A DNA stretch of 64,000 nt from a virus, in IMG/VR virus record IMGVR_UViG_3300045988_180880, positions 64,001 to 128,000 of that record. One strand, 5' to 3'. The notes beneath the pieces were generated by a model, which was given only the letters and a program-made list of their open reading frames with translations, searched no databases and had not been told where the DNA came from. The position numbers and the translations under genes were made by a program. Below are positions 1 through 64,000 of the stretch, piece by piece. Numbering within the stretch: position 1 is the first letter of the stretch; the number at the start of each line of letters is the position of its first letter.

Positions 1-354
1 ACAAAGGAGCTTCCCTTATATTACACCCCTTTTCGCTACCGCTAGGGGTGTCTAAGGAAGAAACTTTGAATAGATATATAGAAAATAAACCCAGAAAATG
101 AAGATGTTATAAAGATTTTATATTATTGATTTTCGCCTCTCCAAGGAGGCGAATCTAATCTAAATATTACAACTTTTTTTTAGGATAACATATTCTTTCA
201 TTATTTGTATTTTTACTCCAATCTAAGTTGTTATTTTGCTCTTCTAATAACTTTAAACTCTAATTAATGAAAAAGGGAGACTCCTATGTCTTCATTTTTA
301 TGTAACTGGATTCTGTATTGAATTAAAAAATAACAATTAAAATATTAAATATTT
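1..354 (+). promoter_or_regulatory. Conserved structured leader, copy 1, upstream of helicase-like paralog 1
   Basis: Shares order and sequence blocks with 52863-53232. Blocks include TTGAATA-N-TATATAG, the hairpin TTCGCCTC..GAGGCGAA and TTTTATGTAACTGGATTCTGTATT. Locally GC-rich hairpins ACACCCCT..AGGGGTGT. Confidence 0.5.
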
Positions 355-2397
355 ATGATCAATAAATTACCTGATATCATAGTACCTAGAGGTATTAGAT
401 ATATTTCAGAAATGGATAGTTTATTTAGATTTTATAAACTACCTGTAAAGTGTATAATTAATAAACAATTACCTGGATGTGGATTTACAGAATATTGTTT
501 AAGAGGACCTGAAAATGTAATACTTTGTTCTCCTAGAAAGATGTTACTTAAAAATAAAAAGGATCAACATGGTAGAGACGTTTATTTAGTTATAAACGAG
601 TTGGAAAAAGAAGTACCAATTGATAAAGATCTTTCTAAAATTGATAAATCTATTAATAGAGGAGATCAATTTATGGAGAAATTAGATGAGATGGTTAATG
701 GGAAAAATACTGTCTATAACCGATTAATGAATGAAATTAAAGATTACCTAAATGAGAGAAAATACTTAGGAGATAAACCGTGTAAAATTCTAGTTACTTA
801 CGATTCATATAGAATAGTAAAAGATATATTAACATCTTTAGGTATATTTCAAAGTTTTTACACTATAATAGATGAATTTCAAACTATCTTACATGATGCT
901 AAATTTAAATCAGATACTGAATTAGATTTCTTATATCACTTACATCAATCCCATTCAGCTCTATTTGTTAGTGCAACTCCAATGTTAGAGGAATATTTAA
1001 ACATGCTGGATGAATTTGATGGTTTACCTTATATAGATATGAATTGGGGGAAAGAGGACCCATCTAGAATTCTTAAACCTGCTTTAAAAGTGTTATCTAT
1101 GATGAGTGTAGGAACTAAATTACCAGAAATTATTCAATCCTATAAATCTGGTAACTTTGAAAGTGCTATAAGGATGATTAACGGTTATCCTACTAAAATA
1201 ATTAGCGATGAAGCTGTATTTTATGTAAACTCTGTTAATCATATAGTCAGTATTATAAAGAAATGTGATCTTCAATCAGAGGAGGTTAATATATTATGTA
1301 GTAATACACCAGATAATCTCAAAAAAATTCAAAAAAGATTAGGGAAGAAATTTGTGATAGGAGAGGTACCATTGAAAGGGGTTAAACCTAAGATGTTTAC
1401 ATTTTGTACTAGGACAGTTTACCTAGGGGCAGACTTTTATAGTTTATGCGCTAGATCGTTTATCTTTAGTGATAGTAATATAGACTCTTTAGCTGTTGAT
1501 ATTTCTGAAGATTTACCTCAAATTCTGGGAAGGCAAAGATTGTTTGAAAATCCATGGAAAAACGAAGCTACTTTTTATTATAGATCTACCTGTGATTATA
1601 GAAAGGTTAGTCAGGAGGAGTTTAATAAGGAAATAGAAAGAAAAAAGAAAGCTACTAGTGACTTATTATCTGCATTTAGTACAGCTTTAGATGATGTTAA
1701 GTATAATTTAGCTAAGAAGTATCAAAGTGATGTAAAAAGTAATAATTATAAGAATGATTATATAGCTGTAAACGAACATCAGGGTGGAACTTTAGTACCT
1801 GCTCTTAATAATTTAGTATTGGTTAACGAGATTAGAGCTTTTAAGATACAGCAAATAGATTATAAAGATAGATTTACTGTATTCTCAACAGTTCATAATA
1901 CTTTATCTCCGGATGATATAGTTAATAGAAAGATATCAGATTTTTTAAAGGAATATCAAGAATTAGGTACTTTTAAAGCCAAACTTAAACTTCTTTGTGA
2001 ATATAGTTTTAATGATCAAATTATAGGAGTAGTATTAGATCAGATTGGAGAACATGATAATATTAAGTCTTACTATTTAGCACTCGGACCTCAAAAACTC
2101 AGAGCTTTAGGATATGATAAATATAAGATTGAGAAAGAACTTGGAGTAGTAACATTTAGTCAAGAACTTTTAGTTAATACTATTTATTCAGAATTTAAAG
2201 TTGGAGATAAATTGACATTAGCTAATATAAAATCTAGACTAGAGTATCTTTATCCATCAATTTCCTATACAGCTACTCCTAAGGCAAAAGATTTAGAAAA
2301 TTATTTTGAAGTTAAATTGATATATGTTACAATTTTAGATGAAACTACAGGAAAGAAGAAACAAACAAAGGGTTATGAATTATTAAAAAGAAAATAA
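355..2397 (+). CDS. SF2 helicase-like protein, paralog 1
   Basis: Has DEFQ (DExx box), FVSATP (motif III) and QILGRQR (motif VI). Motif I reads PGCGFTE, so it lacks the Walker-A lysine. Paralogous to 53233-55260 over its full length. Confidence 0.6.
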   Translation: MINKLPDIIVPRGIRYISEMDSLFRFYKLPVKCIINKQLPGCGFTEYCLRGPENVILCSPRKMLLKNKKDQHGRDVYLVINELEKEVPIDKDLSKIDKSINRGDQFMEKLDEMVNGKNTVYNRLMNEIKDYLNERKYLGDKPCKILVTYDSYRIVKDILTSLGIFQSFYTIIDEFQTILHDAKFKSDTELDFLYHLHQSHSALFVSATPMLEEYLNMLDEFDGLPYIDMNWGKEDPSRILKPALKVLSMMSVGTKLPEIIQSYKSGNFESAIRMINGYPTKIISDEAVFYVNSVNHIVSIIKKCDLQSEEVNILCSNTPDNLKKIQKRLGKKFVIGEVPLKGVKPKMFTFCTRTVYLGADFYSLCARSFIFSDSNIDSLAVDISEDLPQILGRQRLFENPWKNEATFYYRSTCDYRKVSQEEFNKEIERKKKATSDLLSAFSTALDDVKYNLAKKYQSDVKSNNYKNDYIAVNEHQGGTLVPALNNLVLVNEIRAFKIQQIDYKDRFTVFSTVHNTLSPDDIVNRKISDFLKEYQELGTFKAKLKLLCEYSFNDQIIGVVLDQIGEHDNIKSYYLALGPQKLRALGYDKYKIEKELGVVTFSQELLVNTIYSEFKVGDKLTLANIKSRLEYLYPSISYTATPKAKDLENYFEVKLIYVTILDETTGKKKQTKGYELLKRK

Positions 2398-2406
2398 ATA
2401 TAGAAA

Positions 2407-2440
2407 AAGAGGGAAATAACAAATCCCTCTTTATTTTTCT
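2407..2440 (+). terminator. Rho-independent terminator
   Basis: Hairpin AAGAGGGA..TCCCTCTT followed by TATTTTTC. Confidence 0.6.
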
Positions 2441-2556
2441 TCCTCTAAACCTCTAAAACACGTATCCCAGAAGGTGTTACCCTAATAATTGAGAGAAAAT
2501 TTCAGGTTCTCTCAAGGTTTATACTAATTAATTAAAAATAATAATGCTAATAAAGA

Positions 2557-3669
2557 ATGGAAGACGATTATTTGTTAGATGAAGAAGAAGAAGACCTAGA
2601 AAATCAAGGATATCTAGGTCCAGACGAAACAGGAGATGATTCTGACGACGATGACTCTGAAGGTTCTGATGAGAGTATTATTGGAGATGACGAGGATGAG
2701 AAGAAAATTAAAGTAGATGAGTCTCAGTATGAAGGTAAGATGACTAAGGACGAACTTTGGTTATCTACAGCATACGATGACATAATAGCAGCAGGAAAAT
2801 TGGATAAAGATAATGCAATTGAAGATGCTGTTACTACTATAGTTTGGGCTAATCCTAAACATACTTCAGTTAATACAGTCGGAAATATTATTAAAGATTT
2901 GTTTCATAAGCAAGGTCACTCTCGTATGGTTAATAGCCTCTATACACCTGATACTCCTTTACGCGGAGAAGATGTTGATATAGACTTTAAAGATGAGGAT
3001 GACTCTGGATTTAATAAGAGATATGCTGAAGAAGCGAGAAACCAAATAGCAAGATTCATAGAATTTTTGGCTACTCGTGATATTAGCAAAGACTCTATTA
3101 TATCAAAGCGAAGAAAACAAAGACAAATTCCAGCTTTTATTATTTTCTTATTCTCTTCTGGTATGTATGACTTAATTGTTGAATGTCCTACTATGCCCGA
3201 AGAATATGCAACTCAGATAAAAGAAGCAATGAGAAAAATCCTAAAAGCTAAGTATGATATCGTCGAAGAATTAGCAAAGAAGTACGAAGAAATGGGTAGA
3301 CAGGCTGTGGCAGATCGAGTTAGAAAGTTACAGTTATCATGGTTTAATAAAGAACCAGCCGAAATTAGATCATCAGCCGAATACTCTGATCTCGAACTTA
3401 CTTATGACGACGTATTGGTTTATCGTGAATATAGATCCAGATTTACTAATACATCAAGAGCTATTACTCAAGATATTATTTCAGATATGATTGAGGTAGT
3501 TATAGATAAAGAAGCAGGAGTTTATGAAAGATTAAAAGACAAGACCAGATCAGATGCAATATCAGATGTAAAACAAGTATATAAAGATTGGTCAAAAAAT
3601 AATCCTGACGATTCTGAACTAGCTACTAAGATAATTTGGAAAGATGTCGAAGGAATGGTTAAACAGTAA
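2557..3669 (+). CDS. Hypothetical protein with poly-acidic N-terminus
   Basis: Long ORF with a D/E/S-rich first ~60 aa. It ends 17 nt upstream of the beta' start. No motif recognised. Confidence 0.6.
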   Translation: MEDDYLLDEEEEDLENQGYLGPDETGDDSDDDDSEGSDESIIGDDEDEKKIKVDESQYEGKMTKDELWLSTAYDDIIAAGKLDKDNAIEDAVTTIVWANPKHTSVNTVGNIIKDLFHKQGHSRMVNSLYTPDTPLRGEDVDIDFKDEDDSGFNKRYAEEARNQIARFIEFLATRDISKDSIISKRRKQRQIPAFIIFLFSSGMYDLIVECPTMPEEYATQIKEAMRKILKAKYDIVEELAKKYEEMGRQAVADRVRKLQLSWFNKEPAEIRSSAEYSDLELTYDDVLVYREYRSRFTNTSRAITQDIISDMIEVVIDKEAGVYERLKDKTRSDAISDVKQVYKDWSKNNPDDSELATKIIWKDVEGMVKQ

Positions 3670-3685
3670 AAAATATTAAAATTTT

Positions 3686-4818
3686 ATGTCAGTATCTCTT
3701 GAGTTACTAACCGATGAAGCTATCATCGATTATACTAAAAGTGATGGAAAAGATCAAGTTCTATTTAATCATAGAGACTTGGACCTGAAGTACAATGGAA
3801 TACAACCTATCGCCGGTGGAGTCTATGATGTCGATATTTTTGGCTCACCCATGGAAGATAGATGTATTTGTGGAAAAATTCGACAACCCTCTGCTGAACC
3901 TTGTCCTCATTGCGGGGCGAGAGTATTTACAAGAGAAGAGGGATTGAGAAGATTTGCTAGAATTGAACTTCCTTTCTATTACTTGAATGATTTACGTTTT
4001 GATATCTTTAAAGAACTTTTCGAAGATATTTTTAAAGATAGTAAAATTGTATTAGATTTCTTTGGAGACGATCTTCGAAGAAATGGTTATAGTGCAAGAG
4101 GAGCGAAGAAATTAGGTATTAAAGTTTTTGATACCTGCCAGTTCGAATATAATCCAACAACAAAAGAACTAAAAATATCAGAATTTATTACTGATGAAGC
4201 TCTATGTTCTTACGAAGGATTAATTAAAATTATTGAAGAACATTTTCCCGCTCGTCTTACAGAATTTAAAAAATTAATTAATCGGTATTACCTAGTACAA
4301 CCTGCTATGATGAGACCTTTTACTCTCGGAATTAAAAACGGGAAAAAAGTAATGGGATCTCATAAACTTAGTATTTGGTACTCTATTATTATCAGACTTT
4401 GTTGCGTAGAAGATAAAAAATCTAATGACTTGAACTATGAGGAAGTTACATCTAAATTTAATACCCCTGGAGAAAGAGTTAGATATACAGCCCTTCTACG
4501 TGCTCTCCTAAATGCTGGAAAAAAAGAAGCTACAGCACTACTTAATACATCTAAAGAAAATCTAGCACGTGACTTGTATTCTGTCCGTACTAAAAATTCT
4601 GCTAGATGCCCAATTATACCTAGTACTACATTAGCTATCGATGAAATCTCTGTTCCAATACATATCGCTTATGAAATGTGTCGGGAAGGTTTCTTAGATT
4701 ACTTAATGAAAGAGCTGAATTTTACCAAAAACGAAGCACTCAAAGCAACAAAAGAAGAATATAATAATCCGGAAACTCTGAAAATGTTTAAAGAGTATGC
4801 GGAAAAACAAATCGTACT
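3686..4818 (+). CDS. rpoC: RNA polymerase beta' homologue, exon 1
   Basis: Zinc motif CICGK..CPHCG and RFARIELPFYY resemble the bacterial beta' N-terminus. The 5' splice site is set by P1 CGTACT/GGTACG with a terminal U.G. Confidence 0.85.
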
Positions 4819-4976
4819 AATGGTTTCCTAATTGGTACGTTAGGTGTGAATCCTAGAATATATAATGTGAATTATGTATTAAATTTTGTGTATTGCTGGG
4901 AGGATCTAAATATCTAATCAGCAGTTGAAGATAATTTATTTATACGAATTTATAATAATTAAAATACTAGAATATT

Positions 4977-5582
4977 ATGAAGGTACTTAGAATTAAACAC
5001 TTCTCTTCTCTAGTATCTACACAACCAATTTTTAATAGATCTGAACATATGAAGCAACTACATGCTCAAGGAAGATATCAAGGTACTTCTAAAATTGGTA
5101 TATGGAATTCTAGTGAAGAGAAGAGACAAAGAATGGCATTACTTGGAGCTAAAAATGCTTTAGATAAAAATTCTAAAGGTTATGGATCTGAGTATGCAAT
5201 GAGAGTAAATAATAGAATATTACTTGGAAATAAATTTCAAGGAGAAACTGGTTATTTATATTTTGTAAGATATCCGAAATCAATAAAAATTGGATTTTCA
5301 AAGAATTGGGAACGTAGAATTAATACCCAATTGATGAATCAATTTCAAATACTTGGTGGAAAAGTTGTAGCAATTATATCAGGACCTACCAATGAACTAG
5401 CTGATCTCGAGTTTGATACTTTTATTAAATTTCAAAAATATACTAAACTGTCTAAAGACGAAACAAGGTATACTGAATTTTTAGATGATAAAATTAGAAA
5501 AGACGTATATAACTTTTTGGATGATAAAGTAAAAAATAATAGTAATTTGAAATTTATTATACAAAATAAAATAAACCTTTGA
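4977..5582 (+). CDS. Intron-encoded T5orf172/GIY-YIG-like protein
   Basis: GYLYFVRYPKSIKIGFS...R pattern. Lies inside the intron between Q and R. Confidence 0.5.
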   Translation: MKVLRIKHFSSLVSTQPIFNRSEHMKQLHAQGRYQGTSKIGIWNSSEEKRQRMALLGAKNALDKNSKGYGSEYAMRVNNRILLGNKFQGETGYLYFVRYPKSIKIGFSKNWERRINTQLMNQFQILGGKVVAIISGPTNELADLEFDTFIKFQKYTKLSKDETRYTEFLDDKIRKDVYNFLDDKVKNNSNLKFIIQNKINL

Positions 5583-6364
5583 AATTTATGACACAAGAAG
5601 AAATTAAATACCATAATCAACTATGGTATTATAAAACATATAATCAACTTATAGATAAATGTATACAATTGGAGTCTGATGGTTATCCAGAAGATATGTA
5701 TACAGAGGTTCACCATATATTACCTAAATGTATGGGTGGAACAAATAAGGAAGATAATTTAGTAAGAATGCCTGTTAGATATCATATAATGGCTCATTTA
5801 TTACTTGTAAAAATATATCCAAATATAGGAAAAATAATATATGCAGCTAATATAATGATTGTCGGAAATAAAAATACAAGAGCTGAACGAAATCTAGCTT
5901 TAAATCAATTCTCTACAAAAACTATTAGTCAATTAAGGGAAACTATGGCAAATTATCAGAAAGGAAAACCTTTATCAGAAGAACATAAGCAGAAAATTTC
6001 TTTTGCATTAAAAGGAAAAGTACATTCTGAGGATCATAATAGAAAAGTTTCTGAATCTAAAAAAGGAAAACATTTATCAAAAGAAACGAAAGATAAGTTA
6101 AAGTTGTCCCATTTAGGTAAAAGTCTTTCTGAAAGTCATAAAAAAGCTATTGGAAACGCTCTTCGTGGAAGAAAAGGAAAACCTCTCTCTGAGGAAGTAA
6201 GAGAGAAAATTTCTAAAAATAATAAAATGTCAAAAGCTGTTCAGGATTATAATGGTGTAATTTATAATAGTATCTCTGATTGTTCTAGAAAATTAAATAT
6301 TCCAGATAGTACTATTAGTTATTGGATCAAAAAACATCCTGAAAAAGGTTTTAAATTCGTATAA
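5579..6364 (+). CDS. Intron-encoded HNH homing endonuclease
   Basis: EVHHILPKCMGGT..N..H HNH motif. Repeated SEEHKxKIS (NUMOD3-like) modules. Likely true start is the ATG at 5588. Close paralog of 13745-14629. Confidence 0.8.
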   Translation: MKFMTQEEIKYHNQLWYYKTYNQLIDKCIQLESDGYPEDMYTEVHHILPKCMGGTNKEDNLVRMPVRYHIMAHLLLVKIYPNIGKIIYAANIMIVGNKNTRAERNLALNQFSTKTISQLRETMANYQKGKPLSEEHKQKISFALKGKVHSEDHNRKVSESKKGKHLSKETKDKLKLSHLGKSLSESHKKAIGNALRGRKGKPLSEEVREKISKNNKMSKAVQDYNGVIYNSISDCSRKLNIPDSTISYWIKKHPEKGFKFV

Positions 6365-6511
6365 ATAAATTAATCACAATTCAACGACTATGGACAAAAC
6401 CAGGCTAGTGTTGTGATAACCTAGTTTTAACCATGGAAAATATAGTCTTTGCAAGATAGAATTATATCTTGGGTAATCAATATAAGTTGGCTAAAGTATT
6501 GATTATCACAG

Positions 6512-7163
6512 AGTTAATCGCCAACCCTCTTTGCACGAGTACAGTATGTTTAGCATGAAGCTCAAGCTTAATGATTCATATGCAATTGAATTTCCCATCG
6601 CTGTTTGTGAGCCTTTAAATGCTGACTTCGATGGCGATACGTGCTCCATACAACTCGTCCCTCCAGAGGCAGCAGAAGAAACATATCTTAGGATGTCGCC
6701 AAGATATGTGAATGTTTATAAGAAAAATAATGAACCTATATTTAAATTTAACCACGAAACTTTGAATGGTCTTGCAGTTGCATCAGAATACGTATTTGAT
6801 GATCAGGATGAATTAGAAAATCCTAGACACTTTTATACGGATTATGTGCAACTTCTTAAAGATGTTGAAGTAGAGAAAAAAATTAAAGTAGGTACTCCAA
6901 TTACATTCACTGGAAAAATTGGAAATGTTGAATATACCGCTAAAACAACAAGTTATGGTAGACTTCGAATTTCTAAGATTCTAGACGCAGATATGGATGA
7001 AATTGGGATTTTATCTAATAAATATGAACGTATCAGTGCTAAAGCTGCTTCGAAATTATCTTTATATCTTAATCAATTTCCTGATGGAGTTGAGAAAAGA
7101 AAAGCATTACAGAAGCTTGCCCTCAGAATTGTTACATTAGCAGGAGTAGTTACGTTTGACTAT
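6512..7163 (+). CDS. rpoC: RNA polymerase beta' exon 2 (catalytic loop)
   Basis: Contains NADFDGD. Begins NRQPSLH. Confidence 0.85.
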
Positions 7164-7350
7164 AAAATTGTAGCTTAAGAAATAAATTATCTTGAGAAAA
7201 TTCTATTAAAATGCTAGAACTATTAGAATAAAGTAGAATTAGCATCTCTATCTCTTAGATAAAATAGAGTTCAACGACTAAATATAGAACTGTATGAAGT
7301 TATATACAGATGATATAGTCTATCTAAATTAAGAAGATTTAGAATTAATG
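7164..7350 (+). mobile_element. Group I intron, type A, ORF-less
   Basis: AAATGCTAGAAC / TTAGCATC / GTTCAACGACTAA / GATATAGTCTA, then a P9 hairpin and 3' G. P1 is only 4 bp (CTAT/GTAG). Confidence 0.7.
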
Positions 7351-7464
7351 AAAACGTTATATGCTGATTGTGATACTGAGACGTATAAAAGAATATGTAA
7401 TGTTGCAGATTCAAAAGATCTTACTGATAAACAAAAACTTCTTATAATGACTGAAGAATTTCGT
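7351..7464 (+). CDS. rpoC: RNA polymerase beta' exon 3
   Basis: Open frame KTLYADCDTETYKR..TEEFR, bounded by intron cores on both sides. Confidence 0.65.
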
Positions 7465-7637
7465 TAATTATTTTTAGCGACTTAATAATTTTAATTATTA
7501 AGAAAAATAAGAGAATTGCTAGAACTATATATAAAATACTGAACTAGCATCAAGTAGTATTAACTATTTGTTCAACGACTATGTACTTATTATAAAATGA
7601 TATAGTCTACCTTTATTGATTGAATAAAGAGTTAGTG
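7465..7637 (+). mobile_element. Group I intron, type A, ORF-less
   Basis: GAATTGCTAGAAC / CTAGCATC / GTTCAACGACTAT / GATATAGTCTA. P1 TCGT/GCGA. Confidence 0.7.
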
Positions 7638-7766
7638 AAATATGAAAAAGAAGTTTCTGAAAGTTTTAGTACAGATCTTAAAAATGAATTAGCACGTGCA
7701 AATCGTGTAAAACTAAACTCGATTGTAGCAATGTCAATGCCTAAAGAAAAAATTGGGCAATATAAT
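7638..7766 (+). CDS. rpoC: RNA polymerase beta' exon 4
   Basis: Open frame KYEKEV..ANRVKLNSIVAMSMPKEKIGQYN. Confidence 0.65.
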
Positions 7767-7923
7767 GAAAATTAACTCATTATATTAAAATTATGTTAAT
7801 TGCTGGAACTGTAAGAATTATAGAATTAGCATCAAGTAAAAGCTTAAATTATTTGTTCAACGACTATATACATAATATTAAAGATATAGTCTAAACTTAT
7901 ATAAAGTAATATAAGTATCATTG
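7767..7923 (+). mobile_element. Group I intron, type A, ORF-less (about 157 nt)
   Basis: TAATTGCTGGAAC / TTAGCATC / GTTCAACGACTAT / AGATATAGTCTAA, P9 hairpin, tail ATCATTG. Confidence 0.7.
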
Positions 7924-8042
7924 CAATTTATTGTTAGTGGAGTTGATGAAAAACCTGTTATTACACGAGGAACACTTTTGTCAGGATATACAGAAAAAGA
8001 CTATCAGCTTCATTCAATCGAGAATAGATCACTACAGTCAAT
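7924..8042 (+). CDS. rpoC: RNA polymerase beta' exon 5
   Basis: QFIVSGVDEKPVITRGTLLSGYTEKDYQLHSIENRSLQS aligns with the bacterial segment ahead of the bridge helix. The 5' splice site is set by P1 AGTCAAT/GTTGACT with U.G. Confidence 0.75.
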
Positions 8043-9332
8043 TTTAGTTTACCTTTAGTTGACTATAAATTCTACTAAATGCTGGAATTCTGTGAAGAGA
8101 ATCAGCAGTTAATACAAAACTAAGTCATAAAGTTGTGAAATTATTATGGCAGGGAAATTGGAAAAATTTATATTAACAGATAAAGAAGAAATAGATTCTT
8201 TTAATAAATTAATTAGTTTAAATCCGCAACCTGGAAAATCTTTTGATAATTATTTAAAAGTTATCAATCGCGGTCATTATAAAATATGTTTATATAAATG
8301 GTTTACTGGATTAGATGAAGATATTTATGTAACTCAATCTCATTTATATAAACATTTGAATGATAATAGCAAATTTGTTAAAATAACACCTCAAATTTAT
8401 TATGATGTTATAGTATTAGGTTTGACTAATATTAATGATCGTCCTAAATGTGAAATATGTGGAAAAATATCTAGATGGGATGGATTTAAAAGAGGTTATT
8501 TAAAAACATGTTCAGAAAAGTGTTCTGAACTATTAAGAGATAGTAGAATGTCTGAACAAGGATTAAAAAATTTTCACAAATTACAGACAAAAGAGTCTAG
8601 AGAAAAGCAGAGGGAATCACATAAAGGATGGAGTCCTTCAGAAAAACAAAGAAAACAAATTTCTCAACGAATGAAAGATTTCTATAAGACACCAAAAGGA
8701 TTAGAAATGAGAAAGAATTCTAGTAGGTTATTATCTGAAAGAAATATTGAAATGATGAAAGATAAGTCTTATTATAACAAACGAACAGGAGGTAAATATA
8801 AAACAGGTATATATCATTCTAAAGTTTGGAATAAAGATTTTAATTATGATTCATCTTGGGAAATTAATTTTATAAAATTTTTTGAAAAGCAGAAATGGCA
8901 AAGTGAGATAAAAATATTTGATAGGTGTTTAGATTCTATTATTTATAAATGGGATGATGGAACTGAACATAGATATCTACCTGATTTTTACATCAAATTT
9001 AAATCAGGTCTTCAAGTTGTTATTGAGTTAAAACCAGCAAATCTAATAGAAAAAGATCCGGTGATTTTAGCCAAAAGAATAGCAGCGAAGAAATACTTTG
9101 CAAAAAGAAATATAAAATATATTATATTATCTGAAAATGAACTATTCACAACTAGATATATAAAGTATACTAAATTATCTGAAAGTTTAGGAATAGTTAA
9201 TTCATTTAATATTTATGATTACATAGTTTAATTAAGATTTAGTTTTGTATTAATTCAACGACTATATGTAGAAACTTATGTGAATAAGAAAGGTATAGTC
9301 TAAGTCTTTATGAATAAATAAAGATATCACTG
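8043..9332 (+). mobile_element. Group I intron core (type A) with endonuclease ORF; first half of a tandem insertion
   Basis: AAATGCTGGAAT (8081) / AATCAGCAG (8104) / ATTCAACGACTAT (9253) / GGTATAGTCTAA (9292), P9 hairpin, tail ATCACTG. Confidence 0.65.
8146..9231 (+). CDS. Intron-encoded PD-(D/E)xK-type endonuclease
   Basis: C-terminal PDFY..VIELKP (D..ExK). Cys-rich CEICGK..CSEKC. NUMOD-like SxxxKxKIS repeats. Confidence 0.55.
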   Translation: MAGKLEKFILTDKEEIDSFNKLISLNPQPGKSFDNYLKVINRGHYKICLYKWFTGLDEDIYVTQSHLYKHLNDNSKFVKITPQIYYDVIVLGLTNINDRPKCEICGKISRWDGFKRGYLKTCSEKCSELLRDSRMSEQGLKNFHKLQTKESREKQRESHKGWSPSEKQRKQISQRMKDFYKTPKGLEMRKNSSRLLSERNIEMMKDKSYYNKRTGGKYKTGIYHSKVWNKDFNYDSSWEINFIKFFEKQKWQSEIKIFDRCLDSIIYKWDDGTEHRYLPDFYIKFKSGLQVVIELKPANLIEKDPVILAKRIAAKKYFAKRNIKYIILSENELFTTRYIKYTKLSESLGIVNSFNIYDYIV

Positions 9333-9388
9333 AAAAGTTAGTGGAGTTAGAAATAAAACCTGAACTTTATGGTAGCCCACTATAAATA
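9333..9388 (+). pseudogene. Decayed duplicate of the 5' end of beta' exon 5 (pseudo-exon)
   Basis: AAAGTTAGTGGAGTTAGAAATAAAACCTG resembles TTGTTAGTGGAGTTGATGAAAAACCTG at 7931, with a 1-nt indel. A stop is met in the frame set by exon 5. Confidence 0.5.
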
Positions 9389-9780
9389 ACAAAGAAATGC
9401 TGGAAATAATAATAGACAGACGAAGTCAAAGTTTTTTAAAATCAGCAACTTATCAACGAGAAAAAGATGAATTATTAGTACTTTTTAAAACTTAATGTGT
9501 AGATTTGAAAAATTCTTAGAAACTCTAAGGCTTGTTGGAAGTATAGCAAGAACTATACTCTCTGGAATTGAAGAATATAGAAAAATTCAAGAAACAAAAG
9601 CTTATCGAGAGAATAAGAAAAATAATGTAAAATATCTACCAAGACCAAAAAGGTATAATAGTAGAAGAAAACAAAGATAAGATCAACGACTATGTATTGT
9701 TAGATTAAGGAAACTCTTTAATCATGATATAGTCTAATCTTACGTGAATAAGCGTAAGCAGGATAAGAGATTAGAAGACG
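9389..9780 (+). mobile_element. Group I intron core (type A); second half of the tandem insertion
   Basis: AAATGCTGGAAAT (9395) / AAATCAGCAAC (9439) / GATCAACGACTAT (9681) / GATATAGTCTAA (9726), P9 hairpin. No convincing P1 of its own. Confidence 0.55.
9495..9680 (+). CDS. Small basic ORF inside intron core
   Basis: 61-aa ORF with a K/R-rich C-terminus. No endonuclease motif. Confidence 0.3.
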   Translation: MCRFEKFLETLRLVGSIARTILSGIEEYRKIQETKAYRENKKNNVKYLPRPKRYNSRRKQR

Positions 9781-10106
9781 TCTTTTAAAAATTATAATAT
9801 CTAATCTCTTTGAATGGCCTAGTTCAGGATATTTAACACGACAAATTTCATTCCTTTTAAATAGTTTTATATATCATGAAGGAGAAGATCCAGAAAACAC
9901 AGGATTACTCATTCCACGATATAAAGCATTAGGAAGAACAGCACCGAACGGAAAGGTATACCCAGACAAACCAATAGTAAATGGTTCTGAGGATGATCTT
10001 GTTCCAGTACGTTCGATTGTTACAAAAAGAACTGGAGATTTAAGCACAATTACACCAGACCTGATTGGAAAGAAATTTAGTTTTACTGATGGAGCAGCAA
10101 TAGGAT
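9781..10106 (+). CDS. rpoC: RNA polymerase beta' exon 6 (bridge helix region)
   Basis: SSGYLTRQ matches bacterial NSGYLTRR. The frame is open only from 9767. The track lists no ORF here because there is no start codon. Confidence 0.75.
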
Positions 10107-10353
10107 AAGTTTAGAATTGTCCATAAAAGTTTGTTATAGACTTTTATTAAACTTCAAGAATTGCTGGGAGTATTATCGCTATTTATTCTTCGCCTTGTAA
10201 AATAAAAAACTTAAGGCGAAAATTATATAGCGAGAGATAATCAGCAAAAGATATAGAAAATATATCTTCTTAACGACTATGTGTGAAGGAGAGATTAAAA
10301 CACTCTTAAGATATAGTCTAGTAATCTATATAAAGTTTGTATAGGTTTAATCG
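10107..10353 (+). mobile_element. Group I intron, type A, ORF-less
   Basis: GAATTGCTGGGAG / TAATCAGCA / CTTAACGACTAT / AGATATAGTCTA. The junction gives GAAIG-L-SFATS. Confidence 0.7.
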
Positions 10354-10400
10354 TATCATTTGCTACATCATTAACTGAAGGTACTACTCAATTAAAATTG
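10354..10400 (+). CDS. rpoC: RNA polymerase beta' exon 7 (trigger-loop base); 3' end approximate
   Basis: SFATSLTEGTTQLK matches bacterial AAQSIGEPGTQLT. The 3' boundary is uncertain by about 10 nt. Confidence 0.6.
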
Positions 10401-10573
10401 GTTGCTATATAAAATAGTATTATATAGAAAATCTTTGTAAAATGCTGGAAATTAAAAAAAAATAATCAGCATCAAGGAATATATTAATAACTTGTTCAAC
10501 GACTATAAAAAAAGATCTTATTAATTTAAGAATGGTATAGTCTAAATTCATTCTAAAAGGATGAATAATCTTG
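10401..10573 (+). mobile_element. Group I intron, type A, ORF-less (boundaries approximate)
   Basis: AAATGCTGGAAAT / TAATCAGCATC / GTTCAACGACTAT / GGTATAGTCTAA, then a P9 hairpin. Confidence 0.65.
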
Positions 10574-10602
10574 CAGCATTAGGTCTGAAACATGGTGGCC
10601 AT
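10574..10602 (+). CDS. rpoC: RNA polymerase beta' exon 8 (about 29 nt)
   Basis: Encodes ALGLKHGGH (bacterial RTFHIGG). The 3' end is set by P1 GCCAT/GTGGC with U.G. Confidence 0.65.
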
Positions 10603-10762
10603 AGATTATATTTGTGGCGTATAATTTCAATAATTGCTGGAAATATTTGTAATAAAATAAATCAGCAGGGGAAAATAAAATCCCTTCAACGACTATAAAT
10701 GAAACTAGATGAATTTCTGGATGATATAGTCTAACTTATAAATTATATTATAAGAGTAATTG
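10603..10762 (+). mobile_element. Group I intron, type A, ORF-less (about 160 nt)
   Basis: TAATTGCTGGAAAT / AAATCAGCAGG / CTTCAACGACTAT / GATATAGTCTAA, 3' G at 10762. Confidence 0.75.
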
Positions 10763-11002
10763 GAACGTGTGCTTAATACAGAAGGAAATCTTAAAGCACC
10801 AAAACAATGTGAGTTTAGAGAGGAAGGCAGATGGATTTACCTAAAAGTTAGAGGAGGAGAATTAAAATATCCGAGACCTAATAATTGGGTAGGAGTAGGT
10901 AAGACAAAATTTGAGAAAGGTGACTTAATAGGGTCAGCTTATAATACTACCTCGCCTATTTACAAGTTGAACGCTCTCATAAAACTTATGCGTGCCAAAG
11001 GT
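10763..11002 (+). CDS. rpoC: RNA polymerase beta' exon 9
   Basis: Open frame ERVLNTEGN..MRAKG. Ends in AAAGGT, the type B insertion site. Confidence 0.7.
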
Positions 11003-11195
11003 GAATATAAAATTGCCGTCTAAGGAAGTAATTCTCTAGATAATTAGTAAGTAAATTTGGTGAAGCTAGTAACTAGTAATACCAAGCCTTGGATTAATAA
11101 TTAGAATCTTAAGGTATAACGAATAAAGACTTACCAACTTTTTTATAAGTTGAATTTATATTCTAAACTATAATAAGAAAATTATAGATAAATTG
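11003..11195 (+). mobile_element. Group I intron, type B, ORF-less
   Basis: GCCG guide, P2 hairpin, AGTAAGTAAATTTGGTGAAG / AATACCAAG / TATAACGAATAAAGACTTACC / AATTTATATTCT, terminal hairpin, tail ATAAATTG. Confidence 0.7.
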
Positions 11196-11804
11196 AGTGA
11201 TGGCACAAGATATTTTGAGAAGGATAATGTTATTGTATCTGATTGTTATGCTTTGAATGATGGGGTTATTCATTACAAAGAGACCAAGGAAGGTGATACT
11301 GAAGTTTGGATTGGTGATACTCAGTATGACTATAATCCAGAGTGTATGTATTATTTTCCTGATGGTACAGAGATTAAGAAATTTCAAAGAATTTCCAGCG
11401 GAGTTTGCAATATGAATCATGTTATTGCAGAGTTGGGTTCTAATATTAATGATATTTACTTAATCTTTAGAAAACAATTTTATACTTTAACAGATGGAGG
11501 ATTTGTATCAACTGGTTTATCAGATCTTCATGCTACACAGGAAGAACTTATTGAACTTTTATTCACAGGTTTAACTGATGTAGGTGTAGATCCAGAAACA
11601 CAGAAGATTGAAGACATCCAATATCTAGGTACTCAAAGTGGTGTTTTAAATAAGAAGTCATTCTATACTGTTTTGTCTTACGGTTATAGCTCTAGAGTTG
11701 TGTCTAAAGCTCTCAAAGGGGAATTAAATCTTTCTGGTGACGTAATGACAGAAACTATATTAGGATTACTTTTAAATAATAAACTTGACGAAAAACAAAA
11801 GTAA
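11196..11804 (+). CDS. rpoC: RNA polymerase beta' exon 10 (C-terminal)
   Basis: Open frame SDGTRYFEKDN.. running to the stop at 11804. Confidence 0.7.
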   Translation, partial: SDGTRYFEKDNVIVSDCYALNDGVIHYKETKEGDTEVWIGDTQYDYNPECMYYFPDGTEIKKFQRISSGVCNMNHVIAELGSNINDIYLIFRKQFYTLTDGGFVSTGLSDLHATQEELIELLFTGLTDVGVDPETQKIEDIQYLGTQSGVLNKKSFYTVLSYGYSSRVVSKALKGELNLSGDVMTETILGLLLNNKLDEKQK

Positions 11805-11813
11805 AAACAAATT

Positions 11814-12092
11814 ATGGGAACTATTAAATTTGAAATAGATCTTCCAGAATTTGAAAAAGAGTTGAGTATTAATGTAACTATTCATAGAGACGGTGAGGTG
11901 GTTTATACTACTACTACCTCATCTTCCTCTGTGGATAAATCTAATAATACTAATCTTTTATCGAGCCTTGGAAGTAAACCCGAGCAAGAAAAATGTATCT
12001 CTGTGGATGGAGATAAACAAAAAGAAGAAAAACCCAAGAAAGCATCAACTACATCTCGAAGGGGAGGAAATTTGATGAACTTGGATATATGA
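11814..12092 (+). CDS. Hypothetical protein
   Basis: ORF between beta' and beta. S/T-rich and K/E-rich low complexity. Confidence 0.45.
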   Translation: MGTIKFEIDLPEFEKELSINVTIHRDGEVVYTTTTSSSSVDKSNNTNLLSSLGSKPEQEKCISVDGDKQKEEKPKKASTTSRRGGNLMNLDI

Positions 12093-12123
12093 TGATTAAA
12101 ACCAGAGAAGAGAATTTTTTGTT

Positions 12124-12474
12124 ATGAACGATAATTATTATAAAATTATACTATCATATGAAATTCCATATAACATTTTAGACAGTCAAGATCCGAATAT
12201 TATACAGGCGAGAGAAATATTATATGAAAAACTTAGAGATGATATTTTTCCGAAGTATGAAAGATTTTCGGTAAAGCTTACATTACATCAACTTAAAGAT
12301 AACTTCAATTATCTTGTTACTTATGAAGCTTTTTTTAGATCTCTTGATGGTAAACCTATGGGAGAATATGTAGAGGCTCGTAGCTTAAAAGATAGTATTA
12401 AATCAGAATTAGAAACATTTTTTAATTCAGTAGATTGCGAATATAAGCAATTAAATATAAAACCATTAGTATAA
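12124..12474 (+). CDS. Hypothetical protein
   Basis: ORF whose stop overlaps the beta start (TAATG). Confidence 0.55.
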   Translation: MNDNYYKIILSYEIPYNILDSQDPNIIQAREILYEKLRDDIFPKYERFSVKLTLHQLKDNFNYLVTYEAFFRSLDGKPMGEYVEARSLKDSIKSELETFFNSVDCEYKQLNIKPLV

Positions 12475-13336
12475 TGAGTAATTTTAATCAATATTTCAGA
12501 AACACTGGAGCAAAAATTATAGTAGATCGATTTTTTAATAAAGTTGATGCATATAATCCTAAAGTAAAAGTTGGAAAAATTGGATATTCATTTATAGAAG
12601 AACCTCCTCAACCAGCTTCTTACTATATTGAAAATGGATTAACTGCTACACATAAAGTAAGAATTGAATATACAACTATAACGGATGGGAAAGAAGATCC
12701 TGAAATGAAGTATGCAGAGTTCGAAGTTCCTAAAGAAATTGATGGTGCATTTATTATAGAAGGCGCTTATCGTATTTCAACTAATCGAATGGGATCTGAT
12801 TATGACTGTCGTATTAAAATGTCTGGTACAGGAGATTATAAAGTTAATTTCGACTATGATAGAGTTTACGATATTCAAAAACAGATTCTGAAGATAAAAA
12901 GAATTAATCCGGAACTTGGAATTGCAGATAAACCAATTGATATAAAGTTTGAAGACATTGATAAATACTTGGAAACTGATAAAAAGGAGATCTTGAAGTT
13001 AACTGAAAGACAAACCAAGAAATTAATGATCAAACTTGACTTGGATTATAAACCTGAATATATTACACAAAAACTAATACAGGAATGTTTGGCCTTTGGA
13101 GATGATAGACTAAAAGACTTAATCATTGATAAAACATTAGAATCAGTTCCTAACAGTTTTATGCAATATATTTTTAGGAATAATAATGGACGTAACTATT
13201 TTGCAGCTAGACGAAGAATTACATCATATTTTACAAAGTATGGTAAAATTCAAGATCAAGTTACTGCAATTAGTACTTTGTGTTTTAGATTTTTTAAAGG
13301 AAGTAGCGATAACAAAGGAGATTCAGGAGTACAGGT
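12474..13336 (+). CDS. rpoB: RNA polymerase beta homologue, exon 1
   Basis: DGAFIIEGAYRISTNRM resembles bacterial GTFVINGTERVIVSQL. Ends in CAGGT ahead of the type B guide GCCG. Confidence 0.8.
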
Positions 13337-13557
13337 ACAAAATATAAAGGTGCCGTTTTATGGAGAAATCTATAAAATTATTAGTAAGTAAATTCGGTGA
13401 AGGGTAAAACCTAATACCGAACTAAGGATAATGAAAATTTTTAGTGTAACGAATAAAGACTTACTAACTTATAATTAAAATATAAGTTAAATTTATATTC
13501 TGTTCTATATAAGTAGAACTTTATTTATATAGTTAACAATAAAGCCCCCCTGGAGTA
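13337..13557 (+). mobile_element. Group I intron, type B (3' boundary unresolved)
   Basis: GCCG, P2 hairpin, AGTAAGTAAATTCGGTGAAG / AATACCGAAC / GTGTAACGAATAAAGACTTACT / AAATTTATATTCT, terminal hairpin ending at 13531. Confidence 0.6.
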
Positions 13558-13641
13558 AATTCCATTAACTTAGAGGCAATCTCCCAAAAAATTGTTATTC
13601 CTGCGAGTGTAGCCTTTAATTCGACTTTTACAGATTTAGAT
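13558..13641 (+). CDS. rpoB: RNA polymerase beta exon 2 (5' end approximate)
   Basis: The only open frame is ISINLEAISQKIVIPASVAFNSTFTDLD. The 3' end is set by P1 TTAGAT/GTCTGA. Confidence 0.5.
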
Positions 13642-14763
13642 TAAGTCTGATTATAGAATATTTTTTATAATAAAAACTTTGAGAATTGCTAGAAAACTAG
13701 TGATAGTTAATTAGCAGTATAAAATAAGTATAATTATTTATGCGTTGAGAGGAAAAATTTTTGAAAGGAATTTAAGAATGACGCATGTAAAAGAAATTAA
13801 ATACCACAATCAATTATGGTATTATAAAACGTACAATCAGTTAATAGATAAGTGTATACAGATGGAGTCTGAAGGTTATCCTGAAGATATGTATACAGAG
13901 GTTCACCACATACTACCTAAATGTATGGGTGGGACAAATGATGAGTCTAACTTAGTAAGAATGCCAGTTAGGTATCATATAATGGCACATTTATTGTTAG
14001 CACAAGTATATCCAGAAATAAATGGATTAGTTTATGCAGCACATGTTCTAGTCTCAGTGAATAATTCAGTTGTATCTACGAATACAGCTGCATTAATTAG
14101 AGAAGATTTTAAAAAGTCTAGAATAGGATCTCATCATTCAGAAGAGACAAGGAGAAAAATTTCTGAATCTAACAAAGGAAAAGTTATCCCTAGAGAACTA
14201 GTAGAGAAGTTAAGATCTATTAATTTAGGGAAGAAACATTCACTTGAAACGAGAAAGAAGATGTCAGAAGCTAGAAAAAGAGAGAATTTATCCGAGGAAA
14301 CACTAAGAAAAAGATCTCTAGCGTCCTCTGGAAGAAAACATTCTGAAGAAGTCAAGAAGAAGATTTCTATAGCTAATACTGGAAAAATTTTTAGCGAAGA
14401 ACACAGACAAAACATATCTAAAAGTAAGATGGGAAAAGGACATCCACATACTGAAAAAACAAAGAAAATGATGTCTGATACTAGCGTTAAGAGAAAAAGA
14501 GTTCAAGGCCCTGATGGAATAATTTACGAATCTATGAAACTTTGTTGTGAGAAATTTAATATTCATAGAGATACCCTTCGAAGCTGGATTAAAAATCACC
14601 CAGAAAAAGGCTTTAAATTTATTGATTAAAAAATTTATCATTACTATAAATTCCTTTCAATGTAATGAAATTTAATACTTATTTTATATTCAACGACTAT
14701 GTACAAAGAGGGAAATTCCTTAAGATATAGTCTAGTGATAAAGTAAAAAACTTTATCTATTCG
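13642..14763 (+). mobile_element. Group I intron, type A, with HNH ORF
   Basis: GAATTGCTAGAAA / TTAGCAG / ATTCAACGACTAT (14690) / AGATATAGTCTA, P9 hairpin, tail TATTCG. Confidence 0.8.
13745..14629 (+). CDS. Intron-encoded HNH homing endonuclease
   Basis: EVHHILPKCMGGTN and repeated SEETRxKIS modules. C-terminal WIKNHPEKGFKF. Likely start is the ATG at 13778. Confidence 0.8.
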   Translation: MRGKIFERNLRMTHVKEIKYHNQLWYYKTYNQLIDKCIQMESEGYPEDMYTEVHHILPKCMGGTNDESNLVRMPVRYHIMAHLLLAQVYPEINGLVYAAHVLVSVNNSVVSTNTAALIREDFKKSRIGSHHSEETRRKISESNKGKVIPRELVEKLRSINLGKKHSLETRKKMSEARKRENLSEETLRKRSLASSGRKHSEEVKKKISIANTGKIFSEEHRQNISKSKMGKGHPHTEKTKKMMSDTSVKRKRVQGPDGIIYESMKLCCEKFNIHRDTLRSWIKNHPEKGFKFID

Positions 14764-15132
14764 TTAGTCGATATTGCCGACACTCCTATAAATAATAATA
14801 CTAACCTCCAGAACTCACTTACAGTTTCATGTCATATTACAGACGATGATGTACTATTTGATGTATATGATACAAATTTCGTAAAAATAACAATAAAATA
14901 TATAGACTATCTTAATAAAAAAGTAGCTGCCAGTGAGTATGTAGATTATGAAACTAACACTTTAAAGCCAGATAAAGATGGTCAAGTGGAGGTTAAGTAT
15001 AGGATGAAAAGAAAGATGGTTCCAGTCGAAGAAGTGGAATTGATCGATTTACATCCTGATTACAGATTGTCTAGCACAACTCGAAGAATCCCATTTGTGA
15101 ATTATACAGATAGTGTCAGAATAAGCATGGGT
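14764..15132 (+). CDS. rpoB: RNA polymerase beta exon 3
   Basis: LVDIADTPINNNTNLQNSL resembles bacterial RVCPIETPEGPNIGLINSL. IPFVNYTDSVRISMG resembles IPFLEHDDANRALMG. Confidence 0.8.
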
Positions 15133-15326
15133 ACTAATTTATGTGCCGCTTAAAGTAGTAATATTTTAAGTAACCAGTAAGTAAATTCGGTGAAAGAGTG
15201 ACTGAGCTTTAATACCGAGCTAAAGATAATAGATTTCTTTAGTGTAACGAATAAAGACTTACTAACCAAAATAAAGGTTAAATTTATATTCTAAACTATA
15301 ATTAAAAGTATATTATAGAAGATTTG
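15133..15326 (+). mobile_element. Group I intron, type B, ORF-less
   Basis: Follows ATGGGT. Same conserved core as 11003-11195. The junction restores MG-TSMLKQSIPL (bacterial MGSNMQRQAVPL). Confidence 0.8.
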
Positions 15327-16266
15327 ACATCAATGCTTAAACAGAGTATACCTCTGATTAATGCGGAGCGTGCACTTGTTGACACTGGAAGGAATGAAGA
15401 GTTGAAAGATAATATATTAAATGAAAAGTTCAGTTATCCAGAGGGTAAGGTAAAGGATATAACAGAGGATGAAGTTATAATTGAATTGCCTGATGGAACT
15501 GAGACAAATATTTTACGAAGAACAGCGATTCAGAGTATAAATGACGTGGCGGTATTTACAGAGCCTAAAGTAAAAATCGGCCAAAAAGTAAAACAGGGAG
15601 ATATTATAACTGGTGCAGTTGGACATACTCCTGAAACATATAAGGCCGGCGTTAATGCTCTGGTACTTTTCCACGCCTATTATGGTTTAGTAAATGAGGA
15701 TGCTTTGGTGATATCAGAATCATTTGCAAATCGTATAGCATCTTATAGTATAATTGACTTAATGATTAATGTTAAGAGTACTAGTGCTATTAAGTGGATC
15801 GCCCCTATTGGAACAAAGGTTAAATCAAAAGATGCAGTAGTGACATTATATAAAGCTGTTCGTCTTGATGCTATAAATCAGGCACTACAAGAAAAACTCG
15901 GAGGACTTTTCGGAGAAGGACATGATCTCTCCGAATATACTATCGAGGATCATTTAGTTGTGCCTAATAATATAGACGAGGCAATAGTTTCTGATGTAAT
16001 GATACAGGAAATGAAGAAACCTAAAATTCCTAAATCAGTAAAATCACCTGACTATTCATTTACACATACCTCTCAGGATGTTATAGATGAATATGAAAAA
16101 ACAAAATCTCGAAAAATTATCTACGAGAAATACCCAGAGTATATTGCAGCTGATACATTAGATCCTATTAATATGGATCCAGAAGCGTATAAGATTGTGT
16201 ATACTGTTCGCGTGAGACTCATCAAAAGAACTGTGGGAATGATCGGAAGTAAAATTACCTCTAGAT
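15327..16266 (+). CDS. rpoB: RNA polymerase beta exon 4
   Basis: NALVLFHAYYGLVNEDALVISE resembles bacterial [22 protein letters not shown]. P1 CTAGAT/GTCTAG. Confidence 0.85.
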
Positions 16267-17666
16267 TTAATATAAGTCTAGTTAATTTTCAATAAAAGTT
16301 AACTAAATTTTGTGAATTGCTGGAAAAATCTAAATAAAATAGATGGATAGATAAATCAGCAGTATATTTATGTTTAATTATGAGTAAAATATGAGCGATA
16401 TTAATTTTTAATAATAAATTGAACAATGAGCGAAGAAGAAATATTAATACATAATCAAAATTGGTATCGCAAAGTATATTTCCAAATAATTGATCGCGCT
16501 AGATTAAGAGGTTTGGATAAAAATAAAATTGATTTTTATGTAGAAATTCATCATATACTACCTAAATGCCTAGGAGGAACTGATGAAAATGATAACTTAG
16601 TTGCATTAACTTATAGAGAACATATAGTTTGTCATAAATTATTGTGTAAATTATACCCAGATAATTACTACTTACATTCTTCTATATATTTAATGCTACA
16701 TATTAAAATAGAAAATGGGAAGAAGGTAAAAACATTTTCTAATTCTAAAGAGGCAGAAGAATATAAGCTTTTCTTGAAAACTCATAAAAAGCCTCTTTCT
16801 GAGGAATCTAGAAAAAAGATGTCAGAATCGCATAAAGGTTGGAGTCCATCTGAGGAACATAGAAGAAGAGTTTCAGAAGTACATACTGGAAAAATCGTTT
16901 CAAAAGAAACCAGAGAAAAATTAAGAAAGGTTAATCTGGGAAGACATCATACAGAAGAATCCAAAAGAAAGATATCAGAGTCACGTAGAGGAAAGAAATT
17001 ATCTTCAGAACAAAAAGAAAAAATTTCAAAATCACTAAAAGGAAAAAGATTAGGAATCTCTCCAACTAAGGAACAAGTAGAAAAAGCAAAACAAACTCGG
17101 ATACTCCATGGAGGGTGGGTACATACAGATGAAAGTAAAAGAAAAATTTCAGAATCTTTAAAGAAGACGAATTCTGTCTCTGAACATATATCAGAAGATA
17201 TAAGAAATTCTTTAAGGAAAAAGTTTGGGTTCGCTGTAAGATATACTGATATTAATACTGGTGAAATTTACGAATTTGATTCAATTACAAAAGCTGTTAG
17301 TGAACTTAAAGAGTTAAGTATTATGAATAAAAGCTTTCATTTTATAAAGCGTTCTTGTACATTAAATATTAATGGATTTGAATTTATCAATGAAACAAAT
17401 GAAATGATTCAAAAGAAAGTTCAGGGGCCTGATGGAATTATTTACAATAGTATATCTGAATGTGCTAGACAATTGAATACAGTTAGATCTGTAATTATTG
17501 ATTGGATTACTAATCATCCAGAAAAAGGATTTAAATACATTTAAAAAATCAATCGCTCATTGATATAAAAATAATTAAATAAAATATATTCAACGACTAT
17601 GTACAAAGAAGGAGTATTTCCTTAAGATATAGTCTAGACTTTACTTAATTAAGTAAAGTATTATCG
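16267..17666 (+). mobile_element. Group I intron, type A, with HNH ORF
   Basis: GAATTGCTGGAAAA / AAATCAGCAG / ATTCAACGACTAT (17589) / AGATATAGTCTA, P9 hairpin, tail ATTATCG. Confidence 0.8.
16426..17544 (+). CDS. Intron-encoded HNH homing endonuclease
   Basis: EIHHILPKCLGGTDENDN..H and repeated SEExRxKxS modules. C-terminal WITNHPEKGFKY. Confidence 0.8.
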   Translation: MSEEEILIHNQNWYRKVYFQIIDRARLRGLDKNKIDFYVEIHHILPKCLGGTDENDNLVALTYREHIVCHKLLCKLYPDNYYLHSSIYLMLHIKIENGKKVKTFSNSKEAEEYKLFLKTHKKPLSEESRKKMSESHKGWSPSEEHRRRVSEVHTGKIVSKETREKLRKVNLGRHHTEESKRKISESRRGKKLSSEQKEKISKSLKGKRLGISPTKEQVEKAKQTRILHGGWVHTDESKRKISESLKKTNSVSEHISEDIRNSLRKKFGFAVRYTDINTGEIYEFDSITKAVSELKELSIMNKSFHFIKRSCTLNINGFEFINETNEMIQKKVQGPDGIIYNSISECARQLNTVRSVIIDWITNHPEKGFKYI

Positions 17667-17680
17667 ATGGAGGCAAAGGT
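17667..17680 (+). CDS. rpoB: RNA polymerase beta exon 5, a 14-nt micro-exon
   Basis: ATGGAGGCAAAGGT. Joined to its neighbours it gives SR-Y-GGKG-VVS, matching bacterial GRHGNKGVIS with identical spacing. Confidence 0.7.
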
Positions 17681-17871
17681 CAAATTACAAGGCCGTTTAA
17701 GGTAGTAATATCTTAAATAATCAGTAAGTAAATTTGGTGAAGGAAGTAAAATTCTAATACCAAGCTAATAAAATATAATAATTTATTAGTATAACGAATA
17801 AAGACTTACTAGGTTGAAATAATACCTAAATTTATATTCTAATTTACTAGGATAATCTAGTAATAGTAATG
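17681..17871 (+). mobile_element. Group I intron, type B, ORF-less
   Basis: Follows AAAGGT. Has GGCCG, a P2 hairpin and the conserved type B core. Tail TAGTAATG. Confidence 0.75.
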
Positions 17872-18645
17872 GTTGTAAGTGCTGTGAAACCCGACGATAT
17901 GATGCCAATAATGGTAGATAAGGATGGGAAACAAAGACGTTGCGAAGTAGTGATGAATCCATACAGCACAATAAATCGTAAAATTCCGAGTGTCCTTATG
18001 GAATTACAACTCGGAAATATCGCTCACAAATTACACGATCTTGTAGATAATTATAAGAAAACAAAAACAGGGCAAAAGAAGATTAAGCCCCTTCTTGAAA
18101 CATATTACCCCGGACGTTTTACTAGTATGGATGTAGAAGAAATTATAGAACGTCATAATACTAGTAAAATCGAGGATATGTATTATTTCAATGTTGGCTG
18201 CTTCTCTACTAAATTTACTCCAGAACTTGTAAATCAATGGGCTGAAGATTTAGGTGTAGAAAGTCAGAGTAAAATTCTTATGCCTGAGACTGAATTAACA
18301 GATCTCGATGAATTAAAAGAAAATCTAGAACCAGAAGAATATGATAAATTAGTTTCTGGAATGTCTGGTAAGTTTAGAGAAGTAGATAAACCTTTGCAGG
18401 CGGGATTCATGACCCTTGAAGAGTTATACCATATACCATCATATAGTAATAAGGTTACATCAAGTCTATATGGCGTAGATATTAATGCTAAACGAGATGA
18501 ACCTATACTTGGAAAGGGACGCTATAGACAGACAGGACAGAAAATTGGTGAGATGGAATTGGCCGTATTACTTTCTAGAAATGCGGATCAATTTATCAGC
18601 GGTGCTAGAAAAGACACTGCGAAGGAAGATAATCAAATGTTCCTT
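17872..18645 (+). CDS. rpoB: RNA polymerase beta exon 6
   Basis: VVMNPYSTINRKIPS resembles IVLNPLGVPSRMNIGQ. GQKIGEMELAVL resembles GGQRFGEMEVWAL. Confidence 0.85.
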
Positions 18646-18833
18646 AAATTATTGAGGCTAGTATCAATACAAACTGATACTAGAAAATATCTTAAATTGC
18701 TGGAACAAAGTAGAAAATCAGCATCAAGCTGTTGTTTTATAATTAACAGCTTGTTCAACGACTATAGTAGATACTAAAGAATACTTATTTTAGATAATAT
18801 AGTCTTACTTTAAATAAAATTAAAGATGAATAG
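18646..18833 (+). mobile_element. Group I intron, type A, ORF-less
   Basis: AAATTGCTGGAAC / AAATCAGCATC / GTTCAACGACTAT / TAATATAGTCTTA, P9 hairpin, tail ATGAATAG. P1 CCTT/GAGG. Confidence 0.7.
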
Positions 18834-18862
18834 AATAACTTATTAGGTCTAGGATTAACCGT
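18834..18862 (+). CDS. rpoB: RNA polymerase beta exon 7 (29 nt)
   Basis: Encodes NNLLGLGLT(V). P1 AACCGT/GCGGTT with U.G. Confidence 0.6.
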
Positions 18863-19046
18863 AAACTATTTGCGGTTTTAAATTATATTAAAATGCTAGA
18901 ATATTTATAATAAATATATTAGCAAAATATCTTACCTTAGATTATATCTAAGAAAAAGATATTCTCAACGACTAAATATATAACTAAGTTTGAAATATAA
19001 TTTAGATGATATAGTCTGAACATAGATTAATAATAATCTAGTAACG
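18863..19046 (+). mobile_element. Group I intron, type A, ORF-less
   Basis: AAATGCTAGAAT / TTAGCAA / CTCAACGACTAA / GATATAGTCTGA, P9 hairpin, tail GTAACG. Confidence 0.7.
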
Positions 19047-19053
19047 TAATTGA
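19047..19053 (+). CDS. rpoB: RNA polymerase beta terminal exon (7 nt: 4 coding nt plus stop)
   Basis: GT + T AAT TGA gives ..TVN-stop. All three frames close within a few codons after the intron. Confidence 0.5.
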
Positions 19054-19165
19054 GTAGATGATAAAGGATTTAACCAAGGTGGATCAAGTCTGAAAAAGGA
19101 ATTGAATGACTTAAAGATTAAATTCCGTCGTAAAAATAACCTATTAAACATGGGAGGTAATTGAT

Positions 19166-19795
19166 ATGGAAAATAATAGCTGTTTAATGCTAAATTGCTC
19201 GCTTTATCTTCCAGTATCCTTATCTGCTATATTTAGTAGAGAAGATCTTAAAGATACTGGAATTGAAAATGAATCGCATATAACATTATTATATGCTCAA
19301 GGAAAAGAAATCCCTAAGATGAATATTCTTGGAGATATTGAAACTATTTTAGGGGAATCTGAATTTGATGATTTTATTGAATATATAAAATCTGAGAATA
19401 CTGAAAGAATCTTAGATAATTTTGAGATCGGATCTTTTGAGAATGATAGTGACTATATAGTGTTGAAAATGAAACAAACCAGTGAATTATACAAAACACT
19501 TGGATTAATTAATAAAGGATTAAGAACAAAATATGAAGTTGTTTCTGAGTATTCCTATACGCCTCATATATCCCTCGCTGAACTTCAACCAGGAACAGCA
19601 AGGAAATATCTCGAGGATCCTAAGATTAAATTAATTCTAGAAGAAAGTTTTGTATCATTCGAAGATCTTGTTATTTCCTATGGACCTAGTAATACGCCTG
19701 TAGATAGATTGAGATATAATCTAACTACATTTAATGCAATTGATTACTTCTTTCATACAGAAAATATGAGAAAAGAAAATTCAGAATTAGATTAA
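19166..19795 (+). CDS. 2H phosphoesterase superfamily protein (LigT / cyclic phosphodiesterase-like)
   Basis: Two H-x-T/S motifs: SHITLLY and TPHISLA. Confidence 0.65.
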   Translation: MENNSCLMLNCSLYLPVSLSAIFSREDLKDTGIENESHITLLYAQGKEIPKMNILGDIETILGESEFDDFIEYIKSENTERILDNFEIGSFENDSDYIVLKMKQTSELYKTLGLINKGLRTKYEVVSEYSYTPHISLAELQPGTARKYLEDPKIKLILEESFVSFEDLVISYGPSNTPVDRLRYNLTTFNAIDYFFHTENMRKENSELD

Positions 19796-19800
19796 ATTAA

Positions 19801-19866
19801 AATTCCTCAGTAAATAAATATTTTCTTCTACTTGGAGAATAATTTTGCTGAGGAATTGTTTTTATA
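19801..19866 (+). terminator. Long hairpin plus T-run (terminator-like)
   Basis: AATTCCTCAG..CTGAGGAATT followed by GTTTTTAT. Confidence 0.45.
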
Positions 19867-19875
19867 AAATTAACT

Positions 19876-20883
19876 ATGTCAAAAAAGTCAAAATGGTCAG
19901 AGTATAGTAGTATTGAAAAAGTTCAAGAATTCATAAATTCCAATAATATTAGCAGTAAAATAGATTTTAAAAATAAATATCAATCTTTATATACTAGAGC
20001 TAGACTAAATAATTGGTTAGATAATTTAAAATTTAAGATAATAAAAAGAAATGATCTATCTAAATTTGATAATATAGATTCAATAAGAGTATTTATAAAT
20101 AATAATATAAAAAGTAGAACAGAGTTTAAGAAAAAATATAATGGATTATATTGGAAATCTGTAAGAAGTGGTTGGATACATGATATAAAATTTGAAAAAG
20201 ATATGAAAGATTGGAGTTACTATGATAGTATAGTTAAGGTTCAAAATTTTATCTATTCAAATAATATTTTAAATCATGATCAATTTTCAAAAGAATATCC
20301 AGGATTATTAAGTAAATGTGATAGAAATAGATGGAGTATTTACTTAAATTATATAAATGGTAAGATTAATAACTGGAATAATATTAATTCTATTATAGAT
20401 GCACAAAATTTTATAAATATTAATAATATAAATAATAGAGAATTATTTACAAAAAACTTTAGTGGTTTATCTGATAAATGTTATAGAAATAATTGGATGA
20501 AGGATTTAATTTTCAAAGAAGATGGAATTAAATCTTGTTGGGAAATTAATCTTAAGATATTTCTAAAAAAGAATAATTATACTATAGAATCTGAAATAGT
20601 ATCATATTCAAATTATTCTAAGATTGATATTTTTATACCAGATCTAAACATAGCTATTGAAATTCAGGGTCCATACCATTTCCCAGTAATGGGAAAATTA
20701 GAGCAATATCTATTTCAAAGAAAATCTGATATAAAGAAAAATAGATGGTGTAGAGAGCAAGGAATTACTTTGTTATACTTTAGCTATGATAAACTATTAG
20801 TAGAAAAATATGGATATCCCTGGTATATTTACACATCAGAGAAAGAATTGTTGGCAGAAATAGAACGAATCAAATCCTTATAA
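19876..20883 (+). CDS. Free-standing endonuclease-like protein with four N-terminal tandem repeats
   Basis: Four ~47-aa repeats (W..Y.SI..vQ.FI..NNI....F...Y.GL......W). C-terminal IDIFIPDLNIAIEIQGPYH matches the Vsr/DUF559-type nuclease pattern. Confidence 0.55.
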   Translation: MSKKSKWSEYSSIEKVQEFINSNNISSKIDFKNKYQSLYTRARLNNWLDNLKFKIIKRNDLSKFDNIDSIRVFINNNIKSRTEFKKKYNGLYWKSVRSGWIHDIKFEKDMKDWSYYDSIVKVQNFIYSNNILNHDQFSKEYPGLLSKCDRNRWSIYLNYINGKINNWNNINSIIDAQNFININNINNRELFTKNFSGLSDKCYRNNWMKDLIFKEDGIKSCWEINLKIFLKKNNYTIESEIVSYSNYSKIDIFIPDLNIAIEIQGPYHFPVMGKLEQYLFQRKSDIKKNRWCREQGITLLYFSYDKLLVEKYGYPWYIYTSEKELLAEIERIKSL

Positions 20884-20911
20884 GTGTAGTAATAAACAAA
20901 ATATTAATATT

Positions 20912-21205
20912 ATGGAATCAGAAATTAAATTACCAAAGAAAGGAATTGTTGTTGGAGTTGAGTTAGAAAATCTTAATGAGTTTTTTAACCGAACTCAGCA
21001 TTCGATAGGAACTACAGGAAAGTTTGAGATTTTGAGTGAACTTGAAAAGAAAGTAAAGGGAGAAAAAATACGACACTTAACTGAATATGTTCTTATGAAA
21101 TATAAACCATTAGAAAGTATTGTATTTAGAATTTCTCGCTATATAAAAGGAGAAAATCAAGAGGAATACATAGTTTATTACAAATTCGAGGGATTTATTT
21201 CTTGA
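20912..21205 (+). CDS. Hypothetical protein
   Basis: ORF preceded by the CCTTATAAGTGTAG promoter-like motif. Confidence 0.5.
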   Translation: MESEIKLPKKGIVVGVELENLNEFFNRTQHSIGTTGKFEILSELEKKVKGEKIRHLTEYVLMKYKPLESIVFRISRYIKGENQEEYIVYYKFEGFIS

Positions 21206-21215
21206 AAATAAAATT

Positions 21216-21250
21216 AGAAGAAGGGATAATAATTAAATCCCTTCTTTTTT
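21216..21250 (+). terminator. Rho-independent terminator
   Basis: AGAAGAAGGGA..TCCCTTCTT followed by TTTTC. Confidence 0.65.
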
Positions 21251-21268
21251 CATGTCAAAGCCTTATAT

Positions 21269-21616
21269 GTGAATAAAAAACTTAAATATAGAAAATTTAT
21301 GAAAGCAGGAGGAGTAATAGCAACTATGATTGCTAGTTATTTAGCTGGAAAAGTTCTTTATGGAACAGGAAAAGCTATAAGTAGAGCTTTAGGTGGTTAT
21401 CCTAGTAAAGAAGTAGAAAAGAAAATTGATGCTCTTCAACCAAAACTAAATGTAATGTTTAAATTCTATGAATCAAAAAATAATACTTCTAAAGTATCAG
21501 ATCTTGAGAATCTTAATAAAAGACTCTCTAATGTTATTACTGAAGAGGATTATTTAGAAGTAGAGATTGAAGTGGAAAAGTTTTGGAATATTTATAAAAA
21601 AGAGCAGAAAAATTAA
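21269..21616 (+). CDS. Hypothetical membrane protein
   Basis: Hydrophobic segment GGVIATMIASYLAG. Probable start is the ATG at 21299, 26 nt after the CCTTATATGTGAA motif. Confidence 0.5.
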   Translation: MNKKLKYRKFMKAGGVIATMIASYLAGKVLYGTGKAISRALGGYPSKEVEKKIDALQPKLNVMFKFYESKNNTSKVSDLENLNKRLSNVITEEDYLEVEIEVEKFWNIYKKEQKN

Positions 21617-21652
21617 AAAAGAGAGGATTAATTTCCTCTCTTAATTTTTTAT
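21617..21652. terminator. Bidirectional terminator between convergent genes
   Basis: AAGAGAGGA..TCCTCTCTT flanked by an A-run and a T-run. Confidence 0.65.
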
Positions 21653-22776
21653 TTGTTTTCTATTAATTCTTTTGTTGCCTTTCTATGATAACCTTTCTTC
21701 TCAAATGCTTCAATAAAAATTCTTTTATGTATTGGATTTCCGGCCGCATCTTTTCCGTAGTATTGATTTCTCCAATGACCTCTTACACCAAAGGGACAAT
21801 CTATATTTATTTCAGTATCGTATAGTTTATCTACTATAATTACTCCTTGATTTCTTCGGCCAGTATTAGGATCTTCAAATTGTGTAGGTGGATTTTTTAC
21901 TTTTCCAGATAACACAGATTCAAATGTTTCAGTTTTTATTTCAGAAGTCATCAAAAATATAAAACTTTTAAATGATTCATAGATAAATCTGTATTTTATG
22001 CTAAATGATTCCTTAGCTTCAACCGAATATAAAGTTTGATTATAATTATTTTTAAAATATTTAATAAGATCATCTATAGTTTTATTATTTGATAATAAAT
22101 CTTCTTGACTATCTATTACCTCTTTATAGTAATCTTCTAATGTATCTGACCATCCTAATGAAGTAAACTCATTCATCATTTTTGAAGGAATACTTTTAAA
22201 AAATTTATCCAAACAATTAAACTGTTTACAAAGTTTGTATGAGTTAACAAATTCATCCATGCTATATAAACAACCTTCTAAGTTTAATTCAGAAAAATTT
22301 AATAAATCACTCTTTTTTATTACTACACTTCCTAATGAATTAAATGTTTTTTTATCATTGCCCATAATACACTTTCCAATAAATGCATATAGTATAATAT
22401 ATTCATTTGTTATACAAAAAATAGAGTGGGCATTATAGTCTGTTTCCTGTTTATCTTTCGTACTAGAATTATATATCAATCCAAATTTAGCTTTCTTTTC
22501 TGAATTTCTAAATAAGTCTTCTAAGTTCTTTTTACTGACTATATCTCTTAATTTGCTAGAAAATAGCCGTTCTTTATTAAGTGAATAAAATCGAATATAG
22601 TTTTGTATATTACTTGAAATTTTATATTTTCTTATAGGTCTGGGTTCTTTACTTACAACTTCAAAAAATACATTTTCAAATTCAGTAATATGTTTACGGT
22701 TCCTTCTAAAATTTTCTAAGCCTTCTTTTTGTAAAACATATTTTACTGCAAATAATTTCTCGTAATCTTTTTCCAT
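21649..22776 (-). CDS. Hypothetical protein
   Basis: 375-aa ORF with no motif recognised. Preceded by CCTTATTAATGTAA 25 nt upstream. Confidence 0.6.
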   Translation of the reverse strand: MEKDYEKLFAVKYVLQKEGLENFRRNRKHITEFENVFFEVVSKEPRPIRKYKISSNIQNYIRFYSLNKERLFSSKLRDIVSKKNLEDLFRNSEKKAKFGLIYNSSTKDKQETDYNAHSIFCITNEYIILYAFIGKCIMGNDKKTFNSLGSVVIKKSDLLNFSELNLEGCLYSMDEFVNSYKLCKQFNCLDKFFKSIPSKMMNEFTSLGWSDTLEDYYKEVIDSQEDLLSNNKTIDDLIKYFKNNYNQTLYSVEAKESFSIKYRFIYESFKSFIFLMTSEIKTETFESVLSGKVKNPPTQFEDPNTGRRNQGVIIVDKLYDTEINIDCPFGVRGHWRNQYYGKDAAGNPIHKRIFIEAFEKKGYHRKATKELIENK

Positions 22777-22823
22777 AATTTTTCTTTCTTTTAGTTTTTA
22801 TTACATTAATAAGGATTTTGGGG

Positions 22824-22860
22824 AAATAAAAAAAGAATATCCAAATTAATGAATATTCTT
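22824..22860 (-). terminator. Rho-independent terminator after the tRNA pair
   Basis: On the - strand: AAGAATAT..ATATTCTT followed by TTTTTTATTT. Confidence 0.6.
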
Positions 22861-22867
22861 TAAATAG

Positions 22868-22941
22868 TGGGCCCAGCCAGGCTTGAACTGACGACCTTCT
22901 GATTATGAGTCAGCTTCTCTAACCAACTGAGATATGGGCCC
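22868..22941 (-). tRNA. tRNA with CAU anticodon (Met, or Ile if lysidine-modified)
   Basis: Reverse complement GGGCCCATATCTCAGTTGGTTAGAGAAGCTGACTCATAATCAGAAGGTCGTCAGTTCAAGCCTGGCTGGGCCCA folds as a cloverleaf. The TPsiC arm is GGTCGTCAGTTCAAGCC. Confidence 0.9.
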
Positions 22942-22959
22942 TGTTATAATTATGTCTAG

Positions 22960-23050
22960 TATCGGGAGGGGAGCTCGAATCCCCACGGGTCTTATTTTTC
23001 TGCCCAAAACATTTTAAGTGTTTCTTGTCTACCTATTCCAACATCCCGAC
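22960..23050 (-). tRNA. tRNA-Leu (UAA) with long variable arm
   Basis: Reverse complement GTCGGGATGTTGGAATAGGTAGACA..CTTAAAA..GGGGATTCGAGCTCCCCTCCCGATA. Anticodon loop CTTAAAA. Extended variable arm. Confidence 0.85.
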
Positions 23051-23177
23051 ATCCTTTTTAGTTGTTATTGTGTCTTGATAGATTTTTTATTTTATTTCAG
23101 AATTTCTTCCTCCATAAAATTGATTTCCAGATTCTATAAATAATATCTTTCAATCTTTTCTATCATATATAAGAATT

Positions 23178-24566
23178 TCAGGGTTTCTGAGATTCCTCTT
23201 TTTCCTCAAGTTTAAAATTTCCTGCAGTACCATGTCCTAACGATAGTACTAACTTTACTGCCTCAGGACCTCTCATGTAGTAATATCCGTCTGGCGCAGG
23301 TTTTTCAGAATTTAAATTTTTACTAATACTTTTAGTAGAAATAACTGATTCCTTCTTTGCAGATGTAATTGAATTATATGCTCCAAGAACTCTTAATTTA
23401 TCTTTAGAAAATTTATATATTATATTCTCCATCTTTTTATGTAATTTCTCTTTGTCTCCAAGTTTAATACAAATATATTTTGTAGAAATTACATTACTAC
23501 TTAATAACCTATCTACTCTGGATCTTTTAATATTGTCTTTTCCAACTAGTTTCTGGATATCTCTCGAAAAACCAAAATTTAAAAAGTCTCCATATAGATC
23601 TGCTAATACTATTTTTTCTGATAATTTTTCCAGAGTATTTACATTATTCATATTTCCTTTTTGATCAGTAACTCTAAGATTAGAAAAACTATTATCTGTT
23701 TTTATTGTATTAATGTGATCAATTATTTCTCCCTTTTTTAAATTTCTTCTTAAGAGATATTCCATAATAACTGTATGCGCTTTAGTACTATTACTATCAA
23801 CTATAATATATCCTTTATTATTAAGTGTTCCTATTAATTTATTAAATCTATTTGATTTAATAAATCCTTCACTACACACAGACCATTGAGGATATTTCCA
23901 GTGTTCATACCAAGTATAGTCATCTAAGTTTCCAGAAAATCCTATAAGATCAAAAAACTTTTGATTATTTAATGATTCTTGTCGTTTCCAATAATATCCT
24001 TTATAGCTATATTGACTTTTTTTAGCAATCGAAGAAATGTAACGTATATCATATCCTTTACTATCTAAAGAATCTATTGTAAATAATTCATTTCCCTTTT
24101 TATCCATTGCAGTATATTTAATTCGTTTATCTTTATGAACTGGTAAGCGTCTATCTGGACTATTATTTTCACTTTTAGTAACCCATTCTAAGTTAGATAG
24201 GTTATTATTTCTTGGATTATGATCTATATGATTAACTATATTATATATTTTTGGTTCTGAATTATTATAGAAAATGGTAGCCATTATTATATGAATAGAT
24301 TTTGCTTTTCTTTTATGCTTTTCTATATATTGTGGAGAGATTGTAGTATATCCAAATTCATCTTGTTGTTGTTTTAATAGTTGTTTAGTGTATTTATTTC
24401 TAACTTCAGATTTTTTATTAATCTCATATATATCCTTAATACCTGGATATACTAATGGAATAAATTCATAGTCAGGGAGATCTGGATATTTTTGATCTTG
24501 GCGATTAAATGGTTTTTCTTTACACATAACAAAAATAGTTTCTAAATTAAACATCTTTTTCATCAC
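23178..24566 (-). CDS. Free-standing HNH endonuclease with two HNH_3-type domains
   Basis: NHIDHNPRNNNLSNLEWVT and IIDHINTIKTDNSFSNLRVT. Confidence 0.7.
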   Translation of the reverse strand: MMKKMFNLETIFVMCKEKPFNRQDQKYPDLPDYEFIPLVYPGIKDIYEINKKSEVRNKYTKQLLKQQQDEFGYTTISPQYIEKHKRKAKSIHIIMATIFYNNSEPKIYNIVNHIDHNPRNNNLSNLEWVTKSENNSPDRRLPVHKDKRIKYTAMDKKGNELFTIDSLDSKGYDIRYISSIAKKSQYSYKGYYWKRQESLNNQKFFDLIGFSGNLDDYTWYEHWKYPQWSVCSEGFIKSNRFNKLIGTLNNKGYIIVDSNSTKAHTVIMEYLLRRNLKKGEIIDHINTIKTDNSFSNLRVTDQKGNMNNVNTLEKLSEKIVLADLYGDFLNFGFSRDIQKLVGKDNIKRSRVDRLLSSNVISTKYICIKLGDKEKLHKKMENIIYKFSKDKLRVLGAYNSITSAKKESVISTKSISKNLNSEKPAPDGYYYMRGPEAVKLVLSLGHGTAGNFKLEEKEESQKP

Positions 24567-24637
24567 ACATATAAGAGAAAAAACTTAAATTTTACGTGTT
24601 TTGTAAGTTTCAAGTTTTAATAATATAAAATTCAAGT

Positions 24638-24678
24638 ATATAAAAATAAGAGAGGTAGAAAATGTATCTAACCTCTCT
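24638..24678 (-). terminator. Rho-independent terminator
   Basis: On the - strand: AGAGAGGT..ACCTCTCT followed by TATTTTTAT. Confidence 0.6.
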
Positions 24679-24686
24679 ATGTTATT

Positions 24687-24866
24687 TTACATAAAAATAT
24701 CTTGACCATTGATCTGTATTCTTATGTTTCCGAAGGGATTGCCTCCGATTATGCCGCTAGTTCCAGGGATTTCTTCAGGGATCACCTCTTCTATGACATT
24801 TTCATCATTAGTAATGATAGTTGGTAATTTTTCTTCGTCGACTGATTCTATTATTTCCTCTTCCAT
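24687..24866 (-). CDS. Small acidic protein (59 aa), missing from the ORF track
   Basis: ATG at 24866 and TAA at 24687-24689: MEEEIIESVDEEKLPTIITNDENVIEEVIPEEIPGTSGIIGGNPFGNIRIQINGQDIFM. Same strand as its neighbours, with a terminator directly after. Confidence 0.5.
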   Translation of the reverse strand: MEEEIIESVDEEKLPTIITNDENVIEEVIPEEIPGTSGIIGGNPFGNIRIQINGQDIFM

Positions 24867-24879
24867 AATTTATTCTCTA

Positions 24880-25383
24880 TTAAAACAATCCAAGTAAGTT
24901 AGTAATATCTCCTATATCTGTATTACTAATTTTTGTTCCTTCTACTTCTACTACTTCACCTTCTTGATTTACATATCTAGTGCCAGGGAAGACTATTTCT
25001 TTTTTCTGAATAGCTGCCTTGTACTCATAATTTTCAGTAGATTCTTTAAGTTTTTTTACCCAGTATTTAGCATAATCACCTTCTACTGCATCAGGATCAT
25101 ATGGTTCTTCAAATAATCCTTCTTTTGGTTGAGGGCATTCCATTTTTACTTTAATAACTGAGTCTTCATTTTCAGTATCAGTCATTTCATATTCCCAATA
25201 AAAGTAGTTTTTCTTTTTATTACTTTTATATGTACCTTCTGTCTTAAGGTCATCCCATATATTTTTAATAAGCTCCACAATATTAGTAGTACTTGCTTGT
25301 CCTGGAGTTAATAAAATCTGTTCTTGAACTAAAGCATTTTCAATAATAAATGCTTGTCCTTTAATTATTTTTGATTTACTCAT
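24880..25383 (-). CDS. Hypothetical protein
   Basis: 167-aa ORF with no motif recognised. Confidence 0.55.
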   Translation of the reverse strand: MSKSKIIKGQAFIIENALVQEQILLTPGQASTTNIVELIKNIWDDLKTEGTYKSNKKKNYFYWEYEMTDTENEDSVIKVKMECPQPKEGLFEEPYDPDAVEGDYAKYWVKKLKESTENYEYKAAIQKKEIVFPGTRYVNQEGEVVEVEGTKISNTDIGDITNLLGLF

Positions 25384-25401
25384 TGTTTATCAATTTTTTA
25401 T

Positions 25402-25497
25402 TTATTTATTTTCAGGTTCAAATTCCCAAGCTCTTCCATGACCTTGAGATAATATTAATTCAACTGCTTTATCTCCCCTATAACTTTTATGAAACAA
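25402..25497 (-). pseudogene. Remnant of an HNH endonuclease C-terminus
   Basis: The - strand reads ..HKSYRGDKAVELILSQGHGRAWEFEPENK-stop. It resembles the C-terminus of 23178-24566 (YMRGPEAVKLVLSLGHGTAGNFKLEEKE). No ATG. Confidence 0.45.
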
Positions 25498-25575
25498 TAA
25501 AAGAACACTAGATCGATCTATAAATATTTCTTTTATAAATTTTTCTAATGTTCTTTCATATATTAGGTTTTAACC
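25497..25575 (-). repeat. Promoter-like motif plus conserved hairpin element, copy 1
   Basis: The - strand reads CTAATATATGAAAGAACATTAG..loop..CTAGTGTTCTTTTATT. Copies at 36507 and 63131. Confidence 0.55.
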
Positions 25576-25595
25576 TTTCTCTAAGTGCATTTTTA

Positions 25596-26633
25596 TCATT
25601 TCATATTATCACTAGCTACTTTTTCAGCTAATCTTAAGTATGATATGCAATTATAGTATTCCGAGTCTTCCTCTGGATATACTATTTCAGATACACTAAA
25701 TATTTTATCTACTTCTTTTTCTACTTCAGGATCATGGAGATATTTTTTCATAAAATAACTTAATCCTCCTAAAACAATAATACCATCATCTAAAGCATCA
25801 AGTACCTCTCCATAATTTTTATCTAAATATTGAAAAACTTCGATAATATATTTTTTTGAAAACTCTTCAACTTGTCTAGATAAATCTATTGTTTTTCCTC
25901 TGCGTTTTAAAACTCCAGTATCTAAAATTACTTGGCCTTCTTTAATTGAAATTGATATCGAATAATTTTTATATAGATAATCAACGAGATCGTAAACTAT
26001 TCTAATTACGCCAGAATCTTTTACTCCTACAGCAGCACCTGCTGAAGAAGTACCGTTGATAATACTACAGAAATCTAAAGTTTCAAATCCTCCATCAAGT
26101 ATTAATGCATTTCTTAACTTAACATCATTACGTCTAGAAGCTTCACGAACATTTAACCCATATTCATTATAGGTATATTTACATGATAAGCCTTGGCAAA
26201 AACAATATATATAATCTTCTTTATTTATATTTAATGTTTCATATAAATAATCTAATAATTCATCTACGTTATCATTGGTATTAAAAGCCATTGATAAACC
26301 AATAGCTAATTTATCAAATGCATTTATTCCTTCATCTCCGCCATATTTTTTTATTAAATATGACAACCATGGGGCATAAACTGCTTTTAAATCTTCAAAA
26401 GTTTCGAGTTTAAGTAAATAAGATCTAGGTACTTTTAATGCTGCAGGTCCTAATACATAATAATCCCCTCCTAATGGAAATACCATATCATCATCACTTT
26501 CAAGTGGTTTTTCAGGGAGTTTTGCTGTTGCACTAATAAACTTTTCAAATTTTATTAAACCGTTGGAATCCTTAAAAGAACACTTAATAGCAGAGAAACC
26601 AACATCAACACTTAAAATTCTCAAATTGCTCAT
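25596..26633 (-). CDS. Actin-like ATPase (ParM/ASKHA family)
   Basis: LSVDVGFSAIK (phosphate 1), LILDGGFETLDF (phosphate 2, DxGxxT), IIVLGGLSYFM (adenosine). Confidence 0.65.
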   Translation of the reverse strand: MSNLRILSVDVGFSAIKCSFKDSNGLIKFEKFISATAKLPEKPLESDDDMVFPLGGDYYVLGPAALKVPRSYLLKLETFEDLKAVYAPWLSYLIKKYGGDEGINAFDKLAIGLSMAFNTNDNVDELLDYLYETLNINKEDYIYCFCQGLSCKYTYNEYGLNVREASRRNDVKLRNALILDGGFETLDFCSIINGTSSAGAAVGVKDSGVIRIVYDLVDYLYKNYSISISIKEGQVILDTGVLKRRGKTIDLSRQVEEFSKKYIIEVFQYLDKNYGEVLDALDDGIIVLGGLSYFMKKYLHDPEVEKEVDKIFSVSEIVYPEEDSEYYNCISYLRLAEKVASDNMK

Positions 26634-27037
26634 CTTTTATAATTTTCTAAAATTTGTTCGTAAGCCTTTATTATATTCTTATCAACTTTATACTTTTTAA
26701 GATCTCCTAGAACAGTATTAGTTAGGTAATCAAATGGTACATGTGGGAGAAGTGCAGTATATCCAGATGTAACCATACCAACTGAAAAGTGTTCTGTTGG
26801 TTGATTAAGTGCTACTATAACAATCTGAGTTAATCCTGACTCTCCCGTAGTATCTTTATAAGCAAATACTAAATCTCCAGCGAGTAATGAACTATGAATA
26901 CTAGCCCATAAATCATTTGCTACAGACATTGCATTATCCCATCCCCATACTCTTCTTTTCTCTAGAAATTCATAATCTTTTTCCGACATTTTTTCACTCT
27001 CCATCGGATTCGAGTTTTTCTTTGTCTTTTCCATCAC
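26630..27037 (-). CDS. Hypothetical protein
   Basis: ORF whose stop overlaps the ParM-like start. Confidence 0.5.
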   Translation of the reverse strand: MMEKTKKNSNPMESEKMSEKDYEFLEKRRVWGWDNAMSVANDLWASIHSSLLAGDLVFAYKDTTGESGLTQIVIVALNQPTEHFSVGMVTSGYTALLPHVPFDYLTNTVLGDLKKYKVDKNIIKAYEQILENYKR

Positions 27038-27437
27038 TTAAAATATAAATTAGTATATAATAATAATCTGCTTCTTCACAATCAACTTCTTGAATTCCAA
27101 CTACATCAATATTAGAATAATCTCCCCAGATCTTTACTACTTTTGACAATGACCCTAGAATATGTGCTAAATATTCAGGAGTATCTTGATATTTTCTGGC
27201 TTCGAATAGAATATTATAATAAATCCATTCACCAGCTTCTCGATTTCTTTTCTTTGTTTCTAAAAATCTCAATCCTATTCCTGGAGTTTTATCTATATAA
27301 TCATATTCTAAGATTCGTTGGGTTAATTGATTTTGAATTTCTAATCTAGTATTTCCTTTTAATCCAAGAAGTCGTTTTATATCGTTATTGTATTCCGGAA
27401 CTGCCATAACCTGATCCTCCTCGTTCTGTTTCATCAA
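26994..27437 (-). CDS. Hypothetical protein
   Basis: ORF whose 5' end overlaps the dUTPase 3' end, so its start may be internal. Confidence 0.5.
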   Translation of the reverse strand: MMKQNEEDQVMAVPEYNNDIKRLLGLKGNTRLEIQNQLTQRILEYDYIDKTPGIGLRFLETKKRNREAGEWIYYNILFEARKYQDTPEYLAHILGSLSKVVKIWGDYSNIDVVGIQEVDCEEADYYYILIYILSDGKDKEKLESDGE

Positions 27438-27816
27438 GTTTACTAACTTCCTCTAATTCCATATGAGTTACTTCTGCACAAACCATCTGAGCAATTCTTT
27501 CTCCATGTTCTACAGTTACCTCTACAGGACTAAGATTAACTAAAATTACTCCAATTTCTCCTCTATAGTTTGAATCTATAGTGGCTGGTCCATTTAAAAC
27601 TCCTAATCCTTTTTTTAAGGCTTCTCCAGATCTAGCTCTAACTTGGATTTCAGTTCTAGGGGGAAGTTGAACATATATGCCTGTAGGAACTAATTTTCTT
27701 TCTAACGGTTTTAATGTAAATTCTTCACCGATATTTCTAAGGTCCATTCCAGAATCTCCAGGCTTTGCATAACTTGGAAGTGGAAATTTTGATTTATTAA
27801 TAATTTTTACAACCAT
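27385..27816 (-). CDS. dut: dUTP diphosphatase (trimeric dUTPase)
   Basis: PGDSGMDLR, RSGEALKKG, IDSNYRGEIGVILVN, ERIAQMV, RGGSGYGSSG. Confidence 0.9.
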   Translation of the reverse strand: MVVKIINKSKFPLPSYAKPGDSGMDLRNIGEEFTLKPLERKLVPTGIYVQLPPRTEIQVRARSGEALKKGLGVLNGPATIDSNYRGEIGVILVNLSPVEVTVEHGERIAQMVCAEVTHMELEEVSKLDETERGGSGYGSSGIQ

Positions 27817-28337
27817 GATACTGTATTACTATAAAATGTTTTATTACCTATACCTAAAAAATGTTTTTGTTCACGAGAATCAGTATATACATTTACATCC
27901 CCAATAAAGTCTTTAATAATTGTATAACACCAATCTCCATGTTCTACTAAAAAATCTGGCTTATATTTTAAAACTTCGTCAAGATAAAATACTCCAAAAG
28001 TCCCAGAATCTACACAATATCTTCCAATAGTTTCCCTCTGATTAACTAATTTTTCAAGATTAATCTGATTTTCAATTGAAGGATTATCGTAAAGATTATA
28101 GTAAGCTTCTTCAATATCATCTATGAATTTTTCAAGCTCAAGTAAGCCAAGAATATTTTTTAGTTTTGATACTTTCCATCTTCCATCTCCAACTCCAGTA
28201 TCTTCCCAAATATAATTATCAGAGAATCCTACTTCTTCCGAGATAGTCATATTATTATAATTAAATCCGTTTCCCCAATCCTTATTTTCTGCAATATAGC
28301 AGGGATCTGTGATAATAATCGTTCCGTTAAAATTCAT
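27807..28337 (-). CDS. Hypothetical protein
   Basis: ORF in an operon-like overlap chain. Confidence 0.5.
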   Translation of the reverse strand: MNFNGTIIITDPCYIAENKDWGNGFNYNNMTISEEVGFSDNYIWEDTGVGDGRWKVSKLKNILGLLELEKFIDDIEEAYYNLYDNPSIENQINLEKLVNQRETIGRYCVDSGTFGVFYLDEVLKYKPDFLVEHGDWCYTIIKDFIGDVNVYTDSREQKHFLGIGNKTFYSNTVSWL

Positions 28338-28777
28338 AATTTATACTTTTTTCTTGTTCTAAACTTAAATAACCAAGATGTTCCAGAAATAAACTTTACT
28401 TGTCCAATTACATCAGGTCCTTTATACATTTCATTAATATTAGTTGAATAAACATTAAATCCATAGTTTTCAGGGCCAAGACAAGTTCTAGGTTTTATCA
28501 ATTCTCCAGATGCTATTAAAGATTGAAGAGTTGACATTAGATAATCATAATCTTCTGGTAATAGATAAGTCGGTTTTTCTAAGTCCTCCAGTGCTAAACA
28601 ATAATAAACTGGGAGACCTAGATATACCGTTTTTCCTTTCTGTTCAAATATAAGTAATCTAGTTTCTTTTTCATATCTTACTTTAATTGGAATCGGAAAG
28701 TTTGTTTTTACTGTATTATCAGAAAACTCTACTAAGGAATTATATATTTCTAGAATATCATTTTGTAGAGTAGTCAT
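28334..28777 (-). CDS. Hypothetical protein
   Basis: ORF in an operon-like overlap chain. Confidence 0.5.
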   Translation of the reverse strand: MTTLQNDILEIYNSLVEFSDNTVKTNFPIPIKVRYEKETRLLIFEQKGKTVYLGLPVYYCLALEDLEKPTYLLPEDYDYLMSTLQSLIASGELIKPRTCLGPENYGFNVYSTNINEMYKGPDVIGQVKFISGTSWLFKFRTRKKYKL

Positions 28778-28782
28778 TGTAA

Positions 28783-29406
28783 TTAATCTTCAGAAGTTGC
28801 ACAAAATACTTTAATACCCATCTGATCTAAAAGATTATAGATCTGAGTAGTAATAGCTGGTGATACAGATCCAGTAGTATTCTTAATTTTATCCATATTA
28901 TTTAACAATAATGTAAATGGATTTTTAACACCACTTAATTTATTAGGATCAAACAAACCAGACTGTTCTACAATCTGCCTAAGGATAGCTGGAATTTCAA
29001 GACCTTCACCAGGAATAATTTTAGTTGCAGTTGGGTAATCATATTGCATAAAGTTGTAATCGATTACATTCCACTCTACTACATCACCTGTCGGGATACC
29101 GGTTGCATTTTCTTCATCATCAGCTACATTTTGAATCTGAACAAGATAACCAACTTGAGCTAACCAATAATTAATGCAAGAAAAATCCTTAGTACTCATT
29201 GTAGTTTCTGAATTAATAAAGCTTACTAATTCAGCGTTACCAATACTATTTTCGAAATTTGCTAAATTATTCTTTAAAAAACCCTTAACAAATTCCATAA
29301 CACTTACGCCCATACCTTCTTTATCAAAACGGCTACGAGCAACACAACGGCCTACCATAGAATTCATTTCTTGGGCCGGAATAGAATACAAATTTACTTC
29401 AATCAT
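28783..29406 (-). CDS. Hypothetical protein
   Basis: 207-aa ORF with no motif recognised. Confidence 0.5.
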   Translation of the reverse strand: MIEVNLYSIPAQEMNSMVGRCVARSRFDKEGMGVSVMEFVKGFLKNNLANFENSIGNAELVSFINSETTMSTKDFSCINYWLAQVGYLVQIQNVADDEENATGIPTGDVVEWNVIDYNFMQYDYPTATKIIPGEGLEIPAILRQIVEQSGLFDPNKLSGVKNPFTLLLNNMDKIKNTTGSVSPAITTQIYNLLDQMGIKVFCATSED

Positions 29407-29418
29407 TTTAATGTTATT

Positions 29419-29820
29419 TTATATAATATTTAATTCGGGGCTATCAACTAATAAGAAAATAGCCCATAAACGCTCTTCAATCAGACCTGACTCAAACAAT
29501 TCTTTTTCAGATGTAGTAAAATCTCCAACAGTTAAGATAGCTTTATATATTTCTATAAAATCTATCTCCTTACCATTTTTCCAAGATATATACTGATCAA
29601 CTAACCAAGATTCGAAGGGTGCATTATTCATTTGCTGATAATCAAGAATAATAAATTCATTAATTCCAAATGCATCCTTAAGGAGTTGAAAAATATCTGA
29701 AATTCTTGCTCGGTAGGAATATTTAGATACTAAGATTTTATATACTGCTTTCACTGTATCAGTATAATCTGTATCATTTCTTGTTTTTATATAATTTTTT
29801 CTTTGCTCTAAATCAAACAT
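29419..29820 (-). CDS. Hypothetical protein
   Basis: ORF. Confidence 0.5.
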   Translation of the reverse strand: MFDLEQRKNYIKTRNDTDYTDTVKAVYKILVSKYSYRARISDIFQLLKDAFGINEFIILDYQQMNNAPFESWLVDQYISWKNGKEIDFIEIYKAILTVGDFTTSEKELFESGLIEERLWAIFLLVDSPELNII

Positions 29821-30310
29821 TTTCTATCTCTACTTCTAATGGAAATAATCTCTTAATTTCAAACAGTTTTAAATATTTATCATTATATTGATCCATAAAA
29901 TCTTTCACTTCTTTATAATGATCAAATACCCAATTTCCATTAAGACTATTTAATACCTTTGATTTATCTTCAAGTTGAAATAGGTAAGTTTCAATAGTAA
30001 TATCATTTCCTGAACCGTGATAGGATTTAGGAGTACTACTTATCCTTTCAATATCAAATATATCTCCCCAAATTGGATCTCTCCAATCTATATCGAGTAC
30101 GTAAAATATTAATTCTCGAAGAAAAGATAATTCGAATAATTTATTAAATGAGTTTCCTGATCCTTTCCATTCATACTTAAAAGAGTTAACTTTATCTTCC
30201 AAGCCCCAAGATTTTATTAAGTCTAAGAGTTCAAGATAAAGTCTATTCCATTCTTCTTTTGGTTTTTCTACAATTATTGCTTCTTGTTTAAATTCCAATA
30301 GACTTTTCAT
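29813..30310 (-). CDS. Hypothetical protein
   Basis: ORF. Confidence 0.5.
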   Translation of the reverse strand: MKSLLEFKQEAIIVEKPKEEWNRLYLELLDLIKSWGLEDKVNSFKYEWKGSGNSFNKLFELSFLRELIFYVLDIDWRDPIWGDIFDIERISSTPKSYHGSGNDITIETYLFQLEDKSKVLNSLNGNWVFDHYKEVKDFMDQYNDKYLKLFEIKRLFPLEVEIENV

Positions 30311-31811
30311 AATAACTTCTTAAGATTGTATAACTTGCTTTCCAAACTAAATCTAAATTTCTCACTTGTAAATCTGTTTTAAGGTAAGATCTTAATTGAT
30401 TATAGTAACTATTAGGATCATTTCTTTCAACACTTCCCAACAATTGATCTATATTAATCCCAGTACTTTCCCACTTAAATCGATCTATAACAAGTAATTT
30501 ATTAAGATCTAGTTGTTGTTTAATATTACTAAGAGATCCTATATAATTATTCATTCGATCTAGTCTTTCAGTACACATAGGATTTCCACATTTCAAAAGA
30601 CTTCCATAAACATCTTTTTCTGACAAATTATAACCACAGCTACAAGTTGGCCACATAAAATCTCCATTACCTTCAGTAAAAGAATCCCCTACCATTGGAA
30701 TAGTTGAATTAGCCATAATAATACTTACTATTGCTCCAGGGGTAATTTTCTTTTTTACCATTTTTCCCACACTTCCAGCACTTGGTTTTCTTACTGTACA
30801 TCCTTTTACTTGAATTGGATCGATTAGAATATTAGCTGACCAAGAATCTTTTCCTTTAGCTACTTGAGAATTCCATTGTATACCTCTTACTGTAGTTTTT
30901 AAAGCTTCAGTTCCTGATCCAGCACCAGCAAATTTTAAGGCGCCGAGACATATTCCAAATTCATCATATACTACCCAACCATCATTTAAGAAGTAACCAG
31001 TTGAAGTAACTGTTTTATCTGTTTCTGTATATTCTTTATTTCCGGCGCTCATAAGTTCTTCTATAGTCCATACATCGGCAGGGGAAAATAAGATATGTCC
31101 ATCAGTTTTTGAACATACAGTTTCAAACATTTTTAAAACTTCACGATAGTCTGTTTTTCTTAGTATTTGTCCTTCTATTGAATCATCAGTATAATATCTA
31201 TAAGCTCTAAGAGTTAATAAATTATTTACCTCAGATTCACAATACTTAGAATTTATTAGTCCATTGGCTCTTTGTCTAGCAGTTTCAGGATCAGTATCAG
31301 AAAGTCGATTAATGTCAACTAATGCCTCTGCCTGAATTGCTACTATACCTTTCGGAAATCTTTTTGGAAGGAAGTTTATTAATTTCCAAGTTTGATCTAC
31401 CCCATAGTTATCCAAATTTAAATTTCCGACTGTAACTATTCTTTTTGGAATACCAGTTGAAGAATCTAAATAAATTGCTATACTAGATCCATCATACTTT
31501 AGATCACAGTATTTTCCAGAGTTTTCATTCATAAACTCTGAAAGAGCACTTAACATAGTTTTTTCTTCAACTTTTTTCTTTTTAATTTTTTCTATATAAG
31601 AATTTTTTGTCTTAGTTCCTTTTAAGTATGTTTGATAAACATAATCTCTGACAAAAAATCCATCTTCTTGCGCTGCTCTAGCTTCTAACATATCATATAC
31701 AGCATCATCCATTCCGGTAGGTACTGAATCAATATAATAGTTTTTACATGCAAGAATAAGGTCTTTCCATTTTTCTAATGATTTTTCTGTAATATTATTT
31801 GTAACGCACAT
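30288..31811 (-). CDS. ligA: NAD-dependent DNA ligase-like protein
   Basis: N-terminal YYIDSVPTGMDDAVYDML (LigA Ia-like). Adenylation motif CDLKYDGSS (KxDG). Cys4 cluster CSCG..CGNPMC. Confidence 0.7.
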   Translation of the reverse strand: MCVTNNITEKSLEKWKDLILACKNYYIDSVPTGMDDAVYDMLEARAAQEDGFFVRDYVYQTYLKGTKTKNSYIEKIKKKKVEEKTMLSALSEFMNENSGKYCDLKYDGSSIAIYLDSSTGIPKRIVTVGNLNLDNYGVDQTWKLINFLPKRFPKGIVAIQAEALVDINRLSDTDPETARQRANGLINSKYCESEVNNLLTLRAYRYYTDDSIEGQILRKTDYREVLKMFETVCSKTDGHILFSPADVWTIEELMSAGNKEYTETDKTVTSTGYFLNDGWVVYDEFGICLGALKFAGAGSGTEALKTTVRGIQWNSQVAKGKDSWSANILIDPIQVKGCTVRKPSAGSVGKMVKKKITPGAIVSIIMANSTIPMVGDSFTEGNGDFMWPTCSCGYNLSEKDVYGSLLKCGNPMCTERLDRMNNYIGSLSNIKQQLDLNKLLVIDRFKWESTGINIDQLLGSVERNDPNSYYNQLRSYLKTDLQVRNLDLVWKASYTILRSYYEKSIGI

Positions 31812-31815
31812 AAGT

Positions 31816-32193
31816 TTATTTATTTTTTAATAGCCATCCAATCATTATATCTTGGACTTCTGAGTCAAACATTTCTTTAATATTACTAAAGTCATCTTCT
31901 GGTATAAAAGATGAATTAGGTTTTATTGCAACTTCATATTCAACTTCTCGACGATCAGAATATCTAGTAATTATCTTATATCCAAGTTTTACTAAAAATT
32001 CTTTCATTTTATCATAATCCCAGTGTATTCCGAAAGGTTTAGACATCATCATATTACTAATAACTAAATCAGTAAGAGGACAATCTGGTAAATCTTCCGG
32101 TTCAAAATCGAAATCATCTTCTTGTTCGTCAAAATTAATATTTCCTTCCTCCCCATCATAGAGAGGAAAGTCATTATCATCTTCTTTTTTCAT
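31816..32193 (-). CDS. Hypothetical protein with strongly acidic N-terminal half
   Basis: DDNDFPLYDGEEGNINFDEQEDDFDFEPEDLPD. Confidence 0.5.
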   Translation of the reverse strand: MKKEDDNDFPLYDGEEGNINFDEQEDDFDFEPEDLPDCPLTDLVISNMMMSKPFGIHWDYDKMKEFLVKLGYKIITRYSDRREVEYEVAIKPNSSFIPEDDFSNIKEMFDSEVQDIMIGWLLKNK

Positions 32194-32205
32194 AATTTTT
32201 TTATT

Positions 32206-32790
32206 TTATTTAACCTCATTAATTAGAAAATCAAGCTTTCTCGGCTGCGTATTAAGCATATAATTTATAATATAACTCACTCCAAAACGATCGATCATAT
32301 CATCTTTTGTTTTTGATAATATATTTTCTATAAAATCAGGAAAACTTATAGAAATTTTATCGGTTAATTCATAAGCTCCTTGAATTGTTCTATAGTAATA
32401 TATCTCAGATTCAGAAGAAATTCCATTAAAGTTGTATAAATCACTTTTTAAAAATTTATTAACAAATTCCACTCCAATTCTTTTATAATTATCTCCATGA
32501 GTAATTGTATAAAATAATTTCTCTCTTTTAGCTTCAAACCTATAACCTCTTAGGGAATCTTGAGAATTAATTAATTTTAGAATTTTCTCAAAATTTGGAA
32601 GTTTTGAAGTATTTGATCTATATTTTTCTCGATAAAGATATGCTAATCTAGATATATAACCTTGATATCTACCATCTGCTAAAGACATATATAACCATTC
32701 GTCACTAAATCCAATTGAAACTGAATGGGTATCACTAATTATTATCTTTGTCATAAAATAATGAAACCCCACCCTGGAAATGAAAATCAA
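32206..32790 (-). CDS. Hypothetical protein
   Basis: ORF. Confidence 0.5.
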   Translation of the reverse strand: MIFISRVGFHYFMTKIIISDTHSVSIGFSDEWLYMSLADGRYQGYISRLAYLYREKYRSNTSKLPNFEKILKLINSQDSLRGYRFEAKREKLFYTITHGDNYKRIGVEFVNKFLKSDLYNFNGISSESEIYYYRTIQGAYELTDKISISFPDFIENILSKTKDDMIDRFGVSYIINYMLNTQPRKLDFLINEVK

Positions 32791-32821
32791 AACCAGGATG
32801 AGGTGTAGTATATTATGTTTA

Positions 32822-34441
32822 TTAACCTTCTACTTTAGTTTCGGAAATATTATCATCAATGATTGTACAATCAATTAAGAGAATCATTGACGCTGCTGAA
32901 ATAGAATTTTCAAGAGCTACTCGAAGAGATTTAGAACTATCTAAGATCCCCTCCTCAAGTAAATTACCATACTTTCGAGTCTTAGCATTATATCCAATTC
33001 CTGGTTTAGATGATTTAACCTTTTCTAGAACTACTTCTCCAGAAACTCCTGAATTGTCTGCAATTGTTTTAAGAATTACTGGAAGACTTGAGAATACAAT
33101 TTCTGCACCCTCTACTTCATCTCCAACTAAAGATTTCCAGAATGTCTTATCTTTCTTCACTTCTAATGATCCTTTGTAATAGATATAACCACTTCCTAAA
33201 GAACATCCTTCAGCAATAGCACTTTTAGATGCTAGAATAGAATCTTCAATAGTTTGTTTAAGGTTCTGTTTTTCAGTTTCAGAAGCTCCTCCAGCTCTCA
33301 CTACTGCAATACCTCCACTAAGATTTGCTACTCGTTTCGCAAATTTAGTTTTATCATAATCTGATATTCCAGGATCTGTAAGTTTGGTGCTAAGAATTTC
33401 TACCCTTTCAGCAATCTCTTTAGAATCACCACCACCTTCATAGATAATACATGAATCTCTAGAAATTACAACTTTCTTAGCTACTCCAAGATCCTCTTTT
33501 GTTGCTTGTGTGACTGATAATCCGTTCTCAGGAGAAATATATTTACCGCCAGTTAAAATTGAAATATCTGCCATAATATTTTTCCTTGAATCTCCGAAAT
33601 CAATACCTTTTACAACACAACATCTAATTGCACCTTGAAGAGTATTCATAACAAGAGTTGTATTTACTACTTCATCAATATCATCTACTATAAATAAGAA
33701 TGGGCGTCCAGTAGGTACAAGCTGTTCCATTAACGGAAGAATTTGCTGTACACTAGATAATCTTTCTCCTACTACAATTACATAAGGATCTTCCATTACA
33801 CAAGTTCCATCAGTAGGATTTGTAACATACTGTGGAGAAGCCCAACCACGATCGAGTTTCATTCCAGTAGTTACATCAATAGTAGTTTCAAGACCACTAG
33901 AAAAATCAGCTGTAATAATACCAAGCATTCCAACTTTCTCCATACATTCAACTACCAGATTTCCAATGGCCGGATCATTATTGGCTGAAATAGTTGCCAC
34001 TTTTCTGATCTTTTCCATATCATCATTTACTGGAATTGAATTATTTTTGATATACTCAGCCATCCATTTTCCGGCCTTAAGCATACCAGATTTCACCTCA
34101 TTTACATTAGCTCCAGTTCGTAATGCTTTTTGTCCTTTTTCACACATTTCTTTGATTAATAGTGAAGTTGAACTTGTACCGTCACCTGCTAATCTTTCTG
34201 TTTGAGCGGCAGCATTTTTTACAAAGATAGCTCCTGTATTCTGAAGTTGATTCTTAAATGAAATCGACTTAGCAACAGTAGCTCCATCTCTTGACACCTC
34301 TGGACCTGTAAATCCTGAAATACATACGGCTTTACCTGACGGGCCGAGTGTTTTCTTAATTGCCTCTACTGATTTTTTTACACCTTCAATAATTTCGGCC
34401 TGAGTTTCAAAGCCGTGATTAATAATTTTTCCTTCTGACAT
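32822..34441 (-). CDS. groEL: Chaperonin GroEL (Cpn60) homologue
   Basis: TLGPSGK, DGATVAKSI, AGDGTSST, VVRAGGASE. About 539 aa. Confidence 0.9.
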   Translation of the reverse strand: MSEGKIINHGFETQAEIIEGVKKSVEAIKKTLGPSGKAVCISGFTGPEVSRDGATVAKSISFKNQLQNTGAIFVKNAAAQTERLAGDGTSSTSLLIKEMCEKGQKALRTGANVNEVKSGMLKAGKWMAEYIKNNSIPVNDDMEKIRKVATISANNDPAIGNLVVECMEKVGMLGIITADFSSGLETTIDVTTGMKLDRGWASPQYVTNPTDGTCVMEDPYVIVVGERLSSVQQILPLMEQLVPTGRPFLFIVDDIDEVVNTTLVMNTLQGAIRCCVVKGIDFGDSRKNIMADISILTGGKYISPENGLSVTQATKEDLGVAKKVVISRDSCIIYEGGGDSKEIAERVEILSTKLTDPGISDYDKTKFAKRVANLSGGIAVVRAGGASETEKQNLKQTIEDSILASKSAIAEGCSLGSGYIYYKGSLEVKKDKTFWKSLVGDEVEGAEIVFSSLPVILKTIADNSGVSGEVVLEKVKSSKPGIGYNAKTRKYGNLLEEGILDSSKSLRVALENSISAASMILLIDCTIIDDNISETKVEG

Positions 34442-34453
34442 GTTTCGTTTTAA

Positions 34454-34708
34454 TTAAAGTACTACAATAATTTCATTTAAAGTTATAACACGATATTCTG
34501 TTCCATCTTGAGTAAATGATTTTCCTGTGTTTGGATAAATCAAGATAGTATCACCAGGTTTTAATACTCCCTCGCTAACTTCTTCACCTACTCCAATAAC
34601 CTCAGCTTTTTCACATTCACTCGCAGGAACAACAAAATTTCCTATCTTTTGAGTCATAGTATCTTTTTTATCTACTATGACTAATACTTTAGATTGAATT
34701 ACTTTCAT
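34454..34708 (-). CDS. groES: Co-chaperonin GroES-like
   Basis: 84 aa, directly upstream of groEL. Has the VLVxxD..G..VP and GD.I.Y pattern. Confidence 0.7.
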   Translation of the reverse strand: MKVIQSKVLVIVDKKDTMTQKIGNFVVPASECEKAEVIGVGEEVSEGVLKPGDTILIYPNTGKSFTQDGTEYRVITLNEIIVVL

Positions 34709-34737
34709 TTTTATTAATTTTATTTTAAATTTTTACT

Positions 34738-34775
34738 CATATATAAGAAAATCACCCTTAGAAATCACCCTTTTT
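34738..34775 (-). promoter_or_regulatory. Promoter-like motif with adjacent tandem direct repeat upstream of groES
   Basis: The - strand reads AAGGGTGATTT-CT-AAGGGTGATTT-TCTTATATATGAG, about 30 nt before the ATG. Confidence 0.45.
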
Positions 34776-34785
34776 ATTGATTTGG

Positions 34786-34833
34786 AGAAGAAAAAAGAGC
34801 CCAACCCACTATAATCACTACAGGAGGTTGGGA
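34786..34833 (-). terminator. Rho-independent terminator
   Basis: On the - strand: CCCAACC..GGTTGGG followed by CTCTTTTTTC. Confidence 0.6.
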
Positions 34834-34902
34834 TTAATTTTATTATGAATTTATTAAATTTATTGCCTATTAACCAATTGGAGTTAATAGAAGAAATGAA
34901 AT

Positions 34903-36384
34903 TTATTTTTGCTCTTGTTGTTTGTAATATTCTTCAAGTTTATCAGGATATTTTTCTTTAAAGTCTGAAAATTTAAACCAATATGAATTATTATATAAGG
35001 ATTCAGTATTTAATTTTTTATCTTTATTTAAGATTCTCCATACATTCTGGTGAAATAACCCATCTTCTCTAACATTTCCAATACTTTTATATATTTTTAT
35101 AATCTCATGATTCCGATTAGTTCTTATTATTTCATTTCTAAATAACTTAACAACTAACTTTGGTAAATTATTTGTTTCTTTATTAAGATAGTATTCATCT
35201 AATTTATCTGGATATTCCCATTCATCTAGGCTAGTCCAATAATAATCAAAGTATTTACCTATAGCAGAATAAGATGTCCTTGTTTTATTACGATTTACTG
35301 CAGCAGATACTGAAGATTCAGAAAATCCATCTTTTATAACATCTTTTACTGAATCATAGATTTTATATATTAAATAGTCTTTATCATGACAAATAATCTT
35401 TTTACTTCTCTTAGTTTCTCTAGGAATATATTTTATTATATTAGAAATTGCTCCTTTTTCATAAAATTTTTGAATACTATTCGAATATAAATTAATAGCA
35501 TCGTTGTAATACATCCAGTAATATTCTCCATATAATGTTTTATTCTCTATACTCCTTCTAAGATACTCTGGATTAAATCCATCTATTTTAATAGAGGATA
35601 TTGTATTATATATTTTACAAACATTGAAGTTTTTATCAAAACATACTATCTTTGTTCCGGAATCATTATATTCTAATACAGTATTTCTTTCTAAAGGTGT
35701 TAAATTTAATTTTGGTAGATCTTTTAATGAATAAAATTCATTTAATTTTTCTGGATAATTAATTTTAAAATCTTCTAATAAAGAAAATTTATATCCTCTA
35801 GAAGTATTGTAATCTCCTTTTACAGTACTACTAACAGAAGTGTGATTAAAACCATCCATTTCAGTTTCTGAAATACTACTATATACTCTATAAACTTTAT
35901 TATTTAAATCATGACAAACAACAGGATATGAGATAGAACGTATATATTTTTCTCTTAACTCAGCAGAAAGGGTAATATTATATTTCTCTATTACTAATTT
36001 TCGCTCGGATGTATATACTGAATTTACATTAATCATACAAAATAGAGCAGATAATATTTTATTATTATCTGATTGAATTCTATATAATAAAACGTGTGCT
36101 ATTATATGTTCTAAAGCAGAAAGAAGTACGTAATTATAGTTCTCATCTTCACCTGACATACACCTAGGTAAAATATGATGTTTCTCTGTATAAAATTCGA
36201 TTTTTCCTCGTTTTAATCCTCTCTGAAGGGCTTGATCTATTAATTTACAGTAATCTTCTAGATATTCCTCTTCAGTTCTCCCATCTAGAATCATCTCATT
36301 AAAATCTTTTTCATCTAGGTAACTACTATACTTCATCCCTGGATTTTCGATAGATTTTATACCTTCTATTGGTTTAGATTTCAT
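34903..36384 (-). CDS. Free-standing HNH homing endonuclease with four C-terminal repeats
   Basis: TEKHHILPRCMSGEDENYN..H. Four ~60-aa repeats (I.CHD.....YKIY.S....DGF). Confidence 0.75.
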   Translation of the reverse strand: MKSKPIEGIKSIENPGMKYSSYLDEKDFNEMILDGRTEEEYLEDYCKLIDQALQRGLKRGKIEFYTEKHHILPRCMSGEDENYNYVLLSALEHIIAHVLLYRIQSDNNKILSALFCMINVNSVYTSERKLVIEKYNITLSAELREKYIRSISYPVVCHDLNNKVYRVYSSISETEMDGFNHTSVSSTVKGDYNTSRGYKFSLLEDFKINYPEKLNEFYSLKDLPKLNLTPLERNTVLEYNDSGTKIVCFDKNFNVCKIYNTISSIKIDGFNPEYLRRSIENKTLYGEYYWMYYNDAINLYSNSIQKFYEKGAISNIIKYIPRETKRSKKIICHDKDYLIYKIYDSVKDVIKDGFSESSVSAAVNRNKTRTSYSAIGKYFDYYWTSLDEWEYPDKLDEYYLNKETNNLPKLVVKLFRNEIIRTNRNHEIIKIYKSIGNVREDGLFHQNVWRILNKDKKLNTESLYNNSYWFKFSDFKEKYPDKLEEYYKQQEQK

Positions 36385-36506
36385 AATTAAAAAATATTTA
36401 AAATAATTATAAACCTCATAAGAATTTTACTAAAGGGAAATTTCAGGTCAATAAAGTTTGCAACCTTTACTAATCTTACTTTTTCCCTATTCTTATGAAA
36501 TCTAAA

Positions 36507-36580
36507 TAAAAAGAACACTAGATTAATTTATAATTTTATTTATAAATTTTTCTAATGTTCTTCATATATTAGGTTTTAAT
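36507..36580 (-). repeat. Promoter-like motif plus conserved hairpin element, copy 2
   Basis: Near-identical to 25497-25575: AACCTAATATATGAAGAACATTAGAAAAATTTATAAA..CTAGTGTTCTTTTT. Confidence 0.55.
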
Positions 36581-36605
36581 CTTCCTTAAAACGCAAAAAT
36601 TCACT

Positions 36606-37163
36606 TTAAGGTCTATTAAATGGAGTTGGTCCAGAAACAGTCTGTCGTATATTAATATTGTTTCCTTGTTGTAGCCCACTTCCATGTTTGTATATACTCT
36701 GTTGAGCTTGATTATATTGAATATTATAGTTATTAATCATTAAATCTATATCTGCCTCAGAAAAACATCTTTTCTCTTGAATCATTCTTATATCGTCATA
36801 TACTTTCTTTGGTAAACTTCTAAATCTACCATTCTGAAGTCTTATATTATAATCAATTATATTTGTTTCTCCACGTCGATTTTTCGTAATTGTTGATATT
36901 CCTAGGTTGTTAGGGTTGGGTTTCTCACCACCCTTAGAGCGTGTTATAATAAAATCTACCACATCAACCTTATGGCTAGACCCAGCTATATAAGACATAT
37001 CTAATACTTCTTGACTATATGCTCCAATTTTTAACTGAGACAATATAAATACTAACTTTCCCATTGCAGTTAACTCTGTAAGCTTATCATAAATATCTCC
37101 GAAAGATTTATACATAGATCCATCCTCTCCACCGTGAGCGTTTTTAAATCCCGCATCATACAT
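36606..37163 (-). CDS. DnaB-like replicative helicase, exon 3
   Basis: YDAGFKNAHGGEDGS..KLVFILSQL. The junction LFID-YDAG resembles DnaB MIDYLQLM. Confidence 0.7.
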   Translation of the reverse strand: MYDAGFKNAHGGEDGSMYKSFGDIYDKLTELTAMGKLVFILSQLKIGAYSQEVLDMSYIAGSSHKVDVVDFIITRSKGGEKPNPNNLGISTITKNRRGETNIIDYNIRLQNGRFRSLPKKVYDDIRMIQEKRCFSEADIDLMINNYNIQYNQAQQSIYKHGSGLQQGNNINIRQTVSGPTPFNRP

Positions 37164-37336
37164 TACTAAATTTAATATGGTATTAAATTATTAGACTATA
37201 TCATCTATTTTTCATAGTTATACATTTAGTCGTTGAACAAGTAACTAATATTCCTTGATGCTGATTTATGTCTTACATTTTCCAGCATTTTAGTATAATT
37301 TTCTTAAATTTTATTATTTAAGCGACTAAGCAATTA
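37164..37336 (-). mobile_element. Group I intron, type A, ORF-less
   Basis: The - strand reads AAATGCTGGAAAA / AAATCAGCATC / GTTCAACGACTAA / GATATAGTCTAA. P1 CGAT/GTCG. Coordinates may be off by 1-2 nt. Confidence 0.7.
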
Positions 37337-37549
37337 ATCGATAAACAGGATTTTATAATCTTTGGTTTTCATGAATTCTATATATTTATCTACTGAAATT
37401 TTTCCAGCTGGTAGTATAGTTATACTAAGATTATCTCCAATCATTTGACACATACTATTGTATATAGGTCCTATGTTTTGAGATACTTCATTAAATGACA
37501 ATCCTGTAAATTGAGCTCCTAATCTGATAATCATTATAAATTTAATTTT
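37337..37549 (-). CDS. DnaB-like helicase, exon 2
   Basis: KIKFIMIIRLGAQFTGLS..KILFID. Confidence 0.65.
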
Positions 37550-37714
37550 CATTAAACTATTAGACTATATCATCTATATTTTTATAGTTCTATATTTAGT
37601 CGTTGAACTCTATCTCTTAGATAAAAGATAGAGATGCTAATTCTATTTTATTCTAATAGTTCTAGCATTTTAATAGAATTTTCATAGATTCTTATATCTA
37701 TGCTTCATTCGTTT
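37550..37714 (-). mobile_element. Group I intron, type A, ORF-less
   Basis: The - strand reads AAATGCTAGAAC / TTAGCATC / GTTCAACGACTAA / GATATAGTCTAA. P1 CTTT/GAAG. P2 CATAGAT/ATCTATG. Confidence 0.7.
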
Positions 37715-38404
37715 AAAGTCTTTCATTTTAAGATCTCCAAGAGCTAAATAATGTACTTTATAACCTTGTAAACTCATGTTCAATGCCTCCTGCATGGATA
37801 AAAGAGACTTTCCAACTCCTGGAGGCATTGCGATAAGTCCGAGTTGTCCAAATTCATAAGCTCCGCATGAAAAGCAATTATTTATCCATTCAAATTTACT
37901 AGGTACACCACCTTCTGCCTGTTCAGCGATGATTGAATTAATATCTATTTGTGTAAATCCAATCTCACTAAAATTATCTAGATCAGCAGTAGTTTTAACA
38001 TTTATATTTTTCACAAACTTAACATATTCTTCTGGATTTTGAGAATAGAGTCTGTTTGCTTTTTGAAGATTAACTGAATATATTACATCAGTTAAAATCT
38101 TTCTGGCTGGTTCAATTTGACTTTTTGTATATTTTTTCCATTTTATAATTTCATTCATCACCTCTTGAGTCTCTTGTGGAGTTTTCTGAGATCTAAATAA
38201 GATACTCCTAAATAAAGGCTCATCTATATTTTCTAGAGGATAAGTCTTTATAGCATCCACGAGTTGAGAGACCATACCATTTCCGGCTGTTTGTGGATTA
38301 GTCTGAAAATAATATTGAAGATCTAATATATTATTTTTAGCATCCTGAAATAAATATTGATTAAAACAGCTAAAAATCAAATCAAATACACTACCATTAT
38401 CCAT
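37715..38404 (-). CDS. DnaB-like helicase, exon 1 (Walker A)
   Basis: GLIAMPPGVGKSLLSMQ. Confidence 0.75.
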
Positions 38405-38413
38405 ACTATATTT

Positions 38414-39511
38414 TTAAAGATTTTCTTCATTAATAACTATATCTTGAATATCACAATACTTATAGTAGTTATGTAATAGTTCATCTCTTTGTTCGAATCC
38501 TTTTGTATATACCGGGATTCTTTTCGGTATTTTAGGTTTTAGTGCAAGAACGTTCATATTAGTTCCTCTTGCTGTTCGTCCTAGTTGTTGAAGAACCGAT
38601 CCAGCGTTGATATTAGAAACTAGTAATATATTTTCTAATCCAGGAAGGTCTAGTGCTCTAAATCCTGCGGCGGTACTAGGAATTATATCTACCATTCCAT
38701 TTTTAATATATTCGCATGATTGTTGAAGATCTAGGTTTGTTTTATTTCCAGACAAGTCATAATAAATATATCCTTCGCCGCAAATTAAGAGCACTCTAAA
38801 TACTCCAATAAAAAAGTTATCTATCCAAGTTGAAATAATATTATTTAAATTATTTATTGGGATATATAATTTAGGATATTTTTTTGCTATCTTTACAATC
38901 AATTCACATACTCCAGGATCAACCCAAATTTTTGACATTATTGTATTATAGACATTATTATCCTCATTAAAATCCTCTTCTGTAAATTTAATATTATTTA
39001 AAGCGATAGTATTTATGTGGATACTATTTATTTTCAGACTAGTAGGCATTCTATAAACTAATGCTGGTCCGAAATATTTAATTAAGTCCTTGTTTCTTAC
39101 TACTGTTTCCGTAATTCCCTGTGCAAATGTGATCATAACTCCTGAATCTCGATCTGCAGTTCCAGAAAATCCGTACATAACTTCAGCATTCACTAGTCTA
39201 TCATATATCCATTCACCAGAAGGATTAATAGTATATTCTACTTCATCTACTAGAACCCAATCGAATTTCTTAAGTTTCTCTTCCTCTAAAATACATAGGT
39301 CTGGATCTTTTATTTTCTTTTGATTTAGAAATCCTGAAGTAATTATACATCCAAGATCTCCATCTATTGATGTAGGTAATTTACCACCAAATCTAGACTC
39401 GTATCTTTTTACAATTTCATCTTTCGCTTTTTTTCCTGGAGTTATAACTAATACTTTTTTTCCAAGTTCATTATGTGCATAGTTTATAAGAGTTGCTATA
39501 GTTTCAGTTTT
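38414..39511 (-). CDS. SF2 (DExH-type) helicase, exon 2
   Basis: KTETIATL.., VLVDEVEY (motif II), GFSGTA (III), QQLGRTARG (VI). Confidence 0.8.
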   Translation of the reverse strand, partial: KTETIATLINYAHNELGKKVLVITPGKKAKDEIVKRYESRFGGKLPTSIDGDLGCIITSGFLNQKKIKDPDLCILEEEKLKKFDWVLVDEVEYTINPSGEWIYDRLVNAEVMYGFSGTADRDSGVMITFAQGITETVVRNKDLIKYFGPALVYRMPTSLKINSIHINTIALNNIKFTEEDFNEDNNVYNTIMSKIWVDPGVCELIVKIAKKYPKLYIPINNLNNIISTWIDNFFIGVFRVLLICGEGYIYYDLSGNKTNLDLQQSCEYIKNGMVDIIPSTAAGFRALDLPGLENILLVSNINAGSVLQQLGRTARGTNMNVLALKPKIPKRIPVYTKGFEQRDELLHNYYKYCDIQDIVINEENL

Positions 39512-40539
39512 CATTTTGTTATCTCATAAGTTTTTTATCTTATAATTCTTATTTTATTTAAATAAGATCGGCATATATATTCTTCTAATTAATAGAAGTA
39601 GGACACTCATGGGAAGATTATCTCACCTCCTATGCTCTACACTACAAAATTTATATTTGTAGATCGGTATTAGATTTAACCCATCCTTCACCGAATTTGT
39701 CCTATAATAAAATTAAGTATTTTTACTTAACTCGGCAAATTTTTTATATTTTCTCTCTAAATAAACAGTTGCATTTTTATATAATAAATTTCCTACACCA
39801 ACGGCTTTACTACATTCACTAACTATTTGATAATTATTAATTCCTTTCTTAGATGATCTCGTTGATAATAATTTTCCAAACTTATTTTTAAAAATATCCT
39901 GAATTTTAGATAGAAATTCTTTTGTTCCTAAAATATCTATCCTTAATTTATTTCTACTAGTATTCGTAATACTTCCGTCTCCATCTATATATCCCCTAAT
40001 AAATGAATATACTAAATCATTATTAGAAAATATTTTTAATGATGGGAATACTAATATTAACGACTTATTAGGTACACAACCTAATTCAATTAATCTATCG
40101 TGAAAATGTTTGTCGGTTATTATACATCTACATCTAAAATACTCTTTATTATTTATAGAAGCCGCTTTACTTACCGTTATAGATCTTTTATTTTTAAGGA
40201 ATTTATTAAATTTCTCTAAATGTTCTTTATCACTAGCTTTTAATGATAACTCTACTGAATTATTATATTTACTATTAACAAATCCATCTGCATATAAAAA
40301 TCCTAACCAATAGGCTTTTTCATCAGAATCTATATTATCAAATACTGTATTATCAAAATATAATTCTTCTTTTGGAATTGTTAATTTATATTTTTTTAAA
40401 TAATTATATAAAGTACTTTTAGAAACATTTAATTCTTTAAGAAGATCTTTACATCTATAACCTTTTTCAATCAAAGAAGTAAGATCTTCTATTTTTAACT
40501 GTTTTGATTTTGTCATGTTATTTAGATTTAAAATTATTT
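39512..40539 (-). mobile_element. Group I intron, type B-like, with LAGLIDADG ORF in the P1 loop
   Basis: Follows TATGGT. The guide GCCG and P2 hairpin overlap the last ORF codons. Core ACAAATTCGGTGAAGG / AATACCGATC. The covariant stem TAGGAC..GTCCTA replaces AGTAAGT..ACTTACT. Confidence 0.7.
39713..40516 (-). CDS. LAGLIDADG homing endonuclease
   Basis: Two motifs: YWLGFLYADGFV and FIRGYIDGDGSI. N-terminal HTH-like segment. Confidence 0.85.
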   Translation of the reverse strand: MTKSKQLKIEDLTSLIEKGYRCKDLLKELNVSKSTLYNYLKKYKLTIPKEELYFDNTVFDNIDSDEKAYWLGFLYADGFVNSKYNNSVELSLKASDKEHLEKFNKFLKNKRSITVSKAASINNKEYFRCRCIITDKHFHDRLIELGCVPNKSLILVFPSLKIFSNNDLVYSFIRGYIDGDGSITNTSRNKLRIDILGTKEFLSKIQDIFKNKFGKLLSTRSSKKGINNYQIVSECSKAVGVGNLLYKNATVYLERKYKKFAELSKNT

Positions 40540-40947
40540 ACCATATCCTGTATTAGTTTGAATAATCGCTCTCTTATATTTTAACACATGCAACATATCT
40601 TCATTTTGATAATCTCTGAGATTTGGAAATGGATAGGTTCGATAATAATCTGCAAATATTGTTCTAAGAATTGTATTATAATCTGTATCACTTAAGATAG
40701 GTTTAAATACATTAGCAATATAAGCTGCCCATCCCATTCCTAAGATAAAAGTATATATTCCTTTCTTAGGTCCGCATGATCTAGGGTTATCATAAAGTTT
40801 TGCTATTTCTTCAGTTGTATTCCAAGATTTCAACCAAGGGGAATACTTAGTTACTTTTCTTTTAAATTCTAAAAGACATTTTACACTAGGGTCATCAGTT
40901 TTTATTACTATTTTATTTATAGTATTATCTATCGATGCTGTTATCAT
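40540..40947 (-). CDS. SF2 helicase, exon 1
   Basis: LRDYQNEDMLHVL...IQTNTGYG. The Walker A is completed by KT of exon 2. Confidence 0.8.
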
Positions 40948-40948
40948 T

Positions 40949-41875
40949 TTATTTAATCCATTGTAAATTATTTCCAGCCCTAAGTTTTCGTTTCATACAT
41001 TCTTCTGGATCTTCTCCATTAGATTTTATGATATTAATAGGGCAATAATCTATTCTTTTTCTTATTTTTTTAGCTACACCCATAGATTTTTCAGTATCAT
41101 CTAAGTAACATAAGATTTTTTCTGGAACGTACTCACTAAGAAAATCTAATTGATAATCTGATATAGAACTTCCCAAAACTGCAAAAGGTATATAATCAGG
41201 TGCCATAATTAAAGCAGCTATAGCATCATATACCCCTTCCACTACTATTATTTTTCTTAGACCTTGACCATGATCTATTACATAAGGAGGCTTTGCTGAT
41301 ATTTGTGGGAAAAGATATCTAATTTTTGTCTTTCCAGAAAATCTAATCTGGTAATAAAATACTTCCCCATGATATTTAAATGGCATTACTACATTTCCAT
41401 CAACAAATTTAAAGTCTAGGAGTTTATAGATGTCGTTCATAAAAGGATGTCTACTCATTAGATAATCATAGCCTCTTTGATCAAAATTATCAAATTCATT
41501 CCAGTATTTATCTAATGTCCATATAGGATCTTCTGTAAGTTTAACTACATTTGGATGACCTGAATATCCATAATACAATGACATAAAATCAGGTACTTTA
41601 AATGATGTATCAACTTCATCAGACACATGTATATAGGCTCGATTACATACAAAACAAGTACCAACAGTTAAGTCAGTTTTTATATATAATTTATGTTTTG
41701 TATGTCCAGAATCTCTACAAAATGGACAATGAATAATATAGTGTCCTGTTGAATTTGCATGAGGTTCTACTTCTTCCATACTAGATACTCCATAAAAATC
41801 TTTAAGAAGTTCTTCGAAGTTACAAAACACTAATACACGTCCATCTTTTAATTTTACTTCTTTATAGTCTACCAT
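40949..41875 (-). CDS. DNA primase (zinc finger plus TOPRIM)
   Basis: CPFCRDSGHTKHKL..CFVCNRA, VVEGVYDAIA (TOPRIM E), YLDDTEKS (DxD). Confidence 0.75.
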   Translation of the reverse strand: MVDYKEVKLKDGRVLVFCNFEELLKDFYGVSSMEEVEPHANSTGHYIIHCPFCRDSGHTKHKLYIKTDLTVGTCFVCNRAYIHVSDEVDTSFKVPDFMSLYYGYSGHPNVVKLTEDPIWTLDKYWNEFDNFDQRGYDYLMSRHPFMNDIYKLLDFKFVDGNVVMPFKYHGEVFYYQIRFSGKTKIRYLFPQISAKPPYVIDHGQGLRKIIVVEGVYDAIAALIMAPDYIPFAVLGSSISDYQLDFLSEYVPEKILCYLDDTEKSMGVAKKIRKRIDYCPINIIKSNGEDPEECMKRKLRAGNNLQWIK

Positions 41876-41880
41876 AATTT

Positions 41881-42693
41881 TTATAATGAAACTGACATGA
41901 TAAAATACTTTCCTTTCTCAGTCCATCTTCTTTGATTGTGAGGTTTTCCATCCTTCCCAACAATCATTACATCTTTTGTTAATCCAAGAGTATCGTAAGG
42001 AGATCTTAGGAACCATTTATTACCTTGATGATATATAATATTCTTTGCTTCTAGAATACTATAAATATCTTTGCTAGACTTACATAAATTTAATCCTTTC
42101 GTAATTTCAGTCATAGTATATAGACTTTCTGAGGTAGAAAGAACCAGATTTGCAAAGGTTACTAAATCCTTTTGGGAATCTAATATATTCTTAAGGTAAA
42201 TATTTTCGTTATTAGATTCAATTAATTTTTGTTGAATATCCATATAAGCTCTTTCAAACGATTCTCTAGATTGATCAATAATAGAATATCCATTAATCAT
42301 TATTTCCTTTATTCTATCATTACACCAAATAGAGAACATAGGATTTAACCATCTAGCGAATTCTAGGGCTACGTTTTCATGTAGCCAAGTTCCCTGAAAT
42401 TTTGGCACACCTCCTTGAATTTTTACAATTAAATCCGTTATGGGAATTCCCATAACGCTTTCTAATGCTTTCAGAAATTCTTTTGTAGATTTCTGTCTAT
42501 ACCAATCAGCAAATAGCTTCCCAAAAGGTTTAGCCATTTCAGTTGCATTAATCATTGTTCCCTTACCATCTCCTCTTAATGAAAAATTAATTTCATTGTT
42601 ATCAAATTTAAAGATAAAACTTCTATCTTCCATGATATTTATACTCTTGAAATAAAAATGGAATCCCTTAGATAAAATTCTATGAGATTCCAA
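41881..42693 (-). CDS. KilA-N domain DNA-binding protein
   Basis: INATEMAKPFGK...FLK...QGTWLHENVALEFARWL. Confidence 0.65.
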   Translation of the reverse strand: MESHRILSKGFHFYFKSINIMEDRSFIFKFDNNEINFSLRGDGKGTMINATEMAKPFGKLFADWYRQKSTKEFLKALESVMGIPITDLIVKIQGGVPKFQGTWLHENVALEFARWLNPMFSIWCNDRIKEIMINGYSIIDQSRESFERAYMDIQQKLIESNNENIYLKNILDSQKDLVTFANLVLSTSESLYTMTEITKGLNLCKSSKDIYSILEAKNIIYHQGNKWFLRSPYDTLGLTKDVMIVGKDGKPHNQRRWTEKGKYFIMSVSL

Positions 42694-42711
42694 TAGTTTA
42701 TAATACTTTAT

Positions 42712-43131
42712 TTATTTTTTTTCCTCTTTAGTTTCAGGTACTGATTTTTCTTTCTCTTTTTCAGCCGGTTTTGTTGGAGTTGCTGCCGGTTTTTTATCTA
42801 CTGGCTGCGGTTCTTTTTCTTTTTCCTTATTACAAACACAAGGATCTTGATTACACTTCGGACATTCTTTTGGTGCAAAACGTTCAATAGCTTCATCAAG
42901 GGATTGAACTACAAAACCTACTGATCCTGATACTCCTGCACACATATTTATTTCAAATGGTCCTGATACAATTAATGCTAGTTCATTGTAATCATAAGAA
43001 CTTACTAGTAAACTTAGAAATTCATTACTAGGCATAATATCACCAGAAACAGAATGTGCTGGGATAGTAATTCGTTGAGTACCTGATAAAGGTAAATTAA
43101 TTTGTGATTTTGTTCCGTTATAAACTCTCAT
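42712..43131 (-). CDS. Hypothetical protein with KE/P-rich tail
   Basis: ORF with a low-complexity C-terminus. Confidence 0.5.
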   Translation of the reverse strand: MRVYNGTKSQINLPLSGTQRITIPAHSVSGDIMPSNEFLSLLVSSYDYNELALIVSGPFEINMCAGVSGSVGFVVQSLDEAIERFAPKECPKCNQDPCVCNKEKEKEPQPVDKKPAATPTKPAEKEKEKSVPETKEEKK

Positions 43132-43194
43132 AATTTTTATTTATTAATGTTTTCTATTTTATTTTCCGGGGTACACAACTAACTCCGGATTTTC

Positions 43195-44439
43195 TCAATT
43201 ATTAGGGTTTGAGTTCTCAAGGACTGTGTTTTTATCATCGGGCTCTTCTATAAATACTGGAAGATCAATTTTAGGAAGTGCACAAAGAAAATGTTTAGAT
43301 TCAGTTTTTTGAGAATTTTTCTTTTTAAAGAATCTTTTCTTTTTTTCTTCGATTACTCTATGCACTAAAATTCCAGAGATTAGTTTTCCCGTATTTACTA
43401 TATGAATATTCCATCCATCAGTTTCCGGAAATTTCATTCGAAGAGCTGATAAAACTTGATACCTTACTATAGCATATTTAGATTGAAGAGTAGCATCTTT
43501 CGGAAATTCTGTAACCTCCAAAAGATCATCCACAAACATTTCTAATTCCGTTCTTAATTTCGGATCAACTCCATCAACAATATTTACTGGAGAACCTAGA
43601 TTTATATTAATATCTTCTAAAGGAAATAAATACTCAGGAGAATCTACACTTAAAACTAGATTCTTATTAAATATTAATGAAGTATCCACAACTTTCTTAA
43701 GTGGTTTATGAAGTCTAGACACATTCTTTTTAAGGGAAAATTTACTAGAACATTCAGATCCAATTATATTATCCTTTATATACAACATTGATTCTTTAGA
43801 TAAAATCAAATCACGTCCAGATAAAAATATAACAGAACAATAGTTTCCAGCAAAACCAAGAAGATAAGGAATGGTAAAGCTAGATATTACAGATGCTGAG
43901 TTAATATATCCGCCGAAAGGATTAAAGCCAAGTAAATCTATTGCATTTTCCTTACAGTAATTAACAATATCATAATTAAAATTCAAAGGACATAAATCAA
44001 GAGAGACGAATTTAATTTTCTCTTCAATAGCTTTTTCTATGGCTTTGAGATCTTCGGCGGTCTTTGGATTCTTTACCCCAAACTCTCCAATTATTTTATA
44101 TTCCCTAAGTTGTTTAATAGTTTCTTTAATAGTTTCCAGATTTTTAAGAACTACTTCAGAATCTATCAATAACAAGTCGACTTTCTTTCTTCCAAGTTCA
44201 AGAAGATGCCCAAGGAGTGCTCTTTCAGGATTATCTAAAAAATCAATAGAAGTGATTAAGCTACTTTCTGAAAAACTCTTTATAAATTCAGAAATCAAAA
44301 AATCATTATTAGCTGAGATAGATGTATGAAAATAATCAAAAGAGTATTCATCTTCAGGATCTACCCACGGTTTAATGGTCATATTCGAAGTATCTAACCC
44401 TACCCCTTGTACTTTAAATTTTGTTGATGTTGTTGTCAT
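43195..44439 (-). CDS. Hypothetical protein, possibly aldo/keto-reductase-like TIM barrel (tentative)
   Basis: VDLLLIDS..ET..L..YKIIGEFGVKN...CPLNFNYDIVNYCKENAIDLLGFNPFGG resembles the AKR layout. The catalytic tetrad is not evident. Confidence 0.3.
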   Translation of the reverse strand: MTTTSTKFKVQGVGLDTSNMTIKPWVDPEDEYSFDYFHTSISANNDFLISEFIKSFSESSLITSIDFLDNPERALLGHLLELGRKKVDLLLIDSEVVLKNLETIKETIKQLREYKIIGEFGVKNPKTAEDLKAIEKAIEEKIKFVSLDLCPLNFNYDIVNYCKENAIDLLGFNPFGGYINSASVISSFTIPYLLGFAGNYCSVIFLSGRDLILSKESMLYIKDNIIGSECSSKFSLKKNVSRLHKPLKKVVDTSLIFNKNLVLSVDSPEYLFPLEDININLGSPVNIVDGVDPKLRTELEMFVDDLLEVTEFPKDATLQSKYAIVRYQVLSALRMKFPETDGWNIHIVNTGKLISGILVHRVIEEKKKRFFKKKNSQKTESKHFLCALPKIDLPVFIEEPDDKNTVLENSNPNN

Positions 44440-45440
44440 AAAATAGATATATTAATTATGTTATTAGATAATGTTTCATTTTTCTCAGGGAGCCAAGAGA
44501 TATTAATTATTGGTTCTTTTTCAGAATTTAAATTAATACTGTTCTTAAGAAATACTGAATCCTTAAATACTTTACAAGCTCCAAGTAATTCTAAGAAAAT
44601 AGAAAATACAAATCTCATATAATTCTTATTTCTTAGAAGAATTAATTTTATTATAGTATAATCTTGATAACTTATTTCTTTTAGATTTACTGGCTCTTCT
44701 GTTTTAGTATCAATAACTTTAAATATTGATTTTGTATCATAACCTTGAGTATTGAAAAACTTAACACAATTAGGAGAATTATCTAATTTTAATCTTTTTG
44801 TTTTTCTATTTGAATTAAGATTAAGAATATTATATCTACTAAAATGTTGTTTATCGTAAGGAACGATTTCAGGGAAAAGAATTTTATAATTATTAATCTC
44901 TATATTATTCTTTCCTGATACTATTCTATATTTCTCTGATAGATTTACTATTTTTATACCAGTCAAATTCGGAATAGATATAATTTTTGGATATCCTGGT
45001 ACCCAATCTAAAAACCATATATCATTTCGATTCGGGAGATCTAGTTTACTTAGGACTTTCTTGAATTCTAAGTAATCATGAGAATAGGTAGCTAAATGGT
45101 AAATACTATCAATCAAAAATAGTTGTAAATATCTATCACTAAGAATATAATCATAAAAAGATTTTATATTCTTTATAATAGTTTTAATTAATTCTTGTTT
45201 TTCTGTCTTCTTTGTAATAGAGTTACTACATATTCTACAAGGAAGATAATAAAAATCTTTAATTAATGTAGATAATGGACCTCTATATTTATTACATCTG
45301 AAGCAAAAATTATCAAGATCTTTTTGATGTGTTAACTCAATTTCACAATACTCTTGATAACTTAAAAAATGCTCTTCGGATAGATGTTTTTCAAATTCTA
45401 TTGGATCATTACTTTTGAATCCACACCAAATACATTCCAT
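44436..45440 (-). CDS. Hypothetical protein with N-terminal C2H2-like zinc finger
   Basis: CIWCGFKSNDPIEFEKHLSEEH. Confidence 0.5.
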   Translation of the reverse strand: MECIWCGFKSNDPIEFEKHLSEEHFLSYQEYCEIELTHQKDLDNFCFRCNKYRGPLSTLIKDFYYLPCRICSNSITKKTEKQELIKTIIKNIKSFYDYILSDRYLQLFLIDSIYHLATYSHDYLEFKKVLSKLDLPNRNDIWFLDWVPGYPKIISIPNLTGIKIVNLSEKYRIVSGKNNIEINNYKILFPEIVPYDKQHFSRYNILNLNSNRKTKRLKLDNSPNCVKFFNTQGYDTKSIFKVIDTKTEEPVNLKEISYQDYTIIKLILLRNKNYMRFVFSIFLELLGACKVFKDSVFLKNSINLNSEKEPIINISWLPEKNETLSNNIINISIL

Positions 45441-45959
45441 TTATTTTAAATTATATAATCCTGTATCAATAAATTGTTGCTTTAAATCATTTGCTAAAAT
45501 TTGCATATCTGGATGAGCATCTTTAGCACACCTTAATGAAAAGAATCCAGCTTTTTCAGGAGTATCTTCAGAAGGAATATATGTAAAATCCTCAATGTAA
45601 CCAGTCATACATAGTTCGGTTTTTATATCATTTGGAAGTAATCCTCTAGCTTCTTCTGGTTTTAGTTTTTCTCCTTCGTCAGTAGAAGTTGCATATAAAT
45701 AATCGATCTCTGTATTCCTCCATGATCTATCAAAAGTTGCAATAGTTCTATCCCATACTGTAAGATCTTCCCATAATTCCTGCCCATCTATGTCATGAAT
45801 ATAACTTCGAGATAATCCTGTTTGAGAATCTATAGTTGATGCAATATCTTCTCTAACTCTATATATCCACTGAGGAAGAATAAAGGTAAGTTCCCCTCCA
45901 AATCTATCTTTTGAATAATTTACATAACGTTGAGATTCTTGAAGAAATGAAAACGCTCT
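45441..45959 (-). CDS. thyX: Flavin-dependent thymidylate synthase ThyX, exon 2
   Basis: Begins RAFSFLQESQRYV, the second half of the ThyX signature. Confidence 0.85.
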   Translation of the reverse strand, partial: RAFSFLQESQRYVNYSKDRFGGELTFILPQWIYRVREDIASTIDSQTGLSRSYIHDIDGQELWEDLTVWDRTIATFDRSWRNTEIDYLYATSTDEGEKLKPEEARGLLPNDIKTELCMTGYIEDFTYIPSEDTPEKAGFFSLRCAKDAHPDMQILANDLKQQFIDTGLYNLK

Positions 45960-46156
45960 CATTACTTATTTCTTTTTCAAGAAAAATTGGACTATATCAT
46001 CATCTTTTATTATCAATAAGATGTCTAGTACTTATTAGTCTCTGAACCATTCAATTCTATTGATTGATTTGGATGCTGGTTAGTATAATCTAATACTTTT
46101 CAGCAATTCTCTAGATTATTCTTGTAGTGTCTCCACTACTTGGCACAAAACGTTCT
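45960..46156 (-). mobile_element. Group I intron (canonical core), ORF-less
   Basis: The - strand reads GAATTGCTGAAAAG / AACCAGCATC / GGTTCAGAGACTAATA / GATATAGTCC. P1 GGCAT/GTGCC with U.G. Confidence 0.8.
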
Positions 46157-46597
46157 ATGCCGAACAAGTTCATGAGATATGCCTCTACTACAGATCCATC
46201 TAGTTGTGACTCTGTGATAATGGTTTTCAGTAGGTTCACACCAATATTTTTTCATAACTCCTTCTAGATTATGTTGATAAATAATTCTTAGATCTGTAGT
46301 AATCTCATAAGTTCCAGTTACTGAGTTATGATACCATCTAGTGTAAGGAGCAGTTTTGAAAAAGATCTCCAAGTAGTATCTATCCTCTTCTGGGATACTG
46401 AGATATACAGTTCCTGAGTTAAAAACCGCCCAATGACCTCTAGAAAAAAGCATATTGTCAAACCTTTCCCATGAATCTTCTGTGATTTTATCTTCAGATT
46501 TATAAGCCAATCTTCCAATTTTCTCTACATGTTTCATTAATCCATCCACCCCAGGTTGTTGAGGGAGAATGGATACACTTGATTTTACGATTTTCAT
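46157..46597 (-). CDS. thyX: ThyX, exon 1
   Basis: Ends ..SHELVRH. The junction gives RH-R AFSFLQESQRY. Confidence 0.85.
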
Positions 46598-46702
46598 ATT
46601 GTTTTTTATTGTTTAATGATTACATCTATAAGTTCTTCAAGGTTCTAGAAGAGCAAAAAGAAGACCTAACACCTATTTCTAAGTGCTAAGTCTTCTGAGT
46701 TT

Positions 46703-46930
46703 TTAACCTTGGTTATTACTCAATTCTGTTGTTACTTTTTGAATTTTCTCCTTAATAATTTTCTTGTAATGATAGTCAGGGAATCTCATACTTGTAATCT
46801 GAGTACCTCCCTTTTTTGTAGTGGATATAACAGCAACTGGTTCCATATATCTTGTCATTACATCGATACATTGTTTGTAAACACCAATTAATTTCTTCTT
46901 TGCCTGTTTTTCTTTTCTACTCAATTTCAT
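46703..46930 (-). CDS. Hypothetical small basic protein
   Basis: ORF with the TCTTATAAATGTAA motif 26 nt upstream. Confidence 0.5.
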   Translation of the reverse strand: MKLSRKEKQAKKKLIGVYKQCIDVMTRYMEPVAVISTTKKGGTQITSMRFPDYHYKKIIKEKIQKVTTELSNNQG

Positions 46931-47008
46931 TTTTACAAATTTTTTAAGTTATTATTACATTTATAAGATTTTTAAAGGTTTTTGAAGGAAAGAAAAAGAG
47001 AGGGAATT

Positions 47009-47719
47009 TTATTTTCCCTCCCTAGTGTCCATAATTCGCTTTCTAAGATCTTCTGTTAATTTAGAATACCCAAGTTTTTCTTCTAATTCAGTTACTTCTT
47101 TTTCTATTTCATTTAACATTTCATCTGTCCTTTCTTTATTTTCAAAAAGTAATATAAGTTTTCTCACCTCTCGTATTTCATCTACAATTTTACGATACAC
47201 ATTAAAAACAAGTCCTTGAAAAATTTTATCTCTCAATAAATTTAATCTATGATAAGCTCTTGCTCTTGACAATGTTTCTTTTTTATTGGCATTCATAAAA
47301 TCCTCAACCTGTTTTATTTCATCCAAATAAGATAATAATTGTTCTTTAGATTTTGTTTTATATTTATCTTTTTTCCCAATTTTTTGCTCTATAGAAGTAA
47401 TCTGTTTATTTAATTTTCTTCTATTAATATCTTCTATTTCTTTTTGATTTTCAATATCTTTTGAATAGCTTTGAATCATTTTATTTATCACTTTTTCTTG
47501 CTCTTCAATATCTTTTTCTTCACTAATATGAATGTTATCTTTAGAAGTAATATGCCAACCTCCACAGCATGTACAATAATAAGCTCTAGTAGGTTTCTTA
47601 TTTCCTGTAAAATCCTCTGAGTTGAATTCTATAAATCTATCAGCTTCATCTTTACTTTCAAATAACATCTTAGCTCTATTAGCTAATGGACAATAAATTC
47701 TATTCTTTTTTGGTTTCAT
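47009..47719 (-). CDS. Hypothetical zinc-ribbon plus coiled-coil protein
   Basis: CPL..(N)..YYCTCCGGWHITS, then heptad-rich K/E sequence. Confidence 0.5.
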   Translation of the reverse strand: MKPKKNRIYCPLANRAKMLFESKDEADRFIEFNSEDFTGNKKPTRAYYCTCCGGWHITSKDNIHISEEKDIEEQEKVINKMIQSYSKDIENQKEIEDINRRKLNKQITSIEQKIGKKDKYKTKSKEQLLSYLDEIKQVEDFMNANKKETLSRARAYHRLNLLRDKIFQGLVFNVYRKIVDEIREVRKLILLFENKERTDEMLNEIEKEVTELEEKLGYSKLTEDLRKRIMDTREGK

Positions 47720-47740
47720 AATATTTTAATTTATATGTTT

Positions 47741-47788
47741 TCATCATTAATAAGGCTTTTAGATTTTCCTTGAGATTCTTATATATGA
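47741..47788. promoter_or_regulatory. Divergent promoter-like motifs
   Basis: The - strand has CCTTATTAATGATGA (47741-47755). The + strand has CTTATATATGA (47778-47788). Confidence 0.45.
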
Positions 47789-47835
47789 TATAAAAATAAT
47801 AATAAAATAAAATAAATTTAAAACAAGAAAAAATT

Positions 47836-48882
47836 ATGGATCCTTTATTTGGAATGATTTTTTATTTTAGTATAGCTATAACAATTAGCTTTATTTGTAG
47901 TGTTCTTGAAGCAACATTATTAAGCACACCGACTTCATTTATTCAGTCTAAAATCGATTCTGGTTCTAAGGCAGCAATAAAATTTATGAAGCTGAAGAAT
48001 GAAAGGGTAGATGATGCTATTTCTGCTATTCTAACACTAAATACTGCTGCTCATGCAGTAGGTACGAGTTTAGCTAGTATAGAGGCAGTTGAGATTTTTG
48101 GGATGAAAAATTTTGCAATTATTTCTGGAATAATGACTTTTTTGATATTAGTACTTAGTGAATTAATACCAAAATCACTCGGAGCACATTATTGGAAAAG
48201 AATGACCTCAATTACAGCTAATATATTAACTTGGATGATTTATATAACATATCCTATAGTTTGGATGTCAAGATATATAATGGCTATATTCTCACCAAAA
48301 ACAGAAGAAGCTACTATATCTCGAGAAGAAATATCTAGTATGGCAACAATCGGAGAGCGAGAGAAGATATTTACAGGAAGAGAAAGTAAAATAATTAAAA
48401 ATCTACTTGCTCTTGATAAATTAACTGTTGGAAATATAATGACTCCTAGAACTGTTGTAAAATCTTTTGATGCTAATACTTTTCTTAAGGATTTTCCAGA
48501 TGAATTTGAATTTTCTAGAATACCAATATGGGAAGATACTGAAGATAATATAGTCGGAATAGCATATAAGTCAGATATATATCAAAATTATGATGTTTAT
48601 CAACCAGGATTAACAATAAAACATACAGATTATGATTCTGATATTATATTTATTCCAGATTCATCTAGTGTTAATGTATTGTTCGAAAAATTTCTTAAAA
48701 CTAAACAACACTTAGCAATAGTAGTAGATGAGTATGGAACATTTGTTGGAGTAGCTAGTTTCGAAGATGTTATAGAAAATTTACTCGGAATAGAAATAGT
48801 AGATGAGACTGATACTGTAGAAGATTTACAAAAATTAGCAAAAGAAAAATGGGAAGAACGAAAAAGATCTATGAATGGTTAA
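47836..48882 (+). CDS. CNNM/CorC-type membrane protein (DUF21 plus CBS pair)
   Basis: N-terminal TM helices, LIPKSLG, GNIMTPRT, FSRIPIW, HLAIVVDEYGTFVGVASFEDVIENLLG.EIVDE. Confidence 0.7.
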   Translation: MDPLFGMIFYFSIAITISFICSVLEATLLSTPTSFIQSKIDSGSKAAIKFMKLKNERVDDAISAILTLNTAAHAVGTSLASIEAVEIFGMKNFAIISGIMTFLILVLSELIPKSLGAHYWKRMTSITANILTWMIYITYPIVWMSRYIMAIFSPKTEEATISREEISSMATIGEREKIFTGRESKIIKNLLALDKLTVGNIMTPRTVVKSFDANTFLKDFPDEFEFSRIPIWEDTEDNIVGIAYKSDIYQNYDVYQPGLTIKHTDYDSDIIFIPDSSSVNVLFEKFLKTKQHLAIVVDEYGTFVGVASFEDVIENLLGIEIVDETDTVEDLQKLAKEKWEERKRSMNG

Positions 48883-49403
48883 AGGATATATTATGGATAA
48901 TAAATCGCCAGAAAGATAAGGATTATATTAAAATCAATGAAAAGATTAATATCATCAAGAAAAATATATCAACTGGAGAGATTGATTTTTATCCACAAAT
49001 AACCTATAGGATTGGTACTAAAGTTAAAGTATATATTCCTATAAATGATGCTTGGATGTTTGATTGTGCTGAATTTATTGGGACAGTACTTGGATCTTAT
49101 ATTTCTAGTAAGAAAGAAGCAATGTCTGATAACGATATAACGTACTTAATTTATGCAGAGTATTATGAAGTTGCTGGACGTCGTAAATACTTGAATAAAG
49201 TTTTTCAGATTAGTTCTCAAGATTGTACAATTTGTGGAATCAATGAAGAAAAGAAGAAAAAAGGAATATATACAATAAAAGATATGTATAATGATATAAA
49301 AACATTTTGTAATAATAGTTGCATTTTATCTGATGAATGTAGCGAAGATTGTCCATTCTACCATTATGAAGCAAATAAAACTAGGAAGAAACATTTATCC
49401 TGA
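48849..49403 (+). CDS. Hypothetical Cys-rich protein
   Basis: ORF with a C-terminal cysteine cluster. Confidence 0.45.
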   Translation: MGRTKKIYEWLKDILWIINRQKDKDYIKINEKINIIKKNISTGEIDFYPQITYRIGTKVKVYIPINDAWMFDCAEFIGTVLGSYISSKKEAMSDNDITYLIYAEYYEVAGRRKYLNKVFQISSQDCTICGINEEKKKKGIYTIKDMYNDIKTFCNNSCILSDECSEDCPFYHYEANKTRKKHLS

Positions 49404-49650
49404 TATTGAGTTATCTGAAGTTGATAAGTTCTTATTTCAGTATGGAATAAAAATGGGATTCTTATTTGATGATGGAGTAGAATTCTTTATTCCAGATCAT
49501 ATAATGACCAAAAATTATCCAGGGGACTTATCATTTTATCGGGAAGGTTTTAATAATCCAGATCTAATATTTGTAATATCTTTTGGAGAATTATTATTTC
49601 TGGATGGGGTTACAGAAAAAGAATTATTTAAAATACCAATATATGATTAG
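49366..49650 (+). CDS. Hypothetical protein
   Basis: Start trimmed to the internal ATG of track ORF 49333-49650. Confidence 0.4.
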   Translation: MKQIKLGRNIYPDIELSEVDKFLFQYGIKMGFLFDDGVEFFIPDHIMTKNYPGDLSFYREGFNNPDLIFVISFGELLFLDGVTEKELFKIPIYD

Positions 49651-50269
49651 TAAATGGTTTGAAGTTAGTGTTGATTTATTTAATATAATTTTTGATACTT
49701 ACTGGAAAAATAAAAAATCTTGGACATATGATAATATTATAGAAATTCAAAATCCAAGATCTATCCTAAGTGATCAACCATCTGAAAGATTATACTTAGG
49801 ATATAAAATAAATATAGAAGATTACAAAAATGTTTTCACTAATTTTCTTAAGATACATACTATAGAAGCTCTTAAGGAATCAGGTTGTACAGTTCCTAAT
49901 ACTTACATGTCTATATGTATGATAACTAGTTTAGGACCTGATATTATACCTCTTCAACATGTGGATAAGCACTATAAGATTGTACTAGATACATGTTATG
50001 GAGAAGATCCACATCATCAACTTGAGAGTTTTTTACAAAGACCATTAACATCTTGGTATGTAAAAGAGAATGATAAATATATAATTGGAGGAGAGTATCC
50101 AGTAGAAGATAGGTTTATAAGATTTAGGTTAATTGATTATACATCATGGAAAGAAATGATTGAAAAATATCAAAAAGAAGATGTATTATCCTATCTTTAT
50201 CCAGAAGATGATATTCCTAAAAAATTATTAATGTTATCAGATCAGAATCCCTCAAAGCCTTATATGTGA
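49643..50269 (+). CDS. Hypothetical protein
   Basis: Start trimmed to the ATG overlapping the upstream stop (ATGATTAG). Confidence 0.5.
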   Translation: MISKWFEVSVDLFNIIFDTYWKNKKSWTYDNIIEIQNPRSILSDQPSERLYLGYKINIEDYKNVFTNFLKIHTIEALKESGCTVPNTYMSICMITSLGPDIIPLQHVDKHYKIVLDTCYGEDPHHQLESFLQRPLTSWYVKENDKYIIGGEYPVEDRFIRFRLIDYTSWKEMIEKYQKEDVLSYLYPEDDIPKKLLMLSDQNPSKPYM

Positions 50270-50294
50270 AAAGATAATAGATCATAAGTGAAAT

Positions 50295-50330
50295 GTCTAC
50301 TCGAAGAAAAACTCGGGTAGACTTTTTATT
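50295..50330 (+). terminator. Rho-independent terminator
   Basis: GTCTACTCG..CGGGTAGAC followed by TTTTTATT. Confidence 0.65.
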
Positions 50331-50345
50331 TAAAAAAATAAGAAT

Positions 50346-50828
50346 ATGGAAAAAATTATTAGAAAAATTAAATTACAATTAAAGGCAACAATAACTAGGT
50401 TTATTTGTTGGTTAAGTTATGGAATGGGGTGTTATAGAAGTGTATCAAATACCCTAGAGATTTATAGAAGTTATACATTCGACAACTTAAAAAAAGAATT
50501 AAATATATTACTGGAGATATATAGCCTTACCGAACTTGATTGTGAATATCTTAAGAAAATAGTATCTGTTAGGGCGTCTTCTGGAATTCTTAGATTATTG
50601 GAAATGCATGAAAATAAGAAAATGCAAATAACCTATAATCATCTAGAATTAAAGAAGATGATTGAAGACACTTTGGGTATAAAAATTGAAGAGATGGATT
50701 GGGGTGAATATAGATATCAACAGAAACTAAGACCATTGTTTTTATGGAATATAGGAAATGGTGAGAACGAAATAAAAAGAAAGCTTGAATTGTATAACAT
50801 AGTATTATTAGTAATGGAGGAAGACTAA
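50346..50828 (+). CDS. Hypothetical protein
   Basis: ORF. Confidence 0.5.
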   Translation: MEKIIRKIKLQLKATITRFICWLSYGMGCYRSVSNTLEIYRSYTFDNLKKELNILLEIYSLTELDCEYLKKIVSVRASSGILRLLEMHENKKMQITYNHLELKKMIEDTLGIKIEEMDWGEYRYQQKLRPLFLWNIGNGENEIKRKLELYNIVLLVMEED

Positions 50829-50887
50829 GGTTTTCCTCTTCATTTTTCTCCTTGAAATTCTTATATATGAAATTTAAATTAAAAAAT

Positions 50888-51142
50888 ATGAAAAAGAAAT
50901 TATTAACATTATTAGCGTTAACAACATTATTGTTAGTAAGTTGTGAATCCGTTGAAAAGGTCGAAGATGTTAGTTCTTCAACAACAGTAACAATTAATCT
51001 TCCTAAAGGCGAAAAGTTTATAGATCTTAAACCAAATAACAACTCTTTAATAACTTCTGATACTTTAGGAAATATTAATGTATATTTATATTCCCCTACC
51101 AATAAAAATTTAATATTAATTTATAAAATAAAACAACAATGA
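50888..51142 (+). CDS. Putative lipoprotein
   Basis: MKKKLLTLLALTTLLLVSC signal peptide with a lipobox. Start trimmed from track ORF 50852. Confidence 0.6.
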   Translation: MKKKLLTLLALTTLLLVSCESVEKVEDVSSSTTVTINLPKGEKFIDLKPNNNSLITSDTLGNINVYLYSPTNKNLILIYKIKQQ

Positions 51143-51426
51143 AAAAGAGAACATTAATCTTCTGGGGAATTATAATTGTAGCTATAGCATATATAACGTT
51201 TGTATTTATTTTCCCAGAAAACAAAAGAACTATATTATTTGGAGGAACTATGGAAATTAAAGTAGAACCTGGCCAAAAAGTAATGATAGCTACGTTTAAA
51301 GGAAATAATTTATTTTATATGACTGAACCTATGGACTCTGGATATATACCTAAAACTAAAATCCTCCATGAAAAATCCGGCCGTGGTATAATCGAGTCTA
51401 AAGTTAAATTTGTAGAAAGAAGATGA
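51139..51426 (+). CDS. Hypothetical single-pass membrane protein
   Basis: N-terminal TM segment LIFWGIIIVAIAYITFVFIF. Confidence 0.5.
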   Translation: MKKRTLIFWGIIIVAIAYITFVFIFPENKRTILFGGTMEIKVEPGQKVMIATFKGNNLFYMTEPMDSGYIPKTKILHEKSGRGIIESKVKFVERR

Positions 51427-51827
51427 TGACGAGGTATAATAGTAGAAATCGAGTATTTAGTATAACTCTCTCCCAAGAAATAATGGAAAATTACTTAGAG
51501 AAACGTGGATATCAAATTTCTACGTTATCACAAATAGCTAAGGATTTTGGATATTCGGCCGGAAAACTTATGGAGGAGTTAAACCTATTTTCTAGTACGT
51601 TTGATTATAAAGTAGCATACCTCCAAGAAGAAAAAGAAAAAGTATATCAGAAGTTTATAAAAATTATAGAAGAACGAAGAGACAAAGAAGATACTAAATA
51701 TTCTTCTGGAGGAAAATGGTTTTGGTATAATTGTGCAGAACTTGATCTCCTTAGTTATATAGTAGACCTCAAAGCAAGAGCAATTATGAAGTCTGAATTT
51801 ATAGAACGTATTATAAATCATGATTGA
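51423..51827 (+). CDS. Hypothetical protein
   Basis: ORF. Confidence 0.45.
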   Translation: MMTRYNSRNRVFSITLSQEIMENYLEKRGYQISTLSQIAKDFGYSAGKLMEELNLFSSTFDYKVAYLQEEKEKVYQKFIKIIEERRDKEDTKYSSGGKWFWYNCAELDLLSYIVDLKARAIMKSEFIERIINHD

Positions 51828-51889
51828 AATTATAGAATTACTAACAAAACTAGAGTGTGAAATTGATTTATTAATTAAATTATTAGGAT

Positions 51890-52816
51890 ATGAACAGAAA
51901 TAAAAAAGCGTTAGTTATCTTTCATAGGGTAGATTTTGATGGAACATCCAGTATGTGTATAGCAGTAAAATCACTATACGATGAAGGGTACCAAGTAGAT
52001 AAAACCGGATATAATTATGGAGATGAAATTCCAGAAATGTATGTAGATAAGAATGGAAGACCCTATGACCTGATCTGTATGGTTGATATAAGTTTCCCTC
52101 CTGAAATTATGTTACAGGTTTGGGAACACTATGGAGATAACTTTATATTCATAGATCATCATGTATCATCCATCGAAAGTTCTATACAAAATAACTACAC
52201 CGGAATTAAAGGTATTCGTGAGATTGGACCAGCTGCTTGTGAATTAACTTGGAGATTTTTCTGTCCAGGTCAAGATATTCCAGAATTTATTCGACTTCTT
52301 GGAGTATATGATACTTGGAGAAAAGATGAAGTTGGAGAGGATGATTGGCAAGATGTAATACTTCCTTTACAGAGTGGTTTGAAATTTAAATATGGCTTAA
52401 ATCCTGATACGTGGCTCTATGAATTTCCTAATCTATGTTTCTGGGAAGATAGATTGACAGAAGTAATAGAACTTGGAACTATTCTTAAACAAAATCAGGA
52501 TAAAATTAATAAAGGAGTAGTTAAATCATTCTCATTTCCCGTTACTGTTGCTGGAAAATATAGAGGAGTTTGTGTAATAGGAACTGCATTTTCAAGTACA
52601 GTCTTTAATTCTGTCTTAAATGATTATGATATTTATATAGTATGTAATCGAAGAGATAAAGGAGTATATAGTATATCAATGTATAAAGAACCTGATCGAA
52701 TTCCAGAATTTAGTTGTGCTGGATATAGAGGCATTATTTTTGGACATAAAAGTGCTGGAGGTGGTACTTTAAACTTTGAACAATTCAAGACTTTAATAGA
52801 GGATTGTGAAATTTAA
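51890..52816 (+). CDS. DHH/DHHA1 family phosphoesterase (NrnA-like)
   Basis: HRVDFDG, MVD, FIDHH (DHH), and C-terminal GHKSAGGG (GGGH-type DHHA1 motif). Confidence 0.7.
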   Translation: MNRNKKALVIFHRVDFDGTSSMCIAVKSLYDEGYQVDKTGYNYGDEIPEMYVDKNGRPYDLICMVDISFPPEIMLQVWEHYGDNFIFIDHHVSSIESSIQNNYTGIKGIREIGPAACELTWRFFCPGQDIPEFIRLLGVYDTWRKDEVGEDDWQDVILPLQSGLKFKYGLNPDTWLYEFPNLCFWEDRLTEVIELGTILKQNQDKINKGVVKSFSFPVTVAGKYRGVCVIGTAFSSTVFNSVLNDYDIYIVCNRRDKGVYSISMYKEPDRIPEFSCAGYRGIIFGHKSAGGGTLNFEQFKTLIEDCEI

Positions 52817-52824
52817 AACTTATA

Positions 52825-52860
52825 AGAACCAAGGATTTTATTTCCTTGGTTTCTTTTTTC
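52825..52860 (+). terminator. Rho-independent terminator
   Basis: AAGAACCAAGGA..TCCTTGGTTTCTT followed by TTTTC. Confidence 0.7.
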
Positions 52861-52862
52861 TT

Positions 52863-53232
52863 GATACATTTTTATGAGGACTAAGGAACCCTTTATCATA
52901 CCTTCCGTTCACCACTAAAGGGTTCACTCCAGGGCCCTACGGGCTCTAGATTGAATAAACTATATAGGGAATAAATAGATTATAAGAATTCGATCTCCTC
53001 CCAAAGGGAGATCGAATATATTAAGTGGAACTTTTTTAATCGAAAATAGATTTACTTTATATATGGTCAAATATGTCCTATTTAAATGACAATTTTGCGC
53101 TTCTACTAACTTTAAATCCTTACAATTGAATGAAGATTATAAAGGGTATCCCTAGTCTTCGATTTTATGTAACTGGATTCTGTATTAAAAAGAATCTATA
53201 AATAATAAATTAATTAAAAACTTTATAAAATT
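52863..53232 (+). promoter_or_regulatory. Conserved structured leader, copy 2
   Basis: Same block order as 1-354. Hairpins GAACCCTTT..AAAGGGTTC and TTCGATCTCC..GGAGATCGAA. Identical TTTTATGTAACTGGATTCTGTATT. Confidence 0.5.
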
Positions 53233-55260
53233 ATGACTAAAGATAAAATTATTGTACCTAGAGGAATTAGGTATATAGGAGAGTGGAAAGATTTCTGCTT
53301 TTCTAATTTTCTAAGTAAATGTATTATTAATAAACAATTACCTGGATGTGGTTTTACTGAATACTGTATTAATGGTCCTGAGAATGTAATACTTTGTTCT
53401 CCTAGAAAAATGCTTTTAAAGAATAAATATGATCAACATAAAAATGATATTTATTTAGTAATTAATGAGATGGATAAAGATCCAGATGTGGATAAGGATA
53501 TTAGTAAGGATATTAAAAATCCTAATTTAGATGAAGATTATCAAGAAAAGAAAGATAATTCTGAGATCTATGAAAGATTATATAGAGAAATTGATACTTA
53601 TACCTATCAAAGATATCTAAATAATCAACCAGCTAAGATTCTAGTAACATATGATTCATATAGAATCGTTAAAGATATTCTTGAAAAAATTAGAATATTT
53701 GATAGGTTTATGACTATAGTAGATGAGTTTCAGAGTATTTTACACGATTCTAGATTTAAAAGCAATACTGAAATGGGATTTTTGGAATATCTTAAACAAT
53801 CCCCAACAGCATACTTTGTATCAGCTACTCCTATGATGGATGAATATCTAGAAATGTTAGATGAATTTAAGGATCTCCCATATTATGAATTAGATTGGTA
53901 TAGTTCAGATTCTAGTAGAGTAATCAAACCTTCATTAAAAGTACTTACAATGAAATCAGTAGGTACAAAAGCAGAAGAAGTAATTCAATCCTATCTATCA
54001 GGAGATTTTGAAGAAGTTGTTGTTCTTAGAGATAGTGTACCTACTAGAGTAATATCAGACGAAGCAGTATTTTATGTAAACAGTGTTAATCATATTATAT
54101 CTATCATCAAGAAAAATGAATTAACTCCAGAACAATGTAATATATTATGTAGCAATACTCCAGAAAATCTAAAGAGAATACAAAAGAAATTAGGAAAAGG
54201 TTTTACTATAGGAGAAGTACCTCTTAAAGGAGTTAAACCTAGGATGTTTACCTTTTGTACTAGAACGGTTTACTTAGGAGCAGATTTTTATAGTTTATGT
54301 GCACGTAGTTTTATATTCTCAGATTCTAATTCAGACTGTTTAGCAGTTGATATTGCAGAAGATCTTCCACAGATACTAGGTAGACAAAGGTTGTTTAGTA
54401 ATCCTTGGAACAATTCAGCAACTTTTTATTATCGTACTACAGCAGATTATAGAGAAATGAAAGAGTCTGATTTTCAGAAAATTTTAAATAAGAAAACAGA
54501 AACTACAGAAAACTTATTATCAGTATATAATAAAGGAACTGATGAAGAAAGATATGATTTAGCGAAAAATTATTTATATGTAGCTAAGTCAGCAAGTTAT
54601 AAAGATAATTATGTAGCAGTAAATAAAATAATTACCAGTACAGGTAATATTATTTTAAAACCTGTTATTAATCAGCTTGTAAAAGTTAATGAGATTCGAG
54701 CATTTAAAATTCAGCAAATTGATTATAAAGATAGATTTAGTGTATTTAGTAGTGTACACTCTAAACTTACTCCTGATGATATAGTAAATAGGGATGTAAC
54801 TAGATTTTTCTGTATTTATGATACTTATACTACAATTCATGATAAACTTAAAATGTTATGTGAATATCCTGTTTCTAGAGAAGTGATAGATATAGTTCTT
54901 GGACAAATAGCAGATTCTGATGAAGTTAAGTCTTATTATCTGTCATTAGGTCCTACTAAACTTAAAGCGTTATCATACAATTCTCATAAAATAAAGAAAG
55001 AGCTTGGAATAGTAACATTTAGTCCAGAATTACTTAATAATACAATTCATCAAAACTTTAATCCAGGAGAGAAATATACACTATCTAATCTTAAAGCAAA
55101 ACTAGGAGATTTATATTCTAGTATTTCTTATACTGCAGTGCCAAAAGCTAATGATATTTTAAATTACTTTGAGGTAAAAGAATATAAATCTACTGAGGTT
55201 GTAGATGGGGAAAAGAAAAGAGTAAGAGGATATGAACTATTAAAAAGAAAGGATAATTAA
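53233..55260 (+). CDS. SF2 helicase-like protein, paralog 2
   Basis: Same motifs as 355-2397: PGCGFTE, DEFQ, SATP, QILGRQR. Confidence 0.6.
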   Translation: MTKDKIIVPRGIRYIGEWKDFCFSNFLSKCIINKQLPGCGFTEYCINGPENVILCSPRKMLLKNKYDQHKNDIYLVINEMDKDPDVDKDISKDIKNPNLDEDYQEKKDNSEIYERLYREIDTYTYQRYLNNQPAKILVTYDSYRIVKDILEKIRIFDRFMTIVDEFQSILHDSRFKSNTEMGFLEYLKQSPTAYFVSATPMMDEYLEMLDEFKDLPYYELDWYSSDSSRVIKPSLKVLTMKSVGTKAEEVIQSYLSGDFEEVVVLRDSVPTRVISDEAVFYVNSVNHIISIIKKNELTPEQCNILCSNTPENLKRIQKKLGKGFTIGEVPLKGVKPRMFTFCTRTVYLGADFYSLCARSFIFSDSNSDCLAVDIAEDLPQILGRQRLFSNPWNNSATFYYRTTADYREMKESDFQKILNKKTETTENLLSVYNKGTDEERYDLAKNYLYVAKSASYKDNYVAVNKIITSTGNIILKPVINQLVKVNEIRAFKIQQIDYKDRFSVFSSVHSKLTPDDIVNRDVTRFFCIYDTYTTIHDKLKMLCEYPVSREVIDIVLGQIADSDEVKSYYLSLGPTKLKALSYNSHKIKKELGIVTFSPELLNNTIHQNFNPGEKYTLSNLKAKLGDLYSSISYTAVPKANDILNYFEVKEYKSTEVVDGEKKRVRGYELLKRKDN

Positions 55261-55262
55261 TT

Positions 55263-56294
55263 ATGATATATTTGATTAAGAGTGCAGGTTATGATGAGAA
55301 TGAAAATTTAATTCATCTTCTCAAAATAGGTTATACAGAGGATAATAATAGAGATAGAAGATTTATGTCTTACAAACTTCATAATCCTACTTGTAAAATT
55401 TTATATGAAATTCCCAGTCTTTCAGAAGATATAGAAAAGAGAATTCAATATAAGTTTAGAGATTATAAGTATAAAGAATATGGAAATGAGTGGTTTTATT
55501 ATAATGATGATGTAATAAATTTCTTTAGGGATATAGATAAAGTAGATTTGGAATCTCTTCCAAAGTCTCCTATGAGTGAAAAGAGGGATTATAAGAGATT
55601 TAGAAAAATGGTTAAAGAATTTGTTCCTTGGATTATTGCTGATATAAAGGATAGAAATGAATATGTAAAGAAGATAATAGATGAATTAGGTAGTAATTTA
55701 AATTCTATTCAGGATATATTAGATTATGTGATAAAGGATTACGGAGAGGATTCTATCTCTAAGTATCTTGAAGTTACTAAGAAAAAAGAGATGAAAGTGT
55801 ATAGTGAAGATTCAAAGATTAATAGTGAAATAATAAAGTTTATTAATACTTATGAAACTCTTACTACTATCTATGATAAACTTAAAATGTTATGTGAATA
55901 TCCAGTCTCTAAGGAAGTTATTCAGATAGTATTAGATCAAATAGCAGATAGTGATGAGATTAAGTCTTATTATTTGCTTTTAGGTCCTGATAGGTTGAAA
56001 AAATTACATTATAATATTACAAATATTAGAAGAGAATTAGGTATTGTAACCTTTAGTCCTGAATTATTAAATAATACTATTCATCAAAATTTTAATCCAG
56101 GTGAGAAGTATACATTAGCTAATTTAAAGGCTAAACTTGGAGATCTATACTCTTCTATTTCTTATACTGCAGTTCCTAAGGCCAATGATATTTTAGAGTA
56201 TTTCGAAGTAAAAGAGGTTCAAAATACTATGTTAGTAGATGGAGTAAAGAAGCGAATTCGTAGTTATGAATTATTAAAAAGAAAGGATAATTAA
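55263..56294 (+). CDS. T5orf172-like domain fused to the C-terminal domain of the helicase-like paralogs
   Basis: N-terminal IYLIKSAG....LLKIGYTED..R. The last ~150 aa are near-identical to the C-terminus of 53233-55260. Confidence 0.6.
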   Translation: MIYLIKSAGYDENENLIHLLKIGYTEDNNRDRRFMSYKLHNPTCKILYEIPSLSEDIEKRIQYKFRDYKYKEYGNEWFYYNDDVINFFRDIDKVDLESLPKSPMSEKRDYKRFRKMVKEFVPWIIADIKDRNEYVKKIIDELGSNLNSIQDILDYVIKDYGEDSISKYLEVTKKKEMKVYSEDSKINSEIIKFINTYETLTTIYDKLKMLCEYPVSKEVIQIVLDQIADSDEIKSYYLLLGPDRLKKLHYNITNIRRELGIVTFSPELLNNTIHQNFNPGEKYTLANLKAKLGDLYSSISYTAVPKANDILEYFEVKEVQNTMLVDGVKKRIRSYELLKRKDN

Positions 56295-56296
56295 TT

Positions 56297-56767
56297 ATGA
56301 AGTTAGGTAAATTAATTTCTAAAGCAATATCTTGTATAGATTCTTATATTAATCCACCAACAGAAAAAGAATTAAAAGATAAGCATAAGACTGAGTTTTA
56401 TGTCTATATATCCCAATTTCCTGGATTTATGGCAATGAATATATTAGATGAAATTGAGGAACTCGAAATGGATATTTTATCAGAGGATTATTATAATATA
56501 AGAGCTGGAAAAACGTGGAAGGTTCTTATATTATATCAAGGAACTTCAGATTGTTTGGGAAATATAAATAAAGTTCTAAAAGAAGATTTGGAATATTTTA
56601 GGAAACGAGTGATAAAATTAAATGAAACGTACTTAAATGGGGAAGTTTCAAGTATGGAAAATTATGATAGAAAAATACTTAGATGGTGTTTTCAATCAGA
56701 AGATCCAGAATTTAGTAGTAAATTTTTTAAATATTTAAATAAGTTGTTAAATGGTAATAAAACGTAA
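56297..56767 (+). CDS. Hypothetical protein
   Basis: ORF. Confidence 0.5.
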   Translation: MKLGKLISKAISCIDSYINPPTEKELKDKHKTEFYVYISQFPGFMAMNILDEIEELEMDILSEDYYNIRAGKTWKVLILYQGTSDCLGNINKVLKEDLEYFRKRVIKLNETYLNGEVSSMENYDRKILRWCFQSEDPEFSSKFFKYLNKLLNGNKT

Positions 56768-57254
56768 ATTATTCTCTAAAGAAGTAGAGAGAAAGAAATC
56801 TGATAAAGGATGGGATGCTGCTTTAGGAGCTGGTATTGGTGCTACAGCTGGAGTTGCTGGTAAAATGAAGCTTGAGAAGATTAATTCAATTAAGAAATTA
56901 AAAAATGCTACTAATGCTAGAATAAATAAAGTTCATGACTATCGAACTGAGAAAGTAGAAACAGAGATGCAAAGGAGAATTAATGCTTCTGTTGATCCTT
57001 TTGAAAAATCTGTAATAGATGAGGTTAGAAGAGGTAAACATGATATAATTAATAATAGCCGTAAAAATATGATAGAAACAGTTGGAAAGAAGAAACGAAA
57101 GCTAAAAATTGCGACAGCTGCTATCCCAATTGCTGGAGCTATTATTGGTGCAGTTTATGGTCGTGATAATAATCTCAAGAAACAAAGAGATAAAATAGAA
57201 GATGCTGCAGGAGATAGAGTTGCAGATATTGTTAGAGGAAAGAAAGAAAAATAA
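56751..57254 (+). CDS. Hypothetical protein with glycine-zipper segments
   Basis: GAGIGATAGVAG and AIPIAGAIIGAVYG. Confidence 0.45.
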   Translation: MVIKRKLFSKEVERKKSDKGWDAALGAGIGATAGVAGKMKLEKINSIKKLKNATNARINKVHDYRTEKVETEMQRRINASVDPFEKSVIDEVRRGKHDIINNSRKNMIETVGKKKRKLKIATAAIPIAGAIIGAVYGRDNNLKKQRDKIEDAAGDRVADIVRGKKEK

Positions 57255-57273
57255 ATATAAAAATTAAATTATT

Positions 57274-57831
57274 ATGTCAACAAGAAGTACTATTTCAGTT
57301 AAGATACCTACTGAAATGATTGGAAAGGTATACGAGAACATTCATGGACATCAAGTTTATCTAGGAGGAGAGTATATGGTTATTTACTGTCACTTTGACG
57401 GTTATTTAGATGGTGTTGGAGAGATTTTGCAGTGTTATTATGATTCATTTGAGAAAGCTTTTGAGTTAATTCTAGGTGGTGATATCAGTTCCATCGCAGA
57501 GTCTCTTGAGGGTTGTGACTATTATGTTCGAAGAGGTGAGAGTTGGGAGAATAGCAAACCAGCTTTTTCAGATAAACCACCTAAGAGAGTTGAAGAGTAT
57601 TTATATATCTTCGAATCAGGAAAGTGGTATGTTTATAATGGGTATAATTGTAATGGACCGCTGGAGGATTATCTCAGCCCGGAAATCTCTTCAAAAGATG
57701 ACATGATTTCGTTACCTAAGAATTTTTGTTATTATTTACATGGTTATTTATCTGGGCTGTCATCTACCCAGCGAGAAGATAAAGGACTTGATTCTATAAT
57801 TAAAACATTGGAGGGTTATTTAGATGTTTAG
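57274..57831 (+). CDS. Hypothetical protein
   Basis: ORF. Confidence 0.5.
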   Translation: MSTRSTISVKIPTEMIGKVYENIHGHQVYLGGEYMVIYCHFDGYLDGVGEILQCYYDSFEKAFELILGGDISSIAESLEGCDYYVRRGESWENSKPAFSDKPPKRVEEYLYIFESGKWYVYNGYNCNGPLEDYLSPEISSKDDMISLPKNFCYYLHGYLSGLSSTQREDKGLDSIIKTLEGYLDV

Positions 57832-58201
57832 AGTAATTATTTGTGGTTCTAGAGAATTTGATGATTACGATCTTCTTAAGGAGAAGTGTGATCTTATTTT
57901 ATCAAGAAAAGCAGCAGACCCAACGGAAAAGATTGTGATTGTTAGTGGATGTGCTAGAGGTGCTGATAGACTTGGAGAAAAATATGCTGAAGAAAAAGGT
58001 TATGAAGTTTTGCGTTATCCAGCTGATTGGGATAGATATGGAAAAAGTGCTGGGTATAGGAGAAATAAACAAATGGCAGAAGTGGCTAATGCATGTATAG
58101 CTTTCTTTAGTTCGGTTGCAGAGAATAAAGGAACTAAGAATATGGTATCTCTTGCAAGGAATATGAATCTTCTTGTAAGGGAGGTAAAAGAAGAGGATTA
58201 A
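57824..58201 (+). CDS. SLOG-superfamily / DUF2493-like protein
   Basis: VIICGSREF.D, VSGCARGADRLGE.YA, YPADWDRYGKSAGYRRNKQM. Confidence 0.6.
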   Translation: MFRVIICGSREFDDYDLLKEKCDLILSRKAADPTEKIVIVSGCARGADRLGEKYAEEKGYEVLRYPADWDRYGKSAGYRRNKQMAEVANACIAFFSSVAENKGTKNMVSLARNMNLLVREVKEED

Positions 58202-58229
58202 AAGCCTTATATATGTAATAAAAATAAAT

Positions 58230-58478
58230 GTGAGAAATAATATGAAAACAGTAAAAGTAATTGTAGGTACCTCTGTAATTATTGGAGGTATATATTTAAT
58301 ATATAAAGCAGTTAAGAAGACGAATAGTGTAATAGATGGTGTTTCAGAAGTAAAAAATAAGATGAACACTTTTATACAAGATCAAGCAATTAACTGGATG
58401 AAAGATATTAATAAGAACTTAGAAACAAAAATAAAGGAAAAAGAAGACAAGTTACTAAACGATAAAGAAAAGAATTAA
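58230..58478 (+). CDS. Small membrane protein
   Basis: TM segment VIVGTSVIIGGIYLIY. Probable start is the ATG at 58242, 24 nt after CCTTATATATGTAA. Confidence 0.5.
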   Translation: MRNNMKTVKVIVGTSVIIGGIYLIYKAVKKTNSVIDGVSEVKNKMNTFIQDQAINWMKDINKNLETKIKEKEDKLLNDKEKN

Positions 58479-58520
58479 CGGGTTCTTTTAAGTTTGTAAT
58501 ATTGTTGTACCCTATTTAGT

Positions 58521-58556
58521 CCATCGGTCTGTGAAGATAGATGGATTTTATTTTTC
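58521..58556 (+). terminator. Rho-independent terminator
   Basis: CCATCGGTCT..AGATAGATGG followed by ATTTTATTTTTC. Confidence 0.5.
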
Positions 58557-58574
58557 TTCCTTTTTGAGTCCTTT

Positions 58575-58644
58575 AAAGCCTTATTAATGTAGAGAAAGAA
58601 ACTCCTTAAGCTAACAATGAAATAGCTTAGGGAGATTTTTTATT
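58575..58644 (+). ncRNA. Candidate short transcript (promoter-like motif plus terminator)
   Basis: AAAGCCTTATTAATGTAG, then the hairpin CTCCTTAAGCT..AGCTTAGGGAG and ATTTTTTATT. No ORF between them. Confidence 0.3.
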
Positions 58645-58667
58645 AATAAACTTAAAAGAGAATAAAA

Positions 58668-59080
58668 ATGGAAACAGGAGAAATTACAAGACAAGCAAAA
58701 CAAAGCTTAACTATCTTTAAAAAAAACAACTTCATGAATGTCAGTGTAGAGAGAATCGATTAAAAGAATATTATGAAAAGAAGTGGCTGACAAAGAAAGA
58801 GTTTTTAAAGAAAATAAGAAAGCAGAGAAAGAAAAGAGCAGAATTTGCAGAAAAGTATCTCACTAAATATAATGAATTTAAGAATCTTGGAGAAAAGATG
58901 TCACTAGAGCAAGAAAATTATGCTAGGGATGCAGATATAATAGTAAGTAGTTGGTTTATAATAACTCACCAATCATTACCTAAATTATTTATCTTAGCTG
59001 GAATGGTATCTGTTATAATGAAGAAAATAACTAAAGATTTTTGGTTATTGAGTGAGAAGAAAAAAGAGAGGGAAATTTAA
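58668..59080 (+). CDS. Small membrane protein gene split by an A8 run (frameshift site or error)
   Basis: The frame starting at ATG 58668 stops at 58763. The -1 frame is open from 58721 to 59080. The frames overlap on T TTA AAA AAA at 58716-58726. Confidence 0.4.
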
Positions 59081-59100
59081 TCCCTCTCCATTTATTTTTT
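59063..59100. terminator. Bidirectional terminator between convergent genes
   Basis: AGAGAGGGA..TCCCTCTC flanked by an A-run and a T-run. Confidence 0.6.
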
Positions 59101-62100
59101 TATTTAAAGCTTACAACTGGGAACTTAGCCGCGTCATAAGATAAACAGTAATCACCTTCTGGACCAGCTACAGCATCTTGACATACCATAACTACTTGAC
59201 TTTCATTTTTAGTGCCACAAACTGAAGCAGGATCAGCTGGATTAATCTTTACTCCAGCATGAACTAAATTATTAAAGTTAACAGTAATCTTACCGTCACC
59301 AAACAAGTTATTAGCATTAACCTCTTCTTCAGTCTTATTAGTATAATCTTCGCAAATCAAGAAACCTTGCCATGGAGCTCTAGTTTCCCATTGATCTACA
59401 GTACAGTTATTAATATTAACAACTACACCAGAAGCATTAGACTTATTACTTAATCTAAGAGTATTACTGATCTTTTCGAAATAACAGTTATTCAATGTAA
59501 TAATAGCATTGTCTTGAGTACCGAATACTAAGATAGCATTATTACTGAATTCACCTTGGAATTTACAATTATCGAACAAGATATTTTTCGGAAGTACAGA
59601 ATTGCTTGCTAGACCAATCTCAATACCGTTATAAACTTCAGATGCATCAAATACCATATCTTTGAATACGATAAATTCAGCATTATTTACGCTTATTACA
59701 GTATTTCCATTAGCTTTCGGGAATGAACCTGAAATATTTAGATCTTTGGCTTCTACATCACCAGCATTCAATTTAAGTCTAGCATTATCACTTACTTTAA
59801 TTGATTTTAATGAGATAGACTTACCAACGATTTCAGCATTTTCATTAATAGATCCTGATACGATATAATCCTTAGAAGAATCTTTCAATTCACCAGCAGA
59901 ACCGTCAACACTTACAACTTCAGTATTTGTTTTAGTAAGAACATCAACTTTACTTTGAAGAATTTGAACTGTTGCATTCAAAGCTTCAAGAGTATTGCTA
60001 AGACCAGCTACATCTTCTAAGTATGCAATTTTATGAGCTTCTTCTCCTAATTGACCAGCTTCTTGTACAGTTGGACGTACATCTTTCGGAGTATTGATAT
60101 TAATCGGAGAAACAGGAGTACCAAGATCTACTATTCCCCAACGATTAAGTTGAACAAGATTATTTCCTCCGCCCAATAACATATCACCCTTAGCTAACTC
60201 AACAGCTTTACGATTAGGTAATTGTTCAGAAGGAATATCTTTATATTTTACCTGTCCTTCAATCTCCTCTTTTGTTGCATATGGGGTTAAATCTACGGGA
60301 GGAATAGCAGCAATAGCTTCTTTAATCTTACCATCTACTTGAGCTTCATTTTGGAAACCTAGATCGTTTTCAAGTTCAGATACTTTAGTAGGAACATTAC
60401 CGATCTTTTCTTCAAGTTCAGAAACTTTAGTATCAGTAGCACTCATATAAGCTTCAAGATCAGATTGAGATGCCTTAAGATTAATATTATCTTGAAGTTC
60501 GGCTGCTTTAGTTTCTAAATCTTCTGAAAGAGCAATTCCTTTAGAACCATTAAATAGAGGACGAGGTTCAGATCCAACTAAGTTAAGATCCATACCAGCA
60601 GAACCAACCTCTACTTTATCATCAGCACTTACTTTTGCCAGGTTAAATCCAGCAACACCTTCTGCATTAACACCACTCAAAGAATCACCATTAGCAAGTT
60701 CGATAGTCTTAGAACCATCTTCGAGAACTTTATAAGAAATCAATCCTTCTTTTGCAGCTTCAATATCTTCGGTAAGAGCAATTTCCTTAGTATCATTATA
60801 AGTAGGACGATCTGCAGAACCATTAAGATTCAATTCAACCCCAGGAGCACCAAAATCAGCTTTATCCCATTTAGACAACATTACTAGATTATGACCTTCT
60901 CCCTTAGTATCGATACCAGAAATATTGTCATAATTAGAAAGTTGAATTGTTTTACGACCTTCACCAAATTCTTGATACTTAACAACACCTTCAAGATCAG
61001 CAGAAATACCATCAACCTTTTCAGTAATAGCATCAACAGCAATCTTATCAGCCTTAGAATCAAGACCTTCGTTAACTGTAGCAAAACGATTATCAACACT
61101 TTCTGCATCAGCCTTAGTAGCTAATTGTTCAGTAATCGCATCAACTGCTATCTTATCCGCTTTTTGATCAAGTGCTGAATTTATATTTTCTACTGCACTA
61201 TCAACATCTGCCTTATCAGCTTTAGTTTCAAGAGCAGCCTTAACTTCTTCTATCTGTGCCGAACTAGATTCAACATCACTCAGGTACGCAATCTTATGAG
61301 CTTCTTCACCAGACTGACCTGCTTCTTGTACAGTTGGACGTACATCTTTCGGAGTATTGATATTAAATGGGACGCTAGAAGAACCAAAATCAGCTACACC
61401 CCAACGATTAAGCTGAACGAGACTAGATGTACCACCTTCTAAGTTACCACCTAAAATAACATCACCATTCTTAAGAACAATAGCTTTACGTTCTGGGAGA
61501 TTAGAGTCAGCTACATCTTCATATTTAACAGCTTTCTTATTAATAGCATCGATAGAAGAAGCAAGATTTTCATTAACTGTTACTAGGTTAGCAGCAACTT
61601 CTTGAACATTCTTCTTAATTTCATTGATACCTTCTACTTTAATACCTGCTTCAGATACACTCAAGTAAGATTCACTGGAAGGATCTAATTTAATAGAGAA
61701 TCCATTTTCAATCAATTCAATACCATTACCAGCTACGTAAGTATCAACCAAAGAGCTAAGATCAACTACTGAAGTTTGTTCTCCTTCAGAAGTGTTAAAT
61801 ACAAAGGTCAATGATTTATCTTCTGCAGAGTACTCAACAGATTTCAAGAATTGGTCTGCAGGAATATTAATAGTACCAGCAATTTTATCACCTACTTGAA
61901 GTTCATAAGTTAAGTCATCTTTCTTAACTAATGCAATAGTTTCCATATTGCCATGAACATCTTCAAGAAGGGCAATTTGTTTGGAATCGTTATAAGTAGG
62001 TCTTTCAGCAGAACCGTTTAAGTTGATTTCTACTGAACTAGAACCTAGATCTACTTTATTCCACTTAGAAACCATAGCAATATTCACAGCACTACCATCA

Positions 62101-62741
62101 GTAGTTTTTCCGCAAATATTATCATGATTGTTTAGGAAAATAGTCTTACGTCCAGGATTTTGTTCAGTTGCTGTATCTTCATATTTAACAGCTTTTTCAA
62201 GTTCTGGACGTATCTCATTATTGAGTCCTCCGTTTATGGTGCTGAAACCGTCTGCAACATTCTTATTGATATTATTAACAGCTTCAACAAGATTATTGTT
62301 TACAGTTGCAATATCAGCTGCATTTTTTTCAATTTTTCCTTCAAGTTCAGTGAGATCAGCACCTTCACCGTTTACTTTTTCAGCTAATTCATCAATAGCT
62401 GCTTGAAGTTTAGCATCGCCTTCTTCACGATTAGTTACTTCAGCTGCAATACCATTATTAATAGTTTCGATAGCCTGAACAAGATTATTATTCAGAGTTT
62501 CGATAGAAGAAGCTACATTTTCGTTGATTTGATTTACCATTCCATCAACACGAGAAGCTTCTGATTCAATTTTTTCAGATAACTTAGCGTCACCTTCTTC
62601 ACGGGCACTAGCTTCTTCAGTTACCTTATTTTCTAGAGCAGAGAGTTGTTCTTGGATATCACCTGGAACTTCTCCACCACCTGTAGACGCGATATCGTAT
62701 ACAACTCCGTCAACACTAATCTTAGAGATTTTTTCGCTCAT
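59100..62741 (-). CDS. Large repeat-containing structural protein (tail fibre / receptor-binding candidate)
   Basis: 1213 aa. Coiled-coil-like N-terminal segments, five ~75-85-aa repeats, and a C-terminal region with beta-helix-like N/V-rich periodicity. Confidence 0.6.
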   Translation of the reverse strand: MSEKISKISVDGVVYDIASTGGGEVPGDIQEQLSALENKVTEEASAREEGDAKLSEKIESEASRVDGMVNQINENVASSIETLNNNLVQAIETINNGIAAEVTNREEGDAKLQAAIDELAEKVNGEGADLTELEGKIEKNAADIATVNNNLVEAVNNINKNVADGFSTINGGLNNEIRPELEKAVKYEDTATEQNPGRKTIFLNNHDNICGKTTDGSAVNIAMVSKWNKVDLGSSSVEINLNGSAERPTYNDSKQIALLEDVHGNMETIALVKKDDLTYELQVGDKIAGTINIPADQFLKSVEYSAEDKSLTFVFNTSEGEQTSVVDLSSLVDTYVAGNGIELIENGFSIKLDPSSESYLSVSEAGIKVEGINEIKKNVQEVAANLVTVNENLASSIDAINKKAVKYEDVADSNLPERKAIVLKNGDVILGGNLEGGTSSLVQLNRWGVADFGSSSVPFNINTPKDVRPTVQEAGQSGEEAHKIAYLSDVESSSAQIEEVKAALETKADKADVDSAVENINSALDQKADKIAVDAITEQLATKADAESVDNRFATVNEGLDSKADKIAVDAITEKVDGISADLEGVVKYQEFGEGRKTIQLSNYDNISGIDTKGEGHNLVMLSKWDKADFGAPGVELNLNGSADRPTYNDTKEIALTEDIEAAKEGLISYKVLEDGSKTIELANGDSLSGVNAEGVAGFNLAKVSADDKVEVGSAGMDLNLVGSEPRPLFNGSKGIALSEDLETKAAELQDNINLKASQSDLEAYMSATDTKVSELEEKIGNVPTKVSELENDLGFQNEAQVDGKIKEAIAAIPPVDLTPYATKEEIEGQVKYKDIPSEQLPNRKAVELAKGDMLLGGGNNLVQLNRWGIVDLGTPVSPININTPKDVRPTVQEAGQLGEEAHKIAYLEDVAGLSNTLEALNATVQILQSKVDVLTKTNTEVVSVDGSAGELKDSSKDYIVSGSINENAEIVGKSISLKSIKVSDNARLKLNAGDVEAKDLNISGSFPKANGNTVISVNNAEFIVFKDMVFDASEVYNGIEIGLASNSVLPKNILFDNCKFQGEFSNNAILVFGTQDNAIITLNNCYFEKISNTLRLSNKSNASGVVVNINNCTVDQWETRAPWQGFLICEDYTNKTEEEVNANNLFGDGKITVNFNNLVHAGVKINPADPASVCGTKNESQVVMVCQDAVAGPEGDYCLSYDAAKFPVVSFK

Positions 62742-62782
62742 AATTTATTCTTTCTTTTAATTAAACGTTTAATAAAATTTTC

Positions 62783-63076
62783 TTAATCATTTACAAGACC
62801 TAGGGTAGAATCTTTGTAAGTTACTGTTTCATCGTAGATCATCAATGTATCTGGGGATTTGAAACTTGCATGATAACTATTAGGAAGGTATAATACTCCA
62901 TTCTTGACATAAATTTTATTATTTTTGTCTTGAGTATCTGGATCTGTACCATTTACTTCCTGAATAGTTTTGCAATAGATTTCATAAATCAGCGGAAGAT
63001 TGTAACCTATATCCCCGAACGCATTGTAATCACTTCCAGGGTTGAATCCACAACCACAGTTGCAAAAATCATTCAT
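62783..63076 (-). CDS. Hypothetical protein
   Basis: ORF starting MNDFCNCGCGFNPG. Confidence 0.5.
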   Translation of the reverse strand: MNDFCNCGCGFNPGSDYNAFGDIGYNLPLIYEIYCKTIQEVNGTDPDTQDKNNKIYVKNGVLYLPNSYHASFKSPDTLMIYDETVTYKDSTLGLVND

Positions 63077-63130
63077 AATATTTTAATAATTATTATATAT
63101 TAAATAAACACTACACACTTCTTAGGAAAA

Positions 63131-63200
63131 ACAAAAGAACAACTACAAAATTTCTTTTATAATTGTTCTATGTCATGTATTAGGGTTTAGGTTTCCTAGG
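63131..63200 (-). repeat. Promoter-like motif plus conserved hairpin element, copy 3
   Basis: The - strand reads CCTAATACATGACATAGAACAATT..loop..AGTTGTTCTTTTG. Confidence 0.5.
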
Positions 63201-63221
63201 AGCGCAAAAACATCATTTGGA

Positions 63222-63252
63222 GAAAGAAAAAAGAAGGGAATTAACCCTCCTT
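63222..63252 (-). terminator. Rho-independent terminator overlapping the stop codon
   Basis: On the - strand: AAGGAGGG..CCCTTCTT followed by TTTTCT. Confidence 0.55.
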
Positions 63253-63957
63253 TATTTTTACATTTACGTTTCCAGTTAAAATGAAATAATCTATATCTAT
63301 ATTCCAACAAAGACCATAATGTTCTATTACATCACTTAATTCAATATAAGTATGATAACCAAGATTATATATAGACCTTATTTCTTTTACTGTACGAGTT
63401 GCAATATCACCTAATGTTTTCATATTCTTATGTTGAATATCATAATCTACTAAAGTATTAAGTGCTCTACGAGAAAGATTTAAGTCTCTTATACTAGTTT
63501 TTAATAATCTCATTCTCTTTTCTTGCTCTTCACTTAAAGTAACATCAATATTTTCTACATTTTTGATTCTCTTAAGTTCAGCTAATTCTATGTCTTTGGT
63601 CATGTTCTCTTTTGTTAACTTTTCAAGTTTTTCGAGAACTAGTTTATTGTTATCATATAAAAATTTTATATTATCATTAATATATTTAGTAAAATCACTT
63701 TTTGTCAAACCATAAGAATCTGCTAATTTCTTAATTTCATCAACATTCTTTTCTCCTTTTCCTTTATTAATAGAGTTAAGAAAAGTTAAGTATTTCCATA
63801 AAATTTCATTGATGCGGTGAAAATCTGAGTTATCATTATAGTAATGAATATTGTCTATTAAAGATGCAATAATTAATTCTTTGCAGTGTGAGTATCTTCT
63901 ATATCCAATTCTTATAATTCTTGTAACATCTTCTACTTCTTTGATCTCTTTTTTCAT
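63241..63957 (-). CDS. Protein with RNAP alpha-CTD-like helix-hairpin-helix C-terminus
   Basis: IRDLNLSRRALNTLVDY....TLGDIATRTVKEIRSIYNLGYHTYIELSDVIEHYGL. The frame stays open upstream to the window edge, so the N-terminus may lie beyond 64000. Confidence 0.5.
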   Translation of the reverse strand: MKKEIKEVEDVTRIIRIGYRRYSHCKELIIASLIDNIHYYNDNSDFHRINEILWKYLTFLNSINKGKGEKNVDEIKKLADSYGLTKSDFTKYINDNIKFLYDNNKLVLEKLEKLTKENMTKDIELAELKRIKNVENIDVTLSEEQEKRMRLLKTSIRDLNLSRRALNTLVDYDIQHKNMKTLGDIATRTVKEIRSIYNLGYHTYIELSDVIEHYGLCWNIDIDYFILTGNVNVKIKEG

Positions 63958-64000
63958 TTTTTCGATCTTTTCATCTAGCTGGCGTTCTAATTCTCCTAAA

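Follow-up and report, generated by a model that had tools for sequence, protein, structure and literature searches.

Within the window (64,000 nt, positions 64,001 to 128,000 of IMG/VR record IMGVR_UViG_3300045988_180880), which derives from a ~380-kb phage of the human gut, a T5orf172 nuclease gene situated directly downstream of a helicase-like gene ends in the tail of a different helicase allele. This tail is that of the 't' allele, still joined to the 't' downstream flank, and a complete 'b' allele helicase lies upstream. For the locus as a whole, the favoured and probably correct reading combines a helicase-like gene that has a rewired P-loop with an adjacent mobile nuclease gene that captures helicase tails. 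The features that enter the argument are as follows.

225..354, + strand: leader of paralog A, a homolog of the B leader
355..2397, + strand: helicase-like paralog A, 680 aa (motif I, 463-489; C-terminal domain, 1912-2394)
52987..53232, + strand: leader of gene B, within the replaceable allele cassette
53233..55260, + strand: helicase-like paralog B, allele 'b', 675 aa; predicted SF2 fold with a C-terminal helical and winged-helix-like domain
53332..53358, + strand: motif I variant of B, K34-Q-L-P-G-C-G-F41-T42
53722..53733, + strand: motif II (Walker B) of B, D164-E-F-Q
53821..53829, + strand: motif III of B, S197-A-T
54370..54390, + strand: motif VI of B, Q380-I-L-G-R-Q-R386
54775..55257, + strand: C-terminal domain of B, residues 515-675
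55263..56294, + strand: T5orf172 ORF, 343 aa
55263..55547, + strand: T5orf172 nuclease module (GIY-YIG superfamily; Pfam PF10544), residues 1-95 of the putatively mobile gene
55548..55849, + strand: middle module of the T5orf172 gene, of at least four interchangeable types among copies
55850..56294, + strand: C-terminal domain encoded by the T5orf172 gene, corresponding to the 3' end of helicase allele 't' and continuing the nuclease reading frame

The T5orf172 start codon is located 2 nt past the stop of helicase B; the two genes have the same orientation and the gap contains no evident terminator. At paralog A in the source genome, a downstream T5orf172 gene is absent. A megablast comparison of the locus with GenBank phages returned zero matches.

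A helicase-like family lacking the Walker-A lysine

Paralogs A and B share 62% identity over 677 aa, and in both motif I reads NKQLPGCGFTEY (P-G-C-G-F-T) with DEFQ, SAT, and QILGRQR all kept, confirming a preliminary description of this DNA in which GCGFT stood in place of GxGKT and the DExx, SAT, and QxxGRxxR motifs were retained. Across an alignment of 128 diverse relatives, the Walker-A lysine slot (position 41) was occupied by F (n = 83), Y (n = 21), A (n = 10), M (n = 7), or L (n = 2) and never by K (0/128), and the other positions of motif I were conserved (K34, 126/128; C39 and G40, 125/128; T42, 124/128). The pattern G-C-G-[F/Y/A/M/L]-T was present at motif I in 125 of the relatives and departs from the canonical G-x-G-K-[ST]. 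Conservation in the same alignment extended to motif II (D, 128/128; E, 127/128), motif III (S, 128/128; A, 126/128; T, 125/128), and motif VI (Q, G, R384, and R386, each 128/128), and the G-x-D of motif V is likewise conserved across the family. In B, F41 fills the lysine position and K34, where strand beta-1 ends, precedes it by seven residues. The variant motif I also holds in homologs from cultured phages and in those Bacteroidales homologs that were read, and loss of the Walker-A lysine (to F, Y, A, M, or G) is a family-wide, fixed trait.

The family comprises 1,496 clusters at 50% identity (E ≤ 1e-3), and none of Pfam, NCBIfam, PHROGs, and PADLOC includes this SF2 family of ~1,500 clusters without the textbook Walker-A lysine. 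Searches of PHROGs, NCBIfam, and PADLOC with the helicase-like proteins gave zero matches, Pfam gave just a weak DEAD match on paralog A (E = 0.012), and PDB sequence searches with a single protein and with a family profile found no helicase. The preliminary description had considered ATP binding doubtful, a view that is hard to sustain for a replacement fixed over ~1,500 clusters together with a lysine at −7, all other motifs, and purifying selection (omega, 0.05–0.5 along the whole helicase-like genes). Because the other ATPase motifs are (near-)invariant, the lysine at −7 is invariant, and the genes are under purifying selection, a P-loop that is rewired and active, with its phosphate-binding lysine relocated, appears more likely than a dead enzyme.

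The AlphaFold model of B (pLDDT, 83.4; pTM, 0.78) has two tandem RecA-like domains, and a Foldseek search of the PDB matched it to Brr2, BLM/RecQ/WRN, HrpB, Hel308, and UL9 (probability, 1.00; E, 2.6e-8 to 1e-5), with Brr2, BLM/RecQ, and HSV-1 UL9 at E = 1e-8 to 1e-7. The HSV-1 origin-binding protein structure 9hgi_B was matched at E = 2e-7, a value like those of other SF2 subfamilies in the PDB. Among viral structures, the best named matches were UL9-like origin-binding proteins and helicase-primases, including BFVD entries labelled 'replication origin-binding protein' (E, 1.3e-13 to 3e-8), and the UL9-like family profile (Pfam Herpes_ori_bp) had no sequence match to the helicase-like proteins. 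By predicted structure, then, the family has an SF2 fold to which UL9-type origin-binding helicases are nearest. Relatives from the Bacteroidales (26–34% identity) are fused or adjacent to BT4734-like_N/PriCT-1 primase domains and, based on this gene fusion in distant relatives and on the fold similarity, the helicase-like proteins are most likely replication-type motors of the origin-binding or helicase-primase type.

The helicase-like module (leader plus ORF, ~2.3 kb) occurs as at least 6–9 dispersed copies per ~370-kb phage genome, and nine copies are evenly spaced along a 376-kb contig (CV, 0.21; P about 3e-5). A 23-nt block of the B leader, TTTATGTAACTGGATTCTGTATT (53164-53186), recurs at 297-319 and, with up to 4 mismatches allowed, is shared by 39 of 46 distinct paralog leaders. 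A 16-nt leader pattern was also used to scan IMG/VR, and the matches listed included contigs from unrelated samples, making that scan unfit for counting paralogs. As the leader core is near-identical among paralogs whose C-terminal domains share just 50–60% identity, the leader is poorly suited as what that domain specifically recognises. Rfam identified only tRNA over the whole window and nothing in the leader, RNAalifold on 25 leaders returned no consensus structure, and iteron-like repeats were not found near the helicase-like genes. Local hairpins with apparent compensatory changes were seen in leaders by eye only.

The shared C-terminal domain and exchange of helicase alleles

The C-termini of B and of the T5orf172 protein are 77% identical over 158 aa (BLASTP E = 4e-82), and paralog A is 52–53% identical to the same T5orf172 C-terminus. 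At the DNA level, 54813-55266 and 55847-56300 are 76.9% identical over 454 nt, excluding chance, such that both the recurrence of the last ~150 aa in the adjacent protein and the visible similarity of the two DNA segments stand as originally described. In models of B the domain consists of a helical bundle (517-594) followed by an H-S-H-H-S-S arrangement (598-672, DSSP), with the winged-helix-like elements H598-608, E614-616, H617-630, H639-644, E646-657, and E660-672 predicted at a pLDDT of about 85–92. An AlphaFold check of this domain, as had been proposed, thus provided a confident winged-helix-like topology but no significant match to a known fold: neither Pfam (28 members), a PDB profile search, nor Foldseek against the PDB gave a significant hit, with a best Foldseek E of 0.16 and PadR/Pex winged-helix proteins at E = 1.4–2.2 (TM <0.32). 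The domain (~160 aa) varies more than the helicase core in most comparisons, and probably binds DNA, positioning the motor on it. A profile search of a 5.8-billion-protein set for a third enzymatic 'head' on this domain found none among 1,546 candidates, all of them partial or truncated forms of the two architectures already described.

The N-terminal part of the T5orf172 protein matched the Pfam model PF10544 over residues 2-84 (27.7 bits compared to a cut-off of 20, E = 3.9e-6), and a profile of the domain matched no solved structure in the PDB. Residues Y3, Y24, R33, H40, E76, and N86 are invariant in 10 T5orf172 copies of 61–84% identity, and mapping by position identifies the invariant Tyr, Arg, Glu, and Asn as the putative GIY-YIG catalytic residues. 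The nuclease module has a dN/dS of 0.16–0.47 and the middle module (55548..55849) matches no known domain. DNA specific to the T5orf172 gene is limited to 55263-55849, ~590 nt that encode the nuclease and linker.

Over about 400 nt, the C-terminal coding sequence of the T5orf172 gene in the window is 100% identical to the helicase 3' end of a related locus (L004), and 55850-59000 is colinear (99.0%) with positions 6033-9185 of a 't' allele genome that lacks the T5orf172 gene (L007). Contigs have the 't' type tail in a single copy, borne by either a helicase or a T5orf172 gene, and the 't' allele helicase is not otherwise present in the source genome. The 'b' and 't' helicase cores are 81% identical in nucleotides inside flanks of 99–100% identity, with divergence beginning at about 52987, at a hairpin (52988-53017), and with the DNA upstream 100% identical; whole helicase alleles have been exchanged at one locus. 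In-situ divergence of the two alleles was considered and rejected (dS of about 0.7 between flanks 99–100% identical), as was an origin of the T5orf172 tail as a mere duplicate of its upstream neighbour (77% identity to the neighbour compared to 100% to another allele).

Comparable tails were present elsewhere. The T5orf172 tail of L006 is 99.8% identical to the helicase tail of L015 (1 mismatch in 406 nt), the second copy in L197, which is colinear with L004, has a tail that matches the helicase tail of a paralog (L092) at 99.6% identity, and for distant lineages the nearest matches of the T5orf172 tails are the local helicase tails. The junction sequences agree with a tail-capture reading. 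Of the proposal that two enzymatic heads had recruited a common targeting domain, the sharing holds and the winged-helix-like topology makes a role on DNA reasonable, but recruitment as an ancient fusion does not, the tails having been overwritten repeatedly by recombination with helicase 3' ends (100% nucleotide identity).

Probable mobility of the T5orf172 gene and alternative explanations

The number of T5orf172 copies per locus is zero, one, or two. The gene is missing in L015, L016, L017, and L024, where the helicase is 99.8% identical and the flanks are 97–99% identical, and the final 60–90 nt of the helicase differ with its presence, ending ...KRKDN* with the T5orf172 gene and ...SRKEVC* without it, as in co-conversion. 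Some copies have decayed, with a stop at codon 32 in L004 and a frameshift at codon 82 in L081, and N-terminally truncated homologs were seen on 366–382-kb contigs. Further, T5orf172 modules show discordant dS, a recombinant between tandem copies exists, and the order of helicase followed by T5orf172 gene recurs in lineages sharing just 43–58% helicase identity. Judged from these sequence patterns, the T5orf172 gene is optional and behaves like a free-standing mobile cassette of the homing-endonuclease kind.

Under the proposed mechanism, a helicase allele and a nuclease module would recombine as one cassette into the helicase locus of a resident genome, probably once that locus had been cut by the nuclease, with the right-hand crossover falling inside the homologous sequence that encodes the C-terminal domain. 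The resident helicase core would be overwritten and the resident tail would become the new C-terminal domain of the nuclease. Repeated rounds would stack nuclease genes, stacked copies would recombine, leading to deletion or shuffling, and unused copies would decay. The shared domain would have two uses, one as a DNA homology arm and the other, probably, in targeting the nuclease to DNA. The same mosaics could also arise without nuclease-driven homing, if strains underwent ordinary homologous recombination or unequal crossing-over.

In one alternative explanation, the T5orf172 C-terminal domain would be just a homology arm or scar of unequal crossing-over between tandem or allelic helicase 3' ends, with no protein function, and the nuclease would be active or inactive irrespective of it. 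Mosaic tracts that are 100% identical, deletion and duplication between tandem copies, and a reading frame that homologous recombination would keep automatically all fit such a by-product, but it is an unlikely one, as every intact copy has a full-length, in-frame domain across lineages of 28–100% nuclease identity, homing enzymes of the GIY-YIG type usually depend on a separate domain for DNA binding and Pfam identified no other here, and dN/dS is 0.1–0.55. The low dN/dS of the T5orf172 C-terminus may in part reflect selection from its time inside the helicase gene. In another, the T5orf172 protein could be a domesticated, non-cutting regulator that competes with the helicase for its DNA sites or modulates it there, a role suggested for certain domesticated T5orf172 proteins. 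The putative DNA-binding domain common to both proteins would suit this role, as would the 2-nt, same-strand spacing lacking an evident terminator; it is nevertheless very improbable, with the position-mapped GIY-YIG Tyr, Arg, Glu, and Asn invariant and with presence/absence polymorphism, stacking, and decay indicative of mobility, not of fixed regulation.

Two further explanations concern what the shared domain targets. The absence of the canonical Walker-A lysine and a leader conserved upstream of all paralogs could point to dead helicase scaffolds, with the shared domain sending scaffold and T5orf172 enzyme to one target, e.g., the conserved leader. This is quite unlikely given that the other NTPase motifs and the alternative lysine are invariant over about 1,500 clusters (pseudo-enzymes usually lose several motifs), that the leader core and the C-terminal domains (50–60% identical) do not co-vary, and that the T5orf172 domain comes from another allele and not from its neighbour. 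Alternatively, the T5orf172 protein may be an anti-competitor nuclease and no selfish homing gene product: bearing the DNA-binding domain of a rival strain's initiator allele, it would cut the binding sites or origins of that rival during co-infection. For such a weapon there is a precedent in Odn of phage ICP1 (PMC8263062), the helicase family looks initiator-like, and the nuclease of 'b' allele genomes bears the 't' allele domain and vice versa, with the 't' type once per contig. Recombination at the locus would give the same pattern mechanically, decayed and truncated copies suit the cycle of a selfish element better than a maintained weapon, and the domains of distant lineages are closest to the adjacent helicase, implying self-targeting, all of which make the weapon somewhat unlikely. 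It is compatible with the mobile, tail-capturing nuclease favoured here, and the two are not mutually exclusive.

A more far-reaching version of the favoured reading, which is speculative and rather doubtful in its entirety, would have the helicase-like paralogs, with their relocated Walker lysine, as origin-specific initiators placed every ~40 kb in a multi-origin replicon of ~380 kb. The T5orf172 cassette would then be a self-retargeting gene drive that inherits the DNA-recognition domain of each allele it overwrites, thereby becoming specific for the genomes in which the displaced allele, or the sites cognate to it, persist.

Relation to known systems and implications

The closest parallel is ICP1 Odn (Gp88), a T5orf172 nuclease joined to an initiator DNA-binding domain for which nuclease activity and DNA binding have been shown (Barth, Nguyen & Seed 2021, PMC8263062). 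As in Odn, the T5orf172 nuclease is related to putative phage homing endonucleases, and the partner module of Odn was copied from a replication initiator and swapped over evolution; here the T5orf172 gene shares its C-terminal domain with a helicase for which an initiator role is predicted. The borrowed domain of Odn is N-terminal and 42% identical to RepA of a hostile satellite (PMC8263062), whereas here it is C-terminal, up to 100% identical in nucleotides, and drawn from the phage's own helicase-like alleles and paralogs, such that the source is the resident gene family of the locus and not a hostile element under attack. It also differs from Odn in apparently being re-acquired repeatedly by recombination at the nuclease gene's own locus.

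Similar to the free-standing GIY-YIG/HNH homing endonuclease genes of T4-like phages (seg and mob) and to modular I-TevI-type enzymes, the T5orf172 gene is an optional gene between conserved genes, present or absent in near-identical genomes, with co-converted adjacent sequence, degenerating copies, and a nuclease-linker-DNA-binding architecture. Unlike in those systems, the binding module is copied from the 3' end of the adjacent target gene family and is not a dedicated NUMOD or HTH, and the cassette appears to move together with a complete replacement helicase allele. An HNH gene located after a D'Alembert homolog has no domain in common with it.

The helicase-like proteins resemble UL9-type SF2 helicases of herpesviruses and giant viruses, and viral helicase-primases, in having two RecA-like domains followed by a C-terminal domain that possibly gives site specificity. 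They differ in matching no Pfam or PDB sequence, in a motif I without the canonical lysine, in a C-terminal domain unrelated by sequence, and in expansion to many copies per genome. In the deviant Walker A of ParA/MinD, an extra 'signature lysine' upstream acts across the dimer and the canonical lysine is kept. The helicase-like family has a conserved upstream lysine as well, but the canonical lysine is missing in all members examined.

Motif-based rules would wrongly label members of the helicase-like family as inactive, and the family offers a clean test of how a P-loop can be rewired. Many regularly spaced, initiator-like copies in ~370-kb gut phages bear directly on the replication of megaphages and on the organisation of large genomes. 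The T5orf172 gene appears to have been caught during domain capture, a concrete route by which modular nucleases may gain DNA-binding domains, and tail capture would show that what was known from ICP1 Odn alone can be a recurrent process driven by recombination.

The helicase-like genes and a probably relocated lysine

The helicase-like gene B and the T5orf172 gene T are adjacent, and A, a paralog of B, lies near the start of the window.

Genes at the locus and the paralog
53233–55260, same strand as T: ORF of B, helicase-like, 675 aa
55263–56294, same strand as B, 2-nt gap after B: ORF of T, 343 aa
355–2397: ORF of A, paralog of B

Full-length identity between A and B is 62%. T carries a T5orf172 domain at its N-terminus (Pfam PF10544, residues 2–84; 27.7 bits, cut-off 20), and its C-terminal ~160 aa match the C-terminus of B (77% over 158 aa, E 4e-82) and that of A (52–53% identity), with 76.9% DNA identity over 454 nt between the B and T tail segments. 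The preliminary description had reported paralogs with an altered motif I, a C-terminus common to B and T and visible similarity between the two DNA segments; these observations were borne out in full, its interpretation only in part.

A search of 1.84 billion representatives recovered 1,496 family clusters at E ≤ 1e-3 and 416 at E ≤ 1e-30. Across 128 aligned full-length representatives (32–62% identical to B), the motif I consensus is [D/N]-K34-x-[I/L/V]-[T/P/C]-G38-C39-G40-[F/Y/A/M/L]41-T42 (numbering of B); none has lysine at the Walker-A position, and 126 have K34, seven residues N-terminal of it. D164-E165, S197-A-T, motif V (G349-x-D351) and Q380-x-x-G-R-x-R386 show little or no variation. 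Homologs occur in the cultured Edwardsiella phage ET-ABTNL-9 (motif I CKGITGCGATS, with DEAH, TAT and QIVGRLRR) and Psychrobacter phage D'Alembert (CKSVAGVGGTT), and in Bacteroidales (NKTVTGCGGTS, NKRICGCGATE). Omega over the whole gene is 0.05–0.5 among alleles and paralogs, signifying purifying selection. The family had no match in PHROGs, NCBIfam, PADLOC or PDB sequences and only a weak DEAD match in Pfam.

In the AlphaFold model of B (48 sequences; pLDDT 83.4, pTM 0.78), K34 directly follows strand beta-1 (residues 29–33) and a helix begins at F41, the canonical P-loop position. The model matched SF2 helicases in the PDB (Brr2, BLM/RecQ/WRN, HSV-1 UL9, HrpB and Hel308; E 2.6e-8 to 1e-5); among viral models the top match was one family member (E 5e-34), followed among named entries by helicase-primases and by 'replication origin-binding proteins' of giant viruses and herpesviruses (E 1e-13 to 1e-7). 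Genomes of Bacteroides, Phocaeicola and Prevotella carry the helicase either fused C-terminally to BT4734-like_N plus PriCT-1 primase domains or beside a gene for such a primase. The SF2/UL9-like fold, the primase association and the conserved motifs together point to a replication-type SF2 motor, and the family would join the known SF2 replication helicases. The earlier suggestion that ATP binding is doubtful was not upheld: with K34 retained, the remaining motifs near-invariant and purifying selection acting, the nucleotide site is probably functional with a relocated lysine, a family-wide displacement that would be an unusual feature. In fold and architecture the helicase is similar to UL9-type origin-binding helicases; by sequence it falls outside that group, and its motif I departs from the canonical form.

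A multi-copy module in a megaphage genome

Similarity among paralogs within a genome spans 140–390 nt 5' of the ATG through the stop codon, so the repeated unit is a leader plus ORF of ~2.3 kb. IMG/VR contigs of 317–375 kb hold at least five or six copies each (among the best 80 of 379 relatives), and the related 376-kb contig JAGAYY010000025.1 holds nine at 26–60-kb intervals (loci L204–L214 and L223), spaced far more regularly than chance (CV 0.21, P about 3e-5 versus random placement). Deposited as a 'Bacilli bacterium' MAG, this contig is probably a megaphage, resembling the IMG/VR viral contigs in size and in gene content at the nine loci; CASEGV010000001.1, deposited as 'Mycoplasmatota', is probably one likewise.

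Identical or near-identical B proteins occur on metagenomic contigs of 370–430 kb, viral according to IMG/VR and from human-gut samples, so the window is part of the genome of a gut megaphage of ~380 kb. Its GC content is 27–36%, it encodes a GroEL-like chaperonin and a virion-type 1,213-aa repeat protein, and no close relative was found among GenBank phages.

Leaders and other features
Window 225–354 and 53090–53232; related loci L027–L106, about 3360–3500: leader
Window 22867–23050: adjacent tRNA-Met and tRNA-Leu genes
Window 25596–26633: partition-protein homolog
Window 30288–31811: partial match to NAD-dependent DNA ligase (part of the ligase only)
Window 32822–34441: GroEL-like chaperonin (phrog_5725, E 1e-119)

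The leader (~130 nt; core AACTG[GA]A[TC]TCTGTATT) is conserved 5' of nearly all helicase paralogs, and a 23-nt block within it, TTTATGTAACTGGATTCTGTATT, recurs with at most four mismatches in 39 of 46 distinct paralog leaders. The C-terminal domains of these paralogs share only 50–60% identity; since the leader is highly conserved while the domains vary, it is less likely to be their specific target and more likely a shared promoter or 5'-UTR, although an operator could also be considered. A hairpin with compensatory changes was seen by eye (e.g., GATTCT...AGAATC versus GAACTC...GAGTTC); RNAalifold returned no consensus structure and Rfam no match for the leader.

The genome is heavily colonised by homing-endonuclease-type genes, with at least four in the window besides T (5579–6364, 16426–17544, 23178–24566 and 34903–36384): one with NUMOD3 and an I-TevI DNA-binding domain, two matching phrog_655 'homing endonuclease' and one with a double HNH. 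Elsewhere, 47836–48882 encodes a transmembrane protein of the CNNM/CorC type that includes a CBS domain (Pfam E 2.8e-27 and 2.5e-12), an unusual phage auxiliary gene possibly for divalent-cation transport; ORF 3686–4831, given weak matches to RNA polymerase Rpb1 domain 2 (E 0.009) and a zinc ribbon, may encode one piece of a multisubunit RNA polymerase that has been split; and the product of ORF 8146–9231 begins with the N-terminal domain type of TnsA-like endonucleases (E 2.7e-9). The helicase–T5orf172 locus is flanked by a DHH-family phosphoesterase-like protein (51890–52816) and a YspA/SLOG-family protein (57824–58201; PF10686, E 4e-17), which could act on nucleotides or signalling molecules. 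The region directly 3' of T varies among genomes: two genes at 56297–57254 are absent from some relatives, and in others the downstream block is swapped for genes including TerD-domain proteins (loci L191, L192, L195, L196 and L198 compared).

T as an apparent mobile gene carrying helicase tails

The locus of B occurs with T (L001–L003) and without it (L015, L016, L017 and L024, whose helicase shares 99.8% identity with B). Across paralog loci, the number of T genes directly 3' of the helicase stop codon ranges from zero to two. Some T copies are decayed, by a premature stop at codon 32 (L004) or a frameshift (L081), and some homologs have no nuclease N-terminus. This population signature matches that of free-standing homing endonuclease genes. 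Residues Y3, Y24, R33, H40, E76 and N86 of T are invariant, which agrees with the Arg and Glu reported to be catalytic in Odn, a T5orf172 nuclease (PMC8263062). T is a mosaic of nuclease, middle (at least four types) and C-terminal modules with discordant synonymous divergence (dS 0.02, 0.24 and 1.15 in one pair), and the T of locus L048 joins the N-terminus of the first T of L047 to the remainder of its second. The helicase-then-T order recurs in lineages whose helicases are only 43–58% identical to B. Beside distant family members, endonuclease genes sharing no domain with the helicase-like gene also adjoin it, which suggests that homing-type genes have repeatedly inserted beside members of this family.

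Endonuclease genes beside distant family members
L025 (Psychrobacter phage D'Alembert) 6839–7582: HNH gene downstream of the helicase-like gene
L219 1984–2760 and L216 2080–2802 (Bacteroides): HNH_3 genes upstream of the helicase-like gene

Loci L004, L006 and L007 are B's own genomic locus, with upstream DNA 96% identical to the window overall (100% at 51887–52986), downstream DNA 99.5–100% identical and a helicase only 81% identical to B from about 52987 to the stop codon. The two versions, b (that of the window) and t, are old alleles (dS about 0.7). The C-terminus of the window T is 100% identical to the allele-t helicase tail over about 400 nt. The window runs colinear with L015, a b genome lacking T, at 52000–55253 (99.4%) and with L007, a t genome lacking T, at 55850–59000 (99.0%); only about 590 nt (55263–55849) are private to T. 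Reciprocally, the helicase of L006 is of allele t, and the T behind it matches the b-allele tail at 99.8% identity over its distal 406 nt. The order at L197 is b helicase, window-type T and a second intact T; from the first T tail onward this locus is colinear with L004 (93.7%), and the second T tail matches the helicase tail of a different paralog at 99.6% identity. Where T is absent, helicases end in ...YELLSRKEVC*-TT-ATG(next gene); where T follows, they end in ...YELLKRKDN*-TT-ATG(T). The sequence that joins T to the next gene in L004 and L006 is identical to the one that joins a T-less helicase to it; these junctions are consistent with capture of the helicase tail by T. No contig has the t-type tail on both the helicase and T; it is present once, on one or the other. 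In distant lineages, T tails are 59–80% identical to local helicase tails, versus 44–54% to window-lineage T tails.

Proposed mechanism and the role of the shared domain

The proposed incoming cassette comprises the leader, a helicase allele, the nuclease and middle modules of T and the start of the C-terminal domain. It would recombine into a resident helicase locus, with the right-hand crossover falling in the homologous sequence that encodes the C-terminal domain. The resident helicase core would be overwritten and its tail fused in frame to the incoming nuclease, while the incoming allele provides helicase function; successive events would stack T genes, and recombination between stacked copies would delete them (compare L048 with L047). 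The shared domain would serve as a portable homology arm. These events might be started by the T nuclease, as true homing, or be ordinary inter-strain recombination, which could yield identical products. Partial helicase fragments (residues about 390–510 plus the C-terminal domain) lie 3' of T genes at L080 6132–6992 and L081 7118–7978; they may be remnants of overwritten resident helicases, truncated further upstream.

The shared domain had been proposed to be a targeting or DNA-binding domain recruited by two enzymatic heads. In both models compared (full-length B and domain-only, pLDDT 89.5), five or six helices precede H-S-H-H-S-S with a long beta-hairpin, the element order of winged-helix proteins. 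There was no significant Foldseek match (best E 0.16; PadR/Pex winged-helix proteins at E 1.4–2), nor any Pfam or PDB-sequence match. DNA binding is plausible from the models, and the domain is probably also the DNA-targeting module of T, in which no other candidate for DNA binding is present. Among the matches listed in a profile search, its architectures were helicase-like and T5orf172 proteins and fragments thereof.

The closest known counterpart of T is ICP1 Odn, a T5orf172 nuclease with an origin-binding domain borrowed from a satellite's RepA, whose origin it cuts (PMC8263062). Whereas the Odn donor is the satellite RepA, that of T is the phage's own initiator-like family, and the capture is recurrent, recent and located where the nuclease gene itself is inserted. 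T would join the modular homing-type or chimeric T5orf172 nucleases, its unusual feature being that a nuclease gene inherits helicase-allele tails through recombination.
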